Shown: positions 1 to 64,000 of the stretch, in pieces | Numbering within the stretch: the stretch's first letter is position 1 | Layout of the letters: every line of letters starts with the position of its first letter | IMG/VR virus record: IMGVR_UViG_3300038805_000372 | From: an uncultured virus (IMG/VR IMGVR_UViG_3300038805_000372) | Taxonomy: Duplodnaviria > Heunggongvirae > Uroviricota > Caudoviricetes | Strand: one strand, 5' to 3' | DNA length: 64,000 nucleotides | Notes under the pieces: generated by a model | Told to the model about the DNA's origin: nothing | The model's database searches: none | Seen by the model: only the letters and a program-made list of their open reading frames with translations | Translations under genes and position numbers: made by a program

Positions 1-174
1 AATGCCCAATACCGCCCTTTTATGCTCTTTAATGTAAGTTAATAGTTTGTTCACTTTATTTGCTCCTTTATTTTATCTACATACTCATTGATAACTTGTG
101 CATGGTCTTTAATGTGAATCGCCAATTCGTAAATGGCTTTAAGTATTTCCACAACCACGATATAAAGCGTTTCA
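1..174 (+). repeat. Direct repeat, copy 1 (copy 2 at 50853-51026)
   Basis: 174 nt match with 2 mismatches; may extend left beyond the window. Confidence 0.95.
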
Positions 175-175
175 T

Positions 176-1618
176 CTATAAGCCCTCGAATAAGTCGATT
201 TGGACATACTCGTTTTCTTTGTAGTGTTTTATACGAGCGTTGGCTATCTCGACATAATCAGCATTGATTTCACAAGCCGACCAATTTTGAAAGTTGGCTT
301 TTAGCCCACCGATAATTTCGCTACCGCTACCCGCAAATGGATAGCAAATGCGTTGCTCGTTAGGTGTTTTGAATAATTTTAATATCTTGGCGTTAAGTTC
401 AATGGGTTTTAATGTTGGGTGGTTATTTTTAGCAATAGTTGGCGCAAAACGACCTTCTTTGTTTAATCCTGTTGGTTCGCCTTTGTCCTCACGCATACGA
501 TTAAACACCTTATCTTCTATGTCGTCTAATCCGTTGTTTCTTTCGCCACTATCGACTTTTGGCTCATAAATAAATAAATCAAAGTCAATTTTTTCGTAAT
601 CGCACTTGTGAAGTATTTTAGAGCAACCACCAATGTCGCCATAATTATCTGGTGCTTTACTACTGCCATATCTTGTATCACTTTCGCCCAGCCCTATACC
701 ATTATTTCTTGCTCTTGCGTTTGGTTCTTTGTAATTGCCACCGCCACTCACGCCACTTTGTAAATCTAACCTTTCAGCAACTTGACTATCAATAAATGTT
801 TGTGCTGGGTAGCGACCTTCGACTTCACGATAACTTTCGGTATCGCTTCCTCTATTTGGTTCGCCTCCCGCAAAAGTTCCAACGGGGGCATCATGAATAT
901 TGATTTTGTCCGTTCCCACTCTATTACCTTCAATATCAAGTGCCGAACAAGTAATCGTATCATCGCCATTTTCCATCGCCAAAGTATCGTGAAGCACACT
1001 GCCCGTTTTATTGGGCTTTTTGAATACCATAATCGTTTCGCAAGTTTGCTTTAATGGTGCGACCGAGTATTTATAACCGTCGTATTTTTTGGCAAGTTCA
1101 GTTGATGGTGCTTCTATATTTCCTGAACTTCTACTAAAATTACTTGCCACATTATTATCATCAAACTCAACACTTGGGTAATCTTGACCATTTGGTGTTT
1201 TCTTTTTTCCAATAACTTCTCGTTCAGCACCAGCGTTTTTATCAATCATCTTGCTTAAATCGGTTGCTTTCGGGAAGTTAGAGATGTAATACCAATAAAT
1301 GCTTTGTTGCTCTTGAAAGCCCGCTAACGAGGCATAATACTTGAAAAGTAATAACTGTCTATCCATACCATACATAAGTAAATAGCCACCATGTTTTAAT
1401 GTGCGATACGCTTCGATAAACCACTTTTCCCAAAAAACACCCGTTGGCATTTCCCATTTATTCATAAAATCACTTGCTTTGGCATAATCGACTTTGCCAT
1501 CTTTGCGTATGATTATTTCGCTACCAAGTGCGTATGGCGGGTCAGCAAAAATGATGTCGTTTTCAAAATCGGCTTGCGACTTTAAGAACTCTAAACTATC
1601 TTGTTTAATAACTTTCAT
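176..1618 (-). CDS. DNA methyltransferase, N4/N6 (beta-class motif order)
   Basis: IFADPPY catalytic motif near the N-terminus; HPTLKP and YPFAGSGS SAM-binding motif near the C-terminus. Confidence 0.9.
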   Translation of the reverse strand: MKVIKQDSLEFLKSQADFENDIIFADPPYALGSEIIIRKDGKVDYAKASDFMNKWEMPTGVFWEKWFIEAYRTLKHGGYLLMYGMDRQLLLFKYYASLAGFQEQQSIYWYYISNFPKATDLSKMIDKNAGAEREVIGKKKTPNGQDYPSVEFDDNNVASNFSRSSGNIEAPSTELAKKYDGYKYSVAPLKQTCETIMVFKKPNKTGSVLHDTLAMENGDDTITCSALDIEGNRVGTDKINIHDAPVGTFAGGEPNRGSDTESYREVEGRYPAQTFIDSQVAERLDLQSGVSGGGNYKEPNARARNNGIGLGESDTRYGSSKAPDNYGDIGGCSKILHKCDYEKIDFDLFIYEPKVDSGERNNGLDDIEDKVFNRMREDKGEPTGLNKEGRFAPTIAKNNHPTLKPIELNAKILKLFKTPNEQRICYPFAGSGSEIIGGLKANFQNWSACEINADYVEIANARIKHYKENEYVQIDLFEGL

Positions 1619-1692
1619 CTAATCATCTCCTTTAATATTGCTTCAAAGATATTCACTCTCTCGATTTCGTCTAATAATTGAAGATAAGTCAT
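1615..1692 (-). pseudogene. 25-aa chimeric scar ORF left by deletion of a C5 methyltransferase
   Basis: MTYLQLLDEIERVN matches the small ORF near 52845-52885; IFEAILKEMIR matches the C-terminus of the C5 MTase at 51320. Confidence 0.8.
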
Positions 1693-2027
1693 TTTCCGTA
1701 AAAACCTTTTTTGTTAATGCGATTGACTGCGATTTGAAGTTCCTTGATTAACTTGTTCAAATTGATTTTATTGAGAGTGGTGTGAACTTCGATTTCGATT
1801 GAATTGAGTATTGGCTTAATGGCGTTGCTGATTTCTTCGTGATACCCGTTTATGTGCCACTCAACTTCTCGTCTTTCGACTTCTTCCATCGCCTCATAAA
1901 ACGAAGGTGTATCATACGGGTCAGCGTTGTTATATTCGCCACCTGTTAAATTAGCGACATATTCTTCTAACTCGTCATAATCAACAAACTCTTGACCGTC
2001 ATATTCATAAATTGTTTTTTTGCTCAT
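1689..2027 (-). CDS. Hypothetical phage protein, near-identical to 58208..58549
   Basis: Both share TIYEYDGQEFV.YDELEEY.ANLTGGEYNNADPYDTP. Confidence 0.75.
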   Translation of the reverse strand: MSKKTIYEYDGQEFVDYDELEEYVANLTGGEYNNADPYDTPSFYEAMEEVERREVEWHINGYHEEISNAIKPILNSIEIEVHTTLNKINLNKLIKELQIAVNRINKKGFYGK

Positions 2028-2036
2028 AGTGGTCTC

Positions 2037-2177
2037 CTATTTTGTTTCTTTGAACTTTTTGGTGTAGTAAACTAATGCTTCGTTGACAATAAAATTTATG
2101 CTTCTAAATTTTTTTTCAGCAATTAATTTTATTTTTTCTTTTAGTTCGTCTGGGACTGTAATGTGTATCTTTGCCAT
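2037..2177 (-). CDS. Small ribbon-helix-helix (Arc/CopG-like) DNA-binding protein, 46 aa, not in the ORF track
   Basis: MAKIHITVPDELKEKIKLIAEKKFRSINFIVNEAL... fits the RHH pattern; AAGGAG RBS upstream. Confidence 0.7.
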   Translation of the reverse strand: MAKIHITVPDELKEKIKLIAEKKFRSINFIVNEALVYYTKKFKETK

Positions 2178-2189
2178 ATCTTATCTCCT

Positions 2190-2235
2190 TTATTATACTT
2201 GCATTATACCACAGTGGTATCTAAAAACAATAGAC
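2190..2235 (-). promoter_or_regulatory. Promoter (extended -10) overlapped by a palindromic operator
   Basis: TGGTATAAT on the minus strand; ATACCAC-A-GTGGTAT palindrome at 2206-2220. Confidence 0.55.
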
Positions 2236-2562
2236 TTTTCCAAAATTTTTAATAATTTCTTCCAACCAAGCGATGAATTCATCGACGCCTTTTGTGCCTT
2301 CGACTAATTTATACACACATCCACTCGCAGTTATTTGTTTTTGCCACTTCTTTTGGAGCGGTGTCTGCTGATAGTATGAACCGAGTTCTTTGCCGGCTTT
2401 ACATTCAACAAAAATTAACAAACGATTTACAAAAACCATTCTATCGGGGAAGCCTTTGAGTTGTTTAGGATTTCCTTTGCAATTAAATACGCCTAATGCT
2501 TTTAGTTTTTTTACCAATCGCGTTTCAACTAATTTTTTTTCTTTTGCTTCGTGAGTTATCAT
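2221..2562 (-). CDS. VRR-NUC domain nuclease
   Basis: GFPDR...FVECK...TPLQ motifs; adjacent to the SNF2 helicase. Confidence 0.85.
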   Translation of the reverse strand: MITHEAKEKKLVETRLVKKLKALGVFNCKGNPKQLKGFPDRMVFVNRLLIFVECKAGKELGSYYQQTPLQKKWQKQITASGCVYKLVEGTKGVDEFIAWLEEIIKNFGKVYCF

Positions 2563-3899
2563 ATTGTCTCCTTTTTTAATTTTATTGCGTTTAATAATTC
2601 TTCTTGCGAAATTTCTTTTTCAATGAGATTTTTATAAACATACAAATCGTAAGTGTTTGACATCATCAGATAGTAGATGTTAACTTCGTGATGAGGTTGC
2701 CCTCTCCGCCACACACGCTTATTACTTTGTAAAAATTCAAGCAAATTCCAAGTCAAACCAAACCAAACGATAGTATGACCGCCAAATTGTAAGTTTCCAC
2801 CAAATTTCATACTATGTGGAGATATAACACCCAACTTAATCTTTTTATCGTTCCAATCGTCAACATCGTTCACATTCTCTATTGCGCGCGCGCCTTCTAT
2901 CTTTAATATACGCGTCTTATCAAAACGATAGGGATAAAAAACAAGGACATTATCTTCTTCGTTTTTCACAAAATTCTCTAACCACTTTATCTTTGTATCA
3001 TCAAAAAAGGCATATTCGTCGTCGTGTATATAACAAGCGCCATTAGATAATTGAAGACACTTATTTATCATTGTCGCTGTCGTGAGCGCGGTGACTTCAA
3101 CTTCTTCCCATTCTGCTACAAAATTTTTTTTCATATCATTAAAAATTTTTTGTTTATCCGCCGTGAATTCCAAAAAAATAGGTTTTGTGTTGAGCGTCGG
3201 TAATTTGATTTCGCCCTCGCTAAAACACGCAATGTCTCGGATAGCATTGATGATTTCTTTTTTTGCTCCGTTCTTCATCGCCCAACGATATTCTTTGAAT
3301 TCATAAAAATAGGTATTACGAAAATGATAGAAATTAGGATGCAAACGCTTTCCTTTATCTAAAAGATATATTTGCGCCCATATATCCTGCCAATTTTTCG
3401 GCGTTGGTGTGCCACTTAAAAGATAAATGCGTTGGTCTTTAATTAATCGCGAGAGTTCCTTAAAACGATTTGTCTTGTGATTTTTGTATTCGCTACTTTC
3501 GTCAATTATCAACATATTGTATTTTGAAAAATCTGTGTTTTTTGCTAACCATCCCACGAGATTATTAGAAATTATTGTGATTGAAGAATTTTTTTCTTTA
3601 ATTAATTTTTTTCTTTTCTCAACTGTTCCGTCGATTAAGACAAAATCTATAAAACTAAAATTATCCCATTTTTGAATTTCCTTTTGCCAGACTTGAAAAA
3701 CCTTTCCCACTTGCGAAGGTAAAATAATAAGGGCGTTAATGCTTTCTAACTTTTCAAACATAAGATAGTCAATTAAAGATAAAACGAGTGCTGTTTTGCC
3801 AACGCCCATATCGAGAAAAATTCCGTATGAGCGCTGATTTTTAATTGTCTCTAATACATTTTGTTGTGTTGCTGTTAAGGTTATGAGATTATTTTTCAT
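2559..3899 (-). CDS. SNF2-family helicase
   Basis: LDMGVGKT, IIDESS, LSGTP, GGNLQ and RVWRRGQ motifs. Confidence 0.9.
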   Translation of the reverse strand: MKNNLITLTATQQNVLETIKNQRSYGIFLDMGVGKTALVLSLIDYLMFEKLESINALIILPSQVGKVFQVWQKEIQKWDNFSFIDFVLIDGTVEKRKKLIKEKNSSITIISNNLVGWLAKNTDFSKYNMLIIDESSEYKNHKTNRFKELSRLIKDQRIYLLSGTPTPKNWQDIWAQIYLLDKGKRLHPNFYHFRNTYFYEFKEYRWAMKNGAKKEIINAIRDIACFSEGEIKLPTLNTKPIFLEFTADKQKIFNDMKKNFVAEWEEVEVTALTTATMINKCLQLSNGACYIHDDEYAFFDDTKIKWLENFVKNEEDNVLVFYPYRFDKTRILKIEGARAIENVNDVDDWNDKKIKLGVISPHSMKFGGNLQFGGHTIVWFGLTWNLLEFLQSNKRVWRRGQPHHEVNIYYLMMSNTYDLYVYKNLIEKEISQEELLNAIKLKKETI

Positions 3900-4296
3900 A
3901 CTCTAACATTTGCCTCGTGGTTTCTAAATAGAATCTTGTAAAACGAGATAATACTTCTTCTTTTTCTTTTTTTGTTAATCGCATTTTCTTTTTTTCAATA
4001 TTACAAGTCGCGTCTGTTAGCATAAAACGATACATTTTATCAGCACAAACCCAAGCCTTACGACCATTTATTTCGACCGATACATTATAGTCATTAAAAC
4101 CTTGTGCTTCTAACTTCGCGAATTTTTCATTAGTGCTAATCAATAGCCCTACAATATCGGAAGCGAGTTTATTGTTCACATCGTCTTGTTGAGTATAAAC
4201 GCAATAAAAATAATGATGTTTTAACTCGCCTTGATAATTAAGGTATCGCGCGTGAAATAAATCGCCCGCTTTTATATTACCAGGGAACATCGTCAT
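3889..4296 (-). CDS. PemK/MazF-like fold protein (putative)
   Basis: The pattern GDLFHARY...YCVY...IVGLLIST...WVCADKMYRF...KKMRLTKKEKEEV parallels the MazF/PemK layout. Confidence 0.45.
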   Translation of the reverse strand: MTMFPGNIKAGDLFHARYLNYQGELKHHYFYCVYTQQDDVNNKLASDIVGLLISTNEKFAKLEAQGFNDYNVSVEINGRKAWVCADKMYRFMLTDATCNIEKKKMRLTKKEKEEVLSRFTRFYLETTRQMLEYEK

Positions 4297-7045
4297 AATT
4301 TATTTCCTCACTTTCTTTTTTTTCTTCATTGTCTTTGTTTTCTAATAATATAGATTGAACTTTTGGCTCGGCGGTTGTCGATGGCGTTCTTCTCCAAACA
4401 TATTGCTGTCCTAAAATGCCTTGCCTTTCGCGCGAACCGTCTTTTGCAAACCCGAGCGCTCTAAAAGATTGCTCTATTTGTGTGCGAATATGATAATCAA
4501 TTTGTGTTTTGTTTTCGCGCATTGCTATTGCCCATATTTCTTTAACACTAAATGAATTGCGCAAAGCCCTATGGACTGGCGATGGATATTGCGTTGGATA
4601 TAAATATCGCCAATTTTCTCGCAACGAGTCTAAAGTTTTATTGTCAGTGAAAAAATTATCCATAAATAAATTATTTACATATTGCTCAACATCTGGCATC
4701 GCTTCATTTTCGACAGCGTTCCCAGCATTTTTAGAAGCCCACATACTTGATAATTTCTCATCAAAAGGCGCGGAGAAAGCATAGCCGATATTGTAATAGT
4801 GCATTGCTTCTGCTAAAACTTGGTTGCGTATGTCCTCGCTCCATAAGTTAGTATCATAAACTTTTGCTTTGTGCATAGGCAATTTACTGATAAAAGGCAT
4901 TAAACGGCGCTCGTTTTCTGGGTCTTTAATGGCTGTAAAACTATTAGTAGTGGCAATAAATACGCAACTACGCTTTACTTCTATCGCTCGCTTACCATAA
5001 AATTCGCGGTATTCGTCAGTCGTCGAAGTCATAAAAGCCTTTAAGGTTGCTTGTTCATACTTTTTGATATACTTATCAAACTCGGCAATTTCAACAATGG
5101 TTTTTCCGCGTATAAGGTCATAACCTTCTTTCGAGCCAATAGGCAACTCACTATCCATAAATGAATTTCTTTGATTATCTATGGTAGTAAGGTCGCCGTT
5201 CCAATGTGGCGTTGCGAGAGATTTTCCAAAAACCGATTTACCAATACCAACTGCACCAATCAAAAGGATAGAATAATCGAATTTGGTGGCTGGTTTTAGA
5301 ATTCTTGCGATATGTCCAACGAGCCATTTTTTCGAGGCTTCACGAGTAAAGGCATCATCAGAAACATCAAATAAATCAATAAATAATTTTTCGCATCTCG
5401 GTTTTCCATCCCATTCCGGAAGGTCGCTCAAGAATTTTTTTATGTAGTTAATTCTTTTTTTGTATGCTACCACAAACAACTCGTCATAAATAATGTCTTT
5501 GCCCTCGATTCGATATGGCGGTCTTCTAAAATGTGTGCGAATGTGAATATCATCGCCATCGGTAATACTCTCGCCTATGCCTTTTTCATTATCCCAATAA
5601 GGCGCGCGAGCGAAACATATCGAACCTTTGAGAGTATCAAAGAAGAATAAGTCTTTAAGTCGCGGGTCGTTTTCAAAAATTAAGCGAACATTATCTGCTG
5701 TGCTTAAAATCTTGCCATTTTTATTTCTTTCAAGTTCAGCAAGCCATTCCGCGCCTTTTGGTAAACCACTTCCACCACTACTACTACAAGTGTCTCCATT
5801 TTCGCTACTGTCGTTTGAACTGTCGGTGGAATTATTTTTTTCTTCATCAGAATTTTTTTCTTGTGCTTCGTTTTGCGTCGCGGTCATTTTTTGCATTTCG
5901 GCATATTCTTCATTTGATTTAGCAACTGCCGGTAAGTGTTGGACTACATTTGGCAATTCAAGATTAATGAACTCGACCATTTTAGCAAAGGTTTCACTAC
6001 CGCTATATTCTTTTTTTTCTTCTTCATAATTTGGAATGCCGAACTTATGAATAGCAACAAGGTCAAAAGCGTGTCGTAATTTGCCTTGCGCTGGGTCGTT
6101 TGAATGGTGCGAATAAGCATATTGTGCGTTAATAATAACTAAACCGCCATAAGAACTACCACCAAGAAATGTATATCTCCCGTTTCGTTCTTTTTTATAA
6201 ACATCTGGTAAAAATTTTTCTATCGCGGTGCGGATGTCATACTCTTTATTAAAAGCGTTAACAATTCGATACTTCGTATTAGTGCTGTCTTTGAATTTCC
6301 CTCTTTCAATTACTTCTCGTTTTTTGCCTTCTATCCAATGTGGTCTTTGCCATTCTTCGATATTTTTATAGTCTAAATATAAATTTAATAAGGTTTCTGG
6401 CTCGGCATCAAAAAGGTCATCATTATAACTCTCACAAAAATAATCGCCGTCTATCGAGACTGACGGAAAAAACATAATGCGATTTGGTTGGAATGTGGTT
6501 GCATCAAAAAATTCTAAACCTAACTGCAAAGCAATTTGTAAACCTATCGGTTCATACATTTCAGGTGTAATATCTTTGCTTAACGGAATTATCATACGAA
6601 GTCTCGGCGACTCTACGGTATGAGAATGAGTCGAATAAATAAAAAATCTAAATTGTAATTTTTTTTCTACTTCGATTTTATTTTTTATGATGTCAAATAT
6701 ATCTTTTGGGCAATGGTCTAAATCGAGCGTTATCATATTTCTCGTTAAAATTGAATGGCTAAACCTTTGATTATTGGTTGCTGTTCCCATAATAAAAGCG
6801 CCTTTGTCTTTGCACTTTTGTCTAAATTCTACATCTCCTTTTTTATACTCGTCTTGTGTTTCTTTAGTTCTCACTGCTTTCTCTTTGAAAGTCTTAAACA
6901 TAACTTCATAACTAACTTTTTGTTCTACACCGCTACTATGATACATACTCTTAAACGACAACATAGTAAACTTATCAATTCGGTTTTTTATTTCCATAGA
7001 TGCTCTCCTTTCTACCATACGCCTTTTTTGATTCTCTCGTTGCAA
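4277..7045 (-). CDS. Primase-helicase (primase N-terminus plus VirE/virulence-associated E ATPase); likely start MEIKNR near 6997
   Basis: LDLD and YSTHSH primase motifs; WDGKPR, GAVGIGKS, VEIAE and FIATTN VirE motifs. Confidence 0.85.
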   Translation of the reverse strand: MQRENQKRRMVERRASMEIKNRIDKFTMLSFKSMYHSSGVEQKVSYEVMFKTFKEKAVRTKETQDEYKKGDVEFRQKCKDKGAFIMGTATNNQRFSHSILTRNMITLDLDHCPKDIFDIIKNKIEVEKKLQFRFFIYSTHSHTVESPRLRMIIPLSKDITPEMYEPIGLQIALQLGLEFFDATTFQPNRIMFFPSVSIDGDYFCESYNDDLFDAEPETLLNLYLDYKNIEEWQRPHWIEGKKREVIERGKFKDSTNTKYRIVNAFNKEYDIRTAIEKFLPDVYKKERNGRYTFLGGSSYGGLVIINAQYAYSHHSNDPAQGKLRHAFDLVAIHKFGIPNYEEEKKEYSGSETFAKMVEFINLELPNVVQHLPAVAKSNEEYAEMQKMTATQNEAQEKNSDEEKNNSTDSSNDSSENGDTCSSSGGSGLPKGAEWLAELERNKNGKILSTADNVRLIFENDPRLKDLFFFDTLKGSICFARAPYWDNEKGIGESITDGDDIHIRTHFRRPPYRIEGKDIIYDELFVVAYKKRINYIKKFLSDLPEWDGKPRCEKLFIDLFDVSDDAFTREASKKWLVGHIARILKPATKFDYSILLIGAVGIGKSVFGKSLATPHWNGDLTTIDNQRNSFMDSELPIGSKEGYDLIRGKTIVEIAEFDKYIKKYEQATLKAFMTSTTDEYREFYGKRAIEVKRSCVFIATTNSFTAIKDPENERRLMPFISKLPMHKAKVYDTNLWSEDIRNQVLAEAMHYYNIGYAFSAPFDEKLSSMWASKNAGNAVENEAMPDVEQYVNNLFMDNFFTDNKTLDSLRENWRYLYPTQYPSPVHRALRNSFSVKEIWAIAMRENKTQIDYHIRTQIEQSFRALGFAKDGSRERQGILGQQYVWRRTPSTTAEPKVQSILLENKDNEEKKESEEINYDDVPW

Positions 7046-7764
7046 AAATCGCGGTGGTCGCAGTATTTACAAACTTTTTCGCTTGGTCGATAAACTAATT
7101 TATTCTCGGCTATCTCGTATAATGCTTGTGCTTGGTTTTTATACCACGCGTTAAGTTGTCTTTTTGTATATTCATAAGCATTTACCGAATTGAGAATTGG
7201 TTGTGATATGGCAGTAATGTTTCTCTTGCGCGCGCCGAATTCTTGAATTAACCCTATTGTATATAATAACATTTGGGAATTATTATCAGCGCTTACCTCA
7301 TTTCTACCAGTTTTTAAGTCTATGATATAAAGCACATCTGGCGTAAGAAGCACGAAGTCAGCGAAGCCATATTTTTCGTATCCATAAAATTTCAAATTTA
7401 TTTTTTTCTCAATAAAAATTTTTTTCTCTGGATGGTCATACGCCTTAACTACTCCTTTGACATATTTGAAATAACTTTCGGCAATGCGCCACAACTGCGG
7501 TGTGCATTGAACTTCGATGCTATGGTCTTCATTATAATATGGCTCGTGTCGCAATACCATTAACTCATTATAATTTTGTTCTCCGAAAAAATAACTGCGG
7601 AGCATTAACTCGGCTATCTTGTGACAAAGCGAACCTGTCAGCGTATTTTTATTCTCTACAAAAGGCTTATTGTTATAAAGCAAAGACGCTGTGCAATTTA
7701 ACCAACGCTGTGACGCAGATAGGCTTTGTAATTTTATTTTCTCGTTTTTTATTTTTTCGCTCAT
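7012..7764 (-). CDS. DUF2800 / Cas4-like PD-(D/E)xK nuclease, N-terminal part only
   Basis: LSASQRWLNC, GSLCH, GFAD, IIDLKTG, QMLLY and C-terminal CKYC...C. Confidence 0.8.
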   Translation of the reverse strand: MSEKIKNEKIKLQSLSASQRWLNCTASLLYNNKPFVENKNTLTGSLCHKIAELMLRSYFFGEQNYNELMVLRHEPYYNEDHSIEVQCTPQLWRIAESYFKYVKGVVKAYDHPEKKIFIEKKINLKFYGYEKYGFADFVLLTPDVLYIIDLKTGRNEVSADNNSQMLLYTIGLIQEFGARKRNITAISQPILNSVNAYEYTKRQLNAWYKNQAQALYEIAENKLVYRPSEKVCKYCDHRDFCNERIKKGVW

Positions 7765-7901
7765 TTTTCTCTCTTTTCTTCAAGGAAAGGAGGCTGTTTC
7801 ATTTTTAATGACATCTTTGGTTTTTCCAAACGCTCTATCATTTTCTTATGACATTTAACTTGTGATTAACACAAGCACCATTTACTCTTGATGTTATTTT
7901 A

Positions 7902-8819
7902 TTATTTTTTGTCGGCTTTGACAATACTTTCTAACTCTACCAACTGCGCGTAGGTTAGGTCGCCCAAGAGACTTGCGCCTTTTGAAGCCATAAACTCAAG
8001 TATGGTTTTTTGATGTGTCGAGATAAATTTTTTGATAGCCAATTTTTTGTCGGCATATTGTTCAGTATCTTTATCATAGTCCTCAACATCAACTTTTGGC
8101 GGAAAGGTTGTGGGCGCGTCGTCGATAGCGACTTTTTCGCCTTTCATCATTTCAAGAAAAACATTCGAGTCATCTTCTTCTACAACTGTTTTTGGTTCAC
8201 GGATTTCTGAAGCAGAAACGGTTTCTAATTTTTTTTCAGTTTTAGATTTTTTTTCTATGTTTGGTTTTTCTTTTTTCTCTGCCGTCGTCGCTGGTTTTGG
8301 TTCTTTAATTACTTTCATTTCGTCATCGTCTTTGGCAAATTGGTCTTCCAACTGCTCAAAAATAGATAACCCGATACCACTGATACGCGCTATTAGGCGC
8401 ACCATTCCGCGCTGTTTTGCTGTATTAAGGTCTTGCGCATCGGGTAAGGAGATAATGCGAGAGGTTTGATTATCAAAAATAGGATAATGTTCTTCGAGTG
8501 TCTCCCCCATCCAGTTCGCTGACAAGTGTAAAAATAATGCGCTTTGTTTTTCTTCTTTGGTGGTAAGTTCGCCGTTTTCATCGTAGGCTTGCACCTTTGT
8601 AATAAAAGGCACTTCAAAATTCCACGATTTTACTTCGAATGTTCCACCTTGAAGACGGAATATTCTTTCTACGAGCGCCCAATGGAGATAGCGAATGGTT
8701 TTGACTTGACCTGTTTTGCGAAATTCTTTTTCGATAATTTTGGTCTTGAGCATTAACCCTTCGCAATCCCCTTCGTTAAAATAATTTTTTAGAAATAAAT
8801 CTTTTGCTTCTTGGTTCAT
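7902..8819 (-). CDS. Putative single-strand annealing protein (Sak3/DUF1071-like)
   Basis: YLHWA...EHYPIFD...LNTAKQRGMVRLIA...GIGLSI resembles DUF1071; located in the replication operon. Confidence 0.6.
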   Translation of the reverse strand: MNQEAKDLFLKNYFNEGDCEGLMLKTKIIEKEFRKTGQVKTIRYLHWALVERIFRLQGGTFEVKSWNFEVPFITKVQAYDENGELTTKEEKQSALFLHLSANWMGETLEEHYPIFDNQTSRIISLPDAQDLNTAKQRGMVRLIARISGIGLSIFEQLEDQFAKDDDEMKVIKEPKPATTAEKKEKPNIEKKSKTEKKLETVSASEIREPKTVVEEDDSNVFLEMMKGEKVAIDDAPTTFPPKVDVEDYDKDTEQYADKKLAIKKFISTHQKTILEFMASKGASLLGDLTYAQLVELESIVKADKK

Positions 8820-8840
8820 AATAATTGTTCCTTTCTTATC

Positions 8841-9452
8841 TTAAAATGGAAGTCCATCATCGACAAAATCAAAGCCATCCCAAGCCTTATCGTTTTTGGC
8901 GTAGCCATCGGTCAAATCTTCGCGCATTCCGCATTTAATTCCGCGATGGAAGATAGCGAAGATACCTTTTTGTAGGCTTTCGTCATTGAAATAGGCTTTT
9001 AGTTCAAGTTCGATAGCATATTGTGGTTTGTAGGCATCTTCTTTTTTGATAACTTCGGTTTCAGCAAGGTTTGTGAATAAAAGCGGTTTGTTATTCGCGT
9101 TCTTCGCCCTACAACTAACTGCGATATTCCCCGTTTGGTCACCTGCTTGGTTGACTTCGAATGTAAAGAGCGGGTAAACATTAGGCGCTTTTGGGCTAAA
9201 TAAATCCGCAAAAATAATTTTTTCGCCATTTAATTTTTTTTCAAACACTTCGTTCAAGTTCCTTGCAATGTCTTGTATCATCGGCACGATTTCATTTTTA
9301 TAATCGGCTTTGATACTCCCAGTCGCAAAGTTATAACCTTTGTCTCCATCTCCGTATTTTTCAAAGAGGAATGTGCTTGAATAGAATATCACTGGCAACA
9401 ACAACAGCGTAATCGAATTTTCGTTTTGTGTAATTTTATAATTGAATTTCAT
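8841..9452 (-). CDS. Putative single-stranded DNA-binding protein (DUF2815-like position)
   Basis: Acidic C-terminal DDGLPF tail and gene context. Confidence 0.5.
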   Translation of the reverse strand: MKFNYKITQNENSITLLLLPVIFYSSTFLFEKYGDGDKGYNFATGSIKADYKNEIVPMIQDIARNLNEVFEKKLNGEKIIFADLFSPKAPNVYPLFTFEVNQAGDQTGNIAVSCRAKNANNKPLLFTNLAETEVIKKEDAYKPQYAIELELKAYFNDESLQKGIFAIFHRGIKCGMREDLTDGYAKNDKAWDGFDFVDDGLPF

Positions 9453-9526
9453 AATTTTTCTCCTTTCAATTATTTATTTTTAATAATAACTTTTGGCGCG
9501 TCGTCTTTGTAATTGACTTTCATTTT

Positions 9527-9820
9527 TTAATCCTCCTTCTTGAAAAAGTCAATGTCCTTGAACTTAATAATTGTGTAATCGTGTTCTTGATGAAATTTCA
9601 ATGAACCATACATAATTTTGTTATTTAGTTGAAAATTATAGCAAGTAAATTCTCTAAAATCTTCATAGTTTGTTCTGGTTGTTAGTTTTTTTTCACTATT
9701 CCACTCATACCCTTTTTCATCAAGTGCTTTTAATAATGCTATGGCTTGTTCTTCAGTTGGCGTATGAATAGCGATTAGTTCGCTCTTGGCTCGTTCTAGC
9801 AATTCAGTAAATGTAATCAT
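9527..9820 (-). CDS. Hypothetical phage protein
   Basis: ORF with AAGGAG RBS inside the operon. Confidence 0.6.
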   Translation of the reverse strand: MITFTELLERAKSELIAIHTPTEEQAIALLKALDEKGYEWNSEKKLTTRTNYEDFREFTCYNFQLNNKIMYGSLKFHQEHDYTIIKFKDIDFFKKED

Positions 9821-9842
9821 ATTTTATTCTCCTTATGCATCT

Positions 9843-10049
9843 TCAATCCTCCTTGTCGGCGATTGTCATATACGCGCCTTTATAATAGATTGCTTTGACT
9901 TTCCAATCGTCAACTAATTCTTTGCTTGTTTCAACTTCGGTTATCGTTTCTAAAACCTCGTCCGTTGTTGTTATAAAATTAGTGCCTACTTTTCGTAATA
10001 ATCTTTCGGCTAATCTACGCGACATTTTAATTATTGTTTTTTTGCTCAT
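9843..10049 (-). CDS. Hypothetical phage protein (start MSKKT)
   Basis: ORF with AAGGA RBS inside the operon. Confidence 0.55.
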   Translation of the reverse strand: MSKKTIIKMSRRLAERLLRKVGTNFITTTDEVLETITEVETSKELVDDWKVKAIYYKGAYMTIADKED

Positions 10050-10064
10050 AATTGTTCCTTTCAA

Positions 10065-10436
10065 TTATTTATTTTGAATAATAACTTTTGGCGAGCCGTT
10101 TTTGTAATCAATGACACCAAGTTCGGCGAATTCTTCCATTTTGTCTTTGCCAACTAAATTTTCAAGTTCGGTAATGCCGATAACTTTTTTTGTATAAAGT
10201 TTTTCGCCTAAATTTTTCTCAAGCACTTTAATACCGATGTCAGTAATGTAGCGCGTGCGGTTTCCCTCTACTAATAATAATCGCGGTATCTTTTCGCCTT
10301 TTTTTAGTCGCGCCTCAATACTTCCACAAAAGTCAGTTAGGTATTTAATAGAATTCTTTGCTCGTTCATAAACATCTGCCAAGTCTCCTATTAAGTCCAA
10401 GTCTAATGGTGCATACAACAATTTTTTTTCTTCCAT
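10065..10436 (-). CDS. Stand-alone C-terminal domain of DUF2800 (start MEEKK)
   Basis: GEKIPRLLLVEGNRTRYITD...KKVIGITELENLVGK matches the usual DUF2800 C-terminal region; AAGGAG RBS. Confidence 0.65.
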   Translation of the reverse strand: MEEKKLLYAPLDLDLIGDLADVYERAKNSIKYLTDFCGSIEARLKKGEKIPRLLLVEGNRTRYITDIGIKVLEKNLGEKLYTKKVIGITELENLVGKDKMEEFAELGVIDYKNGSPKVIIQNK

Positions 10437-10453
10437 ATTTTTTTCTCCTTTCT

Positions 10454-10530
10454 GAATATTAAAGGGCTTCTTATTCGATTTTGCGACAACCGTTTTTGAA
10501 GCCCTATATTCTCGTTCTGGTTGTCGCACC
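10454..10530 (-). ncRNA. Candidate pseudoknotted 5' leader RNA
   Basis: Crossing stems 10482-10491/10519-10528 (10 bp) and 10463-10470/10498-10505 (8 bp) lie between the promoter and the RBS. Confidence 0.5.
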
Positions 10531-10533
10531 ATT

Positions 10534-10562
10534 ATTATATAACGCCTTTATTTTATAGTCAA
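10534..10562 (-). promoter_or_regulatory. Sigma70-type promoter of the replication operon
   Basis: TTGACT-17 nt-TATAAT on the minus strand. Confidence 0.75.
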
Positions 10563-10573
10563 TAGTATTTCTT

Positions 10574-11250
10574 GATTTTTCGAAAACAACAGGTGCCATA
10601 TACACCTACCCCCTCTCTCGCGCGCGCGCGTATATTATATAAGGTAATCGTGCGTGCGTGCGCGTATGTGCGTGTGTGCTATTAAGAAAACAAAATTCCA
10701 TATACACCACCCCCCTCTCGATTTTTCGAAAACAACAAATGCCATATACACCTACCCCTTTGTGCGTGTGTGCGTGCGTGCGTGTGTGTGGGCGTGCGGG
10801 CGTGTGCGCGCTATTAAGTTTTCGACGGATTGAATAAAAAAATTTATTATGTTTTTTTTTTTTTTTTTGGATTGATTGGACAGGAAGCCCTTCGTCGTTT
10901 GGACAGGACTACACTCCGTGTGGACAGGAAGACCGATGGAGAGAACAAAAAAATTTTTATTTTATTGGACAGAAATCCGTCGTCGCGGAGAAGTGAACAA
11001 TTTTTTTTTGATTGAAGGCGAGGAAGGCGGCGGCGGAGAGAAGTGAACAAAAAATTTATTGTGTTTTTTTTTTTTTTTTTTGATTGATGGACAGGAAGTC
11101 CAGGCGACAGTAGGAACGATAGTAGGAAGTCTCAACGCCAAGTTCCCTCCATATTGAACAAAAAAATTTATTGTGTTTTTTTTTTCTTTTTTTGATTGGA
11201 TAGAATCCCGCCGTTTCTGGTTGGTCAGTATAAAAAAATTTTTGGATAAA
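10574..11250. repeat. Non-coding repeat region, candidate replication origin
   Basis: ~39-nt direct repeat (10574, 10720), three CCATATACACC boxes, (CG)n/(GT)n tracts, repeated TGAAC/TAAAAAATTTATT-polyT-GATTG-GGACAGGA units. Confidence 0.7.
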
Positions 11251-11260
11251 TTAGGATAAT

Positions 11261-11290
11261 AAAAAAGCGCCATTGGTTAGGCGCTCTCTT
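11261..11290 (-). terminator. Intrinsic terminator of the leftward early operon
   Basis: AGCGCC/GGCGCT stem followed by a U-tract on the minus strand. Confidence 0.7.
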
Positions 11291-11307
11291 TAGGTTTTTG
11301 CATTTGG

Positions 11308-11754
11308 TTATTCAAGCATTAATATATCTTGTTGTGTTAGTTCTTTTTGGCGCGCTTTTATACCATTAATGATTTTATTTCCGCTATATTTGATAACCAT
11401 ATAATAGCGCGCGTTAGGCTCTCGCGCGTAATGTTCAAGTAGTTCCGCGACATTCTTGAATTTTTTATCGTGCGCGTTGTCCGTTTCAACATAATATACT
11501 TTGCGCGCGCGCCCACTATTCTCGCGTTGTTTTTTTAGTTTCATATATTCTTTGTCCTTTCTTTTAGTTTCTTTGTATTGTTTTTGATAATTTCGTAAGG
11601 CTTGTTCTTTTTGGGCTTTGGCTGTGCTAATCGAGAATTTAATAAATGCCAACTTGTTTTGAAGATGAGTGGAATTTGGCTCTAAAAATAATTTTTCTTC
11701 TATTATTTTTTTTTCGGCTTGTAATTTTTTTATGCGCCTTGTAGTTTCTAACAT
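11308..11754 (-). CDS. Hypothetical basic protein
   Basis: ORF with AAGGAG RBS. Confidence 0.6.
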   Translation of the reverse strand: MLETTRRIKKLQAEKKIIEEKLFLEPNSTHLQNKLAFIKFSISTAKAQKEQALRNYQKQYKETKRKDKEYMKLKKQRENSGRARKVYYVETDNAHDKKFKNVAELLEHYAREPNARYYMVIKYSGNKIINGIKARQKELTQQDILMLE

Positions 11755-11769
11755 TGTTTTGCTCCTTTC

Positions 11770-12168
11770 TTAAATGTGCCTATTTTCTTCTACATTTATC
11801 AAACGATAATTTTGAAAAACTGCTTTTTCCATTTCGCGCATAATATTGAATAAACATATTGCTTGGTGCTTGAATGCGCGCCCATATTGATTAGCGATAA
11901 AAACTAAAAATTCGCGCTTGCCTTTTGGTGTTGTGGTATCGAATAAAGAGAAAATGTTGTATTTGATTTTTAACCGATGATTATATACTTTCATTATTTC
12001 CTCGCGCCCTCGCTTTGTGGTGTTCGCAAAAATACGAAAGTCATTTTCGCCATTTGTTAAAACGCGCCATATAATAAAGATATTTTTTGCGCTCATTTTC
12101 TTTCTTCTATCTTCTAAAAAACTATCGTATGGTGTGGGTGGTGTATATGGTTTTTTTCTACGCGTCAT
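11770..12168 (-). CDS. Hypothetical basic protein (likely start MTRRKK)
   Basis: AAGGAG RBS upstream of this ATG. Confidence 0.55.
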   Translation of the reverse strand: MTRRKKPYTPPTPYDSFLEDRRKKMSAKNIFIIWRVLTNGENDFRIFANTTKRGREEIMKVYNHRLKIKYNIFSLFDTTTPKGKREFLVFIANQYGRAFKHQAICLFNIMREMEKAVFQNYRLINVEENRHI

Positions 12169-12397
12169 ATTGCGCTCCTTTCGTGTCAATTTTTTCAAGC
12201 GACATTTTAATCGCTTTCGCTCCATCTTTGTATTTTTGTAAGTCAATACTGCACTCTTCAATTAATGGCGCAAAGTCAAAAGTTTTATCTTCCGCGTTTA
12301 TTTTTTGAAAAGTTGTTAAAAGATTTTTTAGTTCTTTGCTGACTTGTTCAAAGTTGTCTTTGATTTTTCGTAGGTTTTTGATTTTTTGATTATTCAT
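12158..12397 (-). CDS. Hypothetical protein
   Basis: ORF with AAGGAG RBS. Confidence 0.55.
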   Translation of the reverse strand: MNNQKIKNLRKIKDNFEQVSKELKNLLTTFQKINAEDKTFDFAPLIEECSIDLQKYKDGAKAIKMSLEKIDTKGAQYDA

Positions 12398-12449
12398 AAT
12401 TGTTGCTCCTTTATTTTTTTCTCAATAAAATTTTTTTCTTCTTGTCAAG

Positions 12450-13202
12450 TTATAACTTGAATTTCTTTTTTCCACCTTTGACTTCGACATTTTCGCGTTG
12501 TCCTTGATATTCGCCTTTGCCTCCTTTCGTTTCGCTTTGCGATTTTTCGCCCTCTTCGCCTTTTTCGCCATTGTCGCTTTCTTCGCCTTGCGATTTGTCG
12601 TTATCTTGATTTTGTTCGAGCGCTTTGTTCATTTTTGAGCGCGCTTTGTTTTCGCTATTTGCGCCATTGTCGCTATTTTCGCCATTTGCGCCATTTTCGC
12701 TATTTTCGCCCTCGCCCTCTTCGCCCTCTTCGCCCTCTTCTTTTTCTTGAGGCGGTAAATCAGTTAAGGCGATTACATCAAAGATTTCATTTAAGATGTG
12801 GCGCTTTTCTTTTAGCCATTCAATGTATTTATCGCCTACTTTTTCTATAAATTGCCAACCTACTTTTTCATCGTGATAGGTTGTCATTCCGCTCATAGTC
12901 TCAAAGAGTTTTCTAAATGATACATTGTGATAGCCATTTTCATAATCTTTGATTATTCCAAAGCATACTTTATGCACCTCTTCGTGTAATGGCAAAACAT
13001 AAAGCAATTCTACTGACCACTGCGCTAAATTATCAGTTATATATAACTGCCCATCTCTCGTATTAAACCAAGCCAAAACACTCGGTTTTGGGGGTTTTTG
13101 TATCGTTAAATAAATTTCTCTTTCGCGGTGTAGTCTATTCAAAAGATATTTTTGAATTTCTTCAATGGCTTGCTCTAATGTGAATTTTTTATTTTTTTCC
13201 AT
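12450..13202 (-). CDS. HExxH-motif putative metallopeptidase with acidic low-complexity tail (MoxR-associated)
   Basis: AWFN...LYI...LHEEVH motif; E/G/N/S-rich tail; two genes downstream of the MoxR ATPase. Confidence 0.5.
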   Translation of the reverse strand: MEKNKKFTLEQAIEEIQKYLLNRLHREREIYLTIQKPPKPSVLAWFNTRDGQLYITDNLAQWSVELLYVLPLHEEVHKVCFGIIKDYENGYHNVSFRKLFETMSGMTTYHDEKVGWQFIEKVGDKYIEWLKEKRHILNEIFDVIALTDLPPQEKEEGEEGEEGEGENSENGANGENSDNGANSENKARSKMNKALEQNQDNDKSQGEESDNGEKGEEGEKSQSETKGGKGEYQGQRENVEVKGGKKKFKL

Positions 13203-13229
13203 AAAATTATTTTTTTCCTTTCTACTTGA

Positions 13230-13946
13230 TTATATCAAGTTAGATAAATGCTCAATGCCACCAATTTCATTGCTTGTTTGCGCATTTGTTCTATCTCGCT
13301 CGGTTTTTTGATTAATAAACAAGCAATAAGCAAGCGCTAAATTGTGGCTGATGATAGGATAAAAGTTTTTTCTTCTTGCTTTGAACATATCAAAGTCGAG
13401 GTCGATAAACCAAATTACTGCATTTTTGCGCGTAATGCTTGAATTTCGCGAACAAGCGACAAAGTTTATAAAAACTCTTTCGCTATCGTTTTGTGTGGAC
13501 AATAGTCCATAAATTTTTTCTTTAGCGCTATCTCGATAATTCCACGAACAAAATGGGTTTATTTTTCGGCTTGATATGCGCTTTATTGTTTTTTCAAAAG
13601 AGACTGCTTTATAGCGCGCCATTCCGCTCCTCAAAGTCGAGCGAATATCTGCTCTTTGCCCTTTTTCTAAATTGTAATTGATTATCGGTCTTTTGTATTT
13701 CTTAACACTTTGATTTTGCTTTGTTGCGATTTTAATTTCGAATTCTACATTTATCGAATTTTGTAATTCTCTTTCGATTTGGTCATAACTAATATAATTA
13801 GTTAAATATTTTAACCAATTTTCGCAAACATAATACTCATAATCATCGCGGTCTTGAATTCTTAAAAGTTCGATTTCTCTTTGTGTCATTTCTCGACATC
13901 CCCATTTGTCGAGCCACTCTTTTGGCAATAAATTATTTCTTTTCAT
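13230..13946 (-). CDS. Putative divergent VWA/CoxE/CobT-like partner of the MoxR ATPase
   Basis: GQRADIRSTLRSG resembles the pre-VWA motif of MoxR partners; no clear DxSxS MIDAS motif. Confidence 0.35.
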   Translation of the reverse strand: MKRNNLLPKEWLDKWGCREMTQREIELLRIQDRDDYEYYVCENWLKYLTNYISYDQIERELQNSINVEFEIKIATKQNQSVKKYKRPIINYNLEKGQRADIRSTLRSGMARYKAVSFEKTIKRISSRKINPFCSWNYRDSAKEKIYGLLSTQNDSERVFINFVACSRNSSITRKNAVIWFIDLDFDMFKARRKNFYPIISHNLALAYCLFINQKTERDRTNAQTSNEIGGIEHLSNLI

Positions 13947-13977
13947 AAATTTATTTTTTCCTTTCCTTTTTCTTTGA

Positions 13978-14892
13978 TTATTCCGTTAAAAGCGATTCGG
14001 CTGAAAAGTCTAAATTCAAACCGCATTTAATTGCTTTGTTAAGATTAACAAAGTTTCTAACGGACTTTTTCTTGTGTAATTCTTCGATTTTAGCATTGAT
14101 TATTTCATAATTTTCGCCACTGACTTTTTTGTTAAGATATTCAAAGTTAGGCATATAAACTCTAAAAAACCTATCGGCTGTTGCTAAATCTATCGTGTTT
14201 CTTTCGCTATATGTCATTGATGGTGTTAACAAGTCGGTATTACCGCAAGCAATTATTATCGTGTTCGGATGGCGGTCTATTTTTTCGCCCTCTAAAGTTG
14301 TGATATAACCTTGCTCTAAAACGGAATTCAAATAAATTAAAGCATTTGGGTTGTATGAGTCCATCTCTTCGAGGACTAACACCGCGCCATTTTTGTATGC
14401 TAATTCTATCAAAGAATAAGAATATCGCCCTTGAATGTCTTTTTGACCTTGAAAGTCCATTGCGGTTTGCGCCATATTTTGAACGAATATTTCGCGGTTT
14501 TCGGTCTTTGCCACTTCTTTCGCAAAATGCGATTTTCCGTTTCCCTTATCGCCCCAAAGATAAAGATTAAAACCGCCTTTAATAATTTTTTGTGCGGTTT
14601 CAAAGAATTTATCGTGTTCTTTTTTGAGCAATTCATCTTTGTTGTCATCTAATTCGCTCAAAGTCTCGAATTCAAAACCTTTTTTGACCGCCTCTTCGAC
14701 TTTTTCAAAGATTTTGACAAGTATTTCAAAGTCGGCTTGCGCTAAAATTTCCGTTGTCGGTTTTTCGCCTTTGATGTTCGCAATAATTTCGTTAGCAAGT
14801 AAAATTATTTCGGCGCTTTTTTCTCTTTTGAAAATCTCGAATCCTTTCTCTTTTTTTGTCTTTAGAATAGTTAGCAGTTCTCTTCTTTCCAT
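13978..14892 (-). CDS. MoxR-type AAA+ ATPase (AAA_5, CbbQ/NirQ/CobS-like)
   Basis: GDKGNGKS Walker A, VLEEMD Walker B, IIACGNT and DLATADRF. Confidence 0.8.
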   Translation of the reverse strand: MERRELLTILKTKKEKGFEIFKREKSAEIILLANEIIANIKGEKPTTEILAQADFEILVKIFEKVEEAVKKGFEFETLSELDDNKDELLKKEHDKFFETAQKIIKGGFNLYLWGDKGNGKSHFAKEVAKTENREIFVQNMAQTAMDFQGQKDIQGRYSYSLIELAYKNGAVLVLEEMDSYNPNALIYLNSVLEQGYITTLEGEKIDRHPNTIIIACGNTDLLTPSMTYSERNTIDLATADRFFRVYMPNFEYLNKKVSGENYEIINAKIEELHKKKSVRNFVNLNKAIKCGLNLDFSAESLLTE

Positions 14893-14922
14893 AATTTTTT
14901 GTTTCCTTTCCTTTTTCTTTGA

Positions 14923-15444
14923 TTAAATATTTTTGAGCAAATAGTCTTGTCTTTCTTTAATATTTTTTTCTTGTTCGGCAACCTTTTTTCGTGTGTCGCG
15001 ATAGTTATCACTATCAGTGCCAAAGATTTCGCCTATTTCTTTTGATAAACTTTCTAACTTTTCTTGTTGTTTTATTAAATCGCTCAAAAGTTTGTCGTGA
15101 TTTAATATAATGCCTTTAGCATTTTCGATAATCGACTTTGCTACCGCAAAATCTACCTCGCCATTTATCTTTGTCAAAAGTATCAAAGAGGCAAGCGCTA
15201 ATTTCGCGCTATCGGTAGTGTTCGTTTTTTCGTTGTTAAGATTAACACTTACGCGCTCTTGCTCTTCTCGGTTTTGTTCTTCTTTGACAAACTCCGCGAT
15301 GTTTTCATAAATATCTAACTCTTCTTTGTGCTTTTGATAAAACTTAAAAGCAAATTTAACTTGCTTGTCCTCTTTTTCCACTCGTAAAATTTTGTTCTCT
15401 TCTACGAAGATTTCGTAGCCACCTAAAATTCTTGTTCTTTGCAT
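14923..15444 (-). CDS. Hypothetical coiled-coil protein
   Basis: First ORF of the early operon; AAGGAG RBS. Confidence 0.6.
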   Translation of the reverse strand: MQRTRILGGYEIFVEENKILRVEKEDKQVKFAFKFYQKHKEELDIYENIAEFVKEEQNREEQERVSVNLNNEKTNTTDSAKLALASLILLTKINGEVDFAVAKSIIENAKGIILNHDKLLSDLIKQQEKLESLSKEIGEIFGTDSDNYRDTRKKVAEQEKNIKERQDYLLKNI

Positions 15445-15549
15445 AATTTTTTTCTCCTTTTTTGTTTTTTATTTTTTCGTATCGTATCAACTTAACTTAT
15501 TCTTTTTTCTCATTTACCACCGCCCTTTCGGTTTTTCATTTGCACCACC

Positions 15550-15579
15550 ATTCTATCAGTTTGGCTAATTGTATGTCAA
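15550..15579 (-). promoter_or_regulatory. Sigma70-type early promoter
   Basis: TTGACA-18 nt-TAGAAT with an upstream A/T tract. Confidence 0.6.
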
Positions 15580-16115
15580 GAATAATTTTGAAAATGTTTT
15601 CTAACGAAGTTAAATTGTTGAAAAATAGTGTTTTTTGCTCGTTTTTTTAGTGAAGATTTTAGTGATTTTCTCGTAGCGCGTAAAAAAGAGCGCGCGTATA
15701 GGTTTATTTTAGGTATATGTTTTTGTGCTTGACATTCAAAAAAGAGTAAAAAAGCGATAAAGTGAGTAGGATGAGTTAAGCACTTTCTTGTATTGTGAGA
15801 AAAATAAAATAAATATATAAAAAATATTCTTGACACATATTAGAGAGAGCGCTTTTATTGCAACTATATATATACTATAGAGAAATGCCTATCTCATACT
15901 ACTCATTGTTATACTTTCCGCACTTTTATAACGCTAAAATTGACTAATAGTTAGTCAAGCACAATTTTTGGCATTTTCACCATTGAAAAAAATTTTTTTT
16001 CTTCACTAAAATTATTTTTATTCTTGACATCGCAATAAAATTATTCTTGACACACTTTAAGTGTTTTTGTGCTTGACACACTTTTTTAGTCTATTTTCGG
16101 TTGTCAAGAATTTTT
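15570..16115. repeat. Cluster of (C)TTGAC(A) motifs in both orientations
   Basis: About 9 copies, mostly ATTCTTGACA or GTGCTTGAC, plus the palindrome TTGACTAA-TAG-TTAGTCAA near 15940. Confidence 0.65.
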
Positions 16116-16167
16116 TTCTATGTATAACGCAAAAAAGACCGCGCGCTTGTGAAAAAGCAAACGATAG

Positions 16168-16197
16168 CAAAAAAAAGACGGTTTTTACACCGCCTTT
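16168..16197 (-). terminator. Intrinsic terminator
   Basis: GGCGGT/ACCGTC stem plus U-tract on the minus strand, downstream of 16217..16729. Confidence 0.6.
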
Positions 16198-16216
16198 ATA
16201 ACACTTCTTTGAGTGT

Positions 16217-16729
16217 TTAGCGAATTGTGGTTGTCTTTTTTACGCGATAATCATAAGACATAACAACTTCGACATTGATTTCGTTTGACCAATGCTTATT
16301 ATAAGCATCGACTAATTTTGCGATTTCGGTTTCAAGTTGTGCATAGTCTTTCAAAGAAGACCGCTCGCTACTTTTTGGTTGACTATTCCAAAACTGCGCT
16401 TTTGTCTCGTTTTTCTTGCTTTCAGTCTTTTTAGACTGCGCCTTTGTTTTCTTGCTTTCAGTCTTATTAGACTGCGCTTTTTTCTCGTTTTTCTTGTCGG
16501 TGTTCGCTTTCACATTTTTCAAAGTCTTAAAGAATTGAGTGGCGCTAACTTTTTGGTTGTGGAATACTCGTTTGAGAAAAGCAAAGTGCTTTTCCGCGCC
16601 GTATTGTGTGATTTGGTTGTCAATGTAAGAAATAATCTCTTTTTGCTTTGCAAGTGCTTTTACACTCACTTCTTTTAAGACTAAAGTCTTAAGAACTTTC
16701 TCGACTGCTACCTTGTTTTTGATTTCCAT
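16217..16729 (-). CDS. Lysine-rich hypothetical protein with KAQS.KTESKK repeats
   Basis: AAGGAG RBS; tandem repeats at ~16393-16480. Confidence 0.65.
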   Translation of the reverse strand: MEIKNKVAVEKVLKTLVLKEVSVKALAKQKEIISYIDNQITQYGAEKHFAFLKRVFHNQKVSATQFFKTLKNVKANTDKKNEKKAQSNKTESKKTKAQSKKTESKKNETKAQFWNSQPKSSERSSLKDYAQLETEIAKLVDAYNKHWSNEINVEVVMSYDYRVKKTTTIR

Positions 16730-17031
16730 ACTATGTATGTCTCCTTTTCCGCCGTTTTGGCTAACCTCGATAGGCTAATTATATTATAATGGCGCTAAAA
16801 ACAAAGAGCAATTTTTCGCTTGTCTTAAAATAATTTTCTTGAATAAAATTTTTTTAACTTTTCGCTTGACACGATTTCGGTCGAGCCAAAAACCGCCTCG
16901 TGCGGGTAGACTACGCGCTTTTTTATGCGTATAGCGGGCATAGGGGGGGGCATAATGCGAGCGACGCGCCTTGCCACGAGGACAATAAAGATAACCACAT
17001 ACCTATCGCGCAAAAATTTACGAGCAAAAAG

Positions 17032-17060
17032 TTGTTATTCTCTCATCATCGTTATATAAT
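17032..17060 (+). promoter_or_regulatory. Candidate promoter for the packaging/structural operon
   Basis: TTGTTA-17 nt-TATAAT. Confidence 0.45.
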
Positions 17061-17203
17061 ACACTTATGACAAACGCAGAACGCCAAAAAAAGTATTACT
17101 ATGCCCACAAGCACACGAAAGCCCTGGCTCGAAAAATGCTTGGCGTTTCGACATACACTAAATACCACAAAAAATACTACAACAAAAAAAGAGGCAAAAA
17201 ATA

Positions 17204-17641
17204 ATGGCTTATGAAAGAGAATATGAAAAGTTGAGAGGGGGGGTGCGTGAAATATACCGCCTCAAACTCGAAGGATACACCGATAAAAATATCGCGAAAT
17301 ATTTTGGCATATCTATCGGCGCGTTTCAAAATGCCATTGAAATTGATGGTGTCGTTAAAGATACATACGACAGCGCGATGGAGATTTTGTGCGCGAAACT
17401 TATGAATGTCGTGATGAATAGGGCGCTTGGAACTGATGGCGCGACGGATAAAGAAGGTAATCCGATTCCGCCAGACCACAATTTAGCCTTTCGACTGCTT
17501 GAAAAAATAGACCCGCGCTTCCGTCAGAAAGAAGAAAAGCGCGCGATTATTACTATTGAACAGGTCATACGCGAGGTTAGCGCAAAAAAAGGCGAGGTCG
17601 TAGAGATAGATATGGCGAAAACAGAGGTCAAAGATGGCTGA
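17204..17641 (+). CDS. terS: Terminase small subunit (putative)
   Basis: N-terminal HTH (GYTDKNIAKYFGIS); overlaps the TerL start. Confidence 0.7.
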   Translation: MAYEREYEKLRGGVREIYRLKLEGYTDKNIAKYFGISIGAFQNAIEIDGVVKDTYDSAMEILCAKLMNVVMNRALGTDGATDKEGNPIPPDHNLAFRLLEKIDPRFRQKEEKRAIITIEQVIREVSAKKGEVVEIDMAKTEVKDG

Positions 17642-19430
17642 TAATGTCTTTCTAAATCTTGGCGAACTGGAAAAAAGCGTCGAAGCGCTCGCGCCATATA
17701 TTGAAAATCCACGCAAATTTATCGAAACTTTTGTGATGATAGGTAAAAAAGACGGAACTTTCGGAAGAATGACACTGAACACCGCACAAAAAATAGTGAT
17801 GGATGAGGTGGAGCGTCGGATGGCGCTGAAAATGCCGGTGCGGATAAGGATATTGAAATCTCGGCAACAGGGGGCGACTGCTTTTTGCGTGGCTCTCGGA
17901 ATGTGGTGGGCGTGTTGCCACGAGAACGCCTCATACGCCGTCGTTGCGCACAAAGAGACCAGCGCGAGTAGTATATATGACCGCGCGCGAATGATATATA
18001 ACAGTTTGCCCAAAGAGTTGAAGCCGATGACGAGCAAGTTTAACAGTGAGCGCATTTTTTTCGATGGCGACGCTGGCGAGATACAAGGTCTTCGCTCGCG
18101 CGTCTTCTTTGGCACGGCTGGTGGTGGCGAGTTATTTCGTGGTGAAACGATTAACTTTTTGCACAAATCGGAAAAAGCCTTCTGGGATGATAATGGTGGT
18201 ATTCTCGATAAGTCATTGAACGCCACTGTTCCAAAACTGCCAGGAACTTTTATCATTGACGAGACTACTGCCAACGGATATAACCGCTTCAAAGACGAGT
18301 GGGATAGGTCGGTTAGAGGCGAAAATGATTACACACCAATATTTTTACCCTGGTATTTGTCCGAAGAATACGCCCTAAAAACGCCAAAAGGCTTCACGAT
18401 GACCGAAGATGAGAAAAAGTTGGCGCTGAAATATGACCTCACAAAAGAGCAGATATATTGGCGAAGATATACCATCGACAACGACTTTGAAGGTAGAGAG
18501 TTGTTTTTCGACCAAGAATATCCGATAAGTCCAGAAGTCGCTTTTATTGCCAGCGGTATGGGAGTATTTGGCGGAGACCTCACGCGCGAAGGATATAATA
18601 ATGTTTGCACGCCTACGCGCGAGGATTTAAGTGGCATCATCGCCGAGCCACTTTTAGTTTTTGAACAACCGGAAGTTTTCGAAGAAATTGAATATGGAGA
18701 TAAAGTCGTTTTTGATGAGGAAAAGCAAGAGTGGGTAAACATTCATAATGACATCATAGTCGGTCAGACGACAAGAGTTGCGAACTATACCATTGGCGTA
18801 GACACATCTGGTCTTGGTCAGAACTGGAATGTCATAGCGGTTTGGCATAACATCAAAAAGAAATGCGTTGCCGTTTGGAGACAACAAACGATAAGCGAAG
18901 AAAATCTTGCCGATATAGTTATACAAATTGGTAAAAAATATAACAATGCTCTTGTGGCGTGTGAAACTAACTATTCACATTCCGTCTATGATTATCTCGT
19001 GGCGAAGGGATATAAAAATTTATATTTGCGCGAAAATACAGATAGTATATCGAAAGTTCCTCGTGGCGTGTATGGCTGGTATACTACAAATCGCTCAAAG
19101 ACCGCCATTATCAGCACACTTAAAAAAACGCTGACCGAAACGCCAGATGCCATTAAAGATAAAGAGTTTTGGTTTGAGGCTGAATATTTTTTGCTTGAAG
19201 ACCCTGCCAAAAATATAATGAACTCGGCGACAGGACACAATGACGACAATATTATGGCGCAGGCGATTGCTTGCTATGTGTGTAGTAGTTTTCAGGCAAA
19301 ACAAACATACTCTACTAAAACGATGGTTAAAAAAAAGTCCTCTGTTGTATTTCCAACTATTTTGGATTACAATAAAAAGAGTAAAAGTAAAACTAAATTG
19401 CGGAAAGGAATATATAAAAACAATGCCTAA
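17634..19430 (+). CDS. terL: Terminase large subunit
   Basis: ILKSRQQGAT Walker A, ETTANG, IGVDTS nuclease Asp, ACETN and GHNDD. Confidence 0.9.
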   Translation: MADNVFLNLGELEKSVEALAPYIENPRKFIETFVMIGKKDGTFGRMTLNTAQKIVMDEVERRMALKMPVRIRILKSRQQGATAFCVALGMWWACCHENASYAVVAHKETSASSIYDRARMIYNSLPKELKPMTSKFNSERIFFDGDAGEIQGLRSRVFFGTAGGGELFRGETINFLHKSEKAFWDDNGGILDKSLNATVPKLPGTFIIDETTANGYNRFKDEWDRSVRGENDYTPIFLPWYLSEEYALKTPKGFTMTEDEKKLALKYDLTKEQIYWRRYTIDNDFEGRELFFDQEYPISPEVAFIASGMGVFGGDLTREGYNNVCTPTREDLSGIIAEPLLVFEQPEVFEEIEYGDKVVFDEEKQEWVNIHNDIIVGQTTRVANYTIGVDTSGLGQNWNVIAVWHNIKKKCVAVWRQQTISEENLADIVIQIGKKYNNALVACETNYSHSVYDYLVAKGYKNLYLRENTDSISKVPRGVYGWYTTNRSKTAIISTLKKTLTETPDAIKDKEFWFEAEYFLLEDPAKNIMNSATGHNDDNIMAQAIACYVCSSFQAKQTYSTKTMVKKKSSVVFPTILDYNKKSKSKTKLRKGIYKNNA

Positions 19431-19680
19431 AATATTAAAAAATGATGTTTACGAAAAATTAATTAATGATTTGAATAGTTCTCGCGCGGAGGTTGATGTT
19501 TTACGCGCCGAACTCGAAGAAGCAAAAAAAGCGTTGGCAAAAGCACAAGCCTCCGAAAAAGATGTTTCTGACAAATTAAAAAAAGTTTTAGAAGATAAAA
19601 AAGCAAAATCCCATATAGCCAAGAAAAAATGGTTAAATGGTGAATACGGAGTAGAATATGAAGAACACGGAAGTAAATAA
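19423..19680 (+). CDS. Small coiled-coil hypothetical protein (start MPKIL)
   Basis: Overlaps the TerL stop and portal start; AAGGA RBS. Confidence 0.55.
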   Translation: MPKILKNDVYEKLINDLNSSRAEVDVLRAELEEAKKALAKAQASEKDVSDKLKKVLEDKKAKSHIAKKKWLNGEYGVEYEEHGSK

Positions 19681-21520
19681 AAGCGCACAAAAAATTAGCG
19701 ACCAGTTTAAGAACGCAAGCGGTTTTCTTACGCAACTATCTCTTTTCAAGGACATTGAAAGAAGCATTAATTTTTATGAAGGTCGCCAATGGAATATGGA
19801 CGCTGATATTTCCGAGTATCCAAAAATCGTTCTAAATATCATCAAACAAATCGCCCAAGTAAAACATAGCGGAATTTTAGGAAATAACTATGCCTTTTTG
19901 GTCGATAGCGATAGTCCTCTTTCAACAAGAAAAATCGAAGCGTTTCTAAAGCGTCTTCACTATCAAATGAAGATGAAGCGCAAAGATAGAAAGATTCTAA
20001 AAGATGTTTTCAAAAAAGGAACTGGCATTTTGTATTTCTATTGGGATAAAGATACAAGAAGCATTATGTCCAAGAGCGGTGGAAGGTTAAAAGCCGAAGT
20101 GATTGATATTAGAAATTTTCGCGTAGCAGACCCGTCAATACTTGAAATTCAAGAGCAAGAATGGGTAGCGTTTGCAACTCGTGAAAGAATCGAGGCGCTC
20201 GAAGCCCAGTTTCCTAAAGTAAAAGACAAACTTGTCGCCGATGCAGACCTAAACACAGTGGGAACGCAAAAAGAGCCTTATGACGAGGATGTCAAAAAAC
20301 AATTTGTGACAGTTTATACCAAATTTTTCCGAAACGAAGACGGAGAAGTGTGTTTTATAAAAGCAACAGATACTGAAATATTGGAAAAAGAAACTTTCTT
20401 AAATCCAACATACAATGGAAAAAAGAAAGAAGAGCCTAATTCAACCTCTCTCCAAGACGGTAAAGAAATAAAGAACTATCCGGATGTTGCTTTTACATTG
20501 TATCCATTTGCAAGTTTAGTATTTGATGAAAGAGATAATTGCTTTTATGGAATACCTGCCGTTTTAGAATATATCGAAACGCAAAAATCTGTAAATAAGC
20601 ATTTCTCTGTTTATGATAAAGGATTAGACGACGCTGTTCTTGGTGGTTATGTTTATCGCAATGGAGTTCTTGGTGAACAAGAAATTACTGCTGATAATGG
20701 ACAAACAATCGGATTAGATATGCAAGTCGGAGAAAGATGGAACGATGTCTTTGGAAAAATACCTACAAACAACATTCCTTCTGACGCTCTAAATTATTCG
20801 ATTAATTTGCTCGGAGTATTAAGAAATGTCACAGGCACAACTAATGTCGCCATCGGACAAGCAGATTATTCTGGTCAAAGCGGAAAACAAACGCAAATGT
20901 TGTTGGAGCGCGCAAAAGAAAATACAACAGACCTCGCGCAAGCGTTTAATGATTTCAAAGTTGACCAAGTTGAAATTATGTTTATGTTTGCAAAGTTCTA
21001 TTATGATAATGAACCATTTGTAGAAATCGAACACGGTAAAGATGACAACAGAATAATTGGTGACTATACTGGTAAAAATTCATTTAATGGAACAGAATAT
21101 CAAAAAGACGATGTTCAGTTTGATTTACAAGTATCTCCTTCTCAAGCATTAAGCGAAGCAACTTTAACCGAAATTCTTGGCTTATCTGTGCAGAGCGGAC
21201 AAATTGATATTTCAGATTATATCGACCTCATTCCTGATGGATATTTCCCAAATCGTGTTGAATTGAAACATAAGTTGCAACAAGGAACGCTTGCCATTAT
21301 GAAACAGATGGAAGCCAAACTTCAACAAGCCGAACAAGTTATGCAACAAATGGCACAACAATATAACAAGACGATGGAAGAATATACCAAAAAGATTAAT
21401 ACGGTAGATAATATTATCCGAGAAAATCAAGCCTTAAAAGAAATGCTCGCTAATATAGAAAGTAAAAAAATCGAAAAAAATAAAGAAGTTGCGAAAAAAA
21501 TAATTCCACCAGAAAAATAA
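19658..21520 (+). CDS. Portal protein (P22-like)
   Basis: FYEGRQW, 620 aa, Q-rich C-terminal coiled coil; follows TerL. Confidence 0.85.
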   Translation: MKNTEVNKSAQKISDQFKNASGFLTQLSLFKDIERSINFYEGRQWNMDADISEYPKIVLNIIKQIAQVKHSGILGNNYAFLVDSDSPLSTRKIEAFLKRLHYQMKMKRKDRKILKDVFKKGTGILYFYWDKDTRSIMSKSGGRLKAEVIDIRNFRVADPSILEIQEQEWVAFATRERIEALEAQFPKVKDKLVADADLNTVGTQKEPYDEDVKKQFVTVYTKFFRNEDGEVCFIKATDTEILEKETFLNPTYNGKKKEEPNSTSLQDGKEIKNYPDVAFTLYPFASLVFDERDNCFYGIPAVLEYIETQKSVNKHFSVYDKGLDDAVLGGYVYRNGVLGEQEITADNGQTIGLDMQVGERWNDVFGKIPTNNIPSDALNYSINLLGVLRNVTGTTNVAIGQADYSGQSGKQTQMLLERAKENTTDLAQAFNDFKVDQVEIMFMFAKFYYDNEPFVEIEHGKDDNRIIGDYTGKNSFNGTEYQKDDVQFDLQVSPSQALSEATLTEILGLSVQSGQIDISDYIDLIPDGYFPNRVELKHKLQQGTLAIMKQMEAKLQQAEQVMQQMAQQYNKTMEEYTKKINTVDNIIRENQALKEMLANIESKKIEKNKEVAKKIIPPEK

Positions 21521-21561
21521 TTTTATTAGAAATATAAATAGTTAGTGCTAAAAAAACGGTA

Positions 21562-21590
21562 TTGACTATTTTATTTTTTACATTTACAAT
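21562..21590 (+). promoter_or_regulatory. Sigma70-type promoter for head genes
   Basis: TTGACT-17 nt-TACAAT. Confidence 0.6.
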
Positions 21591-21653
21591 AATAGTGAAC
21601 GCAGGGAACGCGGAAAAATCCATTCGCTCGCCGAGCGCAAAAAGGGGAAAAAA

Positions 21654-22403
21654 ATGTTAGAAGAAAACAAAAAAATTGAAGACATCGTTGACGAAAGTCA
21701 CAAAGAAGACGATGACGACAAAGCCTTCATCGAATCGCTACTCAATCCTAAAGACGAAGTTCAGAAAAATCTCGGAGAAGAGATGACAGATGAACAAAAA
21801 GCAGAAGAGGCGTTAAAAAAGAAAAACGCCGAAGAAGCACAAAAGCGTCGCGATAGGGAAGCGAAAGAAAAAGCCGAAAAAGAAGCCAAAGCCAAACAAG
21901 AACAAGAGGCACTGGCAAAAGCCGAAGCCGAAGCGAAAGCAAAAGCCGAAGAAGAAGCCAAGAAAAAACTTGAAGCCGAAGCGCGCGCAAAAAGCGAGAG
22001 CGATAAGCAGAAAGAAAATCAAGTTCTTGAATTAGCCAAACAAATTAGCGATTTCAAGATTAAACATCCAGAAATTGATATTCAAAAACTTCAAAAAGAT
22101 GAAAATTTTAATGAATATTTGAGTGGTAAATTGTTAGGCAAGAAAAGTTTTACAGATTTATTCGAAAGTTATAGCGAATTCGTAAAACGCATTGGTGGAC
22201 AAAACACTGCCGAACTATATAACAAAAACGCTGAAAAACCAAGTTCAGGTAGCGCTAAAAAAGGAACACAAGTGCCAGACGATATTTATTCTGAAGAAGA
22301 GATGAATCGCCTCGCTAAAAAAATTCCTTTTATGTCAAGACAAGAACTTGCTAAAATTAACGATAAGTTAAATCGCTCGGTTGCCTACTATAACAAAAAT
22401 TAA
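21654..22403 (+). CDS. Capsid scaffolding protein (putative)
   Basis: Charged helical EAKAK-rich protein between portal and capsid. Confidence 0.7.
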   Translation: MLEENKKIEDIVDESHKEDDDDKAFIESLLNPKDEVQKNLGEEMTDEQKAEEALKKKNAEEAQKRRDREAKEKAEKEAKAKQEQEALAKAEAEAKAKAEEEAKKKLEAEARAKSESDKQKENQVLELAKQISDFKIKHPEIDIQKLQKDENFNEYLSGKLLGKKSFTDLFESYSEFVKRIGGQNTAELYNKNAEKPSSGSAKKGTQVPDDIYSEEEMNRLAKKIPFMSRQELAKINDKLNRSVAYYNKN

Positions 22404-22425
22404 TTGAAAGGACATAAATAAATTT

Positions 22426-23361
22426 ATGGGAAATACACAAATCAGTTTGCCCGCTCTATCTGCAAAGATTTATCAAGAGTGGCTACCAAAAACAGTTCTC
22501 GTTCAAAGTTGTGATGATGCTTATGAAGGAGAATTTAATCTCGAAACTCGTGAAATCGACATTCCGGTTTATCACGATTTATCAATTCATCTCACAACGC
22601 TCAAAGAGGCAGAGTTAAAACCAGCCTCAATCGAATTTGTCAAAGCCTCAACAAAACGCGTTAGTATCGACAAAGGTCGTTATGCCCACTGGGGACAAAC
22701 CGAAGTCGGTAAACTAATGTCAAGATTATCCGCAGAAGACAGCGAAGTTCGCAAAAAACTCGTTAACAAATGGGCAGTCGAAGCGGAAAAAGAATTAGCG
22801 CAATGGTGCGCTCAACTACCAAGCGGTCAAGAAATTGACCTAATTACAGCATTGACTGTGGCAGACACTAACACTAATGGACTGCTCGGCACTGGCAATG
22901 TTATGCAAGCGCTCGATATTCTCAAGGCTTTCGCTATTAATAACAATATGGAACCCAGCGAATTCAAATTATTCGTAAGTGAAAAGTTTGAAAGTGTTCT
23001 TCGCGATTCCAAACTTGTTCTCGCAAGCGTTTCTGCCGATGAAGCGTTCAGAAGTGGTTCTGTTGGTGTTGTAAATTCTGTTGACATTCGCAGACACAAT
23101 GTCGCTTCTATTACCACACGCAATTCTTCGACTCACATCGTTGAATCCGAATGGGGAATTTGGAAGACCAAAGATGGTATCCAATATGTTGTTCCTTACA
23201 AGAACACTGTTTCTTACGAAATCTCGCCAACCGAAGTCCTTATGGGCGGAACTGGTTATCAAACCGTAGAATATTACGATTTCTTCAACCTTTATCCGTC
23301 AAGATTATACAAAGTCAAGATTAGATATGCTGGGACTTCTAATCCGCCGACTTCATTTTAA
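22426..23361 (+). CDS. Major capsid protein (putative, HK97/P22-like)
   Basis: Position, 311-aa size, YEGE...IDIP and GSVGVVNSVDI patterns. Confidence 0.75.
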   Translation: MGNTQISLPALSAKIYQEWLPKTVLVQSCDDAYEGEFNLETREIDIPVYHDLSIHLTTLKEAELKPASIEFVKASTKRVSIDKGRYAHWGQTEVGKLMSRLSAEDSEVRKKLVNKWAVEAEKELAQWCAQLPSGQEIDLITALTVADTNTNGLLGTGNVMQALDILKAFAINNNMEPSEFKLFVSEKFESVLRDSKLVLASVSADEAFRSGSVGVVNSVDIRRHNVASITTRNSSTHIVESEWGIWKTKDGIQYVVPYKNTVSYEISPTEVLMGGTGYQTVEYYDFFNLYPSRLYKVKIRYAGTSNPPTSF

Positions 23362-23379
23362 TTAAGGAGGAAAAATGAT

Positions 23380-23931
23380 ATGGCAACAAAAAATATTCCG
23401 TTAACAATTCTTCCGGTCAATAGACCTGGCATCATCTCACCCGCTATCGTGTTCTTAACACAAACGGCAAATGACGACCTTGTTATTCCGTTCCGTTATC
23501 CTTTTGCTGATATTGAGAACTACGCATCTCTAAAAACGGCAGGGTTCTTCCGACATTCCACCACAACTGTTTCCAGCGATTTGGGTGGCTCGGCTTCCGC
23601 AGATACAGAAGGGAAACTTGGATTCAAACTTCCACATCCAGAAAAACTTATTCTCTTAATGCGCGTCAATACAGACATTGATACCGCTACCACAGACGAT
23701 GTAACAATCGTTATTCGTGGTTCAGATGAATACAAAATTCCGGATGTCACCATTTTCCTTGATGAAAAATCGTATGGTGGCTCTGCTGTTCCAGCAGGCA
23801 CTCTCTATGAATTAGACCTATCTAATTTTGGTCTTCTAATCGGTGGAGACAAGGCTGTTAGCGCAGGGGGCATTGTAATTGACTGCGATAAAGCAACGAT
23901 TGATTTTGCTCTTGTAGCCCGTATGGGTTAA
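23380..23931 (+). CDS. Putative capsid decoration/structural protein
   Basis: Beta-rich ORF directly after the capsid gene with a strong AAGGAGG RBS. Confidence 0.5.
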   Translation: MATKNIPLTILPVNRPGIISPAIVFLTQTANDDLVIPFRYPFADIENYASLKTAGFFRHSTTTVSSDLGGSASADTEGKLGFKLPHPEKLILLMRVNTDIDTATTDDVTIVIRGSDEYKIPDVTIFLDEKSYGGSAVPAGTLYELDLSNFGLLIGGDKAVSAGGIVIDCDKATIDFALVARMG

Positions 23932-23961
23932 TCGCTATCTTGCAATAAAAAAGAAAACACT

Positions 23962-23990
23962 AACCACCCGATAAAAAAGGTGGTTTTTGT
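23962..23990 (+). terminator. Intrinsic terminator after head genes
   Basis: AACCACC/GGTGGTT stem followed by a T-tract. Confidence 0.6.
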
Positions 23991-23993
23991 TAT

Positions 23994-24022
23994 TTTACAA
24001 ATAAAAAAACTCGTGTTATAAT
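23994..24022 (+). promoter_or_regulatory. Sigma70-type promoter for tail genes
   Basis: TTTACA-17 nt-TATAAT with TG extension. Confidence 0.65.
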
Positions 24023-24042
24023 AAATAAAGGAATAAAACAAT

Positions 24043-24315
24043 ATGAGAAAACAAGACCAATTATATGAAGTTGAATTAAAATCTAAATCTTTATTGCGCG
24101 AAGGCAAAAAGGGATTTATTACATATTTCAAAGGTGGAAATAAAAAAACTATTGCAAGCAATGTTAGAAAACTTTATCCCCAATGGACAAAAGAAGAAGA
24201 TAAACCTGTCGTAAATATAACTCCTATTTCGTATCGTGAATATCAATCAAGATTAGACTCTGATATTATTAAGCATAAAGCACATCTTATGAAAGCGGAG
24301 GCTCACATTGTATGA
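24043..24315 (+). CDS. Hypothetical protein
   Basis: ORF with RBS after the promoter. Confidence 0.55.
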   Translation: MRKQDQLYEVELKSKSLLREGKKGFITYFKGGNKKTIASNVRKLYPQWTKEEDKPVVNITPISYREYQSRLDSDIIKHKAHLMKAEAHIV

Positions 24316-24989
24316 AACTTGGTGAAATAAAACTAATGGCGCTGAAGTTGATGTTTGTTGATACAGACATAACTTATGATATTTCTGATATGGAAGAATA
24401 CTATAACAATAACAATACGCGCGATAAACTAATTCGTATGAACGATAGCATAAACCGCGCGCTCAATCTTTATTACCAACGAGTAGGTCTTCCACGAGCA
24501 AAAAAAGAAGTAACGCTTGACAAAGAAGGTGGCACAAGCACATATTATTTTAATAGTATTGCTGACCTTTCTGCGCAAATACCAGACCTTCAAAATGTTC
24601 TTAAAGTTAGAATATCATCGCCATATAAATCAACTTTATATAATGCTAATTTTGAATTTGAAGGTAACGAAATAACTTTTACTGATTTATATAGATATGT
24701 CACAAGCACAGAGGCAGAAAATCTAACAATCGAAATCTTCTATGAAAAGAAACCTTTATATGTAACATCAAATGACGAAGATGCAACTTTTGATTTTGAT
24801 GACTTAAATATTCCTACTGACATTCAATTAGAAATTCCAAAGTATGTAAAAGGAGAAGCATACGAAGAAGATGAACCGCAAATGGCTATGTATGCGAAAA
24901 GCGAATTTCTTAATTATTTGCAATTAGTCAAAAAGCCAAAAGTCATTAAACAGCAAAAGATTAGAAATATAAAATGGTCTGAAAAATAA
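24312..24989 (+). CDS. Head-tail adaptor protein (putative)
   Basis: MKLGEIK start, helical termini, position before the nozzle gene. Confidence 0.6.
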   Translation: MKLGEIKLMALKLMFVDTDITYDISDMEEYYNNNNTRDKLIRMNDSINRALNLYYQRVGLPRAKKEVTLDKEGGTSTYYFNSIADLSAQIPDLQNVLKVRISSPYKSTLYNANFEFEGNEITFTDLYRYVTSTEAENLTIEIFYEKKPLYVTSNDEDATFDFDDLNIPTDIQLEIPKYVKGEAYEEDEPQMAMYAKSEFLNYLQLVKKPKVIKQQKIRNIKWSEK

Positions 24990-24990
24990 T

Positions 24991-27900
24991 ATGTCATATC
25001 AAAAGGATAGAGAAATTTTTAACATCGGAGGTTTTAGAGGTTTAGATACCGAAAACCCGAAAGATAAAGTTGAGTCTTTTAGAGCAACAAATGGAAAGAA
25101 TTTTCAAATTGATTCCAATTCATTAAAAACAAGACCTGGTTTAATTAATGATAAAGTTTATAATGTAGATGGCAACATTATCGGGATGTTCGTATGGAAC
25201 GGTTTAGAGATTTTGCTTACAGTTGGCGACATTAATGGCAAGTCAAGAATTTATATTATTAATGACAATTTTTCATATTACACAGATGGTTCGGATAGCA
25301 ATGGTCTAAAAAATATTTTCACTAATATCAGAGAATTTTCTTTTGCTTCTACACAACCTTTTTTTGTTCAAGAGAAAAAATGTTTATTTATTTTTTGTGT
25401 AAATGATATTTTAGTTTTATCTGCTATTAATAATAATGTTTTTGTGGTTTATAGTATTGACGATAAAATTCCTTATGATACAGCATCTTTGAGCGATTTT
25501 TGTTCAACCGAAGTTTATAATGATTTACCGTATGCTTATGTTCCAACAATTCAAATAGGTGAAAACTTTTTCGAAGATGTCAATCTACTTTCTAATAAAA
25601 GAAAATATAAACTATTTAATAAAGATTCGGACGATTTATATAATGAGTATTATCTTTTGGCTGATTATGACCCAGTTAAAAATGGAGAATTAAGTAAAAG
25701 CGATGTAAATGTAGAATTTTATGGTAAAAATATCAATTCTATTGAAAAAATACCTATTTTTCTTGGAGTGCAAAATGAATTGCCAATAGATTATGAAACA
25801 GAAACAGTTAGTTTTCATTTATTTGATTTTACAACAAAACAAATCAAAGATGGTTATACGGCGACAGAAATTTGGGAATTTTTGGACACAGACACAAACT
25901 TTGAAAATCCTATTAGTCAAGTTGCTGGAATAACAAAAGCAAAAGCGCTTAAATTTATTATCTCTAATGATTCTAATGAAGATATTACTATATTTGAATA
26001 TTTGCAAAACATAGATTTATCAAGTTATTCAACCGCCATAGGCGAAAAACAAGTGGTTTTTAAGTTTCCTATTGATATAGAGGTTATGTATAGAATAAAA
26101 AACTCGTCAGGCGAAATAGTAAGTTCTGCCAACAAAAAGATTTTTACTATGTATATATACTTTGGATATTATGAAATAGAACCATTCCAAAAATGGATAT
26201 TAGCGAATAGTAATTATGTTGTTAGCCAAACGGTTATTTCTACAACTGATTCTTTTCCAACTTCTTTTGTGTTAAGACGACCAAGTTTTGAGCCATACTC
26301 TATTAATGTAGATACTTTTGATGATTTACCAGTAGTAGAAGAAGATGTTCAGGATGATACTGCATATTATTGTGAAGACGAAAATGATACATTATATCTT
26401 TGGTCTTCAACACAACAAGAATTTGTGCAGGTTTGTAAAGAATATCCCAACATTGTCGCCATACCATACGATGAGCCTTATTTAACAATCGAACAAAAAA
26501 AATCATATATAAATTGGTTTAATATAAATCATCCTTTGCCATCAGATATTTTAGAGGCGCAAATAAGAATAAAAACAAAAGCCACTACAACCGTTTATCC
26601 ATTAAGGACATATAGCAATTTGACTATTCCAGAACCAGTGGATGAAGGTGATTTTGGTTACGGAAATTATTATGCTGTTTCGGGAGTTTATAATAATTGG
26701 CAAGGTTTTTCAAGTTCTCCTTATCCATTCATTAGACCTGTTGGTGTTCCTGGTAAGCCTTCTATTGTTATTGAAGTCCTATATACTTCTGATAGCATAC
26801 CGACGAGATTAAAAGACGGAGGATGGTATGCCGGCATATCACAAGCGACATCTTCAAGAATAAATGAGTATATAAATGATGAACATTTAGCGCCAGGTAA
26901 TTATAATTTAATTTTGCATATAGGAGAAATCAAGACATCTGGTGGCGGAGTGTTTCAACAAGGATATAAATATTCGTTTGGAACAACAATGACAGTAAAC
27001 GCTAACGCAGATTATGAAAAATATTCATTCAAACTTCATATATTGCATCTTTACAGACAATCTGATGCAGTTAATAATCTTTTTGAATTATCATATACAG
27101 AAGAAGGCATAAATGCCAAAGTTATAAATTATTTAATAAACTATAAAAACGAACCAGCCATAACAATAACGATAGGTTTTGCTAATAATAGTTATAATAA
27201 AAATCTTATAGCGAAGACTAAATTTGGAACAACTTTCGGAAGTGAAAGTAGAGTGTTTTTGGCGGGCAATCCAGACTTTAAGCATATTGATAGATATAAT
27301 GTTTCTAATGATTTGCTTGGAAATAACGATGTTTCGCAAAGTTATGAATTATCTTATTTTCCATCTAAAAATTATCGAGTAGTTGGTAGTGGAGCAAGCG
27401 AAATTAATGGGTATGCTGTTGCTACTGATACTATGCTTTATATAACGAAAACTTTTGCCGTTAATGATAGTTGCTTATATATCAGGTCAAGAACTATTGG
27501 AGAAAACGGAAATGTAAGTTTTTTTGAGTATCGAACAAATATAACAAAAACCCCAATTAATAATAAATGTATAGTTAATTTTTATAACGATATTGTTATG
27601 CTTACAAAAGATGGATTATTAGGCATAGAAATAGCAAGTAATGTTTTGACTAATGAAAGATTATTAAAGTTGCGAAGCGGTTTTATCAACAAGCAACTAA
27701 AAGAAGACATTGCAAACAACGCAAGTATATTTTGCATAGAAGATAACGAAAGACTTTATATGGTGGTAGGTAAAAATGTTTATGTTGCAGACGCTCGATA
27801 TGTTGCTATTAATGAAAATGCGCAAATAGATAATGTTTCATACGAAATAGTAAAATGGGAACTCGACATACCTCTATATTCCGCTATTAATACTTATGAT

Positions 27901-28896
27901 GGAATTATATTTTACGACGCTAAACGGTTATATTCTTTCGAAGAAGCCTCATACGATAAAACCGAATATGTTTTCAAAGAAGGCGAAATTGCTATTGATG
28001 GAGAAGATGTTGTTGTAAGCGCAACTATTTTTGATTCAATTCAAGATAATGATACTCTTGATATAACTTCAAGCGACGATATATATGTTAAGGTTATTGA
28101 CGGTTTAGATTTGGACATAGAAGAAGTTGCTGGTGGTATAAATTTAACAATAACCGCTGATAATATAAATTATATAGAGACTATATCTGGTAGCAAAATT
28201 GATGAACTTATTATATCTGCATATAACGAAATTGATGATGGAGATTTAGGAACAATCTTTAATACATTAGTTATTGATGATGTTTATGAAAACAAAGTTA
28301 TATTTTATGCTGACGAAACTTCTTCATCTATAAAAGGTTTGGCTATAAAATTGGACAATAGACATTTATATATACAAAAAACAGATACTGATGGACATAT
28401 AACATTAAAATTAAGACCGTTTATTGTTGAAGAAGATAAAACATTAGAAGAAACAGAATTAAATAATCCGAATGTTTCATTGCTTATAAACGACTCCACA
28501 AAACCTGATTGTTCTTTGACAATAAGTTCTCCTGTTGAAGTGGAGTGGATTAGTGGCATCCTTGATTTTGGAAATAAACTTTATGAAAAGACAATGTTTT
28601 CTTTATCGTTTTATGTAAAGACAGATGAAAATAGTAATTTATTTCAATACGGTTATAGAACATTAAGAGGTAATAAGGCTCTATCGGATTTACAAGAAAT
28701 CGAAAGAGGAAATTCTCTTACATTTTATAATACTGATTTTAATATTTTTTCTCTAACAACTTTTGAAAATACTGTGATTTCTAAACGGCAAAAAGAAAAT
28801 AATTTTTTATACATACAATTTATTTTTAGTGGCAAAGGAAATATTGAAATAAGCGATTTTTTAGTGTATTATAAAAATAATAGGAAAAACAAATAA
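24991..28896 (+). CDS. Tail nozzle/stabilisation protein (podovirus-type) with large insertions
   Basis: GGFRGLD...NF...LKTRPG N-terminus, RVFLAGN; beta-rich, 1301 aa. Confidence 0.6.
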   Translation: MSYQKDREIFNIGGFRGLDTENPKDKVESFRATNGKNFQIDSNSLKTRPGLINDKVYNVDGNIIGMFVWNGLEILLTVGDINGKSRIYIINDNFSYYTDGSDSNGLKNIFTNIREFSFASTQPFFVQEKKCLFIFCVNDILVLSAINNNVFVVYSIDDKIPYDTASLSDFCSTEVYNDLPYAYVPTIQIGENFFEDVNLLSNKRKYKLFNKDSDDLYNEYYLLADYDPVKNGELSKSDVNVEFYGKNINSIEKIPIFLGVQNELPIDYETETVSFHLFDFTTKQIKDGYTATEIWEFLDTDTNFENPISQVAGITKAKALKFIISNDSNEDITIFEYLQNIDLSSYSTAIGEKQVVFKFPIDIEVMYRIKNSSGEIVSSANKKIFTMYIYFGYYEIEPFQKWILANSNYVVSQTVISTTDSFPTSFVLRRPSFEPYSINVDTFDDLPVVEEDVQDDTAYYCEDENDTLYLWSSTQQEFVQVCKEYPNIVAIPYDEPYLTIEQKKSYINWFNINHPLPSDILEAQIRIKTKATTTVYPLRTYSNLTIPEPVDEGDFGYGNYYAVSGVYNNWQGFSSSPYPFIRPVGVPGKPSIVIEVLYTSDSIPTRLKDGGWYAGISQATSSRINEYINDEHLAPGNYNLILHIGEIKTSGGGVFQQGYKYSFGTTMTVNANADYEKYSFKLHILHLYRQSDAVNNLFELSYTEEGINAKVINYLINYKNEPAITITIGFANNSYNKNLIAKTKFGTTFGSESRVFLAGNPDFKHIDRYNVSNDLLGNNDVSQSYELSYFPSKNYRVVGSGASEINGYAVATDTMLYITKTFAVNDSCLYIRSRTIGENGNVSFFEYRTNITKTPINNKCIVNFYNDIVMLTKDGLLGIEIASNVLTNERLLKLRSGFINKQLKEDIANNASIFCIEDNERLYMVVGKNVYVADARYVAINENAQIDNVSYEIVKWELDIPLYSAINTYDGIIFYDAKRLYSFEEASYDKTEYVFKEGEIAIDGEDVVVSATIFDSIQDNDTLDITSSDDIYVKVIDGLDLDIEEVAGGINLTITADNINYIETISGSKIDELIISAYNEIDDGDLGTIFNTLVIDDVYENKVIFYADETSSSIKGLAIKLDNRHLYIQKTDTDGHITLKLRPFIVEEDKTLEETELNNPNVSLLINDSTKPDCSLTISSPVEVEWISGILDFGNKLYEKTMFSLSFYVKTDENSNLFQYGYRTLRGNKALSDLQEIERGNSLTFYNTDFNIFSLTTFENTVISKRQKENNFLYIQFIFSGKGNIEISDFLVYYKNNRKNK

Positions 28897-28913
28897 TATC
28901 GTGAGGTAAAAAT

Positions 28914-31900
28914 ATGGCAATAGAAAATTTAGATGATATTCTGATTACTGATGCAGAGAAAGAAAGCGTAAGAAAAAATTCGCCTTCTACTTTACCTCTT
29001 AATCCTACTGCTCAAGGTTGGTCTGCCCAAAAAATTAGAGAAAAATTATACCGCGCGATTTGTTCAGAAACCGGTGGTTTGTCAGATAATATTTTAGATA
29101 TATTGGACACAAAATTATTAAACATAAAAGAGATTTTTGCTGATTTAGATTTGGCAAAAGCAAGTCAATCACAATTAGATAGTTTATTTGATGATTTAGT
29201 TGCTGGAACTATTACTGTTCTAAAAGCCGAGCGCGATAATGAAGGAAATATAATTAAATCTAATTATGGTTCGAGCATTACATTTGATTATGAAGAATCA
29301 ACTCGTGTTTTGACATTAAAACTTTTTGCAAAAGATGGCTCACAATTAGGTAGTGACCTTACAATAACTTTGCCTAACGCAACACAATCTGCGTCAGGTT
29401 TAATGTCAAAAGATGATAAAACCAATTTGAATACATTACTTGGATTGTTAGGTGTTATTGGTGGAGATGCTGATAGCACAGTTAATAAGATTCGCGAAGT
29501 TCTTGACATTTTTCATAATTATCCCGAAGGAGATAAATTGCTTGATGTTCTTGCAACCAAAGCGACAAAAGAAGAACTCGCGGTTGCTGGTTTTCCTCAC
29601 GGTTGGACAAGAGAATTATTGACACCCACCGCCTTAACTAATGGGCAAACCATTTCAAAGGAAACATTAGAAGCATACGACATTATTACTTTAATTGCGA
29701 TTAACACTGCAACGAGCGAAATTGATACTGATACTATCGACACTGGCGTTGGACTTGTTGACGCTTATAAATATATCTTTTTCGATAACGCAAGTGTGTT
29801 TTTAACAATAGGTTCGACCTGCACATTTACCGATAACATTGGGGGTTATCAATTAAAGATTATCGGTCAAAAATATGAAGCCCAAGATGCCGAAAATGTC
29901 AAATATGATAAGACCGTTAAAAATCTATTAGAAAGCGATGATGTTCAAGGTGCGATTGATGAGTTAGCCGATGAAGTTTTAGCACCAGCATTTGTCGAAG
30001 TCGAACACCTTGCTTTACAAAGTGAAATCACTGCCACTAATGATATTGAAATCAAAGATGATAGTGGCGAGTTAGTTAAAATTACGGGTAATACACCGAC
30101 TAATTTAGTTATCAATAGCGACCTACTTATTGATAGTGATAGCAATGGTGTTCCCGATGGGTTTGTATATAAAGATGCTACCGATATATCATTAACGAAT
30201 GGTATTGCGAAGTTCACTGCGACTGCCAATTTCGGGCGTATATTAAGAAATGATTTAGATATAGACATTGGCGAAACCATTTACTATTTCGCACGCGTTA
30301 AAACAAGCAACGATAATACTCGATTTTATGGCGGTAATTCCCATACTTCAGTTCCAAATACTAATAGTTTTGAGTTTATATCCGCTGTAAGAACTCCGCT
30401 TATTTCTACTAACATACAACTAATTGGCGTTTATGATAATTCTTTAAGCAATTTTACTCCTATTGAAGTCGATTACATGGGTGCTTACAATGTCAGCGAT
30501 ATGATTAGACAAGGTGTTAAAAATGATGATGGCATCCCCTTTGCCAATTTAACCAATGAAGAAATCAAAGAACAATTAGATATTTGGCACGAAGTAGGTT
30601 ATCCTACTCATATCAATAAACTAATTAGCAAGAGTGATAACTTATTCAATGGAAAGTTTAATACGCTTACAAGTTTAGAAAGTGAAAATCTCGTTTCCAA
30701 TAGCGATTTACTAGTTGATGATAATAATGATGGTGTTCCCGATGGGTTTTATTATAATAATGCTACCGATATATCATTAACGAATGGTATTGCAAAGTTC
30801 ACTGCAACTGCACAATATGGTTATTTGAATTACGCATATACTTTCACTGCCAACGATTTAATTTACTTTTATGCGAACTTGAAAAGTGATAGTAATTTAG
30901 TTGGTATATTAGGTGCTAATAATGATGCTCAATGGACATTTCATAGTGGAAGTGGAAATTACGAGTTTATTTCTAATATTAAGACCGCCACACCTTACAA
31001 CAATATTCGTTTGAGTGATAGGCGTTCAAGTGGTTGGACTCCTATCGAAGTCGATTACATTGGTGCGATTAACATTACCGATTTAGTATCTCGTGGCATA
31101 TTGCCACAAGGTTTAACTACCGCACAATATAAAGAGATATTAGATAACGCTATGTATAATAATGTTCCTTTAAGAGAAAGTGATTTCATTAGTGTTGAAC
31201 CGAGTGTTGCCTATCGCTTAATCAAAGCAAGTGAAAATAGTGCTATACATAAGGTTATCGAATATACTACCGATAATCAAGTCGTTAAAGTCAATAGTGT
31301 TGATTATAGTGGTAATGTCAAGATTTCTTCGCCTATCACAATGAACACACTTACACGCAAGGTAAAACTGATTAGCGATTTAATGGACAGACCATCTCAA
31401 CTATTAACCAATCCTAATTTTGATAATGGAACTGCGAATTGGCTTACTATAAATCCAAGTGCGGTATCTTTATCAGTTTCTTCAAATGTTTTATATTTTA
31501 CTGCAATTCAACGATATGGAGCAGTTTATGAGCCATTCACACCAACGATTGGAGATATGTATTATTTTAGTGCATATCTAAAAGCCGATAGTAATCTTGT
31601 GGGTTTATATTGCTATTATTCTACCCCGTCTACACTCATTAAACATTCTGGTAGTGGTAATTTTGAGTTTTTATCTACAATAGCAACCGCTACGGATAAT
31701 ACCAATGATACTCGTTTTAGAATTGTATGCGATTTTAGAACAAGTGGGTGGACTGAATCACAAGTAAAATCGCCAAACCTTATCAACATTACCGATTTTA
31801 TCAAGAAGGGTGTTGCCGATGATAATGGCACATTGTTCTCTCGTTTAACTAATGATGAGATTAAAGACCAAATGGATATATGGGTGCAAAATGGTTTCCC

Positions 31901-34367
31901 CGATAGTGTTATCAATGCTCTATACCCCGATGGTGCTGATACTGCCATATCACTTAAATATAATGATGGCGATGCGATTTACTATCCACAAGTCATTGAT
32001 GAATTACCACTTGATATTACTTTAAGAAGTGGCGAGTATTGGCAAGATGGTTATATCGTTAAAGCCAATGGTAATGCCGAAGCAAGTCCGTTAGGTAAAG
32101 TATTTAGTGCGTGGAATTATGGGCAAATTGAAGTAATTTACGATAGTGGTGTTCCTGCCGATTTCAAGGTTAAATATGCTCAAAACACATCGGCACAAGT
32201 ATCAACTCATAGCGAATACTTAAAAGAAGCCAGAGAGCGTTTAGATACATTACGCAAAAATCAAAAGCAGTTAATTAAAAAGTTGGGCATTGATGTCGAT
32301 AACGATGTTTATGATAGTTTTGTTGGTATTACAAGCGAAAAGTTTGAGTATTATCAATTAGAGGGCATTAAGTCTGGCAACATATTAAAAGTCGAAGGTC
32401 GTGGACAGTCGGTTGCTAACCTTTTAGTCAATACGATTGCTTCAAGTATTACGGGTTTTGGTTTAACAATTACCTATGATGACACGACAGGTATGTTTAC
32501 GGTCAATGGCACAACTACAAGTGCTGGTAATATCATACTCAAAACGGGTATGAACTTTGGTTTGCCCGTTGGCACGACTACACAACTTATGAGATACTTC
32601 GATAGTGGCACGATTGACCTTAATGGCTCGTATGTTGGTTATCTCATTAGTGGCACAAGCGTATCAAATCGTATCAATGAAAATAGTGAGAGTTTATATG
32701 ACCCATATATCAATGGCGTTGGTGAATTAAAGCCCGATGGTGCTAACCCGAATGTCGTTGGAACAAGCGGTCAATCGCTCGTATTCCAAGTTTATAAAGA
32801 TGGCATGGTCTTTACTAATTTTAAGTTTAAGGTTGCACTATATGAAGGAACTAAACTGCTTCCGTTTGCGATGCCCGAAGCAACCAATAATGCCGATGTC
32901 GATGTCTATAATCGCACCGCCAACATACTCGATATGGGAACAAGCGATATTGCCTATACCGCAGTTAGTGGCATTACAATCGGTTATAACGCATTAGCCC
33001 AAGAGTTTGTCATTAGTGGCACAGCAACTGCCAATAACACGATTACCTTAAAAGCAAGTATATTAGATGTTGTTAGTGGCGATAGAGTGTCAATTAAGCG
33101 ATTATTCCAAAGTGGCGATATTACTGCGGTCAGCACATTACCTACCATTGAATTATTTGATGGCACAAGTGTTGTCCTTGCGAATAGCATTTATAAAATG
33201 ACTGCACCAGAGGGCGAAACACCGACACCCGATGTTAGTTTTAATACTGGCACGGTATCAAGTGATGGCACACTCACATTGAGATTACAATTCAAAGACG
33301 ATGATGTGTTCGATAATTACCGCTTCCGTTTGATGATACACGATAAGTCCACCGATATTGGTTATGTTGCTTATAATCGCACATTGGTTGGTAGTTTAAC
33401 TGCCGAAGCAAATGAAACTGATAGTTTCGAGTTTAGTGCCATTGATTTTGGTGTATTAGAGTTTATACCAAAGACCGACAAATTAAATGTTGTGTTTGGC
33501 GATACGATTACTGATACCGATAATAGTGTCCTTGAATATAATGCGGGTATTCAATCGGCAAATAGAAAATTAAGTGTTCTTGAAAGTCGCATTACCGCCC
33601 TTGACAATCCATTTAGAGATAAAGTCATAGCGATATGGGGAGATAGTCGAGAAAGCAACAACCCAACAAGCGACCCGAGTGGTGTGGGCGACCAAAAAGA
33701 TACTTCATATCCCGCCTTACTTGCTAAAAAACTCGGAGCAACCGTTCTAAACTTTGGTTTGAGTGGTGGTGCTTGGGCGGAAAATACCGTTCAGCAAGAC
33801 TCTGCTTCTGCTATTGTTAATCGTGTGCTAACGGAAGATACAAGTGCGAGTGCTGATGTCATTATCATTAGTTCAATGAATGACTTTAAGTTAGCGACAC
33901 CACTTGGTAGTTCGGCAACTACGAATAAGTCCGCAACTACTTTCTATGGTGCGATGCGTTTAACCTATGATAGACTTGCAACAAAATACCCAGCCAAAAA
34001 GATATGGTTAGTCTTACCGCAAAAAAGATACGATGAAAGCGTCAATTATGGTGGTGGCGATTATTATGCTTATCGTAAAGCACAAATAGATGTCGCAAGG
34101 GAATATGGCATTCCAACGATTGACCTATATAATAACTTCCCAAACACAAAACCGACATTCTACGCAACTAATATGCTAAACGACACACACTTCTCGGCGA
34201 TAGGCAATGAACTTGTTGCGGAAATTATCGCGCGCTCATTATTAGGTAATGGCAATAGCGGAAATGTTGATACTTTACCAGCACTACCAACTGCAAACGG
34301 CACATACACTTTGAAACTAACGGTATTAGATGGTGTCAATACATTTAGTTGGATATTAGATAGTTAA
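28914..34367 (+). CDS. Tail fibre/receptor-binding protein with repeated CBM-like modules and C-terminal SGNH hydrolase
   Basis: GDS, G, N(D) and DTH SGNH blocks; three internal repeats; ATQSASGLMS motif. Confidence 0.75.
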   Translation: MAIENLDDILITDAEKESVRKNSPSTLPLNPTAQGWSAQKIREKLYRAICSETGGLSDNILDILDTKLLNIKEIFADLDLAKASQSQLDSLFDDLVAGTITVLKAERDNEGNIIKSNYGSSITFDYEESTRVLTLKLFAKDGSQLGSDLTITLPNATQSASGLMSKDDKTNLNTLLGLLGVIGGDADSTVNKIREVLDIFHNYPEGDKLLDVLATKATKEELAVAGFPHGWTRELLTPTALTNGQTISKETLEAYDIITLIAINTATSEIDTDTIDTGVGLVDAYKYIFFDNASVFLTIGSTCTFTDNIGGYQLKIIGQKYEAQDAENVKYDKTVKNLLESDDVQGAIDELADEVLAPAFVEVEHLALQSEITATNDIEIKDDSGELVKITGNTPTNLVINSDLLIDSDSNGVPDGFVYKDATDISLTNGIAKFTATANFGRILRNDLDIDIGETIYYFARVKTSNDNTRFYGGNSHTSVPNTNSFEFISAVRTPLISTNIQLIGVYDNSLSNFTPIEVDYMGAYNVSDMIRQGVKNDDGIPFANLTNEEIKEQLDIWHEVGYPTHINKLISKSDNLFNGKFNTLTSLESENLVSNSDLLVDDNNDGVPDGFYYNNATDISLTNGIAKFTATAQYGYLNYAYTFTANDLIYFYANLKSDSNLVGILGANNDAQWTFHSGSGNYEFISNIKTATPYNNIRLSDRRSSGWTPIEVDYIGAINITDLVSRGILPQGLTTAQYKEILDNAMYNNVPLRESDFISVEPSVAYRLIKASENSAIHKVIEYTTDNQVVKVNSVDYSGNVKISSPITMNTLTRKVKLISDLMDRPSQLLTNPNFDNGTANWLTINPSAVSLSVSSNVLYFTAIQRYGAVYEPFTPTIGDMYYFSAYLKADSNLVGLYCYYSTPSTLIKHSGSGNFEFLSTIATATDNTNDTRFRIVCDFRTSGWTESQVKSPNLINITDFIKKGVADDNGTLFSRLTNDEIKDQMDIWVQNGFPDSVINALYPDGADTAISLKYNDGDAIYYPQVIDELPLDITLRSGEYWQDGYIVKANGNAEASPLGKVFSAWNYGQIEVIYDSGVPADFKVKYAQNTSAQVSTHSEYLKEARERLDTLRKNQKQLIKKLGIDVDNDVYDSFVGITSEKFEYYQLEGIKSGNILKVEGRGQSVANLLVNTIASSITGFGLTITYDDTTGMFTVNGTTTSAGNIILKTGMNFGLPVGTTTQLMRYFDSGTIDLNGSYVGYLISGTSVSNRINENSESLYDPYINGVGELKPDGANPNVVGTSGQSLVFQVYKDGMVFTNFKFKVALYEGTKLLPFAMPEATNNADVDVYNRTANILDMGTSDIAYTAVSGITIGYNALAQEFVISGTATANNTITLKASILDVVSGDRVSIKRLFQSGDITAVSTLPTIELFDGTSVVLANSIYKMTAPEGETPTPDVSFNTGTVSSDGTLTLRLQFKDDDVFDNYRFRLMIHDKSTDIGYVAYNRTLVGSLTAEANETDSFEFSAIDFGVLEFIPKTDKLNVVFGDTITDTDNSVLEYNAGIQSANRKLSVLESRITALDNPFRDKVIAIWGDSRESNNPTSDPSGVGDQKDTSYPALLAKKLGATVLNFGLSGGAWAENTVQQDSASAIVNRVLTEDTSASADVIIISSMNDFKLATPLGSSATTNKSATTFYGAMRLTYDRLATKYPAKKIWLVLPQKRYDESVNYGGGDYYAYRKAQIDVAREYGIPTIDLYNNFPNTKPTFYATNMLNDTHFSAIGNELVAEIIARSLLGNGNSGNVDTLPALPTANGTYTLKLTVLDGVNTFSWILDS
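32655..34361 (+). repeat. ~1.7 kb inverted repeat shared with 62276-64000
   Basis: Near-identical tail-fibre C-terminal coding sequence on opposite strands. Confidence 0.95.
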
Positions 34368-34379
34368 GGAGGTTCAAAT

Positions 34380-35003
34380 ATGAATCCTGAATTACAAGAA
34401 TTTCTTTATAACACATTGGCACAACTGGTGTCAGGCGTTCCTATTGGCACTATCTTGTCGCTGATTGTTTACTATGCATTAAATAAGGTAAAATTAAAGA
34501 CAGCGGAGTTTCCAGATAGGGCTAAAGCGTTAGAAAAGCAAGTTAAAGAATTTGCAAATGATGTTGTTGTTGCTTCTTCAAAACTAAAAGACGAAGTTGT
34601 CTCGATGGTAAATGAAGAACTGAATAAATTTAGTAAAAAAGCCGACGAATATCAAAAAATAGTAGAAAATTATAGAGTCCAGTTAGAAGAAGCCAATAAA
34701 CAAAATAAAGTGCTTATTGCTCAATATGAAATAACGATGGATGTATTAAAGACTTATGTATGCGAAAACAAAAATGCAGTAATTAGTGGTATGGCTAAAA
34801 CTGTTGCTGATAAATTAACAAATTATAAAGAACACGCATATATGGCTCAAGAAATAATTAATCAATCACCAGAAATAAAAGAAAAGATAATTTTTCTTAT
34901 TGAGCATTATCCAGACGCATTATTGGCAAAATTAGTGGAAATTCCAACAGAAGCATTGGAAGAAATTGTAAAGCAATATGAAGAAGAAAAATCACAAGGT
35001 TAG
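34380..35003 (+). CDS. Membrane-anchored coiled-coil protein (membrane cassette gene 1)
   Basis: N-terminal hydrophobic segment followed by a coiled coil. Confidence 0.6.
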   Translation: MNPELQEFLYNTLAQLVSGVPIGTILSLIVYYALNKVKLKTAEFPDRAKALEKQVKEFANDVVVASSKLKDEVVSMVNEELNKFSKKADEYQKIVENYRVQLEEANKQNKVLIAQYEITMDVLKTYVCENKNAVISGMAKTVADKLTNYKEHAYMAQEIINQSPEIKEKIIFLIEHYPDALLAKLVEIPTEALEEIVKQYEEEKSQG

Positions 35004-35481
35004 AGCCTATGTATCCAGAGCGCTTGGTTGGATTACTTCTTGTTTAACAACGACAGCAGGCGTTCTTCTATATACATTTGTTCCTGAAATAAACGGCGCA
35101 GATGATTTTGCTAACGCTTTTGAAGAATTTAAGTTATTTGAAGAAGGAATGAAACTTAATATGGGAGTTGCATTGCCGATTATTGCTGGTCTTATCGTCT
35201 TTCTTTTCGTGGTATTAAAAAAGAACAAAGACTTTTTCAAAGATAAATCTTCTATCGGATTAATGATTGCTATCGCTTTTATGTATTTAGCATATTCTCT
35301 TATAGGTATATTTATGAGCGCTTGCATTGGTGCTTTGCCTGGCGTGTTGGCTCAAGAATTTGGTTTTGAACCTCATTATCGAAGAGAGATAAAACTTGCT
35401 GAAATAGATAATGAATTAAAGTTAGAAGAAGTAAAAGAAGCAGTTAGAGAAGAAGTTAGAGAAAGGCGGAGAAGAAGGTAA
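34978..35481 (+). CDS. Multi-pass membrane protein (membrane cassette gene 2)
   Basis: 3-4 hydrophobic segments and a charged C-terminus. Confidence 0.6.
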   Translation: MKKKNHKVRAYVSRALGWITSCLTTTAGVLLYTFVPEINGADDFANAFEEFKLFEEGMKLNMGVALPIIAGLIVFLFVVLKKNKDFFKDKSSIGLMIAIAFMYLAYSLIGIFMSACIGALPGVLAQEFGFEPHYRREIKLAEIDNELKLEEVKEAVREEVRERRRRR

Positions 35482-36407
35482 TGGAAAACAAAGTCACAAC
35501 ACAATTTGTTAAAACTAAACACTATATGAATGATTGGTTTGGAATAATTTTAGGATTTTTAATTGCGTTTGCTACAACCTTGATGTCTATTATTGATTTC
35601 ACAAGTTTATCGGGTGGCAGTCCGTTCAAATCACTTACTTTAACGCAATATATATTTTTGGCGATAAGCATTGTTGTAAAAGGTTTTGCTAATATGTATA
35701 TTTTTCGTTCTTTTATTAAAAATGGTATAGAAAAAGGAAAACGAGAGCAAGACTATGAAGACCATCTTTATTATCAAGACGAACAAATAACCAAATGCCT
35801 TCCATATCGTGCGGAAATTGATATAAAATGCGAAGAAGATAATTATAAAGAAAGGCGCATAGTCTATTCAAATTATTGTAATCATAACCGTATAGTTTTT
35901 GAAGATTTATTTAACGAAGACTTAACTGTTAAAATGGACTATGTTCCTAAAAATAAACAAGAAAAAAAGGCTATCAAAAACTTGTATAAAAATTGTTATA
36001 TTAATGAAATATCCACTGCTTTACTTTTTGACTCTGCTGTTGGCGGTTGGCAAAAGAATAGTAAAACATTGCTTGAAAAAGAATATATATCCAAAAATTC
36101 TTCGACAACTATGGGTATGCTTTTCGGCGCTTTAACTTCAATATTGTCTGTTGCACCTTTTTATTTTTCAGTAAGCGGTATTGTTATGGCGATTGTTAAT
36201 TTTGGAATAGTGATTGGTCTTGCTTGGTATAAGTATATGAACGCCATTACTTATGTTAAAGATGAACTCGGCGGGGAAATTAAGCGTCGCGGTTTGAAAT
36301 TGGAAACTTTTTATATAGAAATTAAAAAAGACATCGTGAAAAAAGAGCAAAAAAATGATATTATATTAAAAGAAGAACCAAAAGAGGTGAGTGTAAATGG
36401 CATCTAA
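35481..36407 (+). CDS. 2TM-loop-2TM membrane protein (membrane cassette gene 3)
   Basis: Two N-terminal and two C-terminal hydrophobic helices flanking a ~150-aa soluble loop. Confidence 0.65.
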   Translation: MENKVTTQFVKTKHYMNDWFGIILGFLIAFATTLMSIIDFTSLSGGSPFKSLTLTQYIFLAISIVVKGFANMYIFRSFIKNGIEKGKREQDYEDHLYYQDEQITKCLPYRAEIDIKCEEDNYKERRIVYSNYCNHNRIVFEDLFNEDLTVKMDYVPKNKQEKKAIKNLYKNCYINEISTALLFDSAVGGWQKNSKTLLEKEYISKNSSTTMGMLFGALTSILSVAPFYFSVSGIVMAIVNFGIVIGLAWYKYMNAITYVKDELGGEIKRRGLKLETFYIEIKKDIVKKEQKNDIILKEEPKEVSVNGI

Positions 36408-37743
36408 AAGCAATAAAGATTTAGTCAATATACCTTCACTCGTTAAAAGTTCTGTGCAAATAAAAACGCCATTTATAACCCCGAAATATAGCGGTTTTGG
36501 TTTTTCTGCTGGCAACGGTTCAAACAACGGAAGTGATGAAGGCGTTGGCTCTCAAGAACCTCAAACAGTAGCCGAACAAATTGCTGGCAGTTCAAACCCT
36601 GAACTTGCTTTTCAACAATATTTATATCAAACTGGTTTAGAAAATATTTTTACTCAATATCAAAAAAATATTGCTAATTTAGATTCAGCGAGACAAAAAG
36701 ATATTGCCGATGCCTATTTTATTAGAGAAATGTCTAAAAAATATCTTGGTGAATACGCTTCTAATGTAGGGATTGGAGATGTTAGCGGAAATCTTATAGA
36801 CATATATTCTTCTTATGCCGAAAATATCTCTGATATAAATGCTAACTATAACTCTCTTAAAGCAAACTATGAAGCAAAAATGTTAGAAGAGTCTCAAAAG
36901 ACCGCTGAACAACTTTTAGGAACAGAAGTATCTTTGCAATTATCAGAATACGCTGATACAATTTTAGAAGCGCAAAAAACAATAATGAATAATATTCAAA
37001 CTGGCGATTGGGGAGATTTTGATAATTATGAAGACTATATTAATTCTCTTGACCTACCAGATAAACAAAAACAAGAACTTATTGATTGGGCAGAGCAAGA
37101 AAATACTTTATTTGAAACTACATCATTTACTCAAATAAAAGGTGTAGGAGTAAATCAGCAAGACCTCGATAGATTTGGTTTAACTTCTCAACCATATATC
37201 GACTTAACTTATTACACAAATGCAGATATTATGAGTGAATATGCTTATTCAATGAATGGTAATTTATATGGAGTAGCAACCGAATCTACCGAAATACCAA
37301 CAAGTTATTTAGAAGAAATTTCTTTTAACTATCGTAAAGACGGCAATGGTTTTATAACATATAAAGGTGATACTTATGTATATTTAGATGACGGAACTTT
37401 TCATAAGATGATTGCGGTTGAAACCGAAGGCGCTAAAATACCAACTGAAAACGGCGAATTTTTATCTATGGAAAATTACAATAAAAAAGACTATATGATA
37501 AATGGAACAAAATACAAAGCAAAAGACGGTTATAATCCTACAAAATTTCAAAAAAAGTATCCAGATATTTATGAATCACTCGGTATAACAGAATCAAAAG
37601 ACTCATACGGTAGAACTATTTGGACAAATTCAAAAGATGCAAATTTCATAGGAACAAAAATTGTATTTTACAATGGTAGATATTATTCTGTAAATTATGT
37701 AAATGAATATAATGTATATATTTCAGAATTAGAAAAGGCATAA
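36397..37743 (+). CDS. Putative internal virion/ejection protein
   Basis: Q/N-rich helical N-terminal half; lies before the giant virion gene. Confidence 0.5.
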   Translation: MASKSNKDLVNIPSLVKSSVQIKTPFITPKYSGFGFSAGNGSNNGSDEGVGSQEPQTVAEQIAGSSNPELAFQQYLYQTGLENIFTQYQKNIANLDSARQKDIADAYFIREMSKKYLGEYASNVGIGDVSGNLIDIYSSYAENISDINANYNSLKANYEAKMLEESQKTAEQLLGTEVSLQLSEYADTILEAQKTIMNNIQTGDWGDFDNYEDYINSLDLPDKQKQELIDWAEQENTLFETTSFTQIKGVGVNQQDLDRFGLTSQPYIDLTYYTNADIMSEYAYSMNGNLYGVATESTEIPTSYLEEISFNYRKDGNGFITYKGDTYVYLDDGTFHKMIAVETEGAKIPTENGEFLSMENYNKKDYMINGTKYKAKDGYNPTKFQKKYPDIYESLGITESKDSYGRTIWTNSKDANFIGTKIVFYNGRYYSVNYVNEYNVYISELEKA

Positions 37744-37747
37744 CAAT

Positions 37748-40700
37748 ATGGCGCAAGTTCAAGGAACAAAAGAACAAATTCTTGTTTCGGCTTATAATAG
37801 TGGTGTAGAATACATTCAAAATTATCAAAAAAATAATGCCGATTTTTATAATGAATTAGTTAATAGATTTGAAAACGAAAAACTCGCTATGCAAATTTTA
37901 GGATTTTCTCCTGTTGGATGGCTTTATTATTTAGGTAAAGGATTATATAACGGAGTAGTTGGTTTTGCAGAAGGTGCTGTTGTAACTTTAACTAATTTTA
38001 TCAATAACGCAGTCCAGGTTTTCAAATCAGATGAACAATTTGGTTCTGAAGCGTGGAGTGATGAACTTGCTGGAGATATAAACTATTTATTTGTTTCTGG
38101 TCTTGTTGATGCAGTTCAAGGTCTTGAAAACGCTACTTTGAATTTTTTAGCCAACGCTGGCGGTATGTTTGTCGCTTCAACAGAGTGGTCTGAAAACTTA
38201 AAAAAACATTCTAACAAAGCGTTTTATGATTTTAAGGTAAATTTATTAAAACCAAGTAGTAAAAATGATTTAATGAGTAGTGAATTTTTACCGTCGGATA
38301 GTTCTGATAGACCAGAAAATCATACTTTGCCATTTGCTTCAGATATAATAAGCGGTGTAGATGATATTGCTTCCAAGATGTATTTGAAAGACGATATTTT
38401 TGCTCCTTATATGCAAGACAATCAGGTAATGTCAAAATCACATGAATTAATGTCTGGTGTTTTAGAAAGCGTTGGTAGAATGATACCGTCTATTGCATTG
38501 ACTTATTTAAGTGGTGGAAGTGCTATTGGAATACTCGCTTCTTCTTCTTATTTTTATGCCACTACATACGGTCAATCTTTTAATGAAGCAATCGAAAAAG
38601 GCGTTTCTATTTATGACGCAAATCAATACGCCACACAAATCGCTATGGTAGAAACTATGACGGAACAAATTGGTGGCTTTCAGTTCGGTAGTGGTATTGG
38701 TAGCAATGTCGCCGAAAGTGTTCTTAACGAAGGTATGGAAGAATTTATCGCTGAAATGGCTACTTCTCAAGTTACATACGACGAAGAAGGAAAACCTATT
38801 TATGAAAGCCAAGAGGATTTAATAGAAAGAGTTCTTATGGCTACTTTTTCAGGAGCAATATCTGGCGGGCTTATGACTGGCGGGCAAATATTCGGAACAA
38901 AAGTTTACAGAGGAGAAGTTGGTAAAACGGCGGATAATCTTGCAAAAAGCGTATCTCTTTCCATAAAACAAAACGGACTTGATAAAGTTCAATCGGCAGT
39001 AACTAATGCTCTTGACGACGCTATCGAATCATTAAATAAAACTGTTAATAATGAACAAAGCAGAAAAAAATCAGAAAAAATAATTTCTGAAACAGAGGCA
39101 CAAAAATATATTGAATATAGCGAAAAAGAAAAAAAGTTTGTTTTAACTGATTTTGGCGAACAAATAAAAAAAGATATTCGCGCTCATCAAGGAAAAACCG
39201 CTATGACTGACAACCACGCCGTTAGAGTAAATCCTACAATAAAAATTAAAGAAGAAATTTCTGTTGAAAGGATTGAAAATGGTAAAAAAATAATTGTTAA
39301 AGAAAAAATAAATATATTAGAAAAAAATAATCATAAATATAAAAAAAATAAAAAGTCTGTTGATGATATTATTAATATATCTGAAAAAATTGGCGTTAAT
39401 GTTGTTTTATATGATGGTGATGTAAGCAATGCTCAAGGTTTTTATGTTGATGGCGTTTCTTATGTAAATATCAATGCTTTAGGAAAAGATGGTCTTGGAC
39501 TTCAAAAACAAATATACGGACACGAATTATTACACCAACTTTTCGCGCGTTTTAGACAAAATGTTTTAACCGAAAAAGCAGATAAGAAACTTTTGAAATT
39601 ATCAAAAGACATTTTAGAGTCTTTGAAAACTAATAAAGAGTTTGTTAAAGAGGTTGGTCTAAAAACAGCGGACATAAAAGATTTAGCAACTTTGAGTGAA
39701 GAACACATGGCTTATTTTATTGAAAAATATGTCAGTATGGATTTAGTTATGGAACGCCTTGCTTATCGCAGACCTGACCTAATGAAAAATATAGTCGATG
39801 ATATGACAAGCATACGGGCTAAAAGAGAAATGACCGTTATTGAAAAAGAATATATGGAACTTCTTGCTGAAATTAATTTACACACTATGGATAGCATATC
39901 AGCAACTTTGGCTTTATCTAATTTAACGCCAGAAAACGCAAAGGCGAGCAAGATAGTTCAACGAAAAATGTTCAACAAGACAAAAAGCGAATATGATTAT
40001 CTCGTTAACTATTTGATTAAGGTTGATAAAAACGGAGAATATATTGTTCCTGACGAACTAAAAGAAGATTTCAAAGGCAAAAGCGATAAAGATGTAAAAT
40101 TTCATCCAGACTTCAAAGCGTTTTTGGTTGCGTTTAAGAACAGAGATGAAAAAGCGATAATAGATAATTTTCTAAACACTAAAAATATTGAAGATGAAAC
40201 ATTACAAAAAAGATTAACTGCGTATAAAGCGGTTCAAATTTTTGAGTATATGGAAAGTAATAAATTTTATAGACACAATGAAGTTATGGAAGCGTTCAAG
40301 GCTGATTTTGTTGCTGAAATTAATAGTCGCATTGAAGCGAAAAAAGCAACTCTAAAAGATTTTCCTGTTCACGATGGAAATTTAATAAAAGTAGATGCCG
40401 AAACTTTTCACGAAGTATTTGCTCTAAACTATTTGAAAATGTGGAGAGAAAATTATGTATCGCTTTATCCTATTAGCACTTATAAGAATGTAAAATATCT
40501 TTACTTACGAGACGATTTAATGGCTGGTTTTGCTGTTCAAGGCGAAGAAACAAATGATAATGCTGATTTTGGAAGATACGAATTAGCGTCTCTTTTTAGA
40601 AGCGAGGGAGAGGCTGGTTGGTTAAAAGGCAAAGTTGATTTTATTGTTAAAGACTTACAAGCAAGACAATTAGCCTCTGTTTCTGAAAGACACGCTCGGG

Positions 40701-43700
40701 GTTATAAAAAAATTTTTGAAGGTTCTTTACAAATAATTAGAAACTCAATGATAAAAAATGAAGAAAAGCCAATGCGTTTTAAGAATTTTGGTTACAGTAT
40801 GCTTTATATGTCTAATGATTGGACGGCATTATATAGCAATTACATTATTACTGAACTTGCTTTAAGAAAAGATAACCCTACATATAAGATTACTCATCAA
40901 ACTGGACTTCGTAGAAGAATTACAACTCCTATAAAATATTCAAAAGCAAATGTTTTAGTTACTGATAGCGTTGGTAATGAACTTACACAAGAGCAACAAG
41001 ATTATTTCGAAGATAGTGTGGTGCGTGATGAAAATGGTAATCTCAAAGTTGTATATCACGGGACAAAAGCCGACTTTAACACTTTTCTCCACGAACACAT
41101 AAGCGATTCAACCGGCAGTATGGACTTTGGTTATGGCTTTTATTTTACCGATAGTGAAGAAGTTGCAAGCGGTTATGGCACTACCAAAAGTGTCTATTTA
41201 GATATTAAGAAGCCACTATCTTATGACACAAAAACAATAACAAAACCCGACTTATCTAAACTACTTAAAACATTGGACGCCGATGGCGAAATGGGTATTT
41301 TAAGCAATTTTGATGATGTATCATATATCGGTTATGCAAAGTTGTTAAGTAAGGCAACAAATATGCTTTATGACAACAACACTAACGATGTTGATATAAT
41401 AAGCGAAATGATTAACATTCACGGTGGTTATAGGGCTTCCAAAGAGTTTTATAATATTTTGAAAAACACGCTCGGATATGACGGAATTATCACGAAATAC
41501 CACACGAAGAAAGATGATGTCTATGTTGTCTTTAATTCTAATCAAATCAAGTCCATAGATAATAAAACACCGACCGATAGCGATGACATTAGATTTAGTC
41601 TCCAGGATTACACAATTCGTTCTCAATTTGATTATTTTCAAGATACATTATTAAAAGACAAAAACGGAAGCATTGTTCCTATGTTACTGTTAAGCGACAT
41701 TGTAAAATCAAATCCAACATATTACGCTAAATCATTAGGAGTTGTTAAAAGCGGATATTTCTTATTTTCAACTGATGTTGATGTTAAAAAATATAAAAAA
41801 AATACCAAATTAGTTTTTGCAAATATCACAAAAGCATTAAACGCGGATGTAAAAATTACCAGCGCAATGTATGAAAATATAATTAAAAACGCCGTAAAAG
41901 AAGTTAAAACATTAGACCAAGACATAATTGATAGATACAGATTAAAAATAAATTCAGGTGAAATAAATAATTTTTCTCAAATTGTCGATATGATGTCGTT
42001 TTCTTTGTCCGGATATGAAGATTTATATAACTTTAAGCGCGCTATTTTTGAAGCCACAGGTTATGATGGCTTTATTTCTTATGATGAAAATGGAAATATA
42101 GTCAATGCTGTTGCTTGGTTCGATGAGCAAATAAAAAGTGTTGATAATCTTGCTCTTGATGATAATCAAAAAGACATTATTCTTTTTTCGAAGTATTCAG
42201 ATGATATTGTTGACGATTTGGAAGAAGTATCTTTGGGCGACATAAGAGTAGAAATTGATATTGAAAAACTCTTAAAATATGGATGGTTAAAAACAGTTAC
42301 AGATAAATCTCTTTTAGAAAAAGGATATATGTTTCAAATTCCAAAAAGCAATTTTTATATTCACGAAAGACACTTAAAAATACCGTTTCCTTTTGAAAAA
42401 AATAATATAACTTACGATAGTCTTGGAAACGAAATAGTGTTGTCTCTAAAAAACTTGAAAAACAAGGAATACTTTTATTTGTCAATACCACAAGATTACA
42501 TTCACCCGACAACTAAAAAAATATATAAAAACGCTCGGTATCTTGCCAGCGGTATGAGTTATCATTGGTTATCAAAAATACCTATCGAAACAGGTAGCAT
42601 ATCTCAAAGTGTTGCTTTAGAAGATTTATCTAATCGTATTCCAGAGGCTTCGGCTTATTCAAGTGCAAAAACAGGACAATATTTGCCTGAAATATTTGTT
42701 GTTATGAAAAAAGATATTCTAAATAAAACGGAAACAATATCTGGCTCGATAGATTATTTTACAAAAGTAAGAAAAATTTATGGCGATAAAATTATGTTAT
42801 TTGATGATTTTGGGAAAGCAAATGGAGAACAATTTCGCGAAATGGTAAAAAAAGAAGCGTTCTCTGAAATTGAAAAAAATAACGGCGTAATCTCTGAAAA
42901 AATAGAACAAACTTATAATATATATGATGAAAACGACCCGCTTATAGTAGAAAAAATAAATAATGTAACAAATAATTATCTAAAAAAGCAAATGGTAAGC
43001 AAGATTGCAGATAATATTTATTCTTATAAAACATCATCATATACAATTCAATATAGAACATTATCTATTTTAAGAGACCTTGTGTTTTTTGGTAAAACAA
43101 ATCTAAATTTTGTGTCAGACGCAAATAGAACTTTTGATTTTATTAGTGAAATAGATAAATATGCAAAGATGTTATCTCTTATGGCAAACAAATATGAAAA
43201 TATCGAAATTATGGCACAAAAGATTTTTGAAGCAAAAGAAAAATCTACCGATGAATATAATATGAAAGAATATTTATTAAAACTTCCATATACTTATAAC
43301 GGAAATTTTGCTGAAGTTAGAGAATTAAAAACAAATATAAACTATTCAGATATTGCTACTGTCTATTATAAATATGGAAATAGGGATGCTTTTGCTATGG
43401 AACAAGAGTTATATGATTATGATAAAGAAGAAGTTATGGAAGATAATGACACATACGGAGAGATGCGCAAGTTTGACAATGCTGTAAATGATATTGAAAA
43501 AACTTTATCTGATATTGATGGAAAAGGAATAAGAATCGTCGAGTTTGACCATACAGAAGATATTCACAAAAAAATTATAGAAGATATAAATAATGGTAAT
43601 ATAGACCCAGAAACCATTTTATTTTCAAAACAAGATATATCTGAAAACATATATGAAAGTGGACTTGTAGATAATAACAGTAATGATTTTATTGACAATG

Positions 43701-46700
43701 CTGTATTATTTTCAAGAAAATTTGCTAAAGTAAAAAGCGGAGACACTAAATCTGCTCTTAATAATTTACACTCACAAAAAATGGAAACTTTTGATAGAAA
43801 AACATACGAAAATATAGAGCGCGTTTACGCTGATTTCTTATTAACTTATAAAGAAGATAAAAAAACAACTGGCGGGAAAGTAATAGCAAAAATCGTAGAA
43901 AATATCGAAAAAAGAATTAGAAATAATAATAACAGAGAACAAATATTCAATCACTTATATAATACCGTTGCCAAAACACTTGTTCTGCAATTAAATATAC
44001 TAAATTCAGACACCACAACTAAAACGACAGACGCACAACGCGAGATTTTGGTATCTTCTATCAATTCTACAATAGCACAAACTATGTCATATCTTGATAC
44101 TGTTTTTACAAACAATGATGTAAATAAATTAGACCCGAGTAATACACAAGGAAACCAATATACTCGTCTTATTTATCATTATTTACGAGCGGTTTTAGAT
44201 AACAACAATCAAACTCACGAAGGCTCTGAAAAAATTACTTCTTTATATGAAGCGCTATTTGATTTAGATATTACAAGTAAAAATTCATTAGAAGGACTAT
44301 ACGATGCACTTAAAGAATTTGAAAAAGCGACTAATGTTGACCAAGTTAGTTCTTGTGTGGTTGCTACTGGTGGAGAATATGCTCATACAATAAAAAATGC
44401 CGAAAGACAAGCGGATATATGGATAGATTCTGCGTTAGATATAGTCGGAAAATATATGACTGTATATGATAAACTTGGCAAGCGTTCTACAAAGCGTAGT
44501 GGTGGACTTATCGGTAAAAACTCATTTTTAGACGATTTAGGAATCGCTAACTGGATAGCAGACCCGTTTACATACGCTGAAATTGCTTCTTTATTTTTGC
44601 CAAATGCGCTTCCACAAGTTATTCAAAATAGATTATTTGAAGGAAGCAAAAAACAACTTAAAGTTCTTAACCATTTTTATACTTTTTTTGAAGAAGGCGG
44701 ATGGGCTAAACATAATCAAAAAAATATAAATAATTTAGAAAAAAAATATATCAAAATAAATAATTTATTAGATTATAATGGAAATCCAATGGATATATCG
44801 TTATCGCAAGTTATAACTCTTTACAATACTCTCAAAAGAGAATTAATCAGAAATAAAATGATAGATGAACAATTTATTAAAGGCGAAAAAACACACCACT
44901 TTGAAAATGGAAATAGAATTTTGGCTACCGAAAATGTTAATAATAAAATTGAACGCGAGGCAAAAGGAAGATACGGAAAAATAGTTGATAACATTGGTTT
45001 GCTTAATGATTTATCAGAAATACTTCATCAGCCAGAAAATTCATTCGCTATTGAATATAATAAAAAAATTATGTCATTTTTTGAGGCGATGTATCCTTAT
45101 GTAAATGCTACATTCAAAGACATTAATGGTTTAGAACTTCCAAATGACGCTGTTGTTATTAAAAAGGCGTTTGATTCTATTAGCGCAGAGGAAAAATCAG
45201 AGTTATTAAAAGGTTTTCCAACGGTTGAAGATTTTTCGCAAATTTATATCCCTTATAGAAATGCTCGTGGTTCTTATAGTGGGAAAAATACTTTCGATGT
45301 AAATAATATTCTTGATTTAGGTGTTTTTGATGGTCTTGCACAAGCATTAACAAATAGTTCTTCTGAACTTGTAATTGATAGTATTAACAATCTTATGCCA
45401 GAATATTCAAAAGAAGTCGCTAATTACTACGGTCTATATCGTATCGCGAGAGACTTAAATGAAATGTTTGGAACGCAAGAACAAGTTCCTGGCACAATTC
45501 AAGAAACAAATCTTGCTCAAAAAATGGTCTTATTAAGTCCAAATATTGTAAAATATTATGAGGAATTATTAAAGGATATAGCCGGATATTCTACGCAAAA
45601 AGATACGACATCACAAAAATTTGATAAATTTATGGCTAAATTACGCAAAAATTATTTTAGAGCGTCATTAGCGATTAACGCAAAAGTCATAGCAACTCAA
45701 TTTGCATCAATGATTACTTGTGGAACAATATTTGGAAAAGGTAGTAACCCTTTAACTAACGCTGGTTTTATGGCTCGGTTTATGAAAAATCTTTTTACCG
45801 CTGGCTCAAAAACAAGAGCAAAATATCTTGTTGAAAATAGTGAAATATATAAAAATAGAGCAAGATTATCAACATACGAAGTAAGCGAAGCAACAGAAAA
45901 AATTTGGACTAAAAATCCAGTAGAAAATGCTGTCGAGTTTTTGATGCGTGGTATTACGCTAACAGACAATATGATTAACCGCGCTTTGTTTGTTACTCTC
46001 GTAGAAGATGGATATAGCGAACAAGAAGCAATGGAGAAAGTAGAACTCGCAATTTCTCGGTATCAATCATCGGGGAACGCTATTGACCGCGCCGAATTGT
46101 TGAGGACAGAAAATCAAATTCTGCGACTCTTTACAAAGTTCTTGGGCGAACCTATGAAAATGCTTACGAATTTTTATGGAATATCAAAAAAATTAAATAT
46201 AATCAATAAATACGAAAAAAATAAAAATGAAATAATTAAACATTTTGATAATAAAAAAATTGAGGAAGATAAAAAATTAATTGTTAAAAAAGAAGAAATG
46301 CGTTTACGCTATGAATATGAAGCGTCACCAGCGTTCCAAGAGTTATCAGAAAAAGATAAACGAAAATATACTGCCGAAACGCAAAAGAAGCAAAGTGCTT
46401 ATAACGCTTTAGAATACGAAGTTGATAGAGCAAAACGGATGTATGACATCGTTAAATCAAATGTTCAAGAGGTTATAAATAGCAAGGCGGAAACAAAAGA
46501 AAAATTAGGGCGTTTAGTTAGCGCGTTTGCTGGCTCTCTATTGTGGCAAGTGTTTTTAGGTGTTGCGTTTAAGATGCTTCGTGGTGGCGCAAAAGATAAA
46601 CCAGAAGATGAAGAAATGTGGGCATATTTAGGTAAGATGTTTGGTTTCCAATTAGCCACTGAACTTGTCGGTTATTTGCCATTTGTGCGTGATGTATATA

Positions 46701-47473
46701 CAGTTGTCATCAATGGATACTCTGGACACGAAATTGACGAACTGCAACCGTTTAATGACTTATTTTTACAAATGAATTATCTAATTAGCGATATAGTGAA
46801 TGGCGGAGATTTTAACGCAGGACGACACATAAGACAATTCTCTATTTCTCTTGGCTCTATTCTTGGGATACCGGTGCGTAATATAGAAAGATTATTTACG
46901 ACTCCAATGTCGTGGTTTAGTCAATCATCTTCATTTACATATAAATCGGCAACAGGTCAAAGAGTGGATGTGAATCAAGAATTAACAAACGCTATTGCTA
47001 ATCAAGATGAAAAACTAATTGAAGCGGTTATTGCGCAAAAACTAAATAGCAGAAACATAATGTTAGGTCAAGATGTCATAGATGAAATAGAACGACTGGC
47101 GAGTGTTAATGGCGAAATGATTACCATATCTGGTGACTATGGAAAGTTTACAGTTGATGGCAAAGAATATGTATTAACGCGCGAACAGCAAGAAAAGTTT
47201 ACAGAAATATATAGCCGAGCCGATTATATTGCTTCTAAAATTATTAAATCAGCAGAATACAAGCAATTAAGTGATGAATATAAAGCAAAATTTTTAACTT
47301 CCATATTTAATTATTTTTATAAAATGGCAAAACAAGAAATTAGCGGTATTGAACAAATTGCGAAAAAAAATTATTTTACAAATCTCGCTGATGCTTACGA
47401 CTATTTTATTACTGCTGTCGCTAAAAGACTTTATAATACGATGATTAACGAACAAGAAAAAAAAGAAGCATAA
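37748..47473 (+). CDS. Giant polyvalent/ejection protein (HExxH peptidase-like domain, ART-PolyVal-like ADP-ribosyltransferase, degenerate second ART, helical C-terminus)
   Basis: GHELLH at 39518-39535; VYHGT...GFYFTD...YLDIKKP...GYDGII...VVFNSNQIKS at ~40960-41600. Confidence 0.75.
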   Translation: MAQVQGTKEQILVSAYNSGVEYIQNYQKNNADFYNELVNRFENEKLAMQILGFSPVGWLYYLGKGLYNGVVGFAEGAVVTLTNFINNAVQVFKSDEQFGSEAWSDELAGDINYLFVSGLVDAVQGLENATLNFLANAGGMFVASTEWSENLKKHSNKAFYDFKVNLLKPSSKNDLMSSEFLPSDSSDRPENHTLPFASDIISGVDDIASKMYLKDDIFAPYMQDNQVMSKSHELMSGVLESVGRMIPSIALTYLSGGSAIGILASSSYFYATTYGQSFNEAIEKGVSIYDANQYATQIAMVETMTEQIGGFQFGSGIGSNVAESVLNEGMEEFIAEMATSQVTYDEEGKPIYESQEDLIERVLMATFSGAISGGLMTGGQIFGTKVYRGEVGKTADNLAKSVSLSIKQNGLDKVQSAVTNALDDAIESLNKTVNNEQSRKKSEKIISETEAQKYIEYSEKEKKFVLTDFGEQIKKDIRAHQGKTAMTDNHAVRVNPTIKIKEEISVERIENGKKIIVKEKINILEKNNHKYKKNKKSVDDIINISEKIGVNVVLYDGDVSNAQGFYVDGVSYVNINALGKDGLGLQKQIYGHELLHQLFARFRQNVLTEKADKKLLKLSKDILESLKTNKEFVKEVGLKTADIKDLATLSEEHMAYFIEKYVSMDLVMERLAYRRPDLMKNIVDDMTSIRAKREMTVIEKEYMELLAEINLHTMDSISATLALSNLTPENAKASKIVQRKMFNKTKSEYDYLVNYLIKVDKNGEYIVPDELKEDFKGKSDKDVKFHPDFKAFLVAFKNRDEKAIIDNFLNTKNIEDETLQKRLTAYKAVQIFEYMESNKFYRHNEVMEAFKADFVAEINSRIEAKKATLKDFPVHDGNLIKVDAETFHEVFALNYLKMWRENYVSLYPISTYKNVKYLYLRDDLMAGFAVQGEETNDNADFGRYELASLFRSEGEAGWLKGKVDFIVKDLQARQLASVSERHARGYKKIFEGSLQIIRNSMIKNEEKPMRFKNFGYSMLYMSNDWTALYSNYIITELALRKDNPTYKITHQTGLRRRITTPIKYSKANVLVTDSVGNELTQEQQDYFEDSVVRDENGNLKVVYHGTKADFNTFLHEHISDSTGSMDFGYGFYFTDSEEVASGYGTTKSVYLDIKKPLSYDTKTITKPDLSKLLKTLDADGEMGILSNFDDVSYIGYAKLLSKATNMLYDNNTNDVDIISEMINIHGGYRASKEFYNILKNTLGYDGIITKYHTKKDDVYVVFNSNQIKSIDNKTPTDSDDIRFSLQDYTIRSQFDYFQDTLLKDKNGSIVPMLLLSDIVKSNPTYYAKSLGVVKSGYFLFSTDVDVKKYKKNTKLVFANITKALNADVKITSAMYENIIKNAVKEVKTLDQDIIDRYRLKINSGEINNFSQIVDMMSFSLSGYEDLYNFKRAIFEATGYDGFISYDENGNIVNAVAWFDEQIKSVDNLALDDNQKDIILFSKYSDDIVDDLEEVSLGDIRVEIDIEKLLKYGWLKTVTDKSLLEKGYMFQIPKSNFYIHERHLKIPFPFEKNNITYDSLGNEIVLSLKNLKNKEYFYLSIPQDYIHPTTKKIYKNARYLASGMSYHWLSKIPIETGSISQSVALEDLSNRIPEASAYSSAKTGQYLPEIFVVMKKDILNKTETISGSIDYFTKVRKIYGDKIMLFDDFGKANGEQFREMVKKEAFSEIEKNNGVISEKIEQTYNIYDENDPLIVEKINNVTNNYLKKQMVSKIADNIYSYKTSSYTIQYRTLSILRDLVFFGKTNLNFVSDANRTFDFISEIDKYAKMLSLMANKYENIEIMAQKIFEAKEKSTDEYNMKEYLLKLPYTYNGNFAEVRELKTNINYSDIATVYYKYGNRDAFAMEQELYDYDKEEVMEDNDTYGEMRKFDNAVNDIEKTLSDIDGKGIRIVEFDHTEDIHKKIIEDINNGNIDPETILFSKQDISENIYESGLVDNNSNDFIDNAVLFSRKFAKVKSGDTKSALNNLHSQKMETFDRKTYENIERVYADFLLTYKEDKKTTGGKVIAKIVENIEKRIRNNNNREQIFNHLYNTVAKTLVLQLNILNSDTTTKTTDAQREILVSSINSTIAQTMSYLDTVFTNNDVNKLDPSNTQGNQYTRLIYHYLRAVLDNNNQTHEGSEKITSLYEALFDLDITSKNSLEGLYDALKEFEKATNVDQVSSCVVATGGEYAHTIKNAERQADIWIDSALDIVGKYMTVYDKLGKRSTKRSGGLIGKNSFLDDLGIANWIADPFTYAEIASLFLPNALPQVIQNRLFEGSKKQLKVLNHFYTFFEEGGWAKHNQKNINNLEKKYIKINNLLDYNGNPMDISLSQVITLYNTLKRELIRNKMIDEQFIKGEKTHHFENGNRILATENVNNKIEREAKGRYGKIVDNIGLLNDLSEILHQPENSFAIEYNKKIMSFFEAMYPYVNATFKDINGLELPNDAVVIKKAFDSISAEEKSELLKGFPTVEDFSQIYIPYRNARGSYSGKNTFDVNNILDLGVFDGLAQALTNSSSELVIDSINNLMPEYSKEVANYYGLYRIARDLNEMFGTQEQVPGTIQETNLAQKMVLLSPNIVKYYEELLKDIAGYSTQKDTTSQKFDKFMAKLRKNYFRASLAINAKVIATQFASMITCGTIFGKGSNPLTNAGFMARFMKNLFTAGSKTRAKYLVENSEIYKNRARLSTYEVSEATEKIWTKNPVENAVEFLMRGITLTDNMINRALFVTLVEDGYSEQEAMEKVELAISRYQSSGNAIDRAELLRTENQILRLFTKFLGEPMKMLTNFYGISKKLNIINKYEKNKNEIIKHFDNKKIEEDKKLIVKKEEMRLRYEYEASPAFQELSEKDKRKYTAETQKKQSAYNALEYEVDRAKRMYDIVKSNVQEVINSKAETKEKLGRLVSAFAGSLLWQVFLGVAFKMLRGGAKDKPEDEEMWAYLGKMFGFQLATELVGYLPFVRDVYTVVINGYSGHEIDELQPFNDLFLQMNYLISDIVNGGDFNAGRHIRQFSISLGSILGIPVRNIERLFTTPMSWFSQSSSFTYKSATGQRVDVNQELTNAIANQDEKLIEAVIAQKLNSRNIMLGQDVIDEIERLASVNGEMITISGDYGKFTVDGKEYVLTREQQEKFTEIYSRADYIASKIIKSAEYKQLSDEYKAKFLTSIFNYFYKMAKQEISGIEQIAKKNYFTNLADAYDYFITAVAKRLYNTMINEQEKKEA

Positions 47474-47620
47474 TTACTCCTTTTTAATTATCACTTCTAA
47501 TTTTTGGCACTCTTCATAGAGTTCCTTTTGGTATCGAATCAAATCGGTTTTGCTTGGATTATCGCCCAACTTTTCAGCAATGTAGCGAATATTGAACAAC
47601 GCTATTTCTAATTTATTCAT
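47474..47620 (-). CDS. Small hypothetical protein, 48 aa, not in the ORF track
   Basis: MNKLEIALFNIRYIAEKLG...; its stop abuts the giant gene's stop. Confidence 0.45.
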   Translation of the reverse strand: MNKLEIALFNIRYIAEKLGDNPSKTDLIRYQKELYEECQKLEVIIKKE

Positions 47621-47714
47621 ATACTAAATGCTATACAAAGTGATATCGCAATCGAGATTACAAGGATAGCGACAAGAATACCGCATAAAGCATATATCAA
47701 TTTATCGGTTAGTT

Positions 47715-47930
47715 TCATTTACTTTTCCTCTCTTTAAGTAATTTATATTTTGCTAATCTTTTTCTGGTTCTTTCAGTATAGGAAGTGAAATAATATTGAG
47801 CAGTTAAGTTGTTATTGGCTATATGTTGTAAAAACTCATCAAAGTTTTTATACCATCCTATTACACACCGATTCCACACTCTCCATCTTCTACAATGAGG
47901 TAACCACTCAACAATCAATGTTCTTTTCAT
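47715..47930 (-). CDS. Hypothetical protein
   Basis: ORF in the leftward small-gene array. Confidence 0.5.
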   Translation of the reverse strand: MKRTLIVEWLPHCRRWRVWNRCVIGWYKNFDEFLQHIANNNLTAQYYFTSYTERTRKRLAKYKLLKERKSK

Positions 47931-48061
47931 TTACTTGTCCTTGCTTTCTAATTGGGATAAAACTTTTTTGTAAGATTCAATGGATAAGTCAATAAATCGC
48001 CGTTTGTTTTCCAAATCAGCAATTATGGCTTTTGTTTCGGCAATCTTCTTTTCTTTGGCGT

Positions 48062-48391
48062 TCATATCAGTTCTAACTCTCCTCTCTCATTCAGTTTGGC
48101 GACATAGATTAGACCTTTATCAGTCCAAATCGCACCGAAGATTATATAATCGAGATTGATATTTTTACCATAATTTAATTGGTCTCTCATTTCTCTTTTC
48201 AAATCGCCAAATGAATAGCGAACATATTGTCTCGCTGTGCTATATGGGTATTCCTTTTTATTCCAAATCCATATCAACTCATCACACAATTCTTCAACAG
48301 TATCAGCCACTTTGTTTGTAGTTAACTTTGCCATTAGACTATTGTCATCTGCAACTAATATTCTTCCATCTTTAGTTCTAATGTATTTCAT
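48062..48391 (-). CDS. Hypothetical phage protein
   Basis: ORF with AAGGAG RBS and overlapping stop/start. Confidence 0.6.
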   Translation of the reverse strand: MKYIRTKDGRILVADDNSLMAKLTTNKVADTVEELCDELIWIWNKKEYPYSTARQYVRYSFGDLKREMRDQLNYGKNINLDYIIFGAIWTDKGLIYVAKLNERGELELI

Positions 48392-48606
48392 ACTTTGCTC
48401 CTTTTCAGTTTATTGAATGTTCTAATTGCCATTCTTAATTTGTCTTTGATGATGGTAATACTATTATCTGCATTGATGATTTTGATGATGGCGTAGTATG
48501 GTTTACTATCGTATGGCACAACCTTCCAAAGTTTAATGTTTGGTGCTTCTTTGAGGATATAAAACTTTGTTCCTTTTGCGTTGTGTAGGGCTTCAAGGTT
48601 AATCAT
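48388..48606 (-). CDS. Hypothetical protein
   Basis: Translationally coupled ORF. Confidence 0.55.
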   Translation of the reverse strand: MINLEALHNAKGTKFYILKEAPNIKLWKVVPYDSKPYYAIIKIINADNSITIIKDKLRMAIRTFNKLKRSKV

Positions 48607-49097
48607 TGTTCATCGCTCCAAACTAATTTAATGAGATGCGATAATGGTATTCTATCTAAACATTGATAATGTCCTTCAGCAGTTCTTTTGAACCAATTAT
48701 GAGATTGCTTATTCATTTCAACCGCATAAATAGTCTTCCCATATTTTAAGGCGATTTCTAAATCATCAGTAAAGAATGTTCCACGAACTAAAAAGTCATC
48801 TAACATTTCAGAATTTGTGCCATGAAATAAATATACTTTTGTTTGTGTTCCTTCTATCACCTTAACATAATTACTTTTTGGCTGAATTTCATTTTCATAA
48901 ACAACCTGTTTACACCACTTAAAAATCATTCCGTTTTCACAATATGCTTGAAACGCAAGATAAGATAGCGAGTATAAATTAAACTTAACATTAGGCGTTA
49001 AATCGGGCGTTGTCCATTCAACTTCAACACCACACGCTCCATTATCAAGCATCTTAAATTTGGCACTTCTAATTTCAATATCTTCTGGTTTAATCAT
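48603..49097 (-). CDS. Hypothetical protein with C-terminal ADP-ribosyltransferase-like motif
   Basis: YLFHGT...GTFFTDDLEIALKYGKTIYAV. Confidence 0.45.
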   Translation of the reverse strand: MIKPEDIEIRSAKFKMLDNGACGVEVEWTTPDLTPNVKFNLYSLSYLAFQAYCENGMIFKWCKQVVYENEIQPKSNYVKVIEGTQTKVYLFHGTNSEMLDDFLVRGTFFTDDLEIALKYGKTIYAVEMNKQSHNWFKRTAEGHYQCLDRIPLSHLIKLVWSDEQ

Positions 49098-49366
49098 TTT
49101 TCATCGCTCCAATCTTTATCAAATTTTGTCCCACATTCACAGCAGTATTTATCACCGGTATAGGTTTCCATACGGCATACGGGGCATAGCCCACGCTCAA
49201 CTATACCGTTATAGTGTCTTACGCCAATAGGCGTCACGGGTTCATTGCGTTTGAGTGCATTTTTTATAATATCTTGACTCTCGAAAATTTTTCCACGATG
49301 GTTTTCTCTGTTTCCAGCAACTGCAAGACTGACTAAATAATTTAACGCTTCTAATTCTTTGTTCAT
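49094..49366 (-). CDS. Zinc-ribbon protein
   Basis: CPVC...YCCECG. Confidence 0.65.
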   Translation of the reverse strand: MNKELEALNYLVSLAVAGNRENHRGKIFESQDIIKNALKRNEPVTPIGVRHYNGIVERGLCPVCRMETYTGDKYCCECGTKFDKDWSDEK

Positions 49367-49382
49367 AAGAATAGTTCCTTTA

Positions 49383-49619
49383 CTATTTTTTACTTAAAAT
49401 TTCATCTAATTCGGCAGATGATTTAATGTGGTGCTTGGCTAATACATCTTCCAACTCACCCAGCGTGTCAATAGCCATAGTTAAGTTTCCGTCGGCGTAT
49501 ATTTCAATGTTCCTATATTCGCCTCTTTGAAGTTCATACATTTCTTTGTATGTAGGATTCTTTAATTCATATTTGCAAAAATAGTTGGTATCTACTTTTA
49601 TTTTTCTTGTGTGCCTCAT
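49383..49619 (-). CDS. Hypothetical protein
   Basis: ORF with RBS. Confidence 0.55.
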   Translation of the reverse strand: MRHTRKIKVDTNYFCKYELKNPTYKEMYELQRGEYRNIEIYADGNLTMAIDTLGELEDVLAKHHIKSSAELDEILSKK

Positions 49620-49721
49620 AATGTTTTCCTTCTTTCTTTTATTTTTCCGAGCGTCGCATTACTGCTTTTGTCGGTTTTGTCGGTTTTCATAAGCATTACG
49701 AAGACACCGGACGCTATAATT

Positions 49722-49925
49722 TTAATATCCACCACTCATCGAAACTAATAACACAATGATACCTGTAACCGTATATATGATAAAATAAGTTAAAAGTCCA
49801 TATCCAGCACCGCGCCTAATGTTTCTACCACCGATGGCAAAGGCGATGATTAAACCGATAAGCCCTAATAAGAAACCTAACGCAAAGCCACCACCGAAAC
49901 TGCTATTGTCAATATCGTTATTCAT
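49722..49925 (-). CDS. Small two-TM membrane protein (start MNNDID)
   Basis: GGGFALGFLLGLIGLIIA plus a second hydrophobic helix; AGGAGG RBS. Confidence 0.6.
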   Translation of the reverse strand: MNNDIDNSSFGGGFALGFLLGLIGLIIAFAIGGRNIRRGAGYGLLTYFIIYTVTGIIVLLVSMSGGY

Positions 49926-49926
49926 A

Positions 49927-50172
49927 TTACTTACCTCCTTTCTTTTCACTTTTTATATAACTTGTAATTATCGCTGATGATGTAATTAGAAACGCAATGG
50001 TGCTTATAACAACCCAATTCAGCATACAAACCTCGATGTCTAATTCAATACCGTCAATAAGATAAGTTAGTGCAAAAGTTAGTGCGATAACCATAAAGAA
50101 GAATGTATATGTTGTTAAAAACGATATGACCGTTAGACATATACAATTAAATATTTTTTCTAATGTTTTCAT
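49927..50172 (-). CDS. Small two-TM membrane protein (start MKTLEK)
   Basis: Two hydrophobic helices; start overlaps the TVP38 gene stop. Confidence 0.55.
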   Translation of the reverse strand: MKTLEKIFNCICLTVISFLTTYTFFFMVIALTFALTYLIDGIELDIEVCMLNWVVISTIAFLITSSAIITSYIKSEKKGGK

Positions 50173-50906
50173 AATTTTCCTTTCTTTTCTATTCTCTTGC
50201 TGACTTTTGAGCCAACAATGAAAATCACAATTAACCAAAACGCACACGAAGTTATGAACACAAACCAATCTAATAATGTGAATGTAGCATAATCGAAAAT
50301 GTTTGTGCCTAATACACAAATTGTCAATATGCCTAAACCCCTAAAAATAACTACATAGATTAAATGTCGCCAAAAGTTCATTTTTTGTAATCCAGCGACA
50401 AAGCACAATGCGTCATCGGGAAAAGCGGTTAATAGATACATAATAGGCAAGAACACTTTGGCTTTGCTATCAAGCAGTTTTTGGGCTTTTTCAATATCTT
50501 CTTTGCCTACTAACTTGATTGCGATTGCTTGACCACCATATCGACCGATTAAAAACATCATTTGACTTGAAATAGTAGTGCCAATTAGCAAGATGATAAA
50601 TGTGGTTAATAGACCGCCAATCGTGCCATCGTTAAATAAAATGTTGCCTAATATCGCAAAGGTCATAGCGGTTGCTGGAACGAAACATAATAGCGTTGTG
50701 ATAACGATTTGAAACAATAGAAATATTGCCCAAGACCACACGCCAAACGAGCCAATAACATTTTGTAATTCAGCAATATCGGTAAACCCCAACGCTTCCA
50801 TAGCGAAAAATAGTCCAATCGTTATTAAAGCGATGATTGCTATTGCGATAACAATGCCCAATACCGCCCTTTTATGCTCTTTAATGTAAGTTAATAGTTT
50901 GTTCAC
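50169..50906 (-). CDS. TVP38/TMEM64 (DedA-superfamily, VTT domain) membrane protein
   Basis: FVPA...G.LF...GTTISS...FLIGRYGG...FPDDALCFVAGL...M.FW...R pattern. Confidence 0.85.
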   Translation of the reverse strand: MNKLLTYIKEHKRAVLGIVIAIAIIALITIGLFFAMEALGFTDIAELQNVIGSFGVWSWAIFLLFQIVITTLLCFVPATAMTFAILGNILFNDGTIGGLLTTFIILLIGTTISSQMMFLIGRYGGQAIAIKLVGKEDIEKAQKLLDSKAKVFLPIMYLLTAFPDDALCFVAGLQKMNFWRHLIYVVIFRGLGILTICVLGTNIFDYATFTLLDWFVFITSCAFWLIVIFIVGSKVSKRIEKKGKL

Positions 50907-51026
50907 TTTATTTGCTCCTTTATTTTATCTACATACTCATTGATAACTTGTGCATGGTCTTTAATGTGAATCGCCAATTAGTGAATGGCTTTAAGTATTT
51001 CCACAACCACGATATAAAGCGTTTCA
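50853..51026 (+). repeat. Direct repeat, copy 2 (copy 1 at 1-174); junction between phages A and B
   Basis: Matches 1-174; the sequences diverge immediately afterwards. Confidence 0.95.
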
Positions 51027-51323
51027 CTTAATTGCTCCTGATTTAATCGCTAAATCATATAATCTTTTAATCGCTGATAAGTCTTTAATATTGACCGCAT
51101 TAACGCCTACGGAAGCGATGTTCCCACTTTTATATAATCCGCATATTAGTTTGTCGGTTTCGTAATTAGTAATACCGTAACTACCGCCAAAAAAACCACG
51201 ATGTAAATACCATTTTTTATTAGTATCAATAGCAAGGTATCCTGTTAAAGTGAAAACATCACGATAGTCAGTTCTTTCAATGTTTCTAAAAATTGGCTCA
51301 ATTTTAATTTCTTTGTATTTCAT
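51024..51323 (-). CDS. Hypothetical protein in the slot occupied by the N4/N6 MTase in phage A
   Basis: Same flanking sequence on both sides as 176..1618. Confidence 0.6.
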   Translation of the reverse strand: MKYKEIKIEPIFRNIERTDYRDVFTLTGYLAIDTNKKWYLHRGFFGGSYGITNYETDKLICGLYKSGNIASVGVNAVNIKDLSAIKRLYDLAIKSGAIK

Positions 51324-52735
51324 CTAATCATCTCCCTTAATATTGCTTCAAATACATTTACAACGATCCCATTACCGGCTTGTCTATAAAGTTGGGAATT
51401 ACTAACACCTGCATTTTTGGCTTTATAGAAGTCCTCATCGCTGATACCCATTAAACGCCAACATTCAAGGGGGGTTGATTTGCGAATGCGATACCATTTA
51501 TTTAGTGCTCTATAATATGCTTTACCATCAATTTCGATAACCTTGTAATCATTATTGGTTTCGTCTTGCGATATATGATCGAATAAAACCACTCCTATAT
51601 CATTTCCACTTGTCTTAATGGTTTGCGTCATGCCTTTTTGAACAACACCCCGTTTTTGATGTGGACGATTGATATAAATGCCATCGCCATCGGTTGCTTC
51701 GGCATAACCTTTTGTAGTTGCTTCTTTAATTAAAACGGTTGCTTCTTCTTTAATTAGAACAGATGCGGTTGAACCCGTTGCACCGCATTGACTTGTAATT
51801 GTTGGTGAAACATCTTTGATTTCGGTTTTATTATACGGATTAAAAAAATCTGGTATATACCCGTTTTCTTCATAAAACTCTCTATATTTTTTGGCGATGA
51901 ATGAATCTTCTTTGACTTCTTCCGCCCAATAAGGGTCTAATGGTGATGTCCGTTGACCAGCGGGTAAAGCTCCGACAACGCCGCTTTCCATAGTTTTTTT
52001 AATGTTAAATCTAAATGCTTCTGCTCTTTCATATTTCCCAGTGCTTTTAGCAGTTAATGTTTTAAGATTTTGCTCACTCAAATAGTATTTCTCATCAACT
52101 TCATCTTCAAGAACATCTTTTAAGCGTATTTTTAATGGTCGTTTGATAGGGAAATCACAAGCATAATGTTCATTTTTTTTATCGCCGAGTATCGATACCA
52201 TAAACACCCTATCTCGGTTTTGTGGTATCTCGAAATCTTTGGCATTGAGCACTTCGTTATAATTGGTATAACCGAGTTCTTCGAGTTCTCGCTGTATCTC
52301 ATTAAATGCTTTGACAAACTTGACTTGCACTAAGTCAACAACATTTTCCATAATCAATACTTTTGGTTTAATAGTGGTAGCGTGCAATAACCGCAACACT
52401 TCATATACTAAACCGCTACGAGTGCCGCCGCTTAAACCCTTTTGTTTTCCGGCCTTTGATAAGTCAGTGCAAGGGAATGACCAAGTAAATATATCGCATT
52501 CAGGTATCGTTGCCATTTTGGTAATATCGCCATAGTTTTTAACTTCGCCATGAATTGCTTGATATGATTTAATAGCATGAACATCGATTTCACTAAAACC
52601 TATTAACTCATATTTGTCAGTAATTCTCTTTAATGCCATCGCTTGACAACCGACACCAGAAAATGCCTCGAATAATCTAATCGGTTTTGACTTATCGAAA
52701 TAAAATCTTGGGTATAGCATTTCAAATATATTCAT
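51320..52735 (-). CDS. DNA (cytosine-5)-methyltransferase
   Basis: FSGVG, SFPC, MENV, PQNRDRVF and RQAGNG motifs. Confidence 0.92.
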   Translation of the reverse strand: MNIFEMLYPRFYFDKSKPIRLFEAFSGVGCQAMALKRITDKYELIGFSEIDVHAIKSYQAIHGEVKNYGDITKMATIPECDIFTWSFPCTDLSKAGKQKGLSGGTRSGLVYEVLRLLHATTIKPKVLIMENVVDLVQVKFVKAFNEIQRELEELGYTNYNEVLNAKDFEIPQNRDRVFMVSILGDKKNEHYACDFPIKRPLKIRLKDVLEDEVDEKYYLSEQNLKTLTAKSTGKYERAEAFRFNIKKTMESGVVGALPAGQRTSPLDPYWAEEVKEDSFIAKKYREFYEENGYIPDFFNPYNKTEIKDVSPTITSQCGATGSTASVLIKEEATVLIKEATTKGYAEATDGDGIYINRPHQKRGVVQKGMTQTIKTSGNDIGVVLFDHISQDETNNDYKVIEIDGKAYYRALNKWYRIRKSTPLECWRLMGISDEDFYKAKNAGVSNSQLYRQAGNGIVVNVFEAILREMIR

Positions 52736-53115
52736 TTTTCCAACCTCTAAATCTTTCGTAGTTGTGCATTTCTTTGTAAAGTTTCCGTAGATATTTTTTA
52801 TAATCGTTTTTCAAGTGATTGCTTTTCGATGTAGCAATAGCGACATTCACTCTCTCGATTTCATCTAATAATTCAAGGTAAGTAAATGTTTTCATTGTGT
52901 TTCTTTCATAAACGCCCTAATTTCAAGCGTGATTTAGTTTTTAGTATAATTTATCAATTTAGTGCGTTTCGCTTAACCTTGCTTTGTCTTTGTAGCGAAT
53001 GGCACTATTTTACGCAATTAAGGGAGGTCGGTCAGCGTGGAGGAGTGTTTTGCTATGTGTGGATATGTTCCGCCAATCGACCTCATAAGTAATATATCAC
53101 AATCTTTTTCTATTA

Positions 53116-53313
53116 TTAGTTTATCGGTGTGATTTTGGAATAAATGATGCGTTGTTCTTCTGGTTGCAAGCTCGCTTTACGCCACTTCAACACCTTTTCG
53201 GCTTTGGTAATGCTCTCGTGTTCACCGATCTCGGTTGTGGTTGTGATGACATTGCTGTCGCCCTTTAATAACGCAACGATGACTAACCGACACTTTTGTT
53301 TAATTCCTCGCAT
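53116..53313 (-). CDS. Hypothetical protein
   Basis: Short ORF in the operon; start uncertain. Confidence 0.4.
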   Translation of the reverse strand: MRGIKQKCRLVIVALLKGDSNVITTTTEIGEHESITKAEKVLKWRKASLQPEEQRIIYSKITPIN

Positions 53314-53475
53314 TTTAATTCATCTCCTTTTTATTTATGGATTCTTCATCTTCAAATATCAATCGTAATTCTTCGGCGGTAAACTCGATGTGATCGTTGG
53401 CATCAATGTTGCCCTTTTTGTATTCGGCAATAAAAGCTTCGACCGCCTCAACTAAGTATTGTTTAGTTTTTTTAC

Positions 53476-54549
53476 TCATATCTTTTTAATTCCTTTCATT
53501 GCCGAGAAGTCGATGGCTGATAGCGGTATGTCCATATCGACGGGATTATACTCGGTTAATTTTCGCTCGGCTTCTTCTTCGGTGATTTTACCTTGTGCGA
53601 CTTGTATTTTTAATTCGAGCGAGTATGCGTATTCGCTATTGGGTGTCGCTTCCGCCAATCTCGCTTTTAATAGAGCAATATGTTCTTTATTATTTATTTC
53701 TGCCATTTTGGCTTCCTTTCTTTCCTGCGCTTCGATTTGCTGTTCAGTTGGTTTCGCGGTTAAGTCAATTTCGGTTTCATCATCCCAGCGCCCTTGATTT
53801 AACCAGGTGTATGGATGTGGTATGTATTGTCCATTATCGCGTTGCCATTGTTCACTTTGCTTTTGCTCGTTAATAGCATTTAGCATTTTATCGAGTAGTG
53901 GTTTATCAACCTTATGCACCCGAAACCAATTAGCGCATTTTTGTTTGCCAATTTTTCGTGGATAATTATTCCAAAAATCATCGAATAAACTAATGCGATT
54001 TTGCATTGCTTTTTTTGGCACATCATTTTTCGTATCATTTTGGAGTTCATTGACCGTATCATCAACGAGCGGTAGCGATGTGGTAGTTTTTGGATGATCA
54101 ATAGTCTTTATATTACATTCCATTACATTACATTTATTTACATATTGGGGTGTCATTTGGTTGCCAAGTGGTTGCCAAGTGGTTGCCGAAGCGTCATTTT
54201 TTCGGCTTTTTAATCGGTATATTTTATCCTTTTCAAGTGTTAATTTACTCATGATTTCGCTATACTTTGAAGCCCTATATCTATCGCTTCTTTTCGGGTT
54301 ATGAATCCACCAATGTTTAATCACACAAACACCACTTTCGCCAAAGTGAATAATGAATTTCTTGGCAATCAATTCAGCGAGCGCGTTTTCGTTAGTGCCA
54401 ATCAATCTGGCGGTAATAATTGCATTGTTTACGACACCATCATCATCAGCAAAGAATAGCAAGGCAATGTATAATGCCCTCGCTTCAAACGAGAGCAACA
54501 CATAAGCATCGCTCAATATAATTTCTTCCGCTATACATTTCCTTTTCAT
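53476..54549 (-). CDS. Phage replication initiator (replisome organizer, DnaD-like C-terminal region); likely start MKRKC
   Basis: LS.EARALY...ADDDG N-terminus; FDDFWNNYPRK...YIPHPYTWLNQGRW. Confidence 0.8.
   Translation of the reverse strand: MKRKCIAEEIILSDAYVLLSFEARALYIALLFFADDDGVVNNAIITARLIGTNENALAELIAKKFIIHFGESGVCVIKHWWIHNPKRSDRYRASKYSEIMSKLTLEKDKIYRLKSRKNDASATTWQPLGNQMTPQYVNKCNVMECNIKTIDHPKTTTSLPLVDDTVNELQNDTKNDVPKKAMQNRISLFDDFWNNYPRKIGKQKCANWFRVHKVDKPLLDKMLNAINEQKQSEQWQRDNGQYIPHPYTWLNQGRWDDETEIDLTAKPTEQQIEAQERKEAKMAEINNKEHIALLKARLAEATPNSEYAYSLELKIQVAQGKITEEEAERKLTEYNPVDMDIPLSAIDFSAMKGIKKI
54108..54191. promoter_or_regulatory. Candidate intragenic replication origin of phage B (iterons plus AT-rich repeats)
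   Basis: GGTTGCCAAGT x2 plus GGTTGCCGAAG at 54159-54191; TTACA(T) repeats at 54112-54143. Confidence 0.6.
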
Positions 54550-54550
54550 A

Positions 54551-55354
54551 CTATTTAATTCCGCCTTTCTTCCCACACACATATGTTGGTATTTTGAACA
54601 CTTTTTCAATTTCCATCTTCATCACATATTCGTTCGCAATATCATCGGATAGGTGCATTAGGAATATGCCTTTTAGTTGCGTTTTGTTTAATTCTCTGAC
54701 GACCTTTTTTGTTCCCGCCAGCGATAAATGGTAATGGGCTTGGCGCGTGAACTTATATATTTTACTTCGCGCGATTGGGTCATCTTCATTACCTTGCGCG
54801 TGTTCCATCACTGCTTTTAATATCGCTTCAAGTTGTTTGCGAATATGGTTGCACTCGATGAATAGATAGTCAATTGGCACTTTGTTTATTTGTGATGTAT
54901 CGAATGTCTTGGTATCGTTGATAAACATTATCGTTTTTTTGCTAACCTTATCGTGAATCATAAATCCAAGTGCTGATGTATCGTGCTGCACATCGAATGG
55001 TTTAATAAAGAGGTCTGGCAGTATTTCATAAACATTGCCACTTTCGATAATGTGCGCCCGCTTGTGGTCAATTCCGCTCAATGTCGCACTATTTGCCCAC
55101 ACATCAATGTTCCGCTCTAATAATTCGCTTTTAGATAAAGAGTGGTCATTATGGTTGTGCGTTATCAAACAACTTTTTATGTTAGTTATTTGCATATTAT
55201 TGCTGATCATTTTAGACAATAAGTCGTGGTACGATAGTCCGCACTCGACTAAAATATGGCGATTGTTGGGGAAAGCCATAACATAAGCGTTCCCCGAACT
55301 CGAACTCGCCAAGCAAACAAACGATACCGAATTGTCGTTAGAACGGTAATTCAT
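54551..55354 (-). CDS. Metallo-beta-lactamase-fold hydrolase (recombination-associated); likely start MNYRS
   Basis: ASSSSGNAY, THNHNDH, HD, IECNH and LMHLS. Confidence 0.85.
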   Translation of the reverse strand: MNYRSNDNSVSFVCLASSSSGNAYVMAFPNNRHILVECGLSYHDLLSKMISNNMQITNIKSCLITHNHNDHSLSKSELLERNIDVWANSATLSGIDHKRAHIIESGNVYEILPDLFIKPFDVQHDTSALGFMIHDKVSKKTIMFINDTKTFDTSQINKVPIDYLFIECNHIRKQLEAILKAVMEHAQGNEDDPIARSKIYKFTRQAHYHLSLAGTKKVVRELNKTQLKGIFLMHLSDDIANEYVMKMEIEKVFKIPTYVCGKKGGIK

Positions 55355-56480
55355 CTTCTTTCTCTTTTTCTTCTCTTTCACCCTTTGCACCATCTTTGAT
55401 TTTTTGGGCTTTCCATTCATCGAAAGTTAAGCCACTTGTGTTTTTGGGCGTTTCGGTTTGTTCCGCCTCGTCAACGGGCGCTTGTGTGGCTTCTGGTGCG
55501 GCAATGGTAATCTCATCATCGCCATCTTGCTCTTTTAATGTTTCGATAACTTGTTCGGCTGATGTCAATCTTGGTTTTTCACGATATTGTTCATAATCTT
55601 CAAAGGTGTTTTCAAATGCCTCGCGGACGAATGTATTAGAGAAGTTTTTAGGATATTTCTTGGTGGCATTGTTCATCATCTTTCGCTCAATCATCGCTTC
55701 CCTGCTTTGTGGCATTATCCACGATGGCGATATTAGCGTTTTCTCTTTGCCATATTTATCCTTATAGATTCTTAACGATTTGTCTTTTAACATTTCATCA
55801 AGTGTCATATCTTCGATTTTATCGATAATGCTTTGTTTGGTTTCTTCATCGGCGTTGCGAGCATTATTGAGAATGTGGGCTTTAAGATTAGTTGCGACTT
55901 CTTCTCTATCACTTATTAACCATTCATCGCGACCATCGGTTTTGATAACGCGATAGACAACACGCTCGATTGGTTGTGAATATGATTTAGGTTGCCATGT
56001 TGGCGGAACTTGTCCATCAACATTAAATTGTGGGAATGTAAAGCCATCGCCTTTTCTAACTTTCCATGCATTGTCAAGCGACTTAACGCCCTCGCCATAT
56101 TTGCGGAGCAGTTTATCATTGCCAACGCCCTCAACAAAGAACTCAAACTCTTTGCGGATGATAACGCCATTTTGATAAACTTTGCGGATTTGAAATCCAC
56201 ATTCACGCGGTATCGCGTTAGTGTTCAATCTTAACAAAGCAACTTGGCTTAACACCTTTGTAATGTTGCTCTGGTCAAAGTCGCTCATCTTCAAGCCATC
56301 GGCAGTTGCGATTTCGTTTAATTTGCTGATTGCTGAATAAACGCACGCCCTTTGCTCGTCATCGAACTTGATATTATTGCTCGTTAACGATTGGGCTACG
56401 CTTTGCAAATAAACACTTTGCGCCTTTTGTAGTGCGGTTTGGAATCCGCCTTGTGTTGCAGTAATTTCTCTCTTGTCCAT
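55338..56480 (-). CDS. RecT-like single-strand annealing recombinase
   Basis: LRLN...ECGFQIR, W...REAMIERKMMNNA, acidic DELPF tail; next to the MBL hydrolase. Confidence 0.7.
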   Translation of the reverse strand: MDKREITATQGGFQTALQKAQSVYLQSVAQSLTSNNIKFDDEQRACVYSAISKLNEIATADGLKMSDFDQSNITKVLSQVALLRLNTNAIPRECGFQIRKVYQNGVIIRKEFEFFVEGVGNDKLLRKYGEGVKSLDNAWKVRKGDGFTFPQFNVDGQVPPTWQPKSYSQPIERVVYRVIKTDGRDEWLISDREEVATNLKAHILNNARNADEETKQSIIDKIEDMTLDEMLKDKSLRIYKDKYGKEKTLISPSWIMPQSREAMIERKMMNNATKKYPKNFSNTFVREAFENTFEDYEQYREKPRLTSAEQVIETLKEQDGDDEITIAAPEATQAPVDEAEQTETPKNTSGLTFDEWKAQKIKDGAKGEREEKEKEDELPF

Positions 56481-56489
56481 ATTTTCTCC

Positions 56490-56993
56490 TTATAAGATGG
56501 GATTGCCCCATAAATCATATTGTCGGGTTTTGCTTTCCGGCTCTTTAATCGGCTCGCTCGGTGCGAAGCTTTCCCAGAACTGATTGGCGAGTGATTTTTC
56601 ATCTATCACATCGCCACGCCCACTAATTAATCGACCTTGACCATCACGCCTAATCTTGCGTTTGATAATGCTGTATTCAATTAAAGGTGTCATTGCCCTT
56701 TGATATAATCGCTCGGCATATTCTTCGGCTTCGGCATCGTCTTTGGCGAACTTAATATCGCCTTGTGGATTTCTAATCAGCACTTTGCCAATTAACGACC
56801 ACGCGTCTTGTAATGCTTTGCTATCGTTATAAATGTCAATGCACTTATCGTGTTTGTGTGGGTTAGTGTTGTAGGTGTAGTGTTCGGGCAACATTTCACA
56901 TATCTCTTTTTTCGAGTAATAACGATCGTGATTGCCATCGCTCAATAAATCATGTAATCGCCATTGTCTTGGCGTTAATGTAATGTCGCTCAT
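56490..56993 (-). CDS. Hypothetical protein, possibly DNA-binding
   Basis: LTPRQWRL...SKKEI N-terminus; RBS. Confidence 0.55.
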   Translation of the reverse strand: MSDITLTPRQWRLHDLLSDGNHDRYYSKKEICEMLPEHYTYNTNPHKHDKCIDIYNDSKALQDAWSLIGKVLIRNPQGDIKFAKDDAEAEEYAERLYQRAMTPLIEYSIIKRKIRRDGQGRLISGRGDVIDEKSLANQFWESFAPSEPIKEPESKTRQYDLWGNPIL

Positions 56994-57042
56994 TTTTTCC
57001 CTTTCTTATTTATCATTATTTTACCATCTTAAATCGCTATTA

Positions 57043-58218
57043 TTAGTTTTCGCGCAATGTTCCCACCTCAATCTCGTGGAACAAATCGCTAACCTTTGCG
57101 GTGATAACTTGGGCGTTGGTTTTAATCTTGGTGGCGATGCTTTCGCTATCGAGCGCTTCGCCTTCGTCAAAGATGATCGGTAAGTCTGGCAAATTGCCTT
57201 TTCTTTTCAATGCCTCAATGATGGCAATACCAGTAATAACCTTTTCACTCGTGCTTCCCTTTTCAAATTTGGTTTGTTTACCAATAATATATGGATAGCA
57301 CACTTCTTTGAAGCTTCCCTCTTTGATATTGCTCTCGATTAGATTGAACTTTACTTTGCCGAATGTTTGCGCGATATTTTCATTTAACTTTTGATATTTC
57401 AGAGCAATGAACTGCTCTAATGCAACTTGCTTAATTTCCAATTCGCTAACTGTCTTTATAAATATGTCTTGCTGATTGACTAACTCGTTAACCAACCTTT
57501 CTTTAATCTCGGACGCTATGATTTGCGCGCTCGTTATGTAGTTCATAATGAGTTTAGTGTTAGATATATCGTTTTTAGCGGTTTTTAGGCGCGTTGCGAG
57601 GTTTTTGACTAATAAAGGTATATTGTTCCCAACTTTCTCTAATTCGCGTTGTAGGTGGGCTTGTAGTGTCGGCTCATTCGCTAACAATTCCAAGTTGTCA
57701 ATGTCGCCTGCTAATTTAATAACAATTTCACGCACCACTTTATAATCATTGATTTCAGTCCATAGTGGATTGATGATCATCGCATAGTCGCCATTATAAC
57801 CAAAGTATTCATTCAGCAATATCTCGGCATCTTTCTTTAATGGTATGTCAACGCCATTAATGATGTATTTTGTCGTATGACCCTTTAATGTGCGCGTTTC
57901 AACATTACCGCGCGACACTTCCCAAACTTCTTGATATTGCTTTTCATAAATCAGCCCATCGTGATCGCCACGAGTAAAATATGCTTTGACCGATACGCAC
58001 GTGTTTGGTTTATTGTGCGGTTTATTGGCTTGCTCGTCTGAACTGCCCGATAGTGATTTGCCTGTCATTAACCAACTTATCGCTTCAAGCACATTTGTTT
58101 TGCCGATGGCATTTTTTCCCATAATCGCGCATCTACCACTTCCAAAGCTAATTTTCAAGTGTTCGATATTGCGAAAGTTGCTGATTTCTAATGTTTGCAG
58201 TTTAATGTTATTTTCCAT
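57043..58218 (-). CDS. SMC/Rad50-like AAA ATPase
   Basis: LEISNFRNI, GKNAIGKT Walker A, coiled coil, IIFDEGE Walker B. Confidence 0.85.
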   Translation of the reverse strand: MENNIKLQTLEISNFRNIEHLKISFGSGRCAIMGKNAIGKTNVLEAISWLMTGKSLSGSSDEQANKPHNKPNTCVSVKAYFTRGDHDGLIYEKQYQEVWEVSRGNVETRTLKGHTTKYIINGVDIPLKKDAEILLNEYFGYNGDYAMIINPLWTEINDYKVVREIVIKLAGDIDNLELLANEPTLQAHLQRELEKVGNNIPLLVKNLATRLKTAKNDISNTKLIMNYITSAQIIASEIKERLVNELVNQQDIFIKTVSELEIKQVALEQFIALKYQKLNENIAQTFGKVKFNLIESNIKEGSFKEVCYPYIIGKQTKFEKGSTSEKVITGIAIIEALKRKGNLPDLPIIFDEGEALDSESIATKIKTNAQVITAKVSDLFHEIEVGTLREN

Positions 58219-58549
58219 AAAAACCATCCTTATGTATGCGATTGACTGCGATTTGAAGTTGCTTAATTAAATTGTTCAAATTGCTTTTATCGAGTGTGGT
58301 ATGGACTTCGATTTCGATTGAATTGAGTATCGGCTTAATGACACTATTGACTTCTTCGTGATAACCGCCATTATGCCATTCGACTTCTTTCCGCTCGACT
58401 TCTTCCATCGCCTCATAAAACGCTGGTGTATCATACGGGTCGGCATTGTTATATTCGCCACCTGTTAAATTAGCGATATATTCCTCTAACTCATCGTAAT
58501 TGACAAACTCTTGCCCATCATATTCATAAATCGTTTTTTTGGTTTTCAT
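58208..58549 (-). CDS. Hypothetical protein, near-identical to 1689..2027
   Basis: Shared sequence, see 1689..2027. Confidence 0.75.
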   Translation of the reverse strand: MKTKKTIYEYDGQEFVNYDELEEYIANLTGGEYNNADPYDTPAFYEAMEEVERKEVEWHNGGYHEEVNSVIKPILNSIEIEVHTTLDKSNLNNLIKQLQIAVNRIHKDGFYGK

Positions 58550-58857
58550 AATTCACTCCTTTATACGATGTTCGCGTATTTCTCGCCAATGATACAATGA
58601 ACGATATTATACTTTTGGCTAATACAATTTTCCTTTGTGAAGTTATCTAATGCTTCGTGCGTTTCGAACTCTTGCGTGGTTATTTCCCAAGTTTCAACAT
58701 CTTGCAATACCAATTTACAATAGTAATTTCCCACTTTTAATTTCCCTTTCTATTTTGCGGTTTAGTGTTTGATTGACAACTATCATACCAAACGCGATTA
58801 ACAAACCTATAAACGCGGTAATGCTTATTAGCATAAAGCACGCCATTATCAAGTTGA

Positions 58858-59079
58858 TCATTGTTCATCATCCCATAGCATTTTATAGAGTTCAGATAGT
58901 GTCATATTAAAGTAATTAGCAATCTTCTTCATTGATTTGATGCTTGGTGCGTGTTTGCTTGTTTCGATGTTCATGAGTGTTTGGTTGGTTAAGCCCAATT
59001 CTTTCGCTAACTCAATTTGCGATAAACCCTTCGCCATTCGGGCGTGTTTTAACCAACCACCTAATTTTGATTTTCTCAT
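58858..59079 (-). CDS. XRE-family helix-turn-helix regulator (Cro-like)
   Basis: LKHARMAKGLSQIELAKELGLTNQTLMNIE...PS. Confidence 0.9.
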   Translation of the reverse strand: MRKSKLGGWLKHARMAKGLSQIELAKELGLTNQTLMNIETSKHAPSIKSMKKIANYFNMTLSELYKMLWDDEQ

Positions 59080-59115
59080 ATTGTTTTTGTTTCCTTTCTG
59101 CACATAGTTATTATA

Positions 59116-59364
59116 CTATGCAATTTCCTTATTATTAGTTTCAGGCGCGTCTTTGATAAAGTAAACTTCATGACATTTGTTTTTGTAAATGATCCGCTTT
59201 TGTTTTCCCTTGAATAATTGCGATAGAATCACACTTGCGATCTTTCGTTTAATGCCAAAGTAATCGGCGAATTGTGGTGCGTTATCAAGCACTACGGTTA
59301 AGTCCTCATCATCTTCATAGACTGCGATGCAATATGCACCTTTGTAAAGTTTAGCTGTTTTCAT
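59116..59364 (-). CDS. Hypothetical protein
   Basis: ORF with RBS. Confidence 0.55.
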   Translation of the reverse strand: MKTAKLYKGAYCIAVYEDDEDLTVVLDNAPQFADYFGIKRKIASVILSQLFKGKQKRIIYKNKCHEVYFIKDAPETNNKEIA

Positions 59365-59395
59365 TTTGTTCCCTTTCTTGGTATTTTAATCAATT

Positions 59396-59551
59396 TTACG
59401 ATTGAAGCCACAATGTGCCATCGCATATTTGGTCGCAACCATATCTTTTAATGAGTTTATTGACTACTTCTTGAGTGGGGTTTTTCCACACGTATTTTCG
59501 ACCGTTTTCCCCCCATCTCACAATGGTTTTAATAACTGCTTTGCTTTTCAT
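59396..59551 (-). CDS. Small hypothetical protein (start MKSKA)
   Basis: GAAGGAG RBS within the repeated leader motif. Confidence 0.5.
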   Translation of the reverse strand: MKSKAVIKTIVRWGENGRKYVWKNPTQEVVNKLIKRYGCDQICDGTLWLQS

Positions 59552-59610
59552 AATCTGCTCCTTCTCGCTCTGCCTTACTTGCGGACTTGCGACCGCCATT
59601 GGTGGCATTA

Positions 59611-59634
59611 AGAAAGGACTTTTTAGTCCTTATT
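59611..59634 (-). terminator. Intrinsic terminator
   Basis: AAGGACT/AGTCCTT stem. Confidence 0.5.
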
Positions 59635-59890
59635 GCTCCTTCTTGATGCTTTCCATCATTGCTTTAATGCTTATACCAAGTTTGGCACGCTCGTTTATTG
59701 AGCGACTTTTTAGCACGCTTCTGGTGACATAATTTTTGGCTTCTTGTTGTGTGGTAAAATCGTCAATGTAGTTGCCAAGTAAGTCGCTGACGACATAAAT
59801 GTCGCTTGAAGATTTAACGAAATCGCCACTTTCGTCATAAGTGAAATTAACCTCTGGCACTCTAATAATCAAATGGTTTTTATATTTCAT
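59630..59890 (-). CDS. Hypothetical protein (start MKYKN)
   Basis: GAAGGAG RBS within the repeated leader motif. Confidence 0.55.
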   Translation of the reverse strand: MKYKNHLIIRVPEVNFTYDESGDFVKSSSDIYVVSDLLGNYIDDFTTQQEAKNYVTRSVLKSRSINERAKLGISIKAMMESIKKEQ

Positions 59891-60054
59891 AACCACTCCT
59901 TCTCGCTCTGTGTTATACGGGGTTGCGACCGTCTTCGCCCACATTACGAAGGGCTTTCTCCTTGCGATTTCTTTTCGCACCTTTATCTTACCACATAAAA
60001 AACGAATAGCAAACACTTTTTTAATTTTTTTTTATTCGGTTGCTATTTATATAA

Positions 60055-60082
60055 TAAAAAAGACCTAACAAGTAGGTCAATT
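60055..60082 (-). terminator. Terminator of the phage B late operon
   Basis: GACCTA/TAGGTC stem plus U-tract on the minus strand. Confidence 0.7.
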
Positions 60083-60097
60083 TATTCGATGTGGTGC

Positions 60098-61036
60098 TTA
60101 TAATTCGGTGATTTCTGGTTTCGGTGCATCTTCGTTTAATGGTTTCGGTAATGGTGCTTCGTCGATCACAATATTATTAGCGATTTCGATTTCGGTAATT
60201 ATCTCTTTACCTAACGACATAAGGTTTAGTATTGTCGGGTATTTATCTTCATCGACTACGCGTTTACCTGTTTGTATTCCTTGATAACATCCCCACGCAA
60301 ACATAAGTAACTTAATCACAAATATTAAGATTGATGCAGTATTCACGCCATATTCGCCAAACACCATTACCGCGTTAGCGAAAGCGATAATTATGGTCAT
60401 TATGAATGGCATTGCAGAAAACTTTAATCCCGTTGTGTATGGGTGCGATATATATTTACTCCCAACTTTCCGATTGCCCGTTCCAAATGCGAACATATTA
60501 TCAAAGGTAGTGTAGTCATATTTAATGCGTAATGTGGCTAAATTAAGCGTTCCCTTGTATTCTGGCACTTTACCATTAAGGAAGTCAATATATGCCAACA
60601 CATCGTTTTTTTGTGCTTCAATTTTAAGGACTTCGCTATCGGTAATCTTCTTTGATAGTAATTGGTTATCTAATATGTCCAAATAAGCTTCGCACTTTGA
60701 TAATTGATTATGGACTTTTAAGCGTTCTCTGAACTCTTTATTGACGCGTTTTTTAATGATTAAGTTGCGATATTTTTTGAGTGTATTAGCGATTAACATA
60801 TAATCGGGATTCGCCATTCCCACATCCAAACCCATTGGGAAATAAATACCGCGACCAGCGACAAAGTTCATTATGCTGAATGTAAATTCAAACCAATTAA
60901 ACTGCGTGATGTCAAACCTTACTTGCAATAACAAAGTAAAGACCATCAACGCGACCATCAAGAATGTTAAAAGCGAGGTAATAACAACCCTCGCGCGCCC
61001 GACTTTTATGGGCTTCAAATTCAACCTTTTATTCAT
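60098..61036 (-). CDS. 2TM-loop-2TM membrane protein (cassette gene 3 of phage B)
   Basis: Same size and topology as 35481..36407. Confidence 0.65.
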   Translation of the reverse strand: MNKRLNLKPIKVGRARVVITSLLTFLMVALMVFTLLLQVRFDITQFNWFEFTFSIMNFVAGRGIYFPMGLDVGMANPDYMLIANTLKKYRNLIIKKRVNKEFRERLKVHNQLSKCEAYLDILDNQLLSKKITDSEVLKIEAQKNDVLAYIDFLNGKVPEYKGTLNLATLRIKYDYTTFDNMFAFGTGNRKVGSKYISHPYTTGLKFSAMPFIMTIIIAFANAVMVFGEYGVNTASILIFVIKLLMFAWGCYQGIQTGKRVVDEDKYPTILNLMSLGKEIITEIEIANNIVIDEAPLPKPLNEDAPKPEITEL

Positions 61037-61088
61037 AAAACAATTTTCCCCTTTATTTTACTATACAACACAATATCTTTATTATTAG

Positions 61089-61544
61089 TTATTTCTTGCC
61101 TTTTGGCTTTTTAGCGAACGCTACGCGCATTGCTTGTTCGATTTGCGTTTGTTCGCGCTCGGCAACCCAAGCTGGTAATGGATTAACCACGATGCCGATG
61201 GCGACGCTTGGAATCACGATATATAGTATGCGTTGTATTTTCATTACATTTTCAGCAATTACGCTTGTCATAAATAGAATTAAGACCAATGGCACGATGA
61301 CATACATTATGCCAACGATAATTTGCTTTACTAACCCTTGTTCTAATGCCTTAACAATGCGCGACAAGGCATAAAAAATTGGTATGGACACGATAGCGAT
61401 TAAAATTAACGACCAACCGCCCATCATAAACCGTCCCTCGACATTAAATAAATCATAGTAATAATTTATAGCAAGAAAAGGCACTATGCAGGTAAAAAAC
61501 ATAAATGCGATTAACTTAACCCAAAACTTTGTTCTATCGCTCAT
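61089..61544 (-). CDS. Four-TM membrane protein (cassette gene 2 of phage B)
   Basis: Four hydrophobic helices and a basic tail. Confidence 0.65.
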   Translation of the reverse strand: MSDRTKFWVKLIAFMFFTCIVPFLAINYYYDLFNVEGRFMMGGWSLILIAIVSIPIFYALSRIVKALEQGLVKQIIVGIMYVIVPLVLILFMTSVIAENVMKIQRILYIVIPSVAIGIVVNPLPAWVAEREQTQIEQAMRVAFAKKPKGKK

Positions 61545-61555
61545 GATAAATTACC

Positions 61556-62056
61556 TTAAAGCGTTTCAGTATAATCTACTGCGTTTTCAATTTCGGCGAT
61601 GGCTTGTTCTTTGCGTTCTTCTTTTGCCGCTTGTTCGGCGACAAACTCTTTAACTTCTTCTTTTACCTTTTCAATTACAACGGTTTTAATGCCTTTGACC
61701 TTTGATACATTTTCAATCAAAGCAAGTTTAGATTGTGGATCAGTGCTATTTGATAACACTAAACTTTCGACCTGAACTTTGGCAATAGCTTCAATGTTCT
61801 TCAAATATTCAAGGATAGGCGATAATGCCTTATCGACCGCAATAGTAATAACTTCATCAATCTTGCTTTCCACAAGCGGTGTTAATTCGCTCATAATGTC
61901 ATCTTTAATTTCGGTTGGTGTCAGTGCTTTATATTTGCGGTATTTCGACCATATGATTCCAGCCCAAGTTAAAATGCCACTTGAAGCTAACCAAGTCATC
62001 AAGACGGTAAACTTCTCAAAATCGAATGTTGCAAACCAATTCATAATTTCATCCAT
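61556..62056 (-). CDS. Membrane-anchored coiled-coil protein (cassette gene 1 of phage B)
   Basis: N-terminal hydrophobic segment plus coiled coil. Confidence 0.6.
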   Translation of the reverse strand: MDEIMNWFATFDFEKFTVLMTWLASSGILTWAGIIWSKYRKYKALTPTEIKDDIMSELTPLVESKIDEVITIAVDKALSPILEYLKNIEAIAKVQVESLVLSNSTDPQSKLALIENVSKVKGIKTVVIEKVKEEVKEFVAEQAAKEERKEQAIAEIENAVDYTETL

Positions 62057-62060
62057 ACTA

Positions 62061-62288
62061 TTAAATCTCCTTTAATGCTTTCGCAATTTGTAATCTCAAA
62101 GTGTTTAATTCACTTTTCAATTCTTCGCATTTCGCCAATCGCTTATCACGATCAACTAACAACTCATCAAGCGATGCAATTTCAAACTTGCCATCGCCGG
62201 TGCAAACGAGCAAATCGCCCTTTTTCGCTTTCTTTAATTCCCTAATGCTTATTTCCATATTATTCCTTTCTATTAATCTAATATCCAA
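62061..62288 (-). CDS. Small hypothetical protein (start probably MEISI near 62258)
   Basis: ORF between the tail fibre and the membrane cassette. Confidence 0.5.
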   Translation of the reverse strand: MDIRLIERNNMEISIRELKKAKKGDLLVCTGDGKFEIASLDELLVDRDKRLAKCEELKSELNTLRLQIAKALKEI

Positions 62289-64000
62289 CTAAATGTATTG
62301 ACACCATCTAATACCGTTAATTTCAAAGTGTATGTGCCATTTCCGGTTGGAAGTGCTGGTAATGTTTCGACAACACCACTATTGCCATTACCTAATAATG
62401 AGCGTGTGATAATTTCCGCAACAAGGTCATTTCCAATCGCCGAGAAGTGTGTGTCATTAAGCATATTTGTATCGAAGAATGATACACCGCCTGTAATTTT
62501 GGCTTTGCTATTTGGGAAGTTATTGTAAAGGTCAATCGTTGGAATGCCATATTCCCTTGCGACATCTATTTGTGCTTTACGATAAGCATAATAATCGCCA
62601 CCACCATAATTGACACTTTCATCGTATCTTTTTTGCGGTAAGACTAACCATATCTTTTTGGCTGGGTATTTTGTTGCAAGTCTATCATAGGTTAAACGCA
62701 TCGCACCATAGAAAGTAGTTGCGGACTTATTCGTAGTTGCCGAACTGCCAAGTGGTGTTGCCAACTTGAAGTCATTCATTGAACTAATGATAATGACATC
62801 GGCACTCGCACTTGTATCTTCGGTTAAAACACGATTAACAATAGCAGAAGCAGCGTCTTGCTGAACAGTATTTTCCGCCCAAGCACCCCCGCTCAAACCA
62901 AAGTTTAGAACAGTTGCACCAAGTTTTTTAGCAAGTAAGGCGGGATATGATGTATCTTTTTGGTCGCCCACACCACTCGGATCGCTTGTTGGATTGTTGC
63001 TTTCTCGACTATCGCCCCATATCGCTATGACTTTATCTCTAAATGGATTGTCAAGGGCGGTCATTCGGGCTTCGAGAACGCTAATTTTACGATTTGGTGA
63101 TTGAATACCAGCATTATATTCAAGGACACTATTATCGGTATCAGTAATCGTATCGCCAAACACAATATTTAATTTGTCGGTCTTTGGTATAAACTCTAAT
63201 ACACCAAAATCAATGGCACTAAACTCGAAACTATCGGTTTCATTTGCTTTGGCGGTTAAACTACCAACCAATGTGCGATTATATGCGATATAACCAATAT
63301 CGGTGGACTTATCGTGTATCATCAAACGGAAGCGGTAATTATCGAACACATCATCATCTTTGAATTGTAATCTCAATGTGAGTGTGCCATCACTTTGTAT
63401 CGTTCCCGTATTAAAACTGACATCGGGTGTCGGTGTTTCGCCCTCTGGCGCAGTCATTTTATAAATGCTATTAGCCAATACGACACTTGTGCCATCAAAT
63501 AATTCAATAGTCGGTAAAGTGCTGACCGCAGTAATATCGCCACTTTGGAATAACCGCTTAATTGACACTCTATCGCCACTAACGACATCTAATATACTTG
63601 CTTTTAAGGTAATCGTGTTATTGGCAGTTGCTGTGCCGCTAATGACAAACTCTTGGGCTAATGCGTTATAACCGATTGTAATGCCACTAACTGCGGTATA
63701 GGCAATATCGCTTGTTCCCATATCGAGTATGTTAGCGGTGCGATTATAGACATCGACATCGGTATTATTGGTTGCTTCGGGCATTGCAAACGGAAGGAGT
63801 TTAGTCCCTTCATATAAAGCAACCTTAAACTTAAAATCAGTAAAGACCATACCCGCTTTATAAACTTGGAATACAAGCGTTTGACCGCTTGATCCATCGA
63901 TATTCGGGTTAGCACCATCGGGCTTTAAGTCGCCAACACCATTGATATATGGGTCATATAAACTTTCACTGTTTTCATTGATACGATTACTAACACTTGT
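62273..64000 (-). CDS. Tail fibre C-terminal part with SGNH hydrolase (5' end outside the window)
   Basis: Near-identical to the C-terminal ~570 aa of 28914..34367; frame open to the window end. Confidence 0.85.
   Translation of the reverse strand, partial: TSVSNRINENSESLYDPYINGVGDLKPDGANPNIDGSSGQTLVFQVYKAGMVFTDFKFKVALYEGTKLLPFAMPEATNNTDVDVYNRTANILDMGTSDIAYTAVSGITIGYNALAQEFVISGTATANNTITLKASILDVVSGDRVSIKRLFQSGDITAVSTLPTIELFDGTSVVLANSIYKMTAPEGETPTPDVSFNTGTIQSDGTLTLRLQFKDDDVFDNYRFRLMIHDKSTDIGYIAYNRTLVGSLTAKANETDSFEFSAIDFGVLEFIPKTDKLNIVFGDTITDTDNSVLEYNAGIQSPNRKISVLEARMTALDNPFRDKVIAIWGDSRESNNPTSDPSGVGDQKDTSYPALLAKKLGATVLNFGLSGGAWAENTVQQDAASAIVNRVLTEDTSASADVIIISSMNDFKLATPLGSSATTNKSATTFYGAMRLTYDRLATKYPAKKIWLVLPQKRYDESVNYGGGDYYAYRKAQIDVAREYGIPTIDLYNNFPNSKAKITGGVSFFDTNMLNDTHFSAIGNDLVAEIITRSLLGNGNSGVVETLPALPTGNGTYTLKLTVLDGVNTFSWILD

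Follow-up and report, generated by a model that had tools for sequence, protein, structure and literature searches.

A three-gene membrane-protein module behind the tail fibre gene of uncultured low-GC phages: a candidate holin-type lysis module without a recognisable lysin

Background

How does a tailed phage leave its host when no recognisable endolysin is encoded in its genome, and what is the role of three membrane-protein genes located directly behind its tail fibre gene? Both questions are raised by the 64,000 nt stretch of phage DNA analysed here (the window), for which the initial annotation, made from the sequence alone, had proposed that a cassette of three membrane proteins replaces the lysis genes and serves as a release or DNA-entry machine in phages of wall-less Bacilli. 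To our knowledge, the exit of tailed phages from wall-less cells is essentially unstudied, and the parts of the literature that were consulted contained no description of such a cassette or of lysis genes of mollicute phages. We describe the trio as a portable inner-membrane module of three genes, which accompanies the distal end of the tail-fibre (late) block in a group of uncultured low-GC phages, and tentatively read it as a late, holin-type module that permeabilises the membrane for lysis, to which we would give somewhat less than an even chance.

Results and discussion

Two unalignable trios behind near-identical fibres

The window consists of two joined records, phage A (1-50852, a single metagenome contig of 50,852 bases) and part of phage B (50853-64000), and an ORF spanning 50169-50906 is therefore an artefact of the junction. 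In both phages the trio is located directly 3′ of a fibre gene with a C-terminal GDSL/SGNH domain, as initially described, and the ORFs and hydrophobicity scans agreed with the positions, sizes, order and topologies first given for the three genes (Table 1). Helices were called from Kyte-Doolittle hydrophobicity scans, and orientation was assigned with the positive-inside rule. Protein 1 has a single N-terminal hydrophobic helix followed by a long helical tail in both phages, with the helix of B1 weaker than that of A1 and below the scan threshold; protein 2 has two to four helices (four in B2), and in protein 3 two pairs of helices flank a loop of 135-177 residues. By the positive-inside rule, almost all of the soluble mass of the trio proteins is predicted to face the cytoplasm, including the K/E-rich helical tail of about 170 aa that forms the C-terminal part of A1.

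Table 1. Trio genes, neighbouring features and other small membrane ORFs of the window
Feature	Position	Strand	Description
Phage A tail fibre, 1817 aa	28914..34367	+	Internal repeats; C-terminal GDSL/SGNH esterase domain
A1, 207 aa	34380..35003	+	Acidic N-terminus; one TM helix at ~12-34; strong Shine-Dalgarno (aaggagg) 5′ of start
A2, 167 aa	34978..35481	+	Basic N-terminus; 2-4 TM helices; holin-like form; highly charged C-terminal tail ending in RERRRRR
A3, 308 aa	35481..36407	+	2 TM, ~135-aa helical loop, 2 TM, long C-terminal helix
A4, 448 aa	36397..37743	+	Soluble; start overlaps A3 stop
Polyvalent protein, 3241 aa	37748..47473	+	ART-PolyVal domain (Pfam PF18760, E 5.9e-24; PHROG 21376)
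Small membrane ORF, phage A	47617-47718	-	Alternative holin candidate
Small membrane ORF, phage A, 75 aa	49722-49949	-	2 TM; alternative holin candidate outside the trio
Small membrane ORF, phage A, up to 130 aa	49927-50319	-	3 TM; basic C-terminus; alternative holin candidate outside the trio
Terminator-like hairpin and T-run	60062..60078	-	20 bases past B3 stop; GACCTACTTGTTAGGTC then TTTTTTATTA; pattern match only
B3, 312 aa	60098..61036	-	Architecture as A3; AlphaFold pLDDT 81, pTM 0.71
B2, 151 aa	61089..61544	-	Four TM helices; basic C-terminal tail ending in KKPKGKK; holin-like form
B1, 166 aa	61556..62056	-	Acidic N-terminus; weak TM helix at ~17-37; helical tail
Phage B tail fibre, C-terminal 575 aa	62273..64000	-	Gene continues beyond the window

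The phage A fibre matched Pfam Lipase_GDSL_2 (E 1.9e-11) and PHROG 5240 'tail fiber' (E 2.6e-23), and its C-terminal 575 aa are 94% identical to those of the phage B fibre. Nucleotide similarity between the two phages breaks off at the fibre stop codon, past which the trios could not be aligned by BLASTP (no significant match, with E values of 1.7, 2.5 and 0.42 for proteins 1, 2 and 3, respectively), which bears out the low sequence identity first reported, and neither trio region had a nucleotide match among 50,697 phage records. The abutment of 94% identical fibres on unalignable trios is mosaicism of the kind usually shown by holin genes, and it supports a role in lysis.

The surroundings of the two trios are not the same on the downstream side. 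The phage B trio is located between the fibre and a terminator-like hairpin, followed by early/recombination genes. In phage A it is followed by A4, without a match in Pfam, PHROG or PDB, and by the polyvalent gene that closes the plus-strand operon, with overlapping or abutting starts, which places the trio in the middle of the operon and not at its end. The order fibre-205-166-314-447-giant was kept in all three longer A-type contigs (L004, L005 and L009).

The trio is inherited as a unit

The whole trio was also present in four other elements: G002, a close relative of phage B that has terminal repeats and was rated 100% complete, an integrated prophage of about 38 kb in G333, G447 and G107. 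The G447 homologues match all three phage B proteins (B1, 29% identity, E 2e-12; B2, 30%, E 1e-19; B3, E 2e-95), and B1 also has a weak match to its G333 counterpart (E 0.004). The three genes are inherited together, and conservation of the cassette as a whole extends far outside the window. In the G333 prophage a trio of the same architecture forms the last gene set, opposite a serine recombinase and beside the host NadABC genes. In G447 an oppositely oriented replication block intervenes between the tail genes and the trio, which lies in a unit with small ORFs. Podovirus-type modules accompany the trio in phage A (weak P22-portal and SU10-adaptor matches) and G107 (SU10 portal), and an HK97-type capsid, an SPP1 gp7-like protein and an HK97 gp10-like tail component accompany it in G002 and G333. 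This independence of virion type, podovirus-type as well as HK97/SPP1-type, is easier to reconcile with a lysis cassette than with a component of the virion.

Protein 3 belongs to an unnamed fold family

A3 and B3 are probably remote homologues. Alignment of their profiles with hhalign gave probabilities of 67.8% and 68.8% (E ~5e-5) over 69 and 146 colinear columns, as opposed to only 11.5% when tiny alignments were used, and set the motifs GIEKGKREQDY and GLDVGMANPDY, which had been paired by eye in the initial annotation, residue on residue. The B3 HMM matched seven of eight A3-type proteins over the same colinear span (2.7-18 bits), and the AlphaFold models of A3 and B3 both retrieved the same five BFVD entries, all uncharacterised phage proteins of 293-307 aa (A0A345BNV1, A0A2Z4GU85, A0A8S5M2A9, A0A8S5S6F4 and A0A8S5M9I1). 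Four of these five were found at E 1.8e-6 to 6.5e-3 with B3 (TM-score up to 0.64/0.68) and four at E 4.5e-4 to 0.5 with A3; they resemble A3 and B3 in length and predicted fold, no function is attached to any of them, and two are listed without a name. The helix boundaries of A3 and B3 almost coincide, with the A3 model being of low confidence (pLDDT 61), and B3 is modelled as a helical bundle atop a four-helix membrane base. Structural similarity between the trios of the two phages, the lack of which would have counted against the initial proposal, was therefore found for protein 3, and this favours the proposal.

We propose to define this family by a length of about 290-345 aa, an order of two TM helices, a helical loop of 135-190 aa, two further TM helices and a long C-terminal helix, and a colinear profile match; A3 and B3 both belong to it, and it has no name yet. 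The B3 family reaches down to 21% identity. In a comparison of 18 of its sequences, N110 and G253 were the sole invariant positions, with nothing catalytic-looking conserved. As the loop is predicted to be cytoplasmic and no further residue is invariant, the reading of A3 and B3 as a membrane-bound lysin was rejected.

No explanatory match to A3 or B3 was obtained in PDB, Pfam or named PHROGs: A3 scored 22.9 bits against Pfam DUF2207_C, below the cut-off of 33, the 18 B3-family members reached only PHROG families of unknown function (best E 0.0022), and searches of the ESM Atlas returned no informative family for B3 (scores up to 0.87) or A2 (up to 0.78). The close homologues of A3 (n = 24) are metagenomic without exception. 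The A3-family profile had no match in the genome contigs or IMG/VR, nor did the P0058-group profile in IMG/VR, and tblastn with ten proteins, seven of them from the B3 family (including B3, P0031, P0036, P0038, P0040 and P0064) and the others being the protein 3 counterparts from G333, G107 and G471, gave no match in the 50,697 phage records.

No lysin and no named holin family were detected

The absence of an endolysin motif from phage A was upheld, as scans of its ORFs of at least 90 aa returned neither a muralytic Pfam domain (cut-off E ≤ 0.01) nor a lysin PHROG (cut-off E ≤ 0.001). At the thresholds used, no muralytic domain was found in G002 or in the whole G333 prophage either, and Amidase_2, Amidase_3 and GH25 were absent from the G447 contig C98, the G107 contig C13 and the prophage interval of the G333 contig C2; these results come from sequence-profile searches for described families in ORFs of at least 60-90 aa. 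A phage-encoded peptidoglycan hydrolase, as in the canonical holin-endolysin cassette, was therefore not detected, and no endolysin gene was recognised beside the trio in phage A or G002, or in the G333 prophage.

Protein 2 has the form of a holin, with TM helices and a charged, usually basic C-terminus in A2, B2 and the counterparts from G333 and G107, the latter two having four helices and a charged tail. Searches with the six trio proteins of the window gave no match to a holin family in Pfam (E ≤ 0.01) and none to any PHROG (E ≤ 0.001); the Pfam matches of A1 were all under their cut-offs, as was that of A2 to MauE (23.1 bits, cut-off 27). The counterparts from G333, G107, G447 and G471 likewise had no match to a Pfam holin family at E ≤ 0.001, and those of G333, the one set of the four scanned against PHROGs, had no match there. 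Among the small membrane ORFs of phage A located outside the trio, the 130-aa ORF did not match a Pfam or PHROG family.

The module is not tied to wall-less hosts

The proposal that the trio belongs to phages of wall-less Bacilli was only partly supported. In its favour, a 1.5-kb contig binned in the Tenericutes MAG G001, the sole match of this genome to phage B DNA, carries a 94% copy of B3, no matches to PBPs, FtsW or amidases were found in G001, and of the 401 genomes sampled from its order 346 lack FtsW. Against it, trio homologues occur in G333 and G447, in which PBPs, FtsW/RodA and amidases are present. The cassette is therefore not bound to hosts that lack a wall. For phages A and B themselves, the 1.5-kb contig is the only link to a host. 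Whether homologues reside mainly in lysin-carrying phages of walled hosts, which would have spoken against the proposal, received a divided answer: these hosts have walls, and a phage lysin was not found. The MetQ-like lipoprotein of G002 (best match 52% identical, in 400 genomes) is uninformative on the host, since PBPs are encoded by three of the five best-matching genomes; G001 had no match to this lipoprotein, nor to Cas1.

Comparison with known systems

The portal of Bacillus phage Page (Pagevirus) is 21% identical to that of phage A over 87% of its length, and where phage B has the trio, the Page annotation (NC_022764.1) lists a holin/antiholin, a holin, a hypothetical protein and an endolysin. 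In Page, too, several small membrane proteins in a row end the late block, ahead of an early block with SbcC-like, RecT, metallo-hydrolase and DnaD-like genes, a likeness of gene position and type. However, Page encodes both an L-alanyl-D-glutamate peptidase endolysin and a distinct 'lytic tail fiber protein', neither of which was found in the phages analysed here. Its holins are 74 and 137 aa, whereas the proteins of the trio measure 151-312 aa and have large predicted cytoplasmic parts. In the XhlA-XhlB-XlyA system of PBSX and related Bacillus prophages, a coiled-coil protein associated with the membrane cooperates with a multi-helix holin, and the third gene encodes an amidase. The trio resembles this system in having three consecutive genes that include a coiled-coil membrane protein and a multi-helix protein, but its third gene encodes a four-helix membrane protein instead of an amidase, and no Pfam match to the XhlA or holin families was found. 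Podovirus ejection proteins, such as gp14/15/16 of T7 and gp7/20/16 of P22, are encoded near the tail genes and end up in the host envelope. The trio is similarly a run of genes near tail genes, which in phage A adjoins a giant, probably injected protein, but it is also present in siphovirus-like genomes, and no sequence or fold similarity to ejection proteins was found.

A late lysis module as the favoured reading

The trio may serve to open the host cell, as it recurs after fibre genes in phages without a recognisable wall-cutting enzyme. We propose that it would act late in infection, permeabilising or disrupting the cytoplasmic membrane. Protein 2, with four helices, both termini inside and a charged C-terminal tail, would form the pore, and two cytoplasm-facing partners may time or scaffold the lesion: protein 1, with its N-terminus outside, one helix and a cytoplasmic coiled coil, and protein 3, with four helices, a cytoplasmic helical bundle of about 135 aa and a long C-terminal helix. 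From a host without peptidoglycan, virions could then be released by membrane rupture alone, while in peptidoglycan-bearing hosts an unrecognised lysin or host autolysins would be needed to finish lysis. In G333 and G447, both of which have peptidoglycan genes, a holin that lacks a lysin partner would not suffice, and the missing lysin may represent an undetected family.

This reading is supported by the position of the trio, which matches that of the Page lysis genes and ends the late block in phage B and the prophage in G333, and also by the form of protein 2, the lack of a detected muralytic domain and the joint inheritance of the three genes. Against it, no trio protein falls in a holin Pfam family or a named PHROG, and the large size and almost wholly cytoplasmic predicted location of proteins 1 and 3 are unusual in holin partners. 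Furthermore, the phage A trio is mid-operon and translationally coupled to the 448-aa and 3241-aa genes, the latter product probably being packaged in the virion, the G447 trio is parted from the tail genes, and the other small membrane ORFs of phage A look at least as holin-like.

Alternative explanations

An unlikely alternative is a host-protective membrane module (moron), in which the trio would reside in the membrane of the infected or lysogenic cell and block DNA entry by related phages. Superinfection exclusion would suit the location of the G333 trio at the prophage end beside host DNA, that of the G447 trio apart from tail genes in its unit of small ORFs, and the fast sequence turnover of genes that adjoin a receptor-binding fibre. 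However, next to nothing of the trio proteins is predicted to face outward, no integrase or recombinase was found in phage A or G002, and the trio does not track receptor specificity, since the fibre ends of phages A and B are 94% alike and their trios look unrelated.

It is also rather unlikely, in our estimate, that we are facing a gap in detection, in which the phages have an ordinary holin-endolysin system, one of the many unmatched ORFs encodes an endolysin of an undescribed family, and the trio is unrelated to exit. A lysin is indeed expected in G333 and G447, as these hosts have PBPs, FtsW and amidases, and several ORFs of the trio-bearing elements, many of them near the trios, are unmatched and were searched by sequence profiles only. 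However, phage lysins are in general experience readily recognised with Pfam and PHROGs, no lysin match was obtained in three independent complete elements, and a phmmer search of PDB with seven proteins, including two mid-sized unknown ORFs from G333 and one from G107, returned nothing relevant.

More doubtful is a self-sufficient, lysin-independent release machine, a three-protein complex whose cytoplasmic helical domains would rupture or remodel the membrane, and which would have evolved in phages of the mostly peptidoglycan-free Acholeplasma-like order and been kept in phages that infect its walled minority, where host autolysins would assist. The score of a predicted complex of B3 with B1 and B2 (0.00 against a mark of 0.32, without controls) speaks neither for nor against such a complex. 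As for the membrane release or entry machine originally proposed, the conserved cassette, the protein 3 fold and the lack of a detected endolysin domain in three elements speak for it, and its tie to wall-less hosts was supported only in part.

We consider it improbable that the trio proteins are carried in the virion and inserted into the host membrane as a conduit for DNA, by analogy with the podovirus internal core. Polyvalent proteins are probably packaged in the virion and injected, and in phage A and all three longer A-type contigs the trio shares its orientation with the genes of the 448-aa protein and the giant ART polyvalent protein and is linked to them by start/stop coupling. However, the trio is not restricted to podovirus virion modules, as G002 and G333 are HK97-type; these siphovirus-like genomes have long tail proteins of their own and no polyvalent protein (no PF18760 match in G002), the likely giant gene of G107 does not adjoin the trio, and multi-pass membrane proteins would be hard to fit into a soluble capsid interior. 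Least probable is that the trio anchors or organises at the membrane some cytoplasmic process of the phage, such as late assembly, packaging of DNA or replication, with helical domains that recruit phage or host partners. This would accord with a soluble mass predicted to be wholly cytoplasmic and with the modelled helical bundle of protein 3 on its four-helix base.

Conclusions

Three independent, apparently complete phage genomes without a recognisable lysin, one of them in a peptidoglycan-making host, are unusual. If the trio is not an exit device, a cryptic lysin family would still be hidden in these genomes. If it is, as in the lysis reading that we tentatively favour, it would extend the known lysis modules by a new type and provide a marker for phages that infect Acholeplasma-like bacteria.

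A conserved trio of membrane proteins beyond the tail fibre

All six ORFs that the initial annotation had described as three membrane genes after the tail fibre of each phage were found as described, and hydropathy bore out their topologies, with one N-terminal helix in protein 1, four in protein 2 (2-4 in A2), and two plus two around a long loop in protein 3. The little identity claimed between the trios also held, BLASTP finding nothing between them; the fibre ends of A and B are 94% identical across the last 575 residues, and nucleotide similarity stops at the fibre stop codon, beyond which the trios lie. The phage A genes are tightly arranged, with A1/A2 overlapping, A2/A3 abutting, A3 overlapping the 448-aa gene A4 and 4 bases separating A4 from the giant polyvalent gene, and no terminator-like site was found at 33800-38200. 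In phage B, a hairpin with a T-run lies 20 bases past B3.

Features of the two phages in the window
Feature	Phage	Coordinates	Strand	Description
Early block	A		-	SNF2, VapE, PD-(D/E)XK nuclease, Sak, AAA protein, methylase
Methylase	A	176-1618	-	N6/N4 type
Repeat pairs	A	9461/10056, 10570/10716		early region
Repeat D5	A	10837-11200		early region; 40-nt motif x3 (88-100% identical), each with a 17-18-base T-run; spaced 212 and 112 bases
Late block (30 kb)	A		+	terminase, portal (weak P22-type match), capsid candidate, weak SU10-adaptor match, 1301-aa protein, 1817-aa fibre, trio, 448-aa protein, 3241-aa polyvalent ART protein
Fibre	A	28914-34367	+	internal repeats of ~190 aa
Repeats D3, D4	A	30102-31066		DNA repeats within fibre gene
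A1	A	34380-35003	+	protein 1, 207 aa
A2	A	34978-35481	+	protein 2, 167 aa
A3	A	35481-36407	+	protein 3, 308 aa
Giant polyvalent protein	A	37748-47473	+	ART-PolyVal domain at residues 1094-1276; HELLH metalloprotease-like motif in translation; one hydrophobic segment near residue 2923
33-aa ORF	A	47617-47718	-	nearly all one hydrophobic helix; in convergent gap past giant gene
164-aa ORF	A	48603-49097	-	weak PARP catalytic-domain match (E 6e-4, below cut-off)
Junction ORF	A/B	50169-50906		VTT/DedA-like (Pfam E 1.8e-16)
Methylase	B	51320-52735	-	C5 type
B3	B	60098-61036	-	protein 3, 312 aa
B2	B	61089-61544	-	protein 2, 151 aa
B1	B	61556-62056	-	protein 1, 166 aa

A3 and B3 are probably related. 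A3 has 24 close metagenomic homologues (60-96% identity), and B3 has 17 representatives with identity down to 21%. Profile-profile comparison gave 67.8% probability over 69 columns and, with a larger B3 alignment, 68.8% (E 4.5e-5) over 146 colinear columns, in which the two motifs initially noted in protein 3 fall on each other; with very small alignments the probability drops to 11.5%. The B3-family HMM also covers that colinear span in 7/8 A3-type proteins, with low scores (2.7-18 bits). The predicted model of B3 is good (pLDDT 81, pTM 0.71) and that of A3 poor in its membrane parts (pLDDT 61); helix boundaries nearly agree between the two (199-223 and 231-287/295, for instance), and one set of five uncharacterised phage proteins in BFVD was retrieved with either model (ranks 1-4 and 12 with B3; 1, 2, 3, 5 and 30 with A3). 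A3, B3 and these uncharacterised phage proteins make up an unnamed fold family, which none of the solved structures resembled above noise. No significant A-B similarity was found for proteins 1 and 2, with only weak colinear N-terminal matches via a protein of genome G333 (E 0.004 and 0.12).

Composition of the window

The window consists of two records placed end to end, phage A at 1-50852 and phage B at 50853-64000, so that the ORF spanning their junction is an artefact. The first 197 bases of the second record (50853-51049) are 93% identical to window positions 1-197, and such homologous start points would be consistent with cutting of circular or permuted genomes at one place. A3 is 100% identical to its copy in a metagenome locus (L001). 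Phage B is partial in the window and shares ~95% nucleotide identity with IMG/VR record G002 (38,377 b), a record with terminal repeats and a completeness rating of 100%; its head and tail set is unlike that of phage A, comprising an HK97-type capsid, an SPP1 gp7-like protein, an HK97 gp10-like tail component and a portal of PHROG 533.

The methylases of A and B differ in type whereas their flanks are conserved (repeats D2, D7 and D9), which looks like a cassette swap between related phages. The early-region repeats of phage A may be origin or regulatory sites. The segment around the 164-aa ORF is common to G002 at 89-96%, and 266 bases around the 33-aa ORF are 96% identical there. Two genes of G002 (L016:5651-7069) look like auxiliary methionine-uptake genes: one for an ABC permease (BPD_transp_1, E 1.5e-14) and one for an NlpA/MetQ-type lipoprotein (E 1.5e-56), the latter 52% identical to its closest genome match in the class sample.

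Occurrence of the trio in other genomes

We screened genomes from the class (399) and from the order (401) of the Tenericutes MAG G001 with a B3-family profile. Each sample yielded four matches at E <= 0.001, G001 among them both times and one per sample marginal. In G333, a 293-aa relative (E 1.8e-19) is preceded by 188-aa four-helix and 166-aa one-helix proteins; the set occupies one end of a ~38-kb integrated prophage, which has a serine recombinase at one boundary and host NadABC, glycerol kinase and SPFH genes at the other. G447 has a homologue of each of B1, B2 and B3 on a 37.7-kb contig, where a replication block in opposite orientation stands between the trio and the tail genes. A weaker relative in G107 (E 3.3e-5, 27.6 bits) belongs to a set of 167/169/345 aa with the same pattern of 1/4/4 helices. 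This set follows collagen-like and CBM-bearing tail proteins, and its phage-like contig (77.8 kb) also encodes an SU10-type portal. The weak match in G471 (E 1.2e-5) lies in a membrane set of 178/171/401 aa. Among A-type contigs, L004, L005 and L009 retain the order fibre-205-166-314-447-giant.

On the G107 contig (C13), the stretch at ~40.6-58 kb (L028 and L024:39-3077) has only three closed ORFs >= 100 aa in 15 kb and is followed by a stretch that starts with a 1012-aa ORF; a single giant gene may lie here, upstream of the terminase.

Lysins and the host cell wall

We searched for muralytic Pfam families (E <= 0.01 or 0.001) and lysin PHROGs, and found none in the phage A ORFs >= 90 aa, the scanned ORFs of G002, the G333 prophage with its flanks, 20 kb of G447 C98 or the last 23 kb of G107 C13. 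Whole-genome searches for Amidase_3, Amidase_2 and GH25 gave chromosomal matches in G333, G447 and G471, and in G107 for Amidase_2, with none on trio-bearing contigs or in the prophage interval save one Amidase_3 on G471 C26, 11 kb off and past host-like genes.

A and B are linked to a host solely through a contig of 1,538 bases in G001 (1.3 Mb) that is 94% identical to B3. This genome gave no match to PBP transpeptidase, FtsW/RodA, Amidase_2, Amidase_3 or GH25, and one to Mur_ligase_M, a family that matches archaeal controls too; within its order, FtsW/RodA was found in 55 of the 401 sampled genomes and in none of the other 346. FtsW is accompanied by two PBP matches in G333, five in G447 and three in G471, while G107 has 15 Amidase_2 matches but neither PBP nor FtsW. 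Most of these Amidase_2 matches fall in 600-1100-aa proteins. Such a count is unexpected in a putatively wall-less organism; the amidases might target other bacteria, or the bin could be mixed or incomplete. Peptidoglycan markers are thus present in 3/5 genomes with a non-marginal B3-family match and absent in 2/5, and the only demonstrably integrated trio copy is in marker-positive G333; therefore, the cassette is not specific to wall-less hosts, though A and B themselves may still infect a wall-less one. The initial interpretation as a lysin-free exit or entry system for a wall-less host is partly supported: its host part is weakened, and its lysin-free part may hold, although a lysin might yet lie in a small ORF or have a novel fold.

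Predicted topology and possible function

Orientation was predicted by counting K+R against D+E per segment and applying the positive-inside rule. Protein 1 would place its N-terminus outside and its tail in the cytoplasm, both termini of protein 2 would be cytoplasmic, and in protein 3 the N-terminus, big loop and C-terminal helix would also face inward, leaving only ~20 and ~5 residues outside. That the trio is predicted to show almost nothing outside speaks against a role in masking a receptor or hydrolysing the wall, and favours a cytoplasm-controlled lesion-forming complex or a membrane docking site. By position, Bacillus phage Page offers the nearest annotated analogue, its holin/antiholin-holin-hyp-endolysin set; the trio belongs to no named holin family by the tests applied and, as no lysin was found with it, does not qualify as a canonical lysis cassette.

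Our preferred reading, a tentative one, is a late holin-type membrane-permeabilisation module, based on where the trio sits, how it moves between virion types, its mosaic turnover and the resemblance of protein 2 to holins in form. Set against this are four main counter-arguments: the trio sits mid-operon in phage A, the arrangement is split in G447, phage A has further small membrane ORFs, and no phage lysin was found where the trio occurs in walled hosts. The observation itself is confirmed and extended, the trio being real, conserved and unexplained. The phage A fibre that precedes it ends in a C-terminal SGNH esterase domain, possibly a receptor-modifying enzyme, the substrate of which could hint at the host surface.
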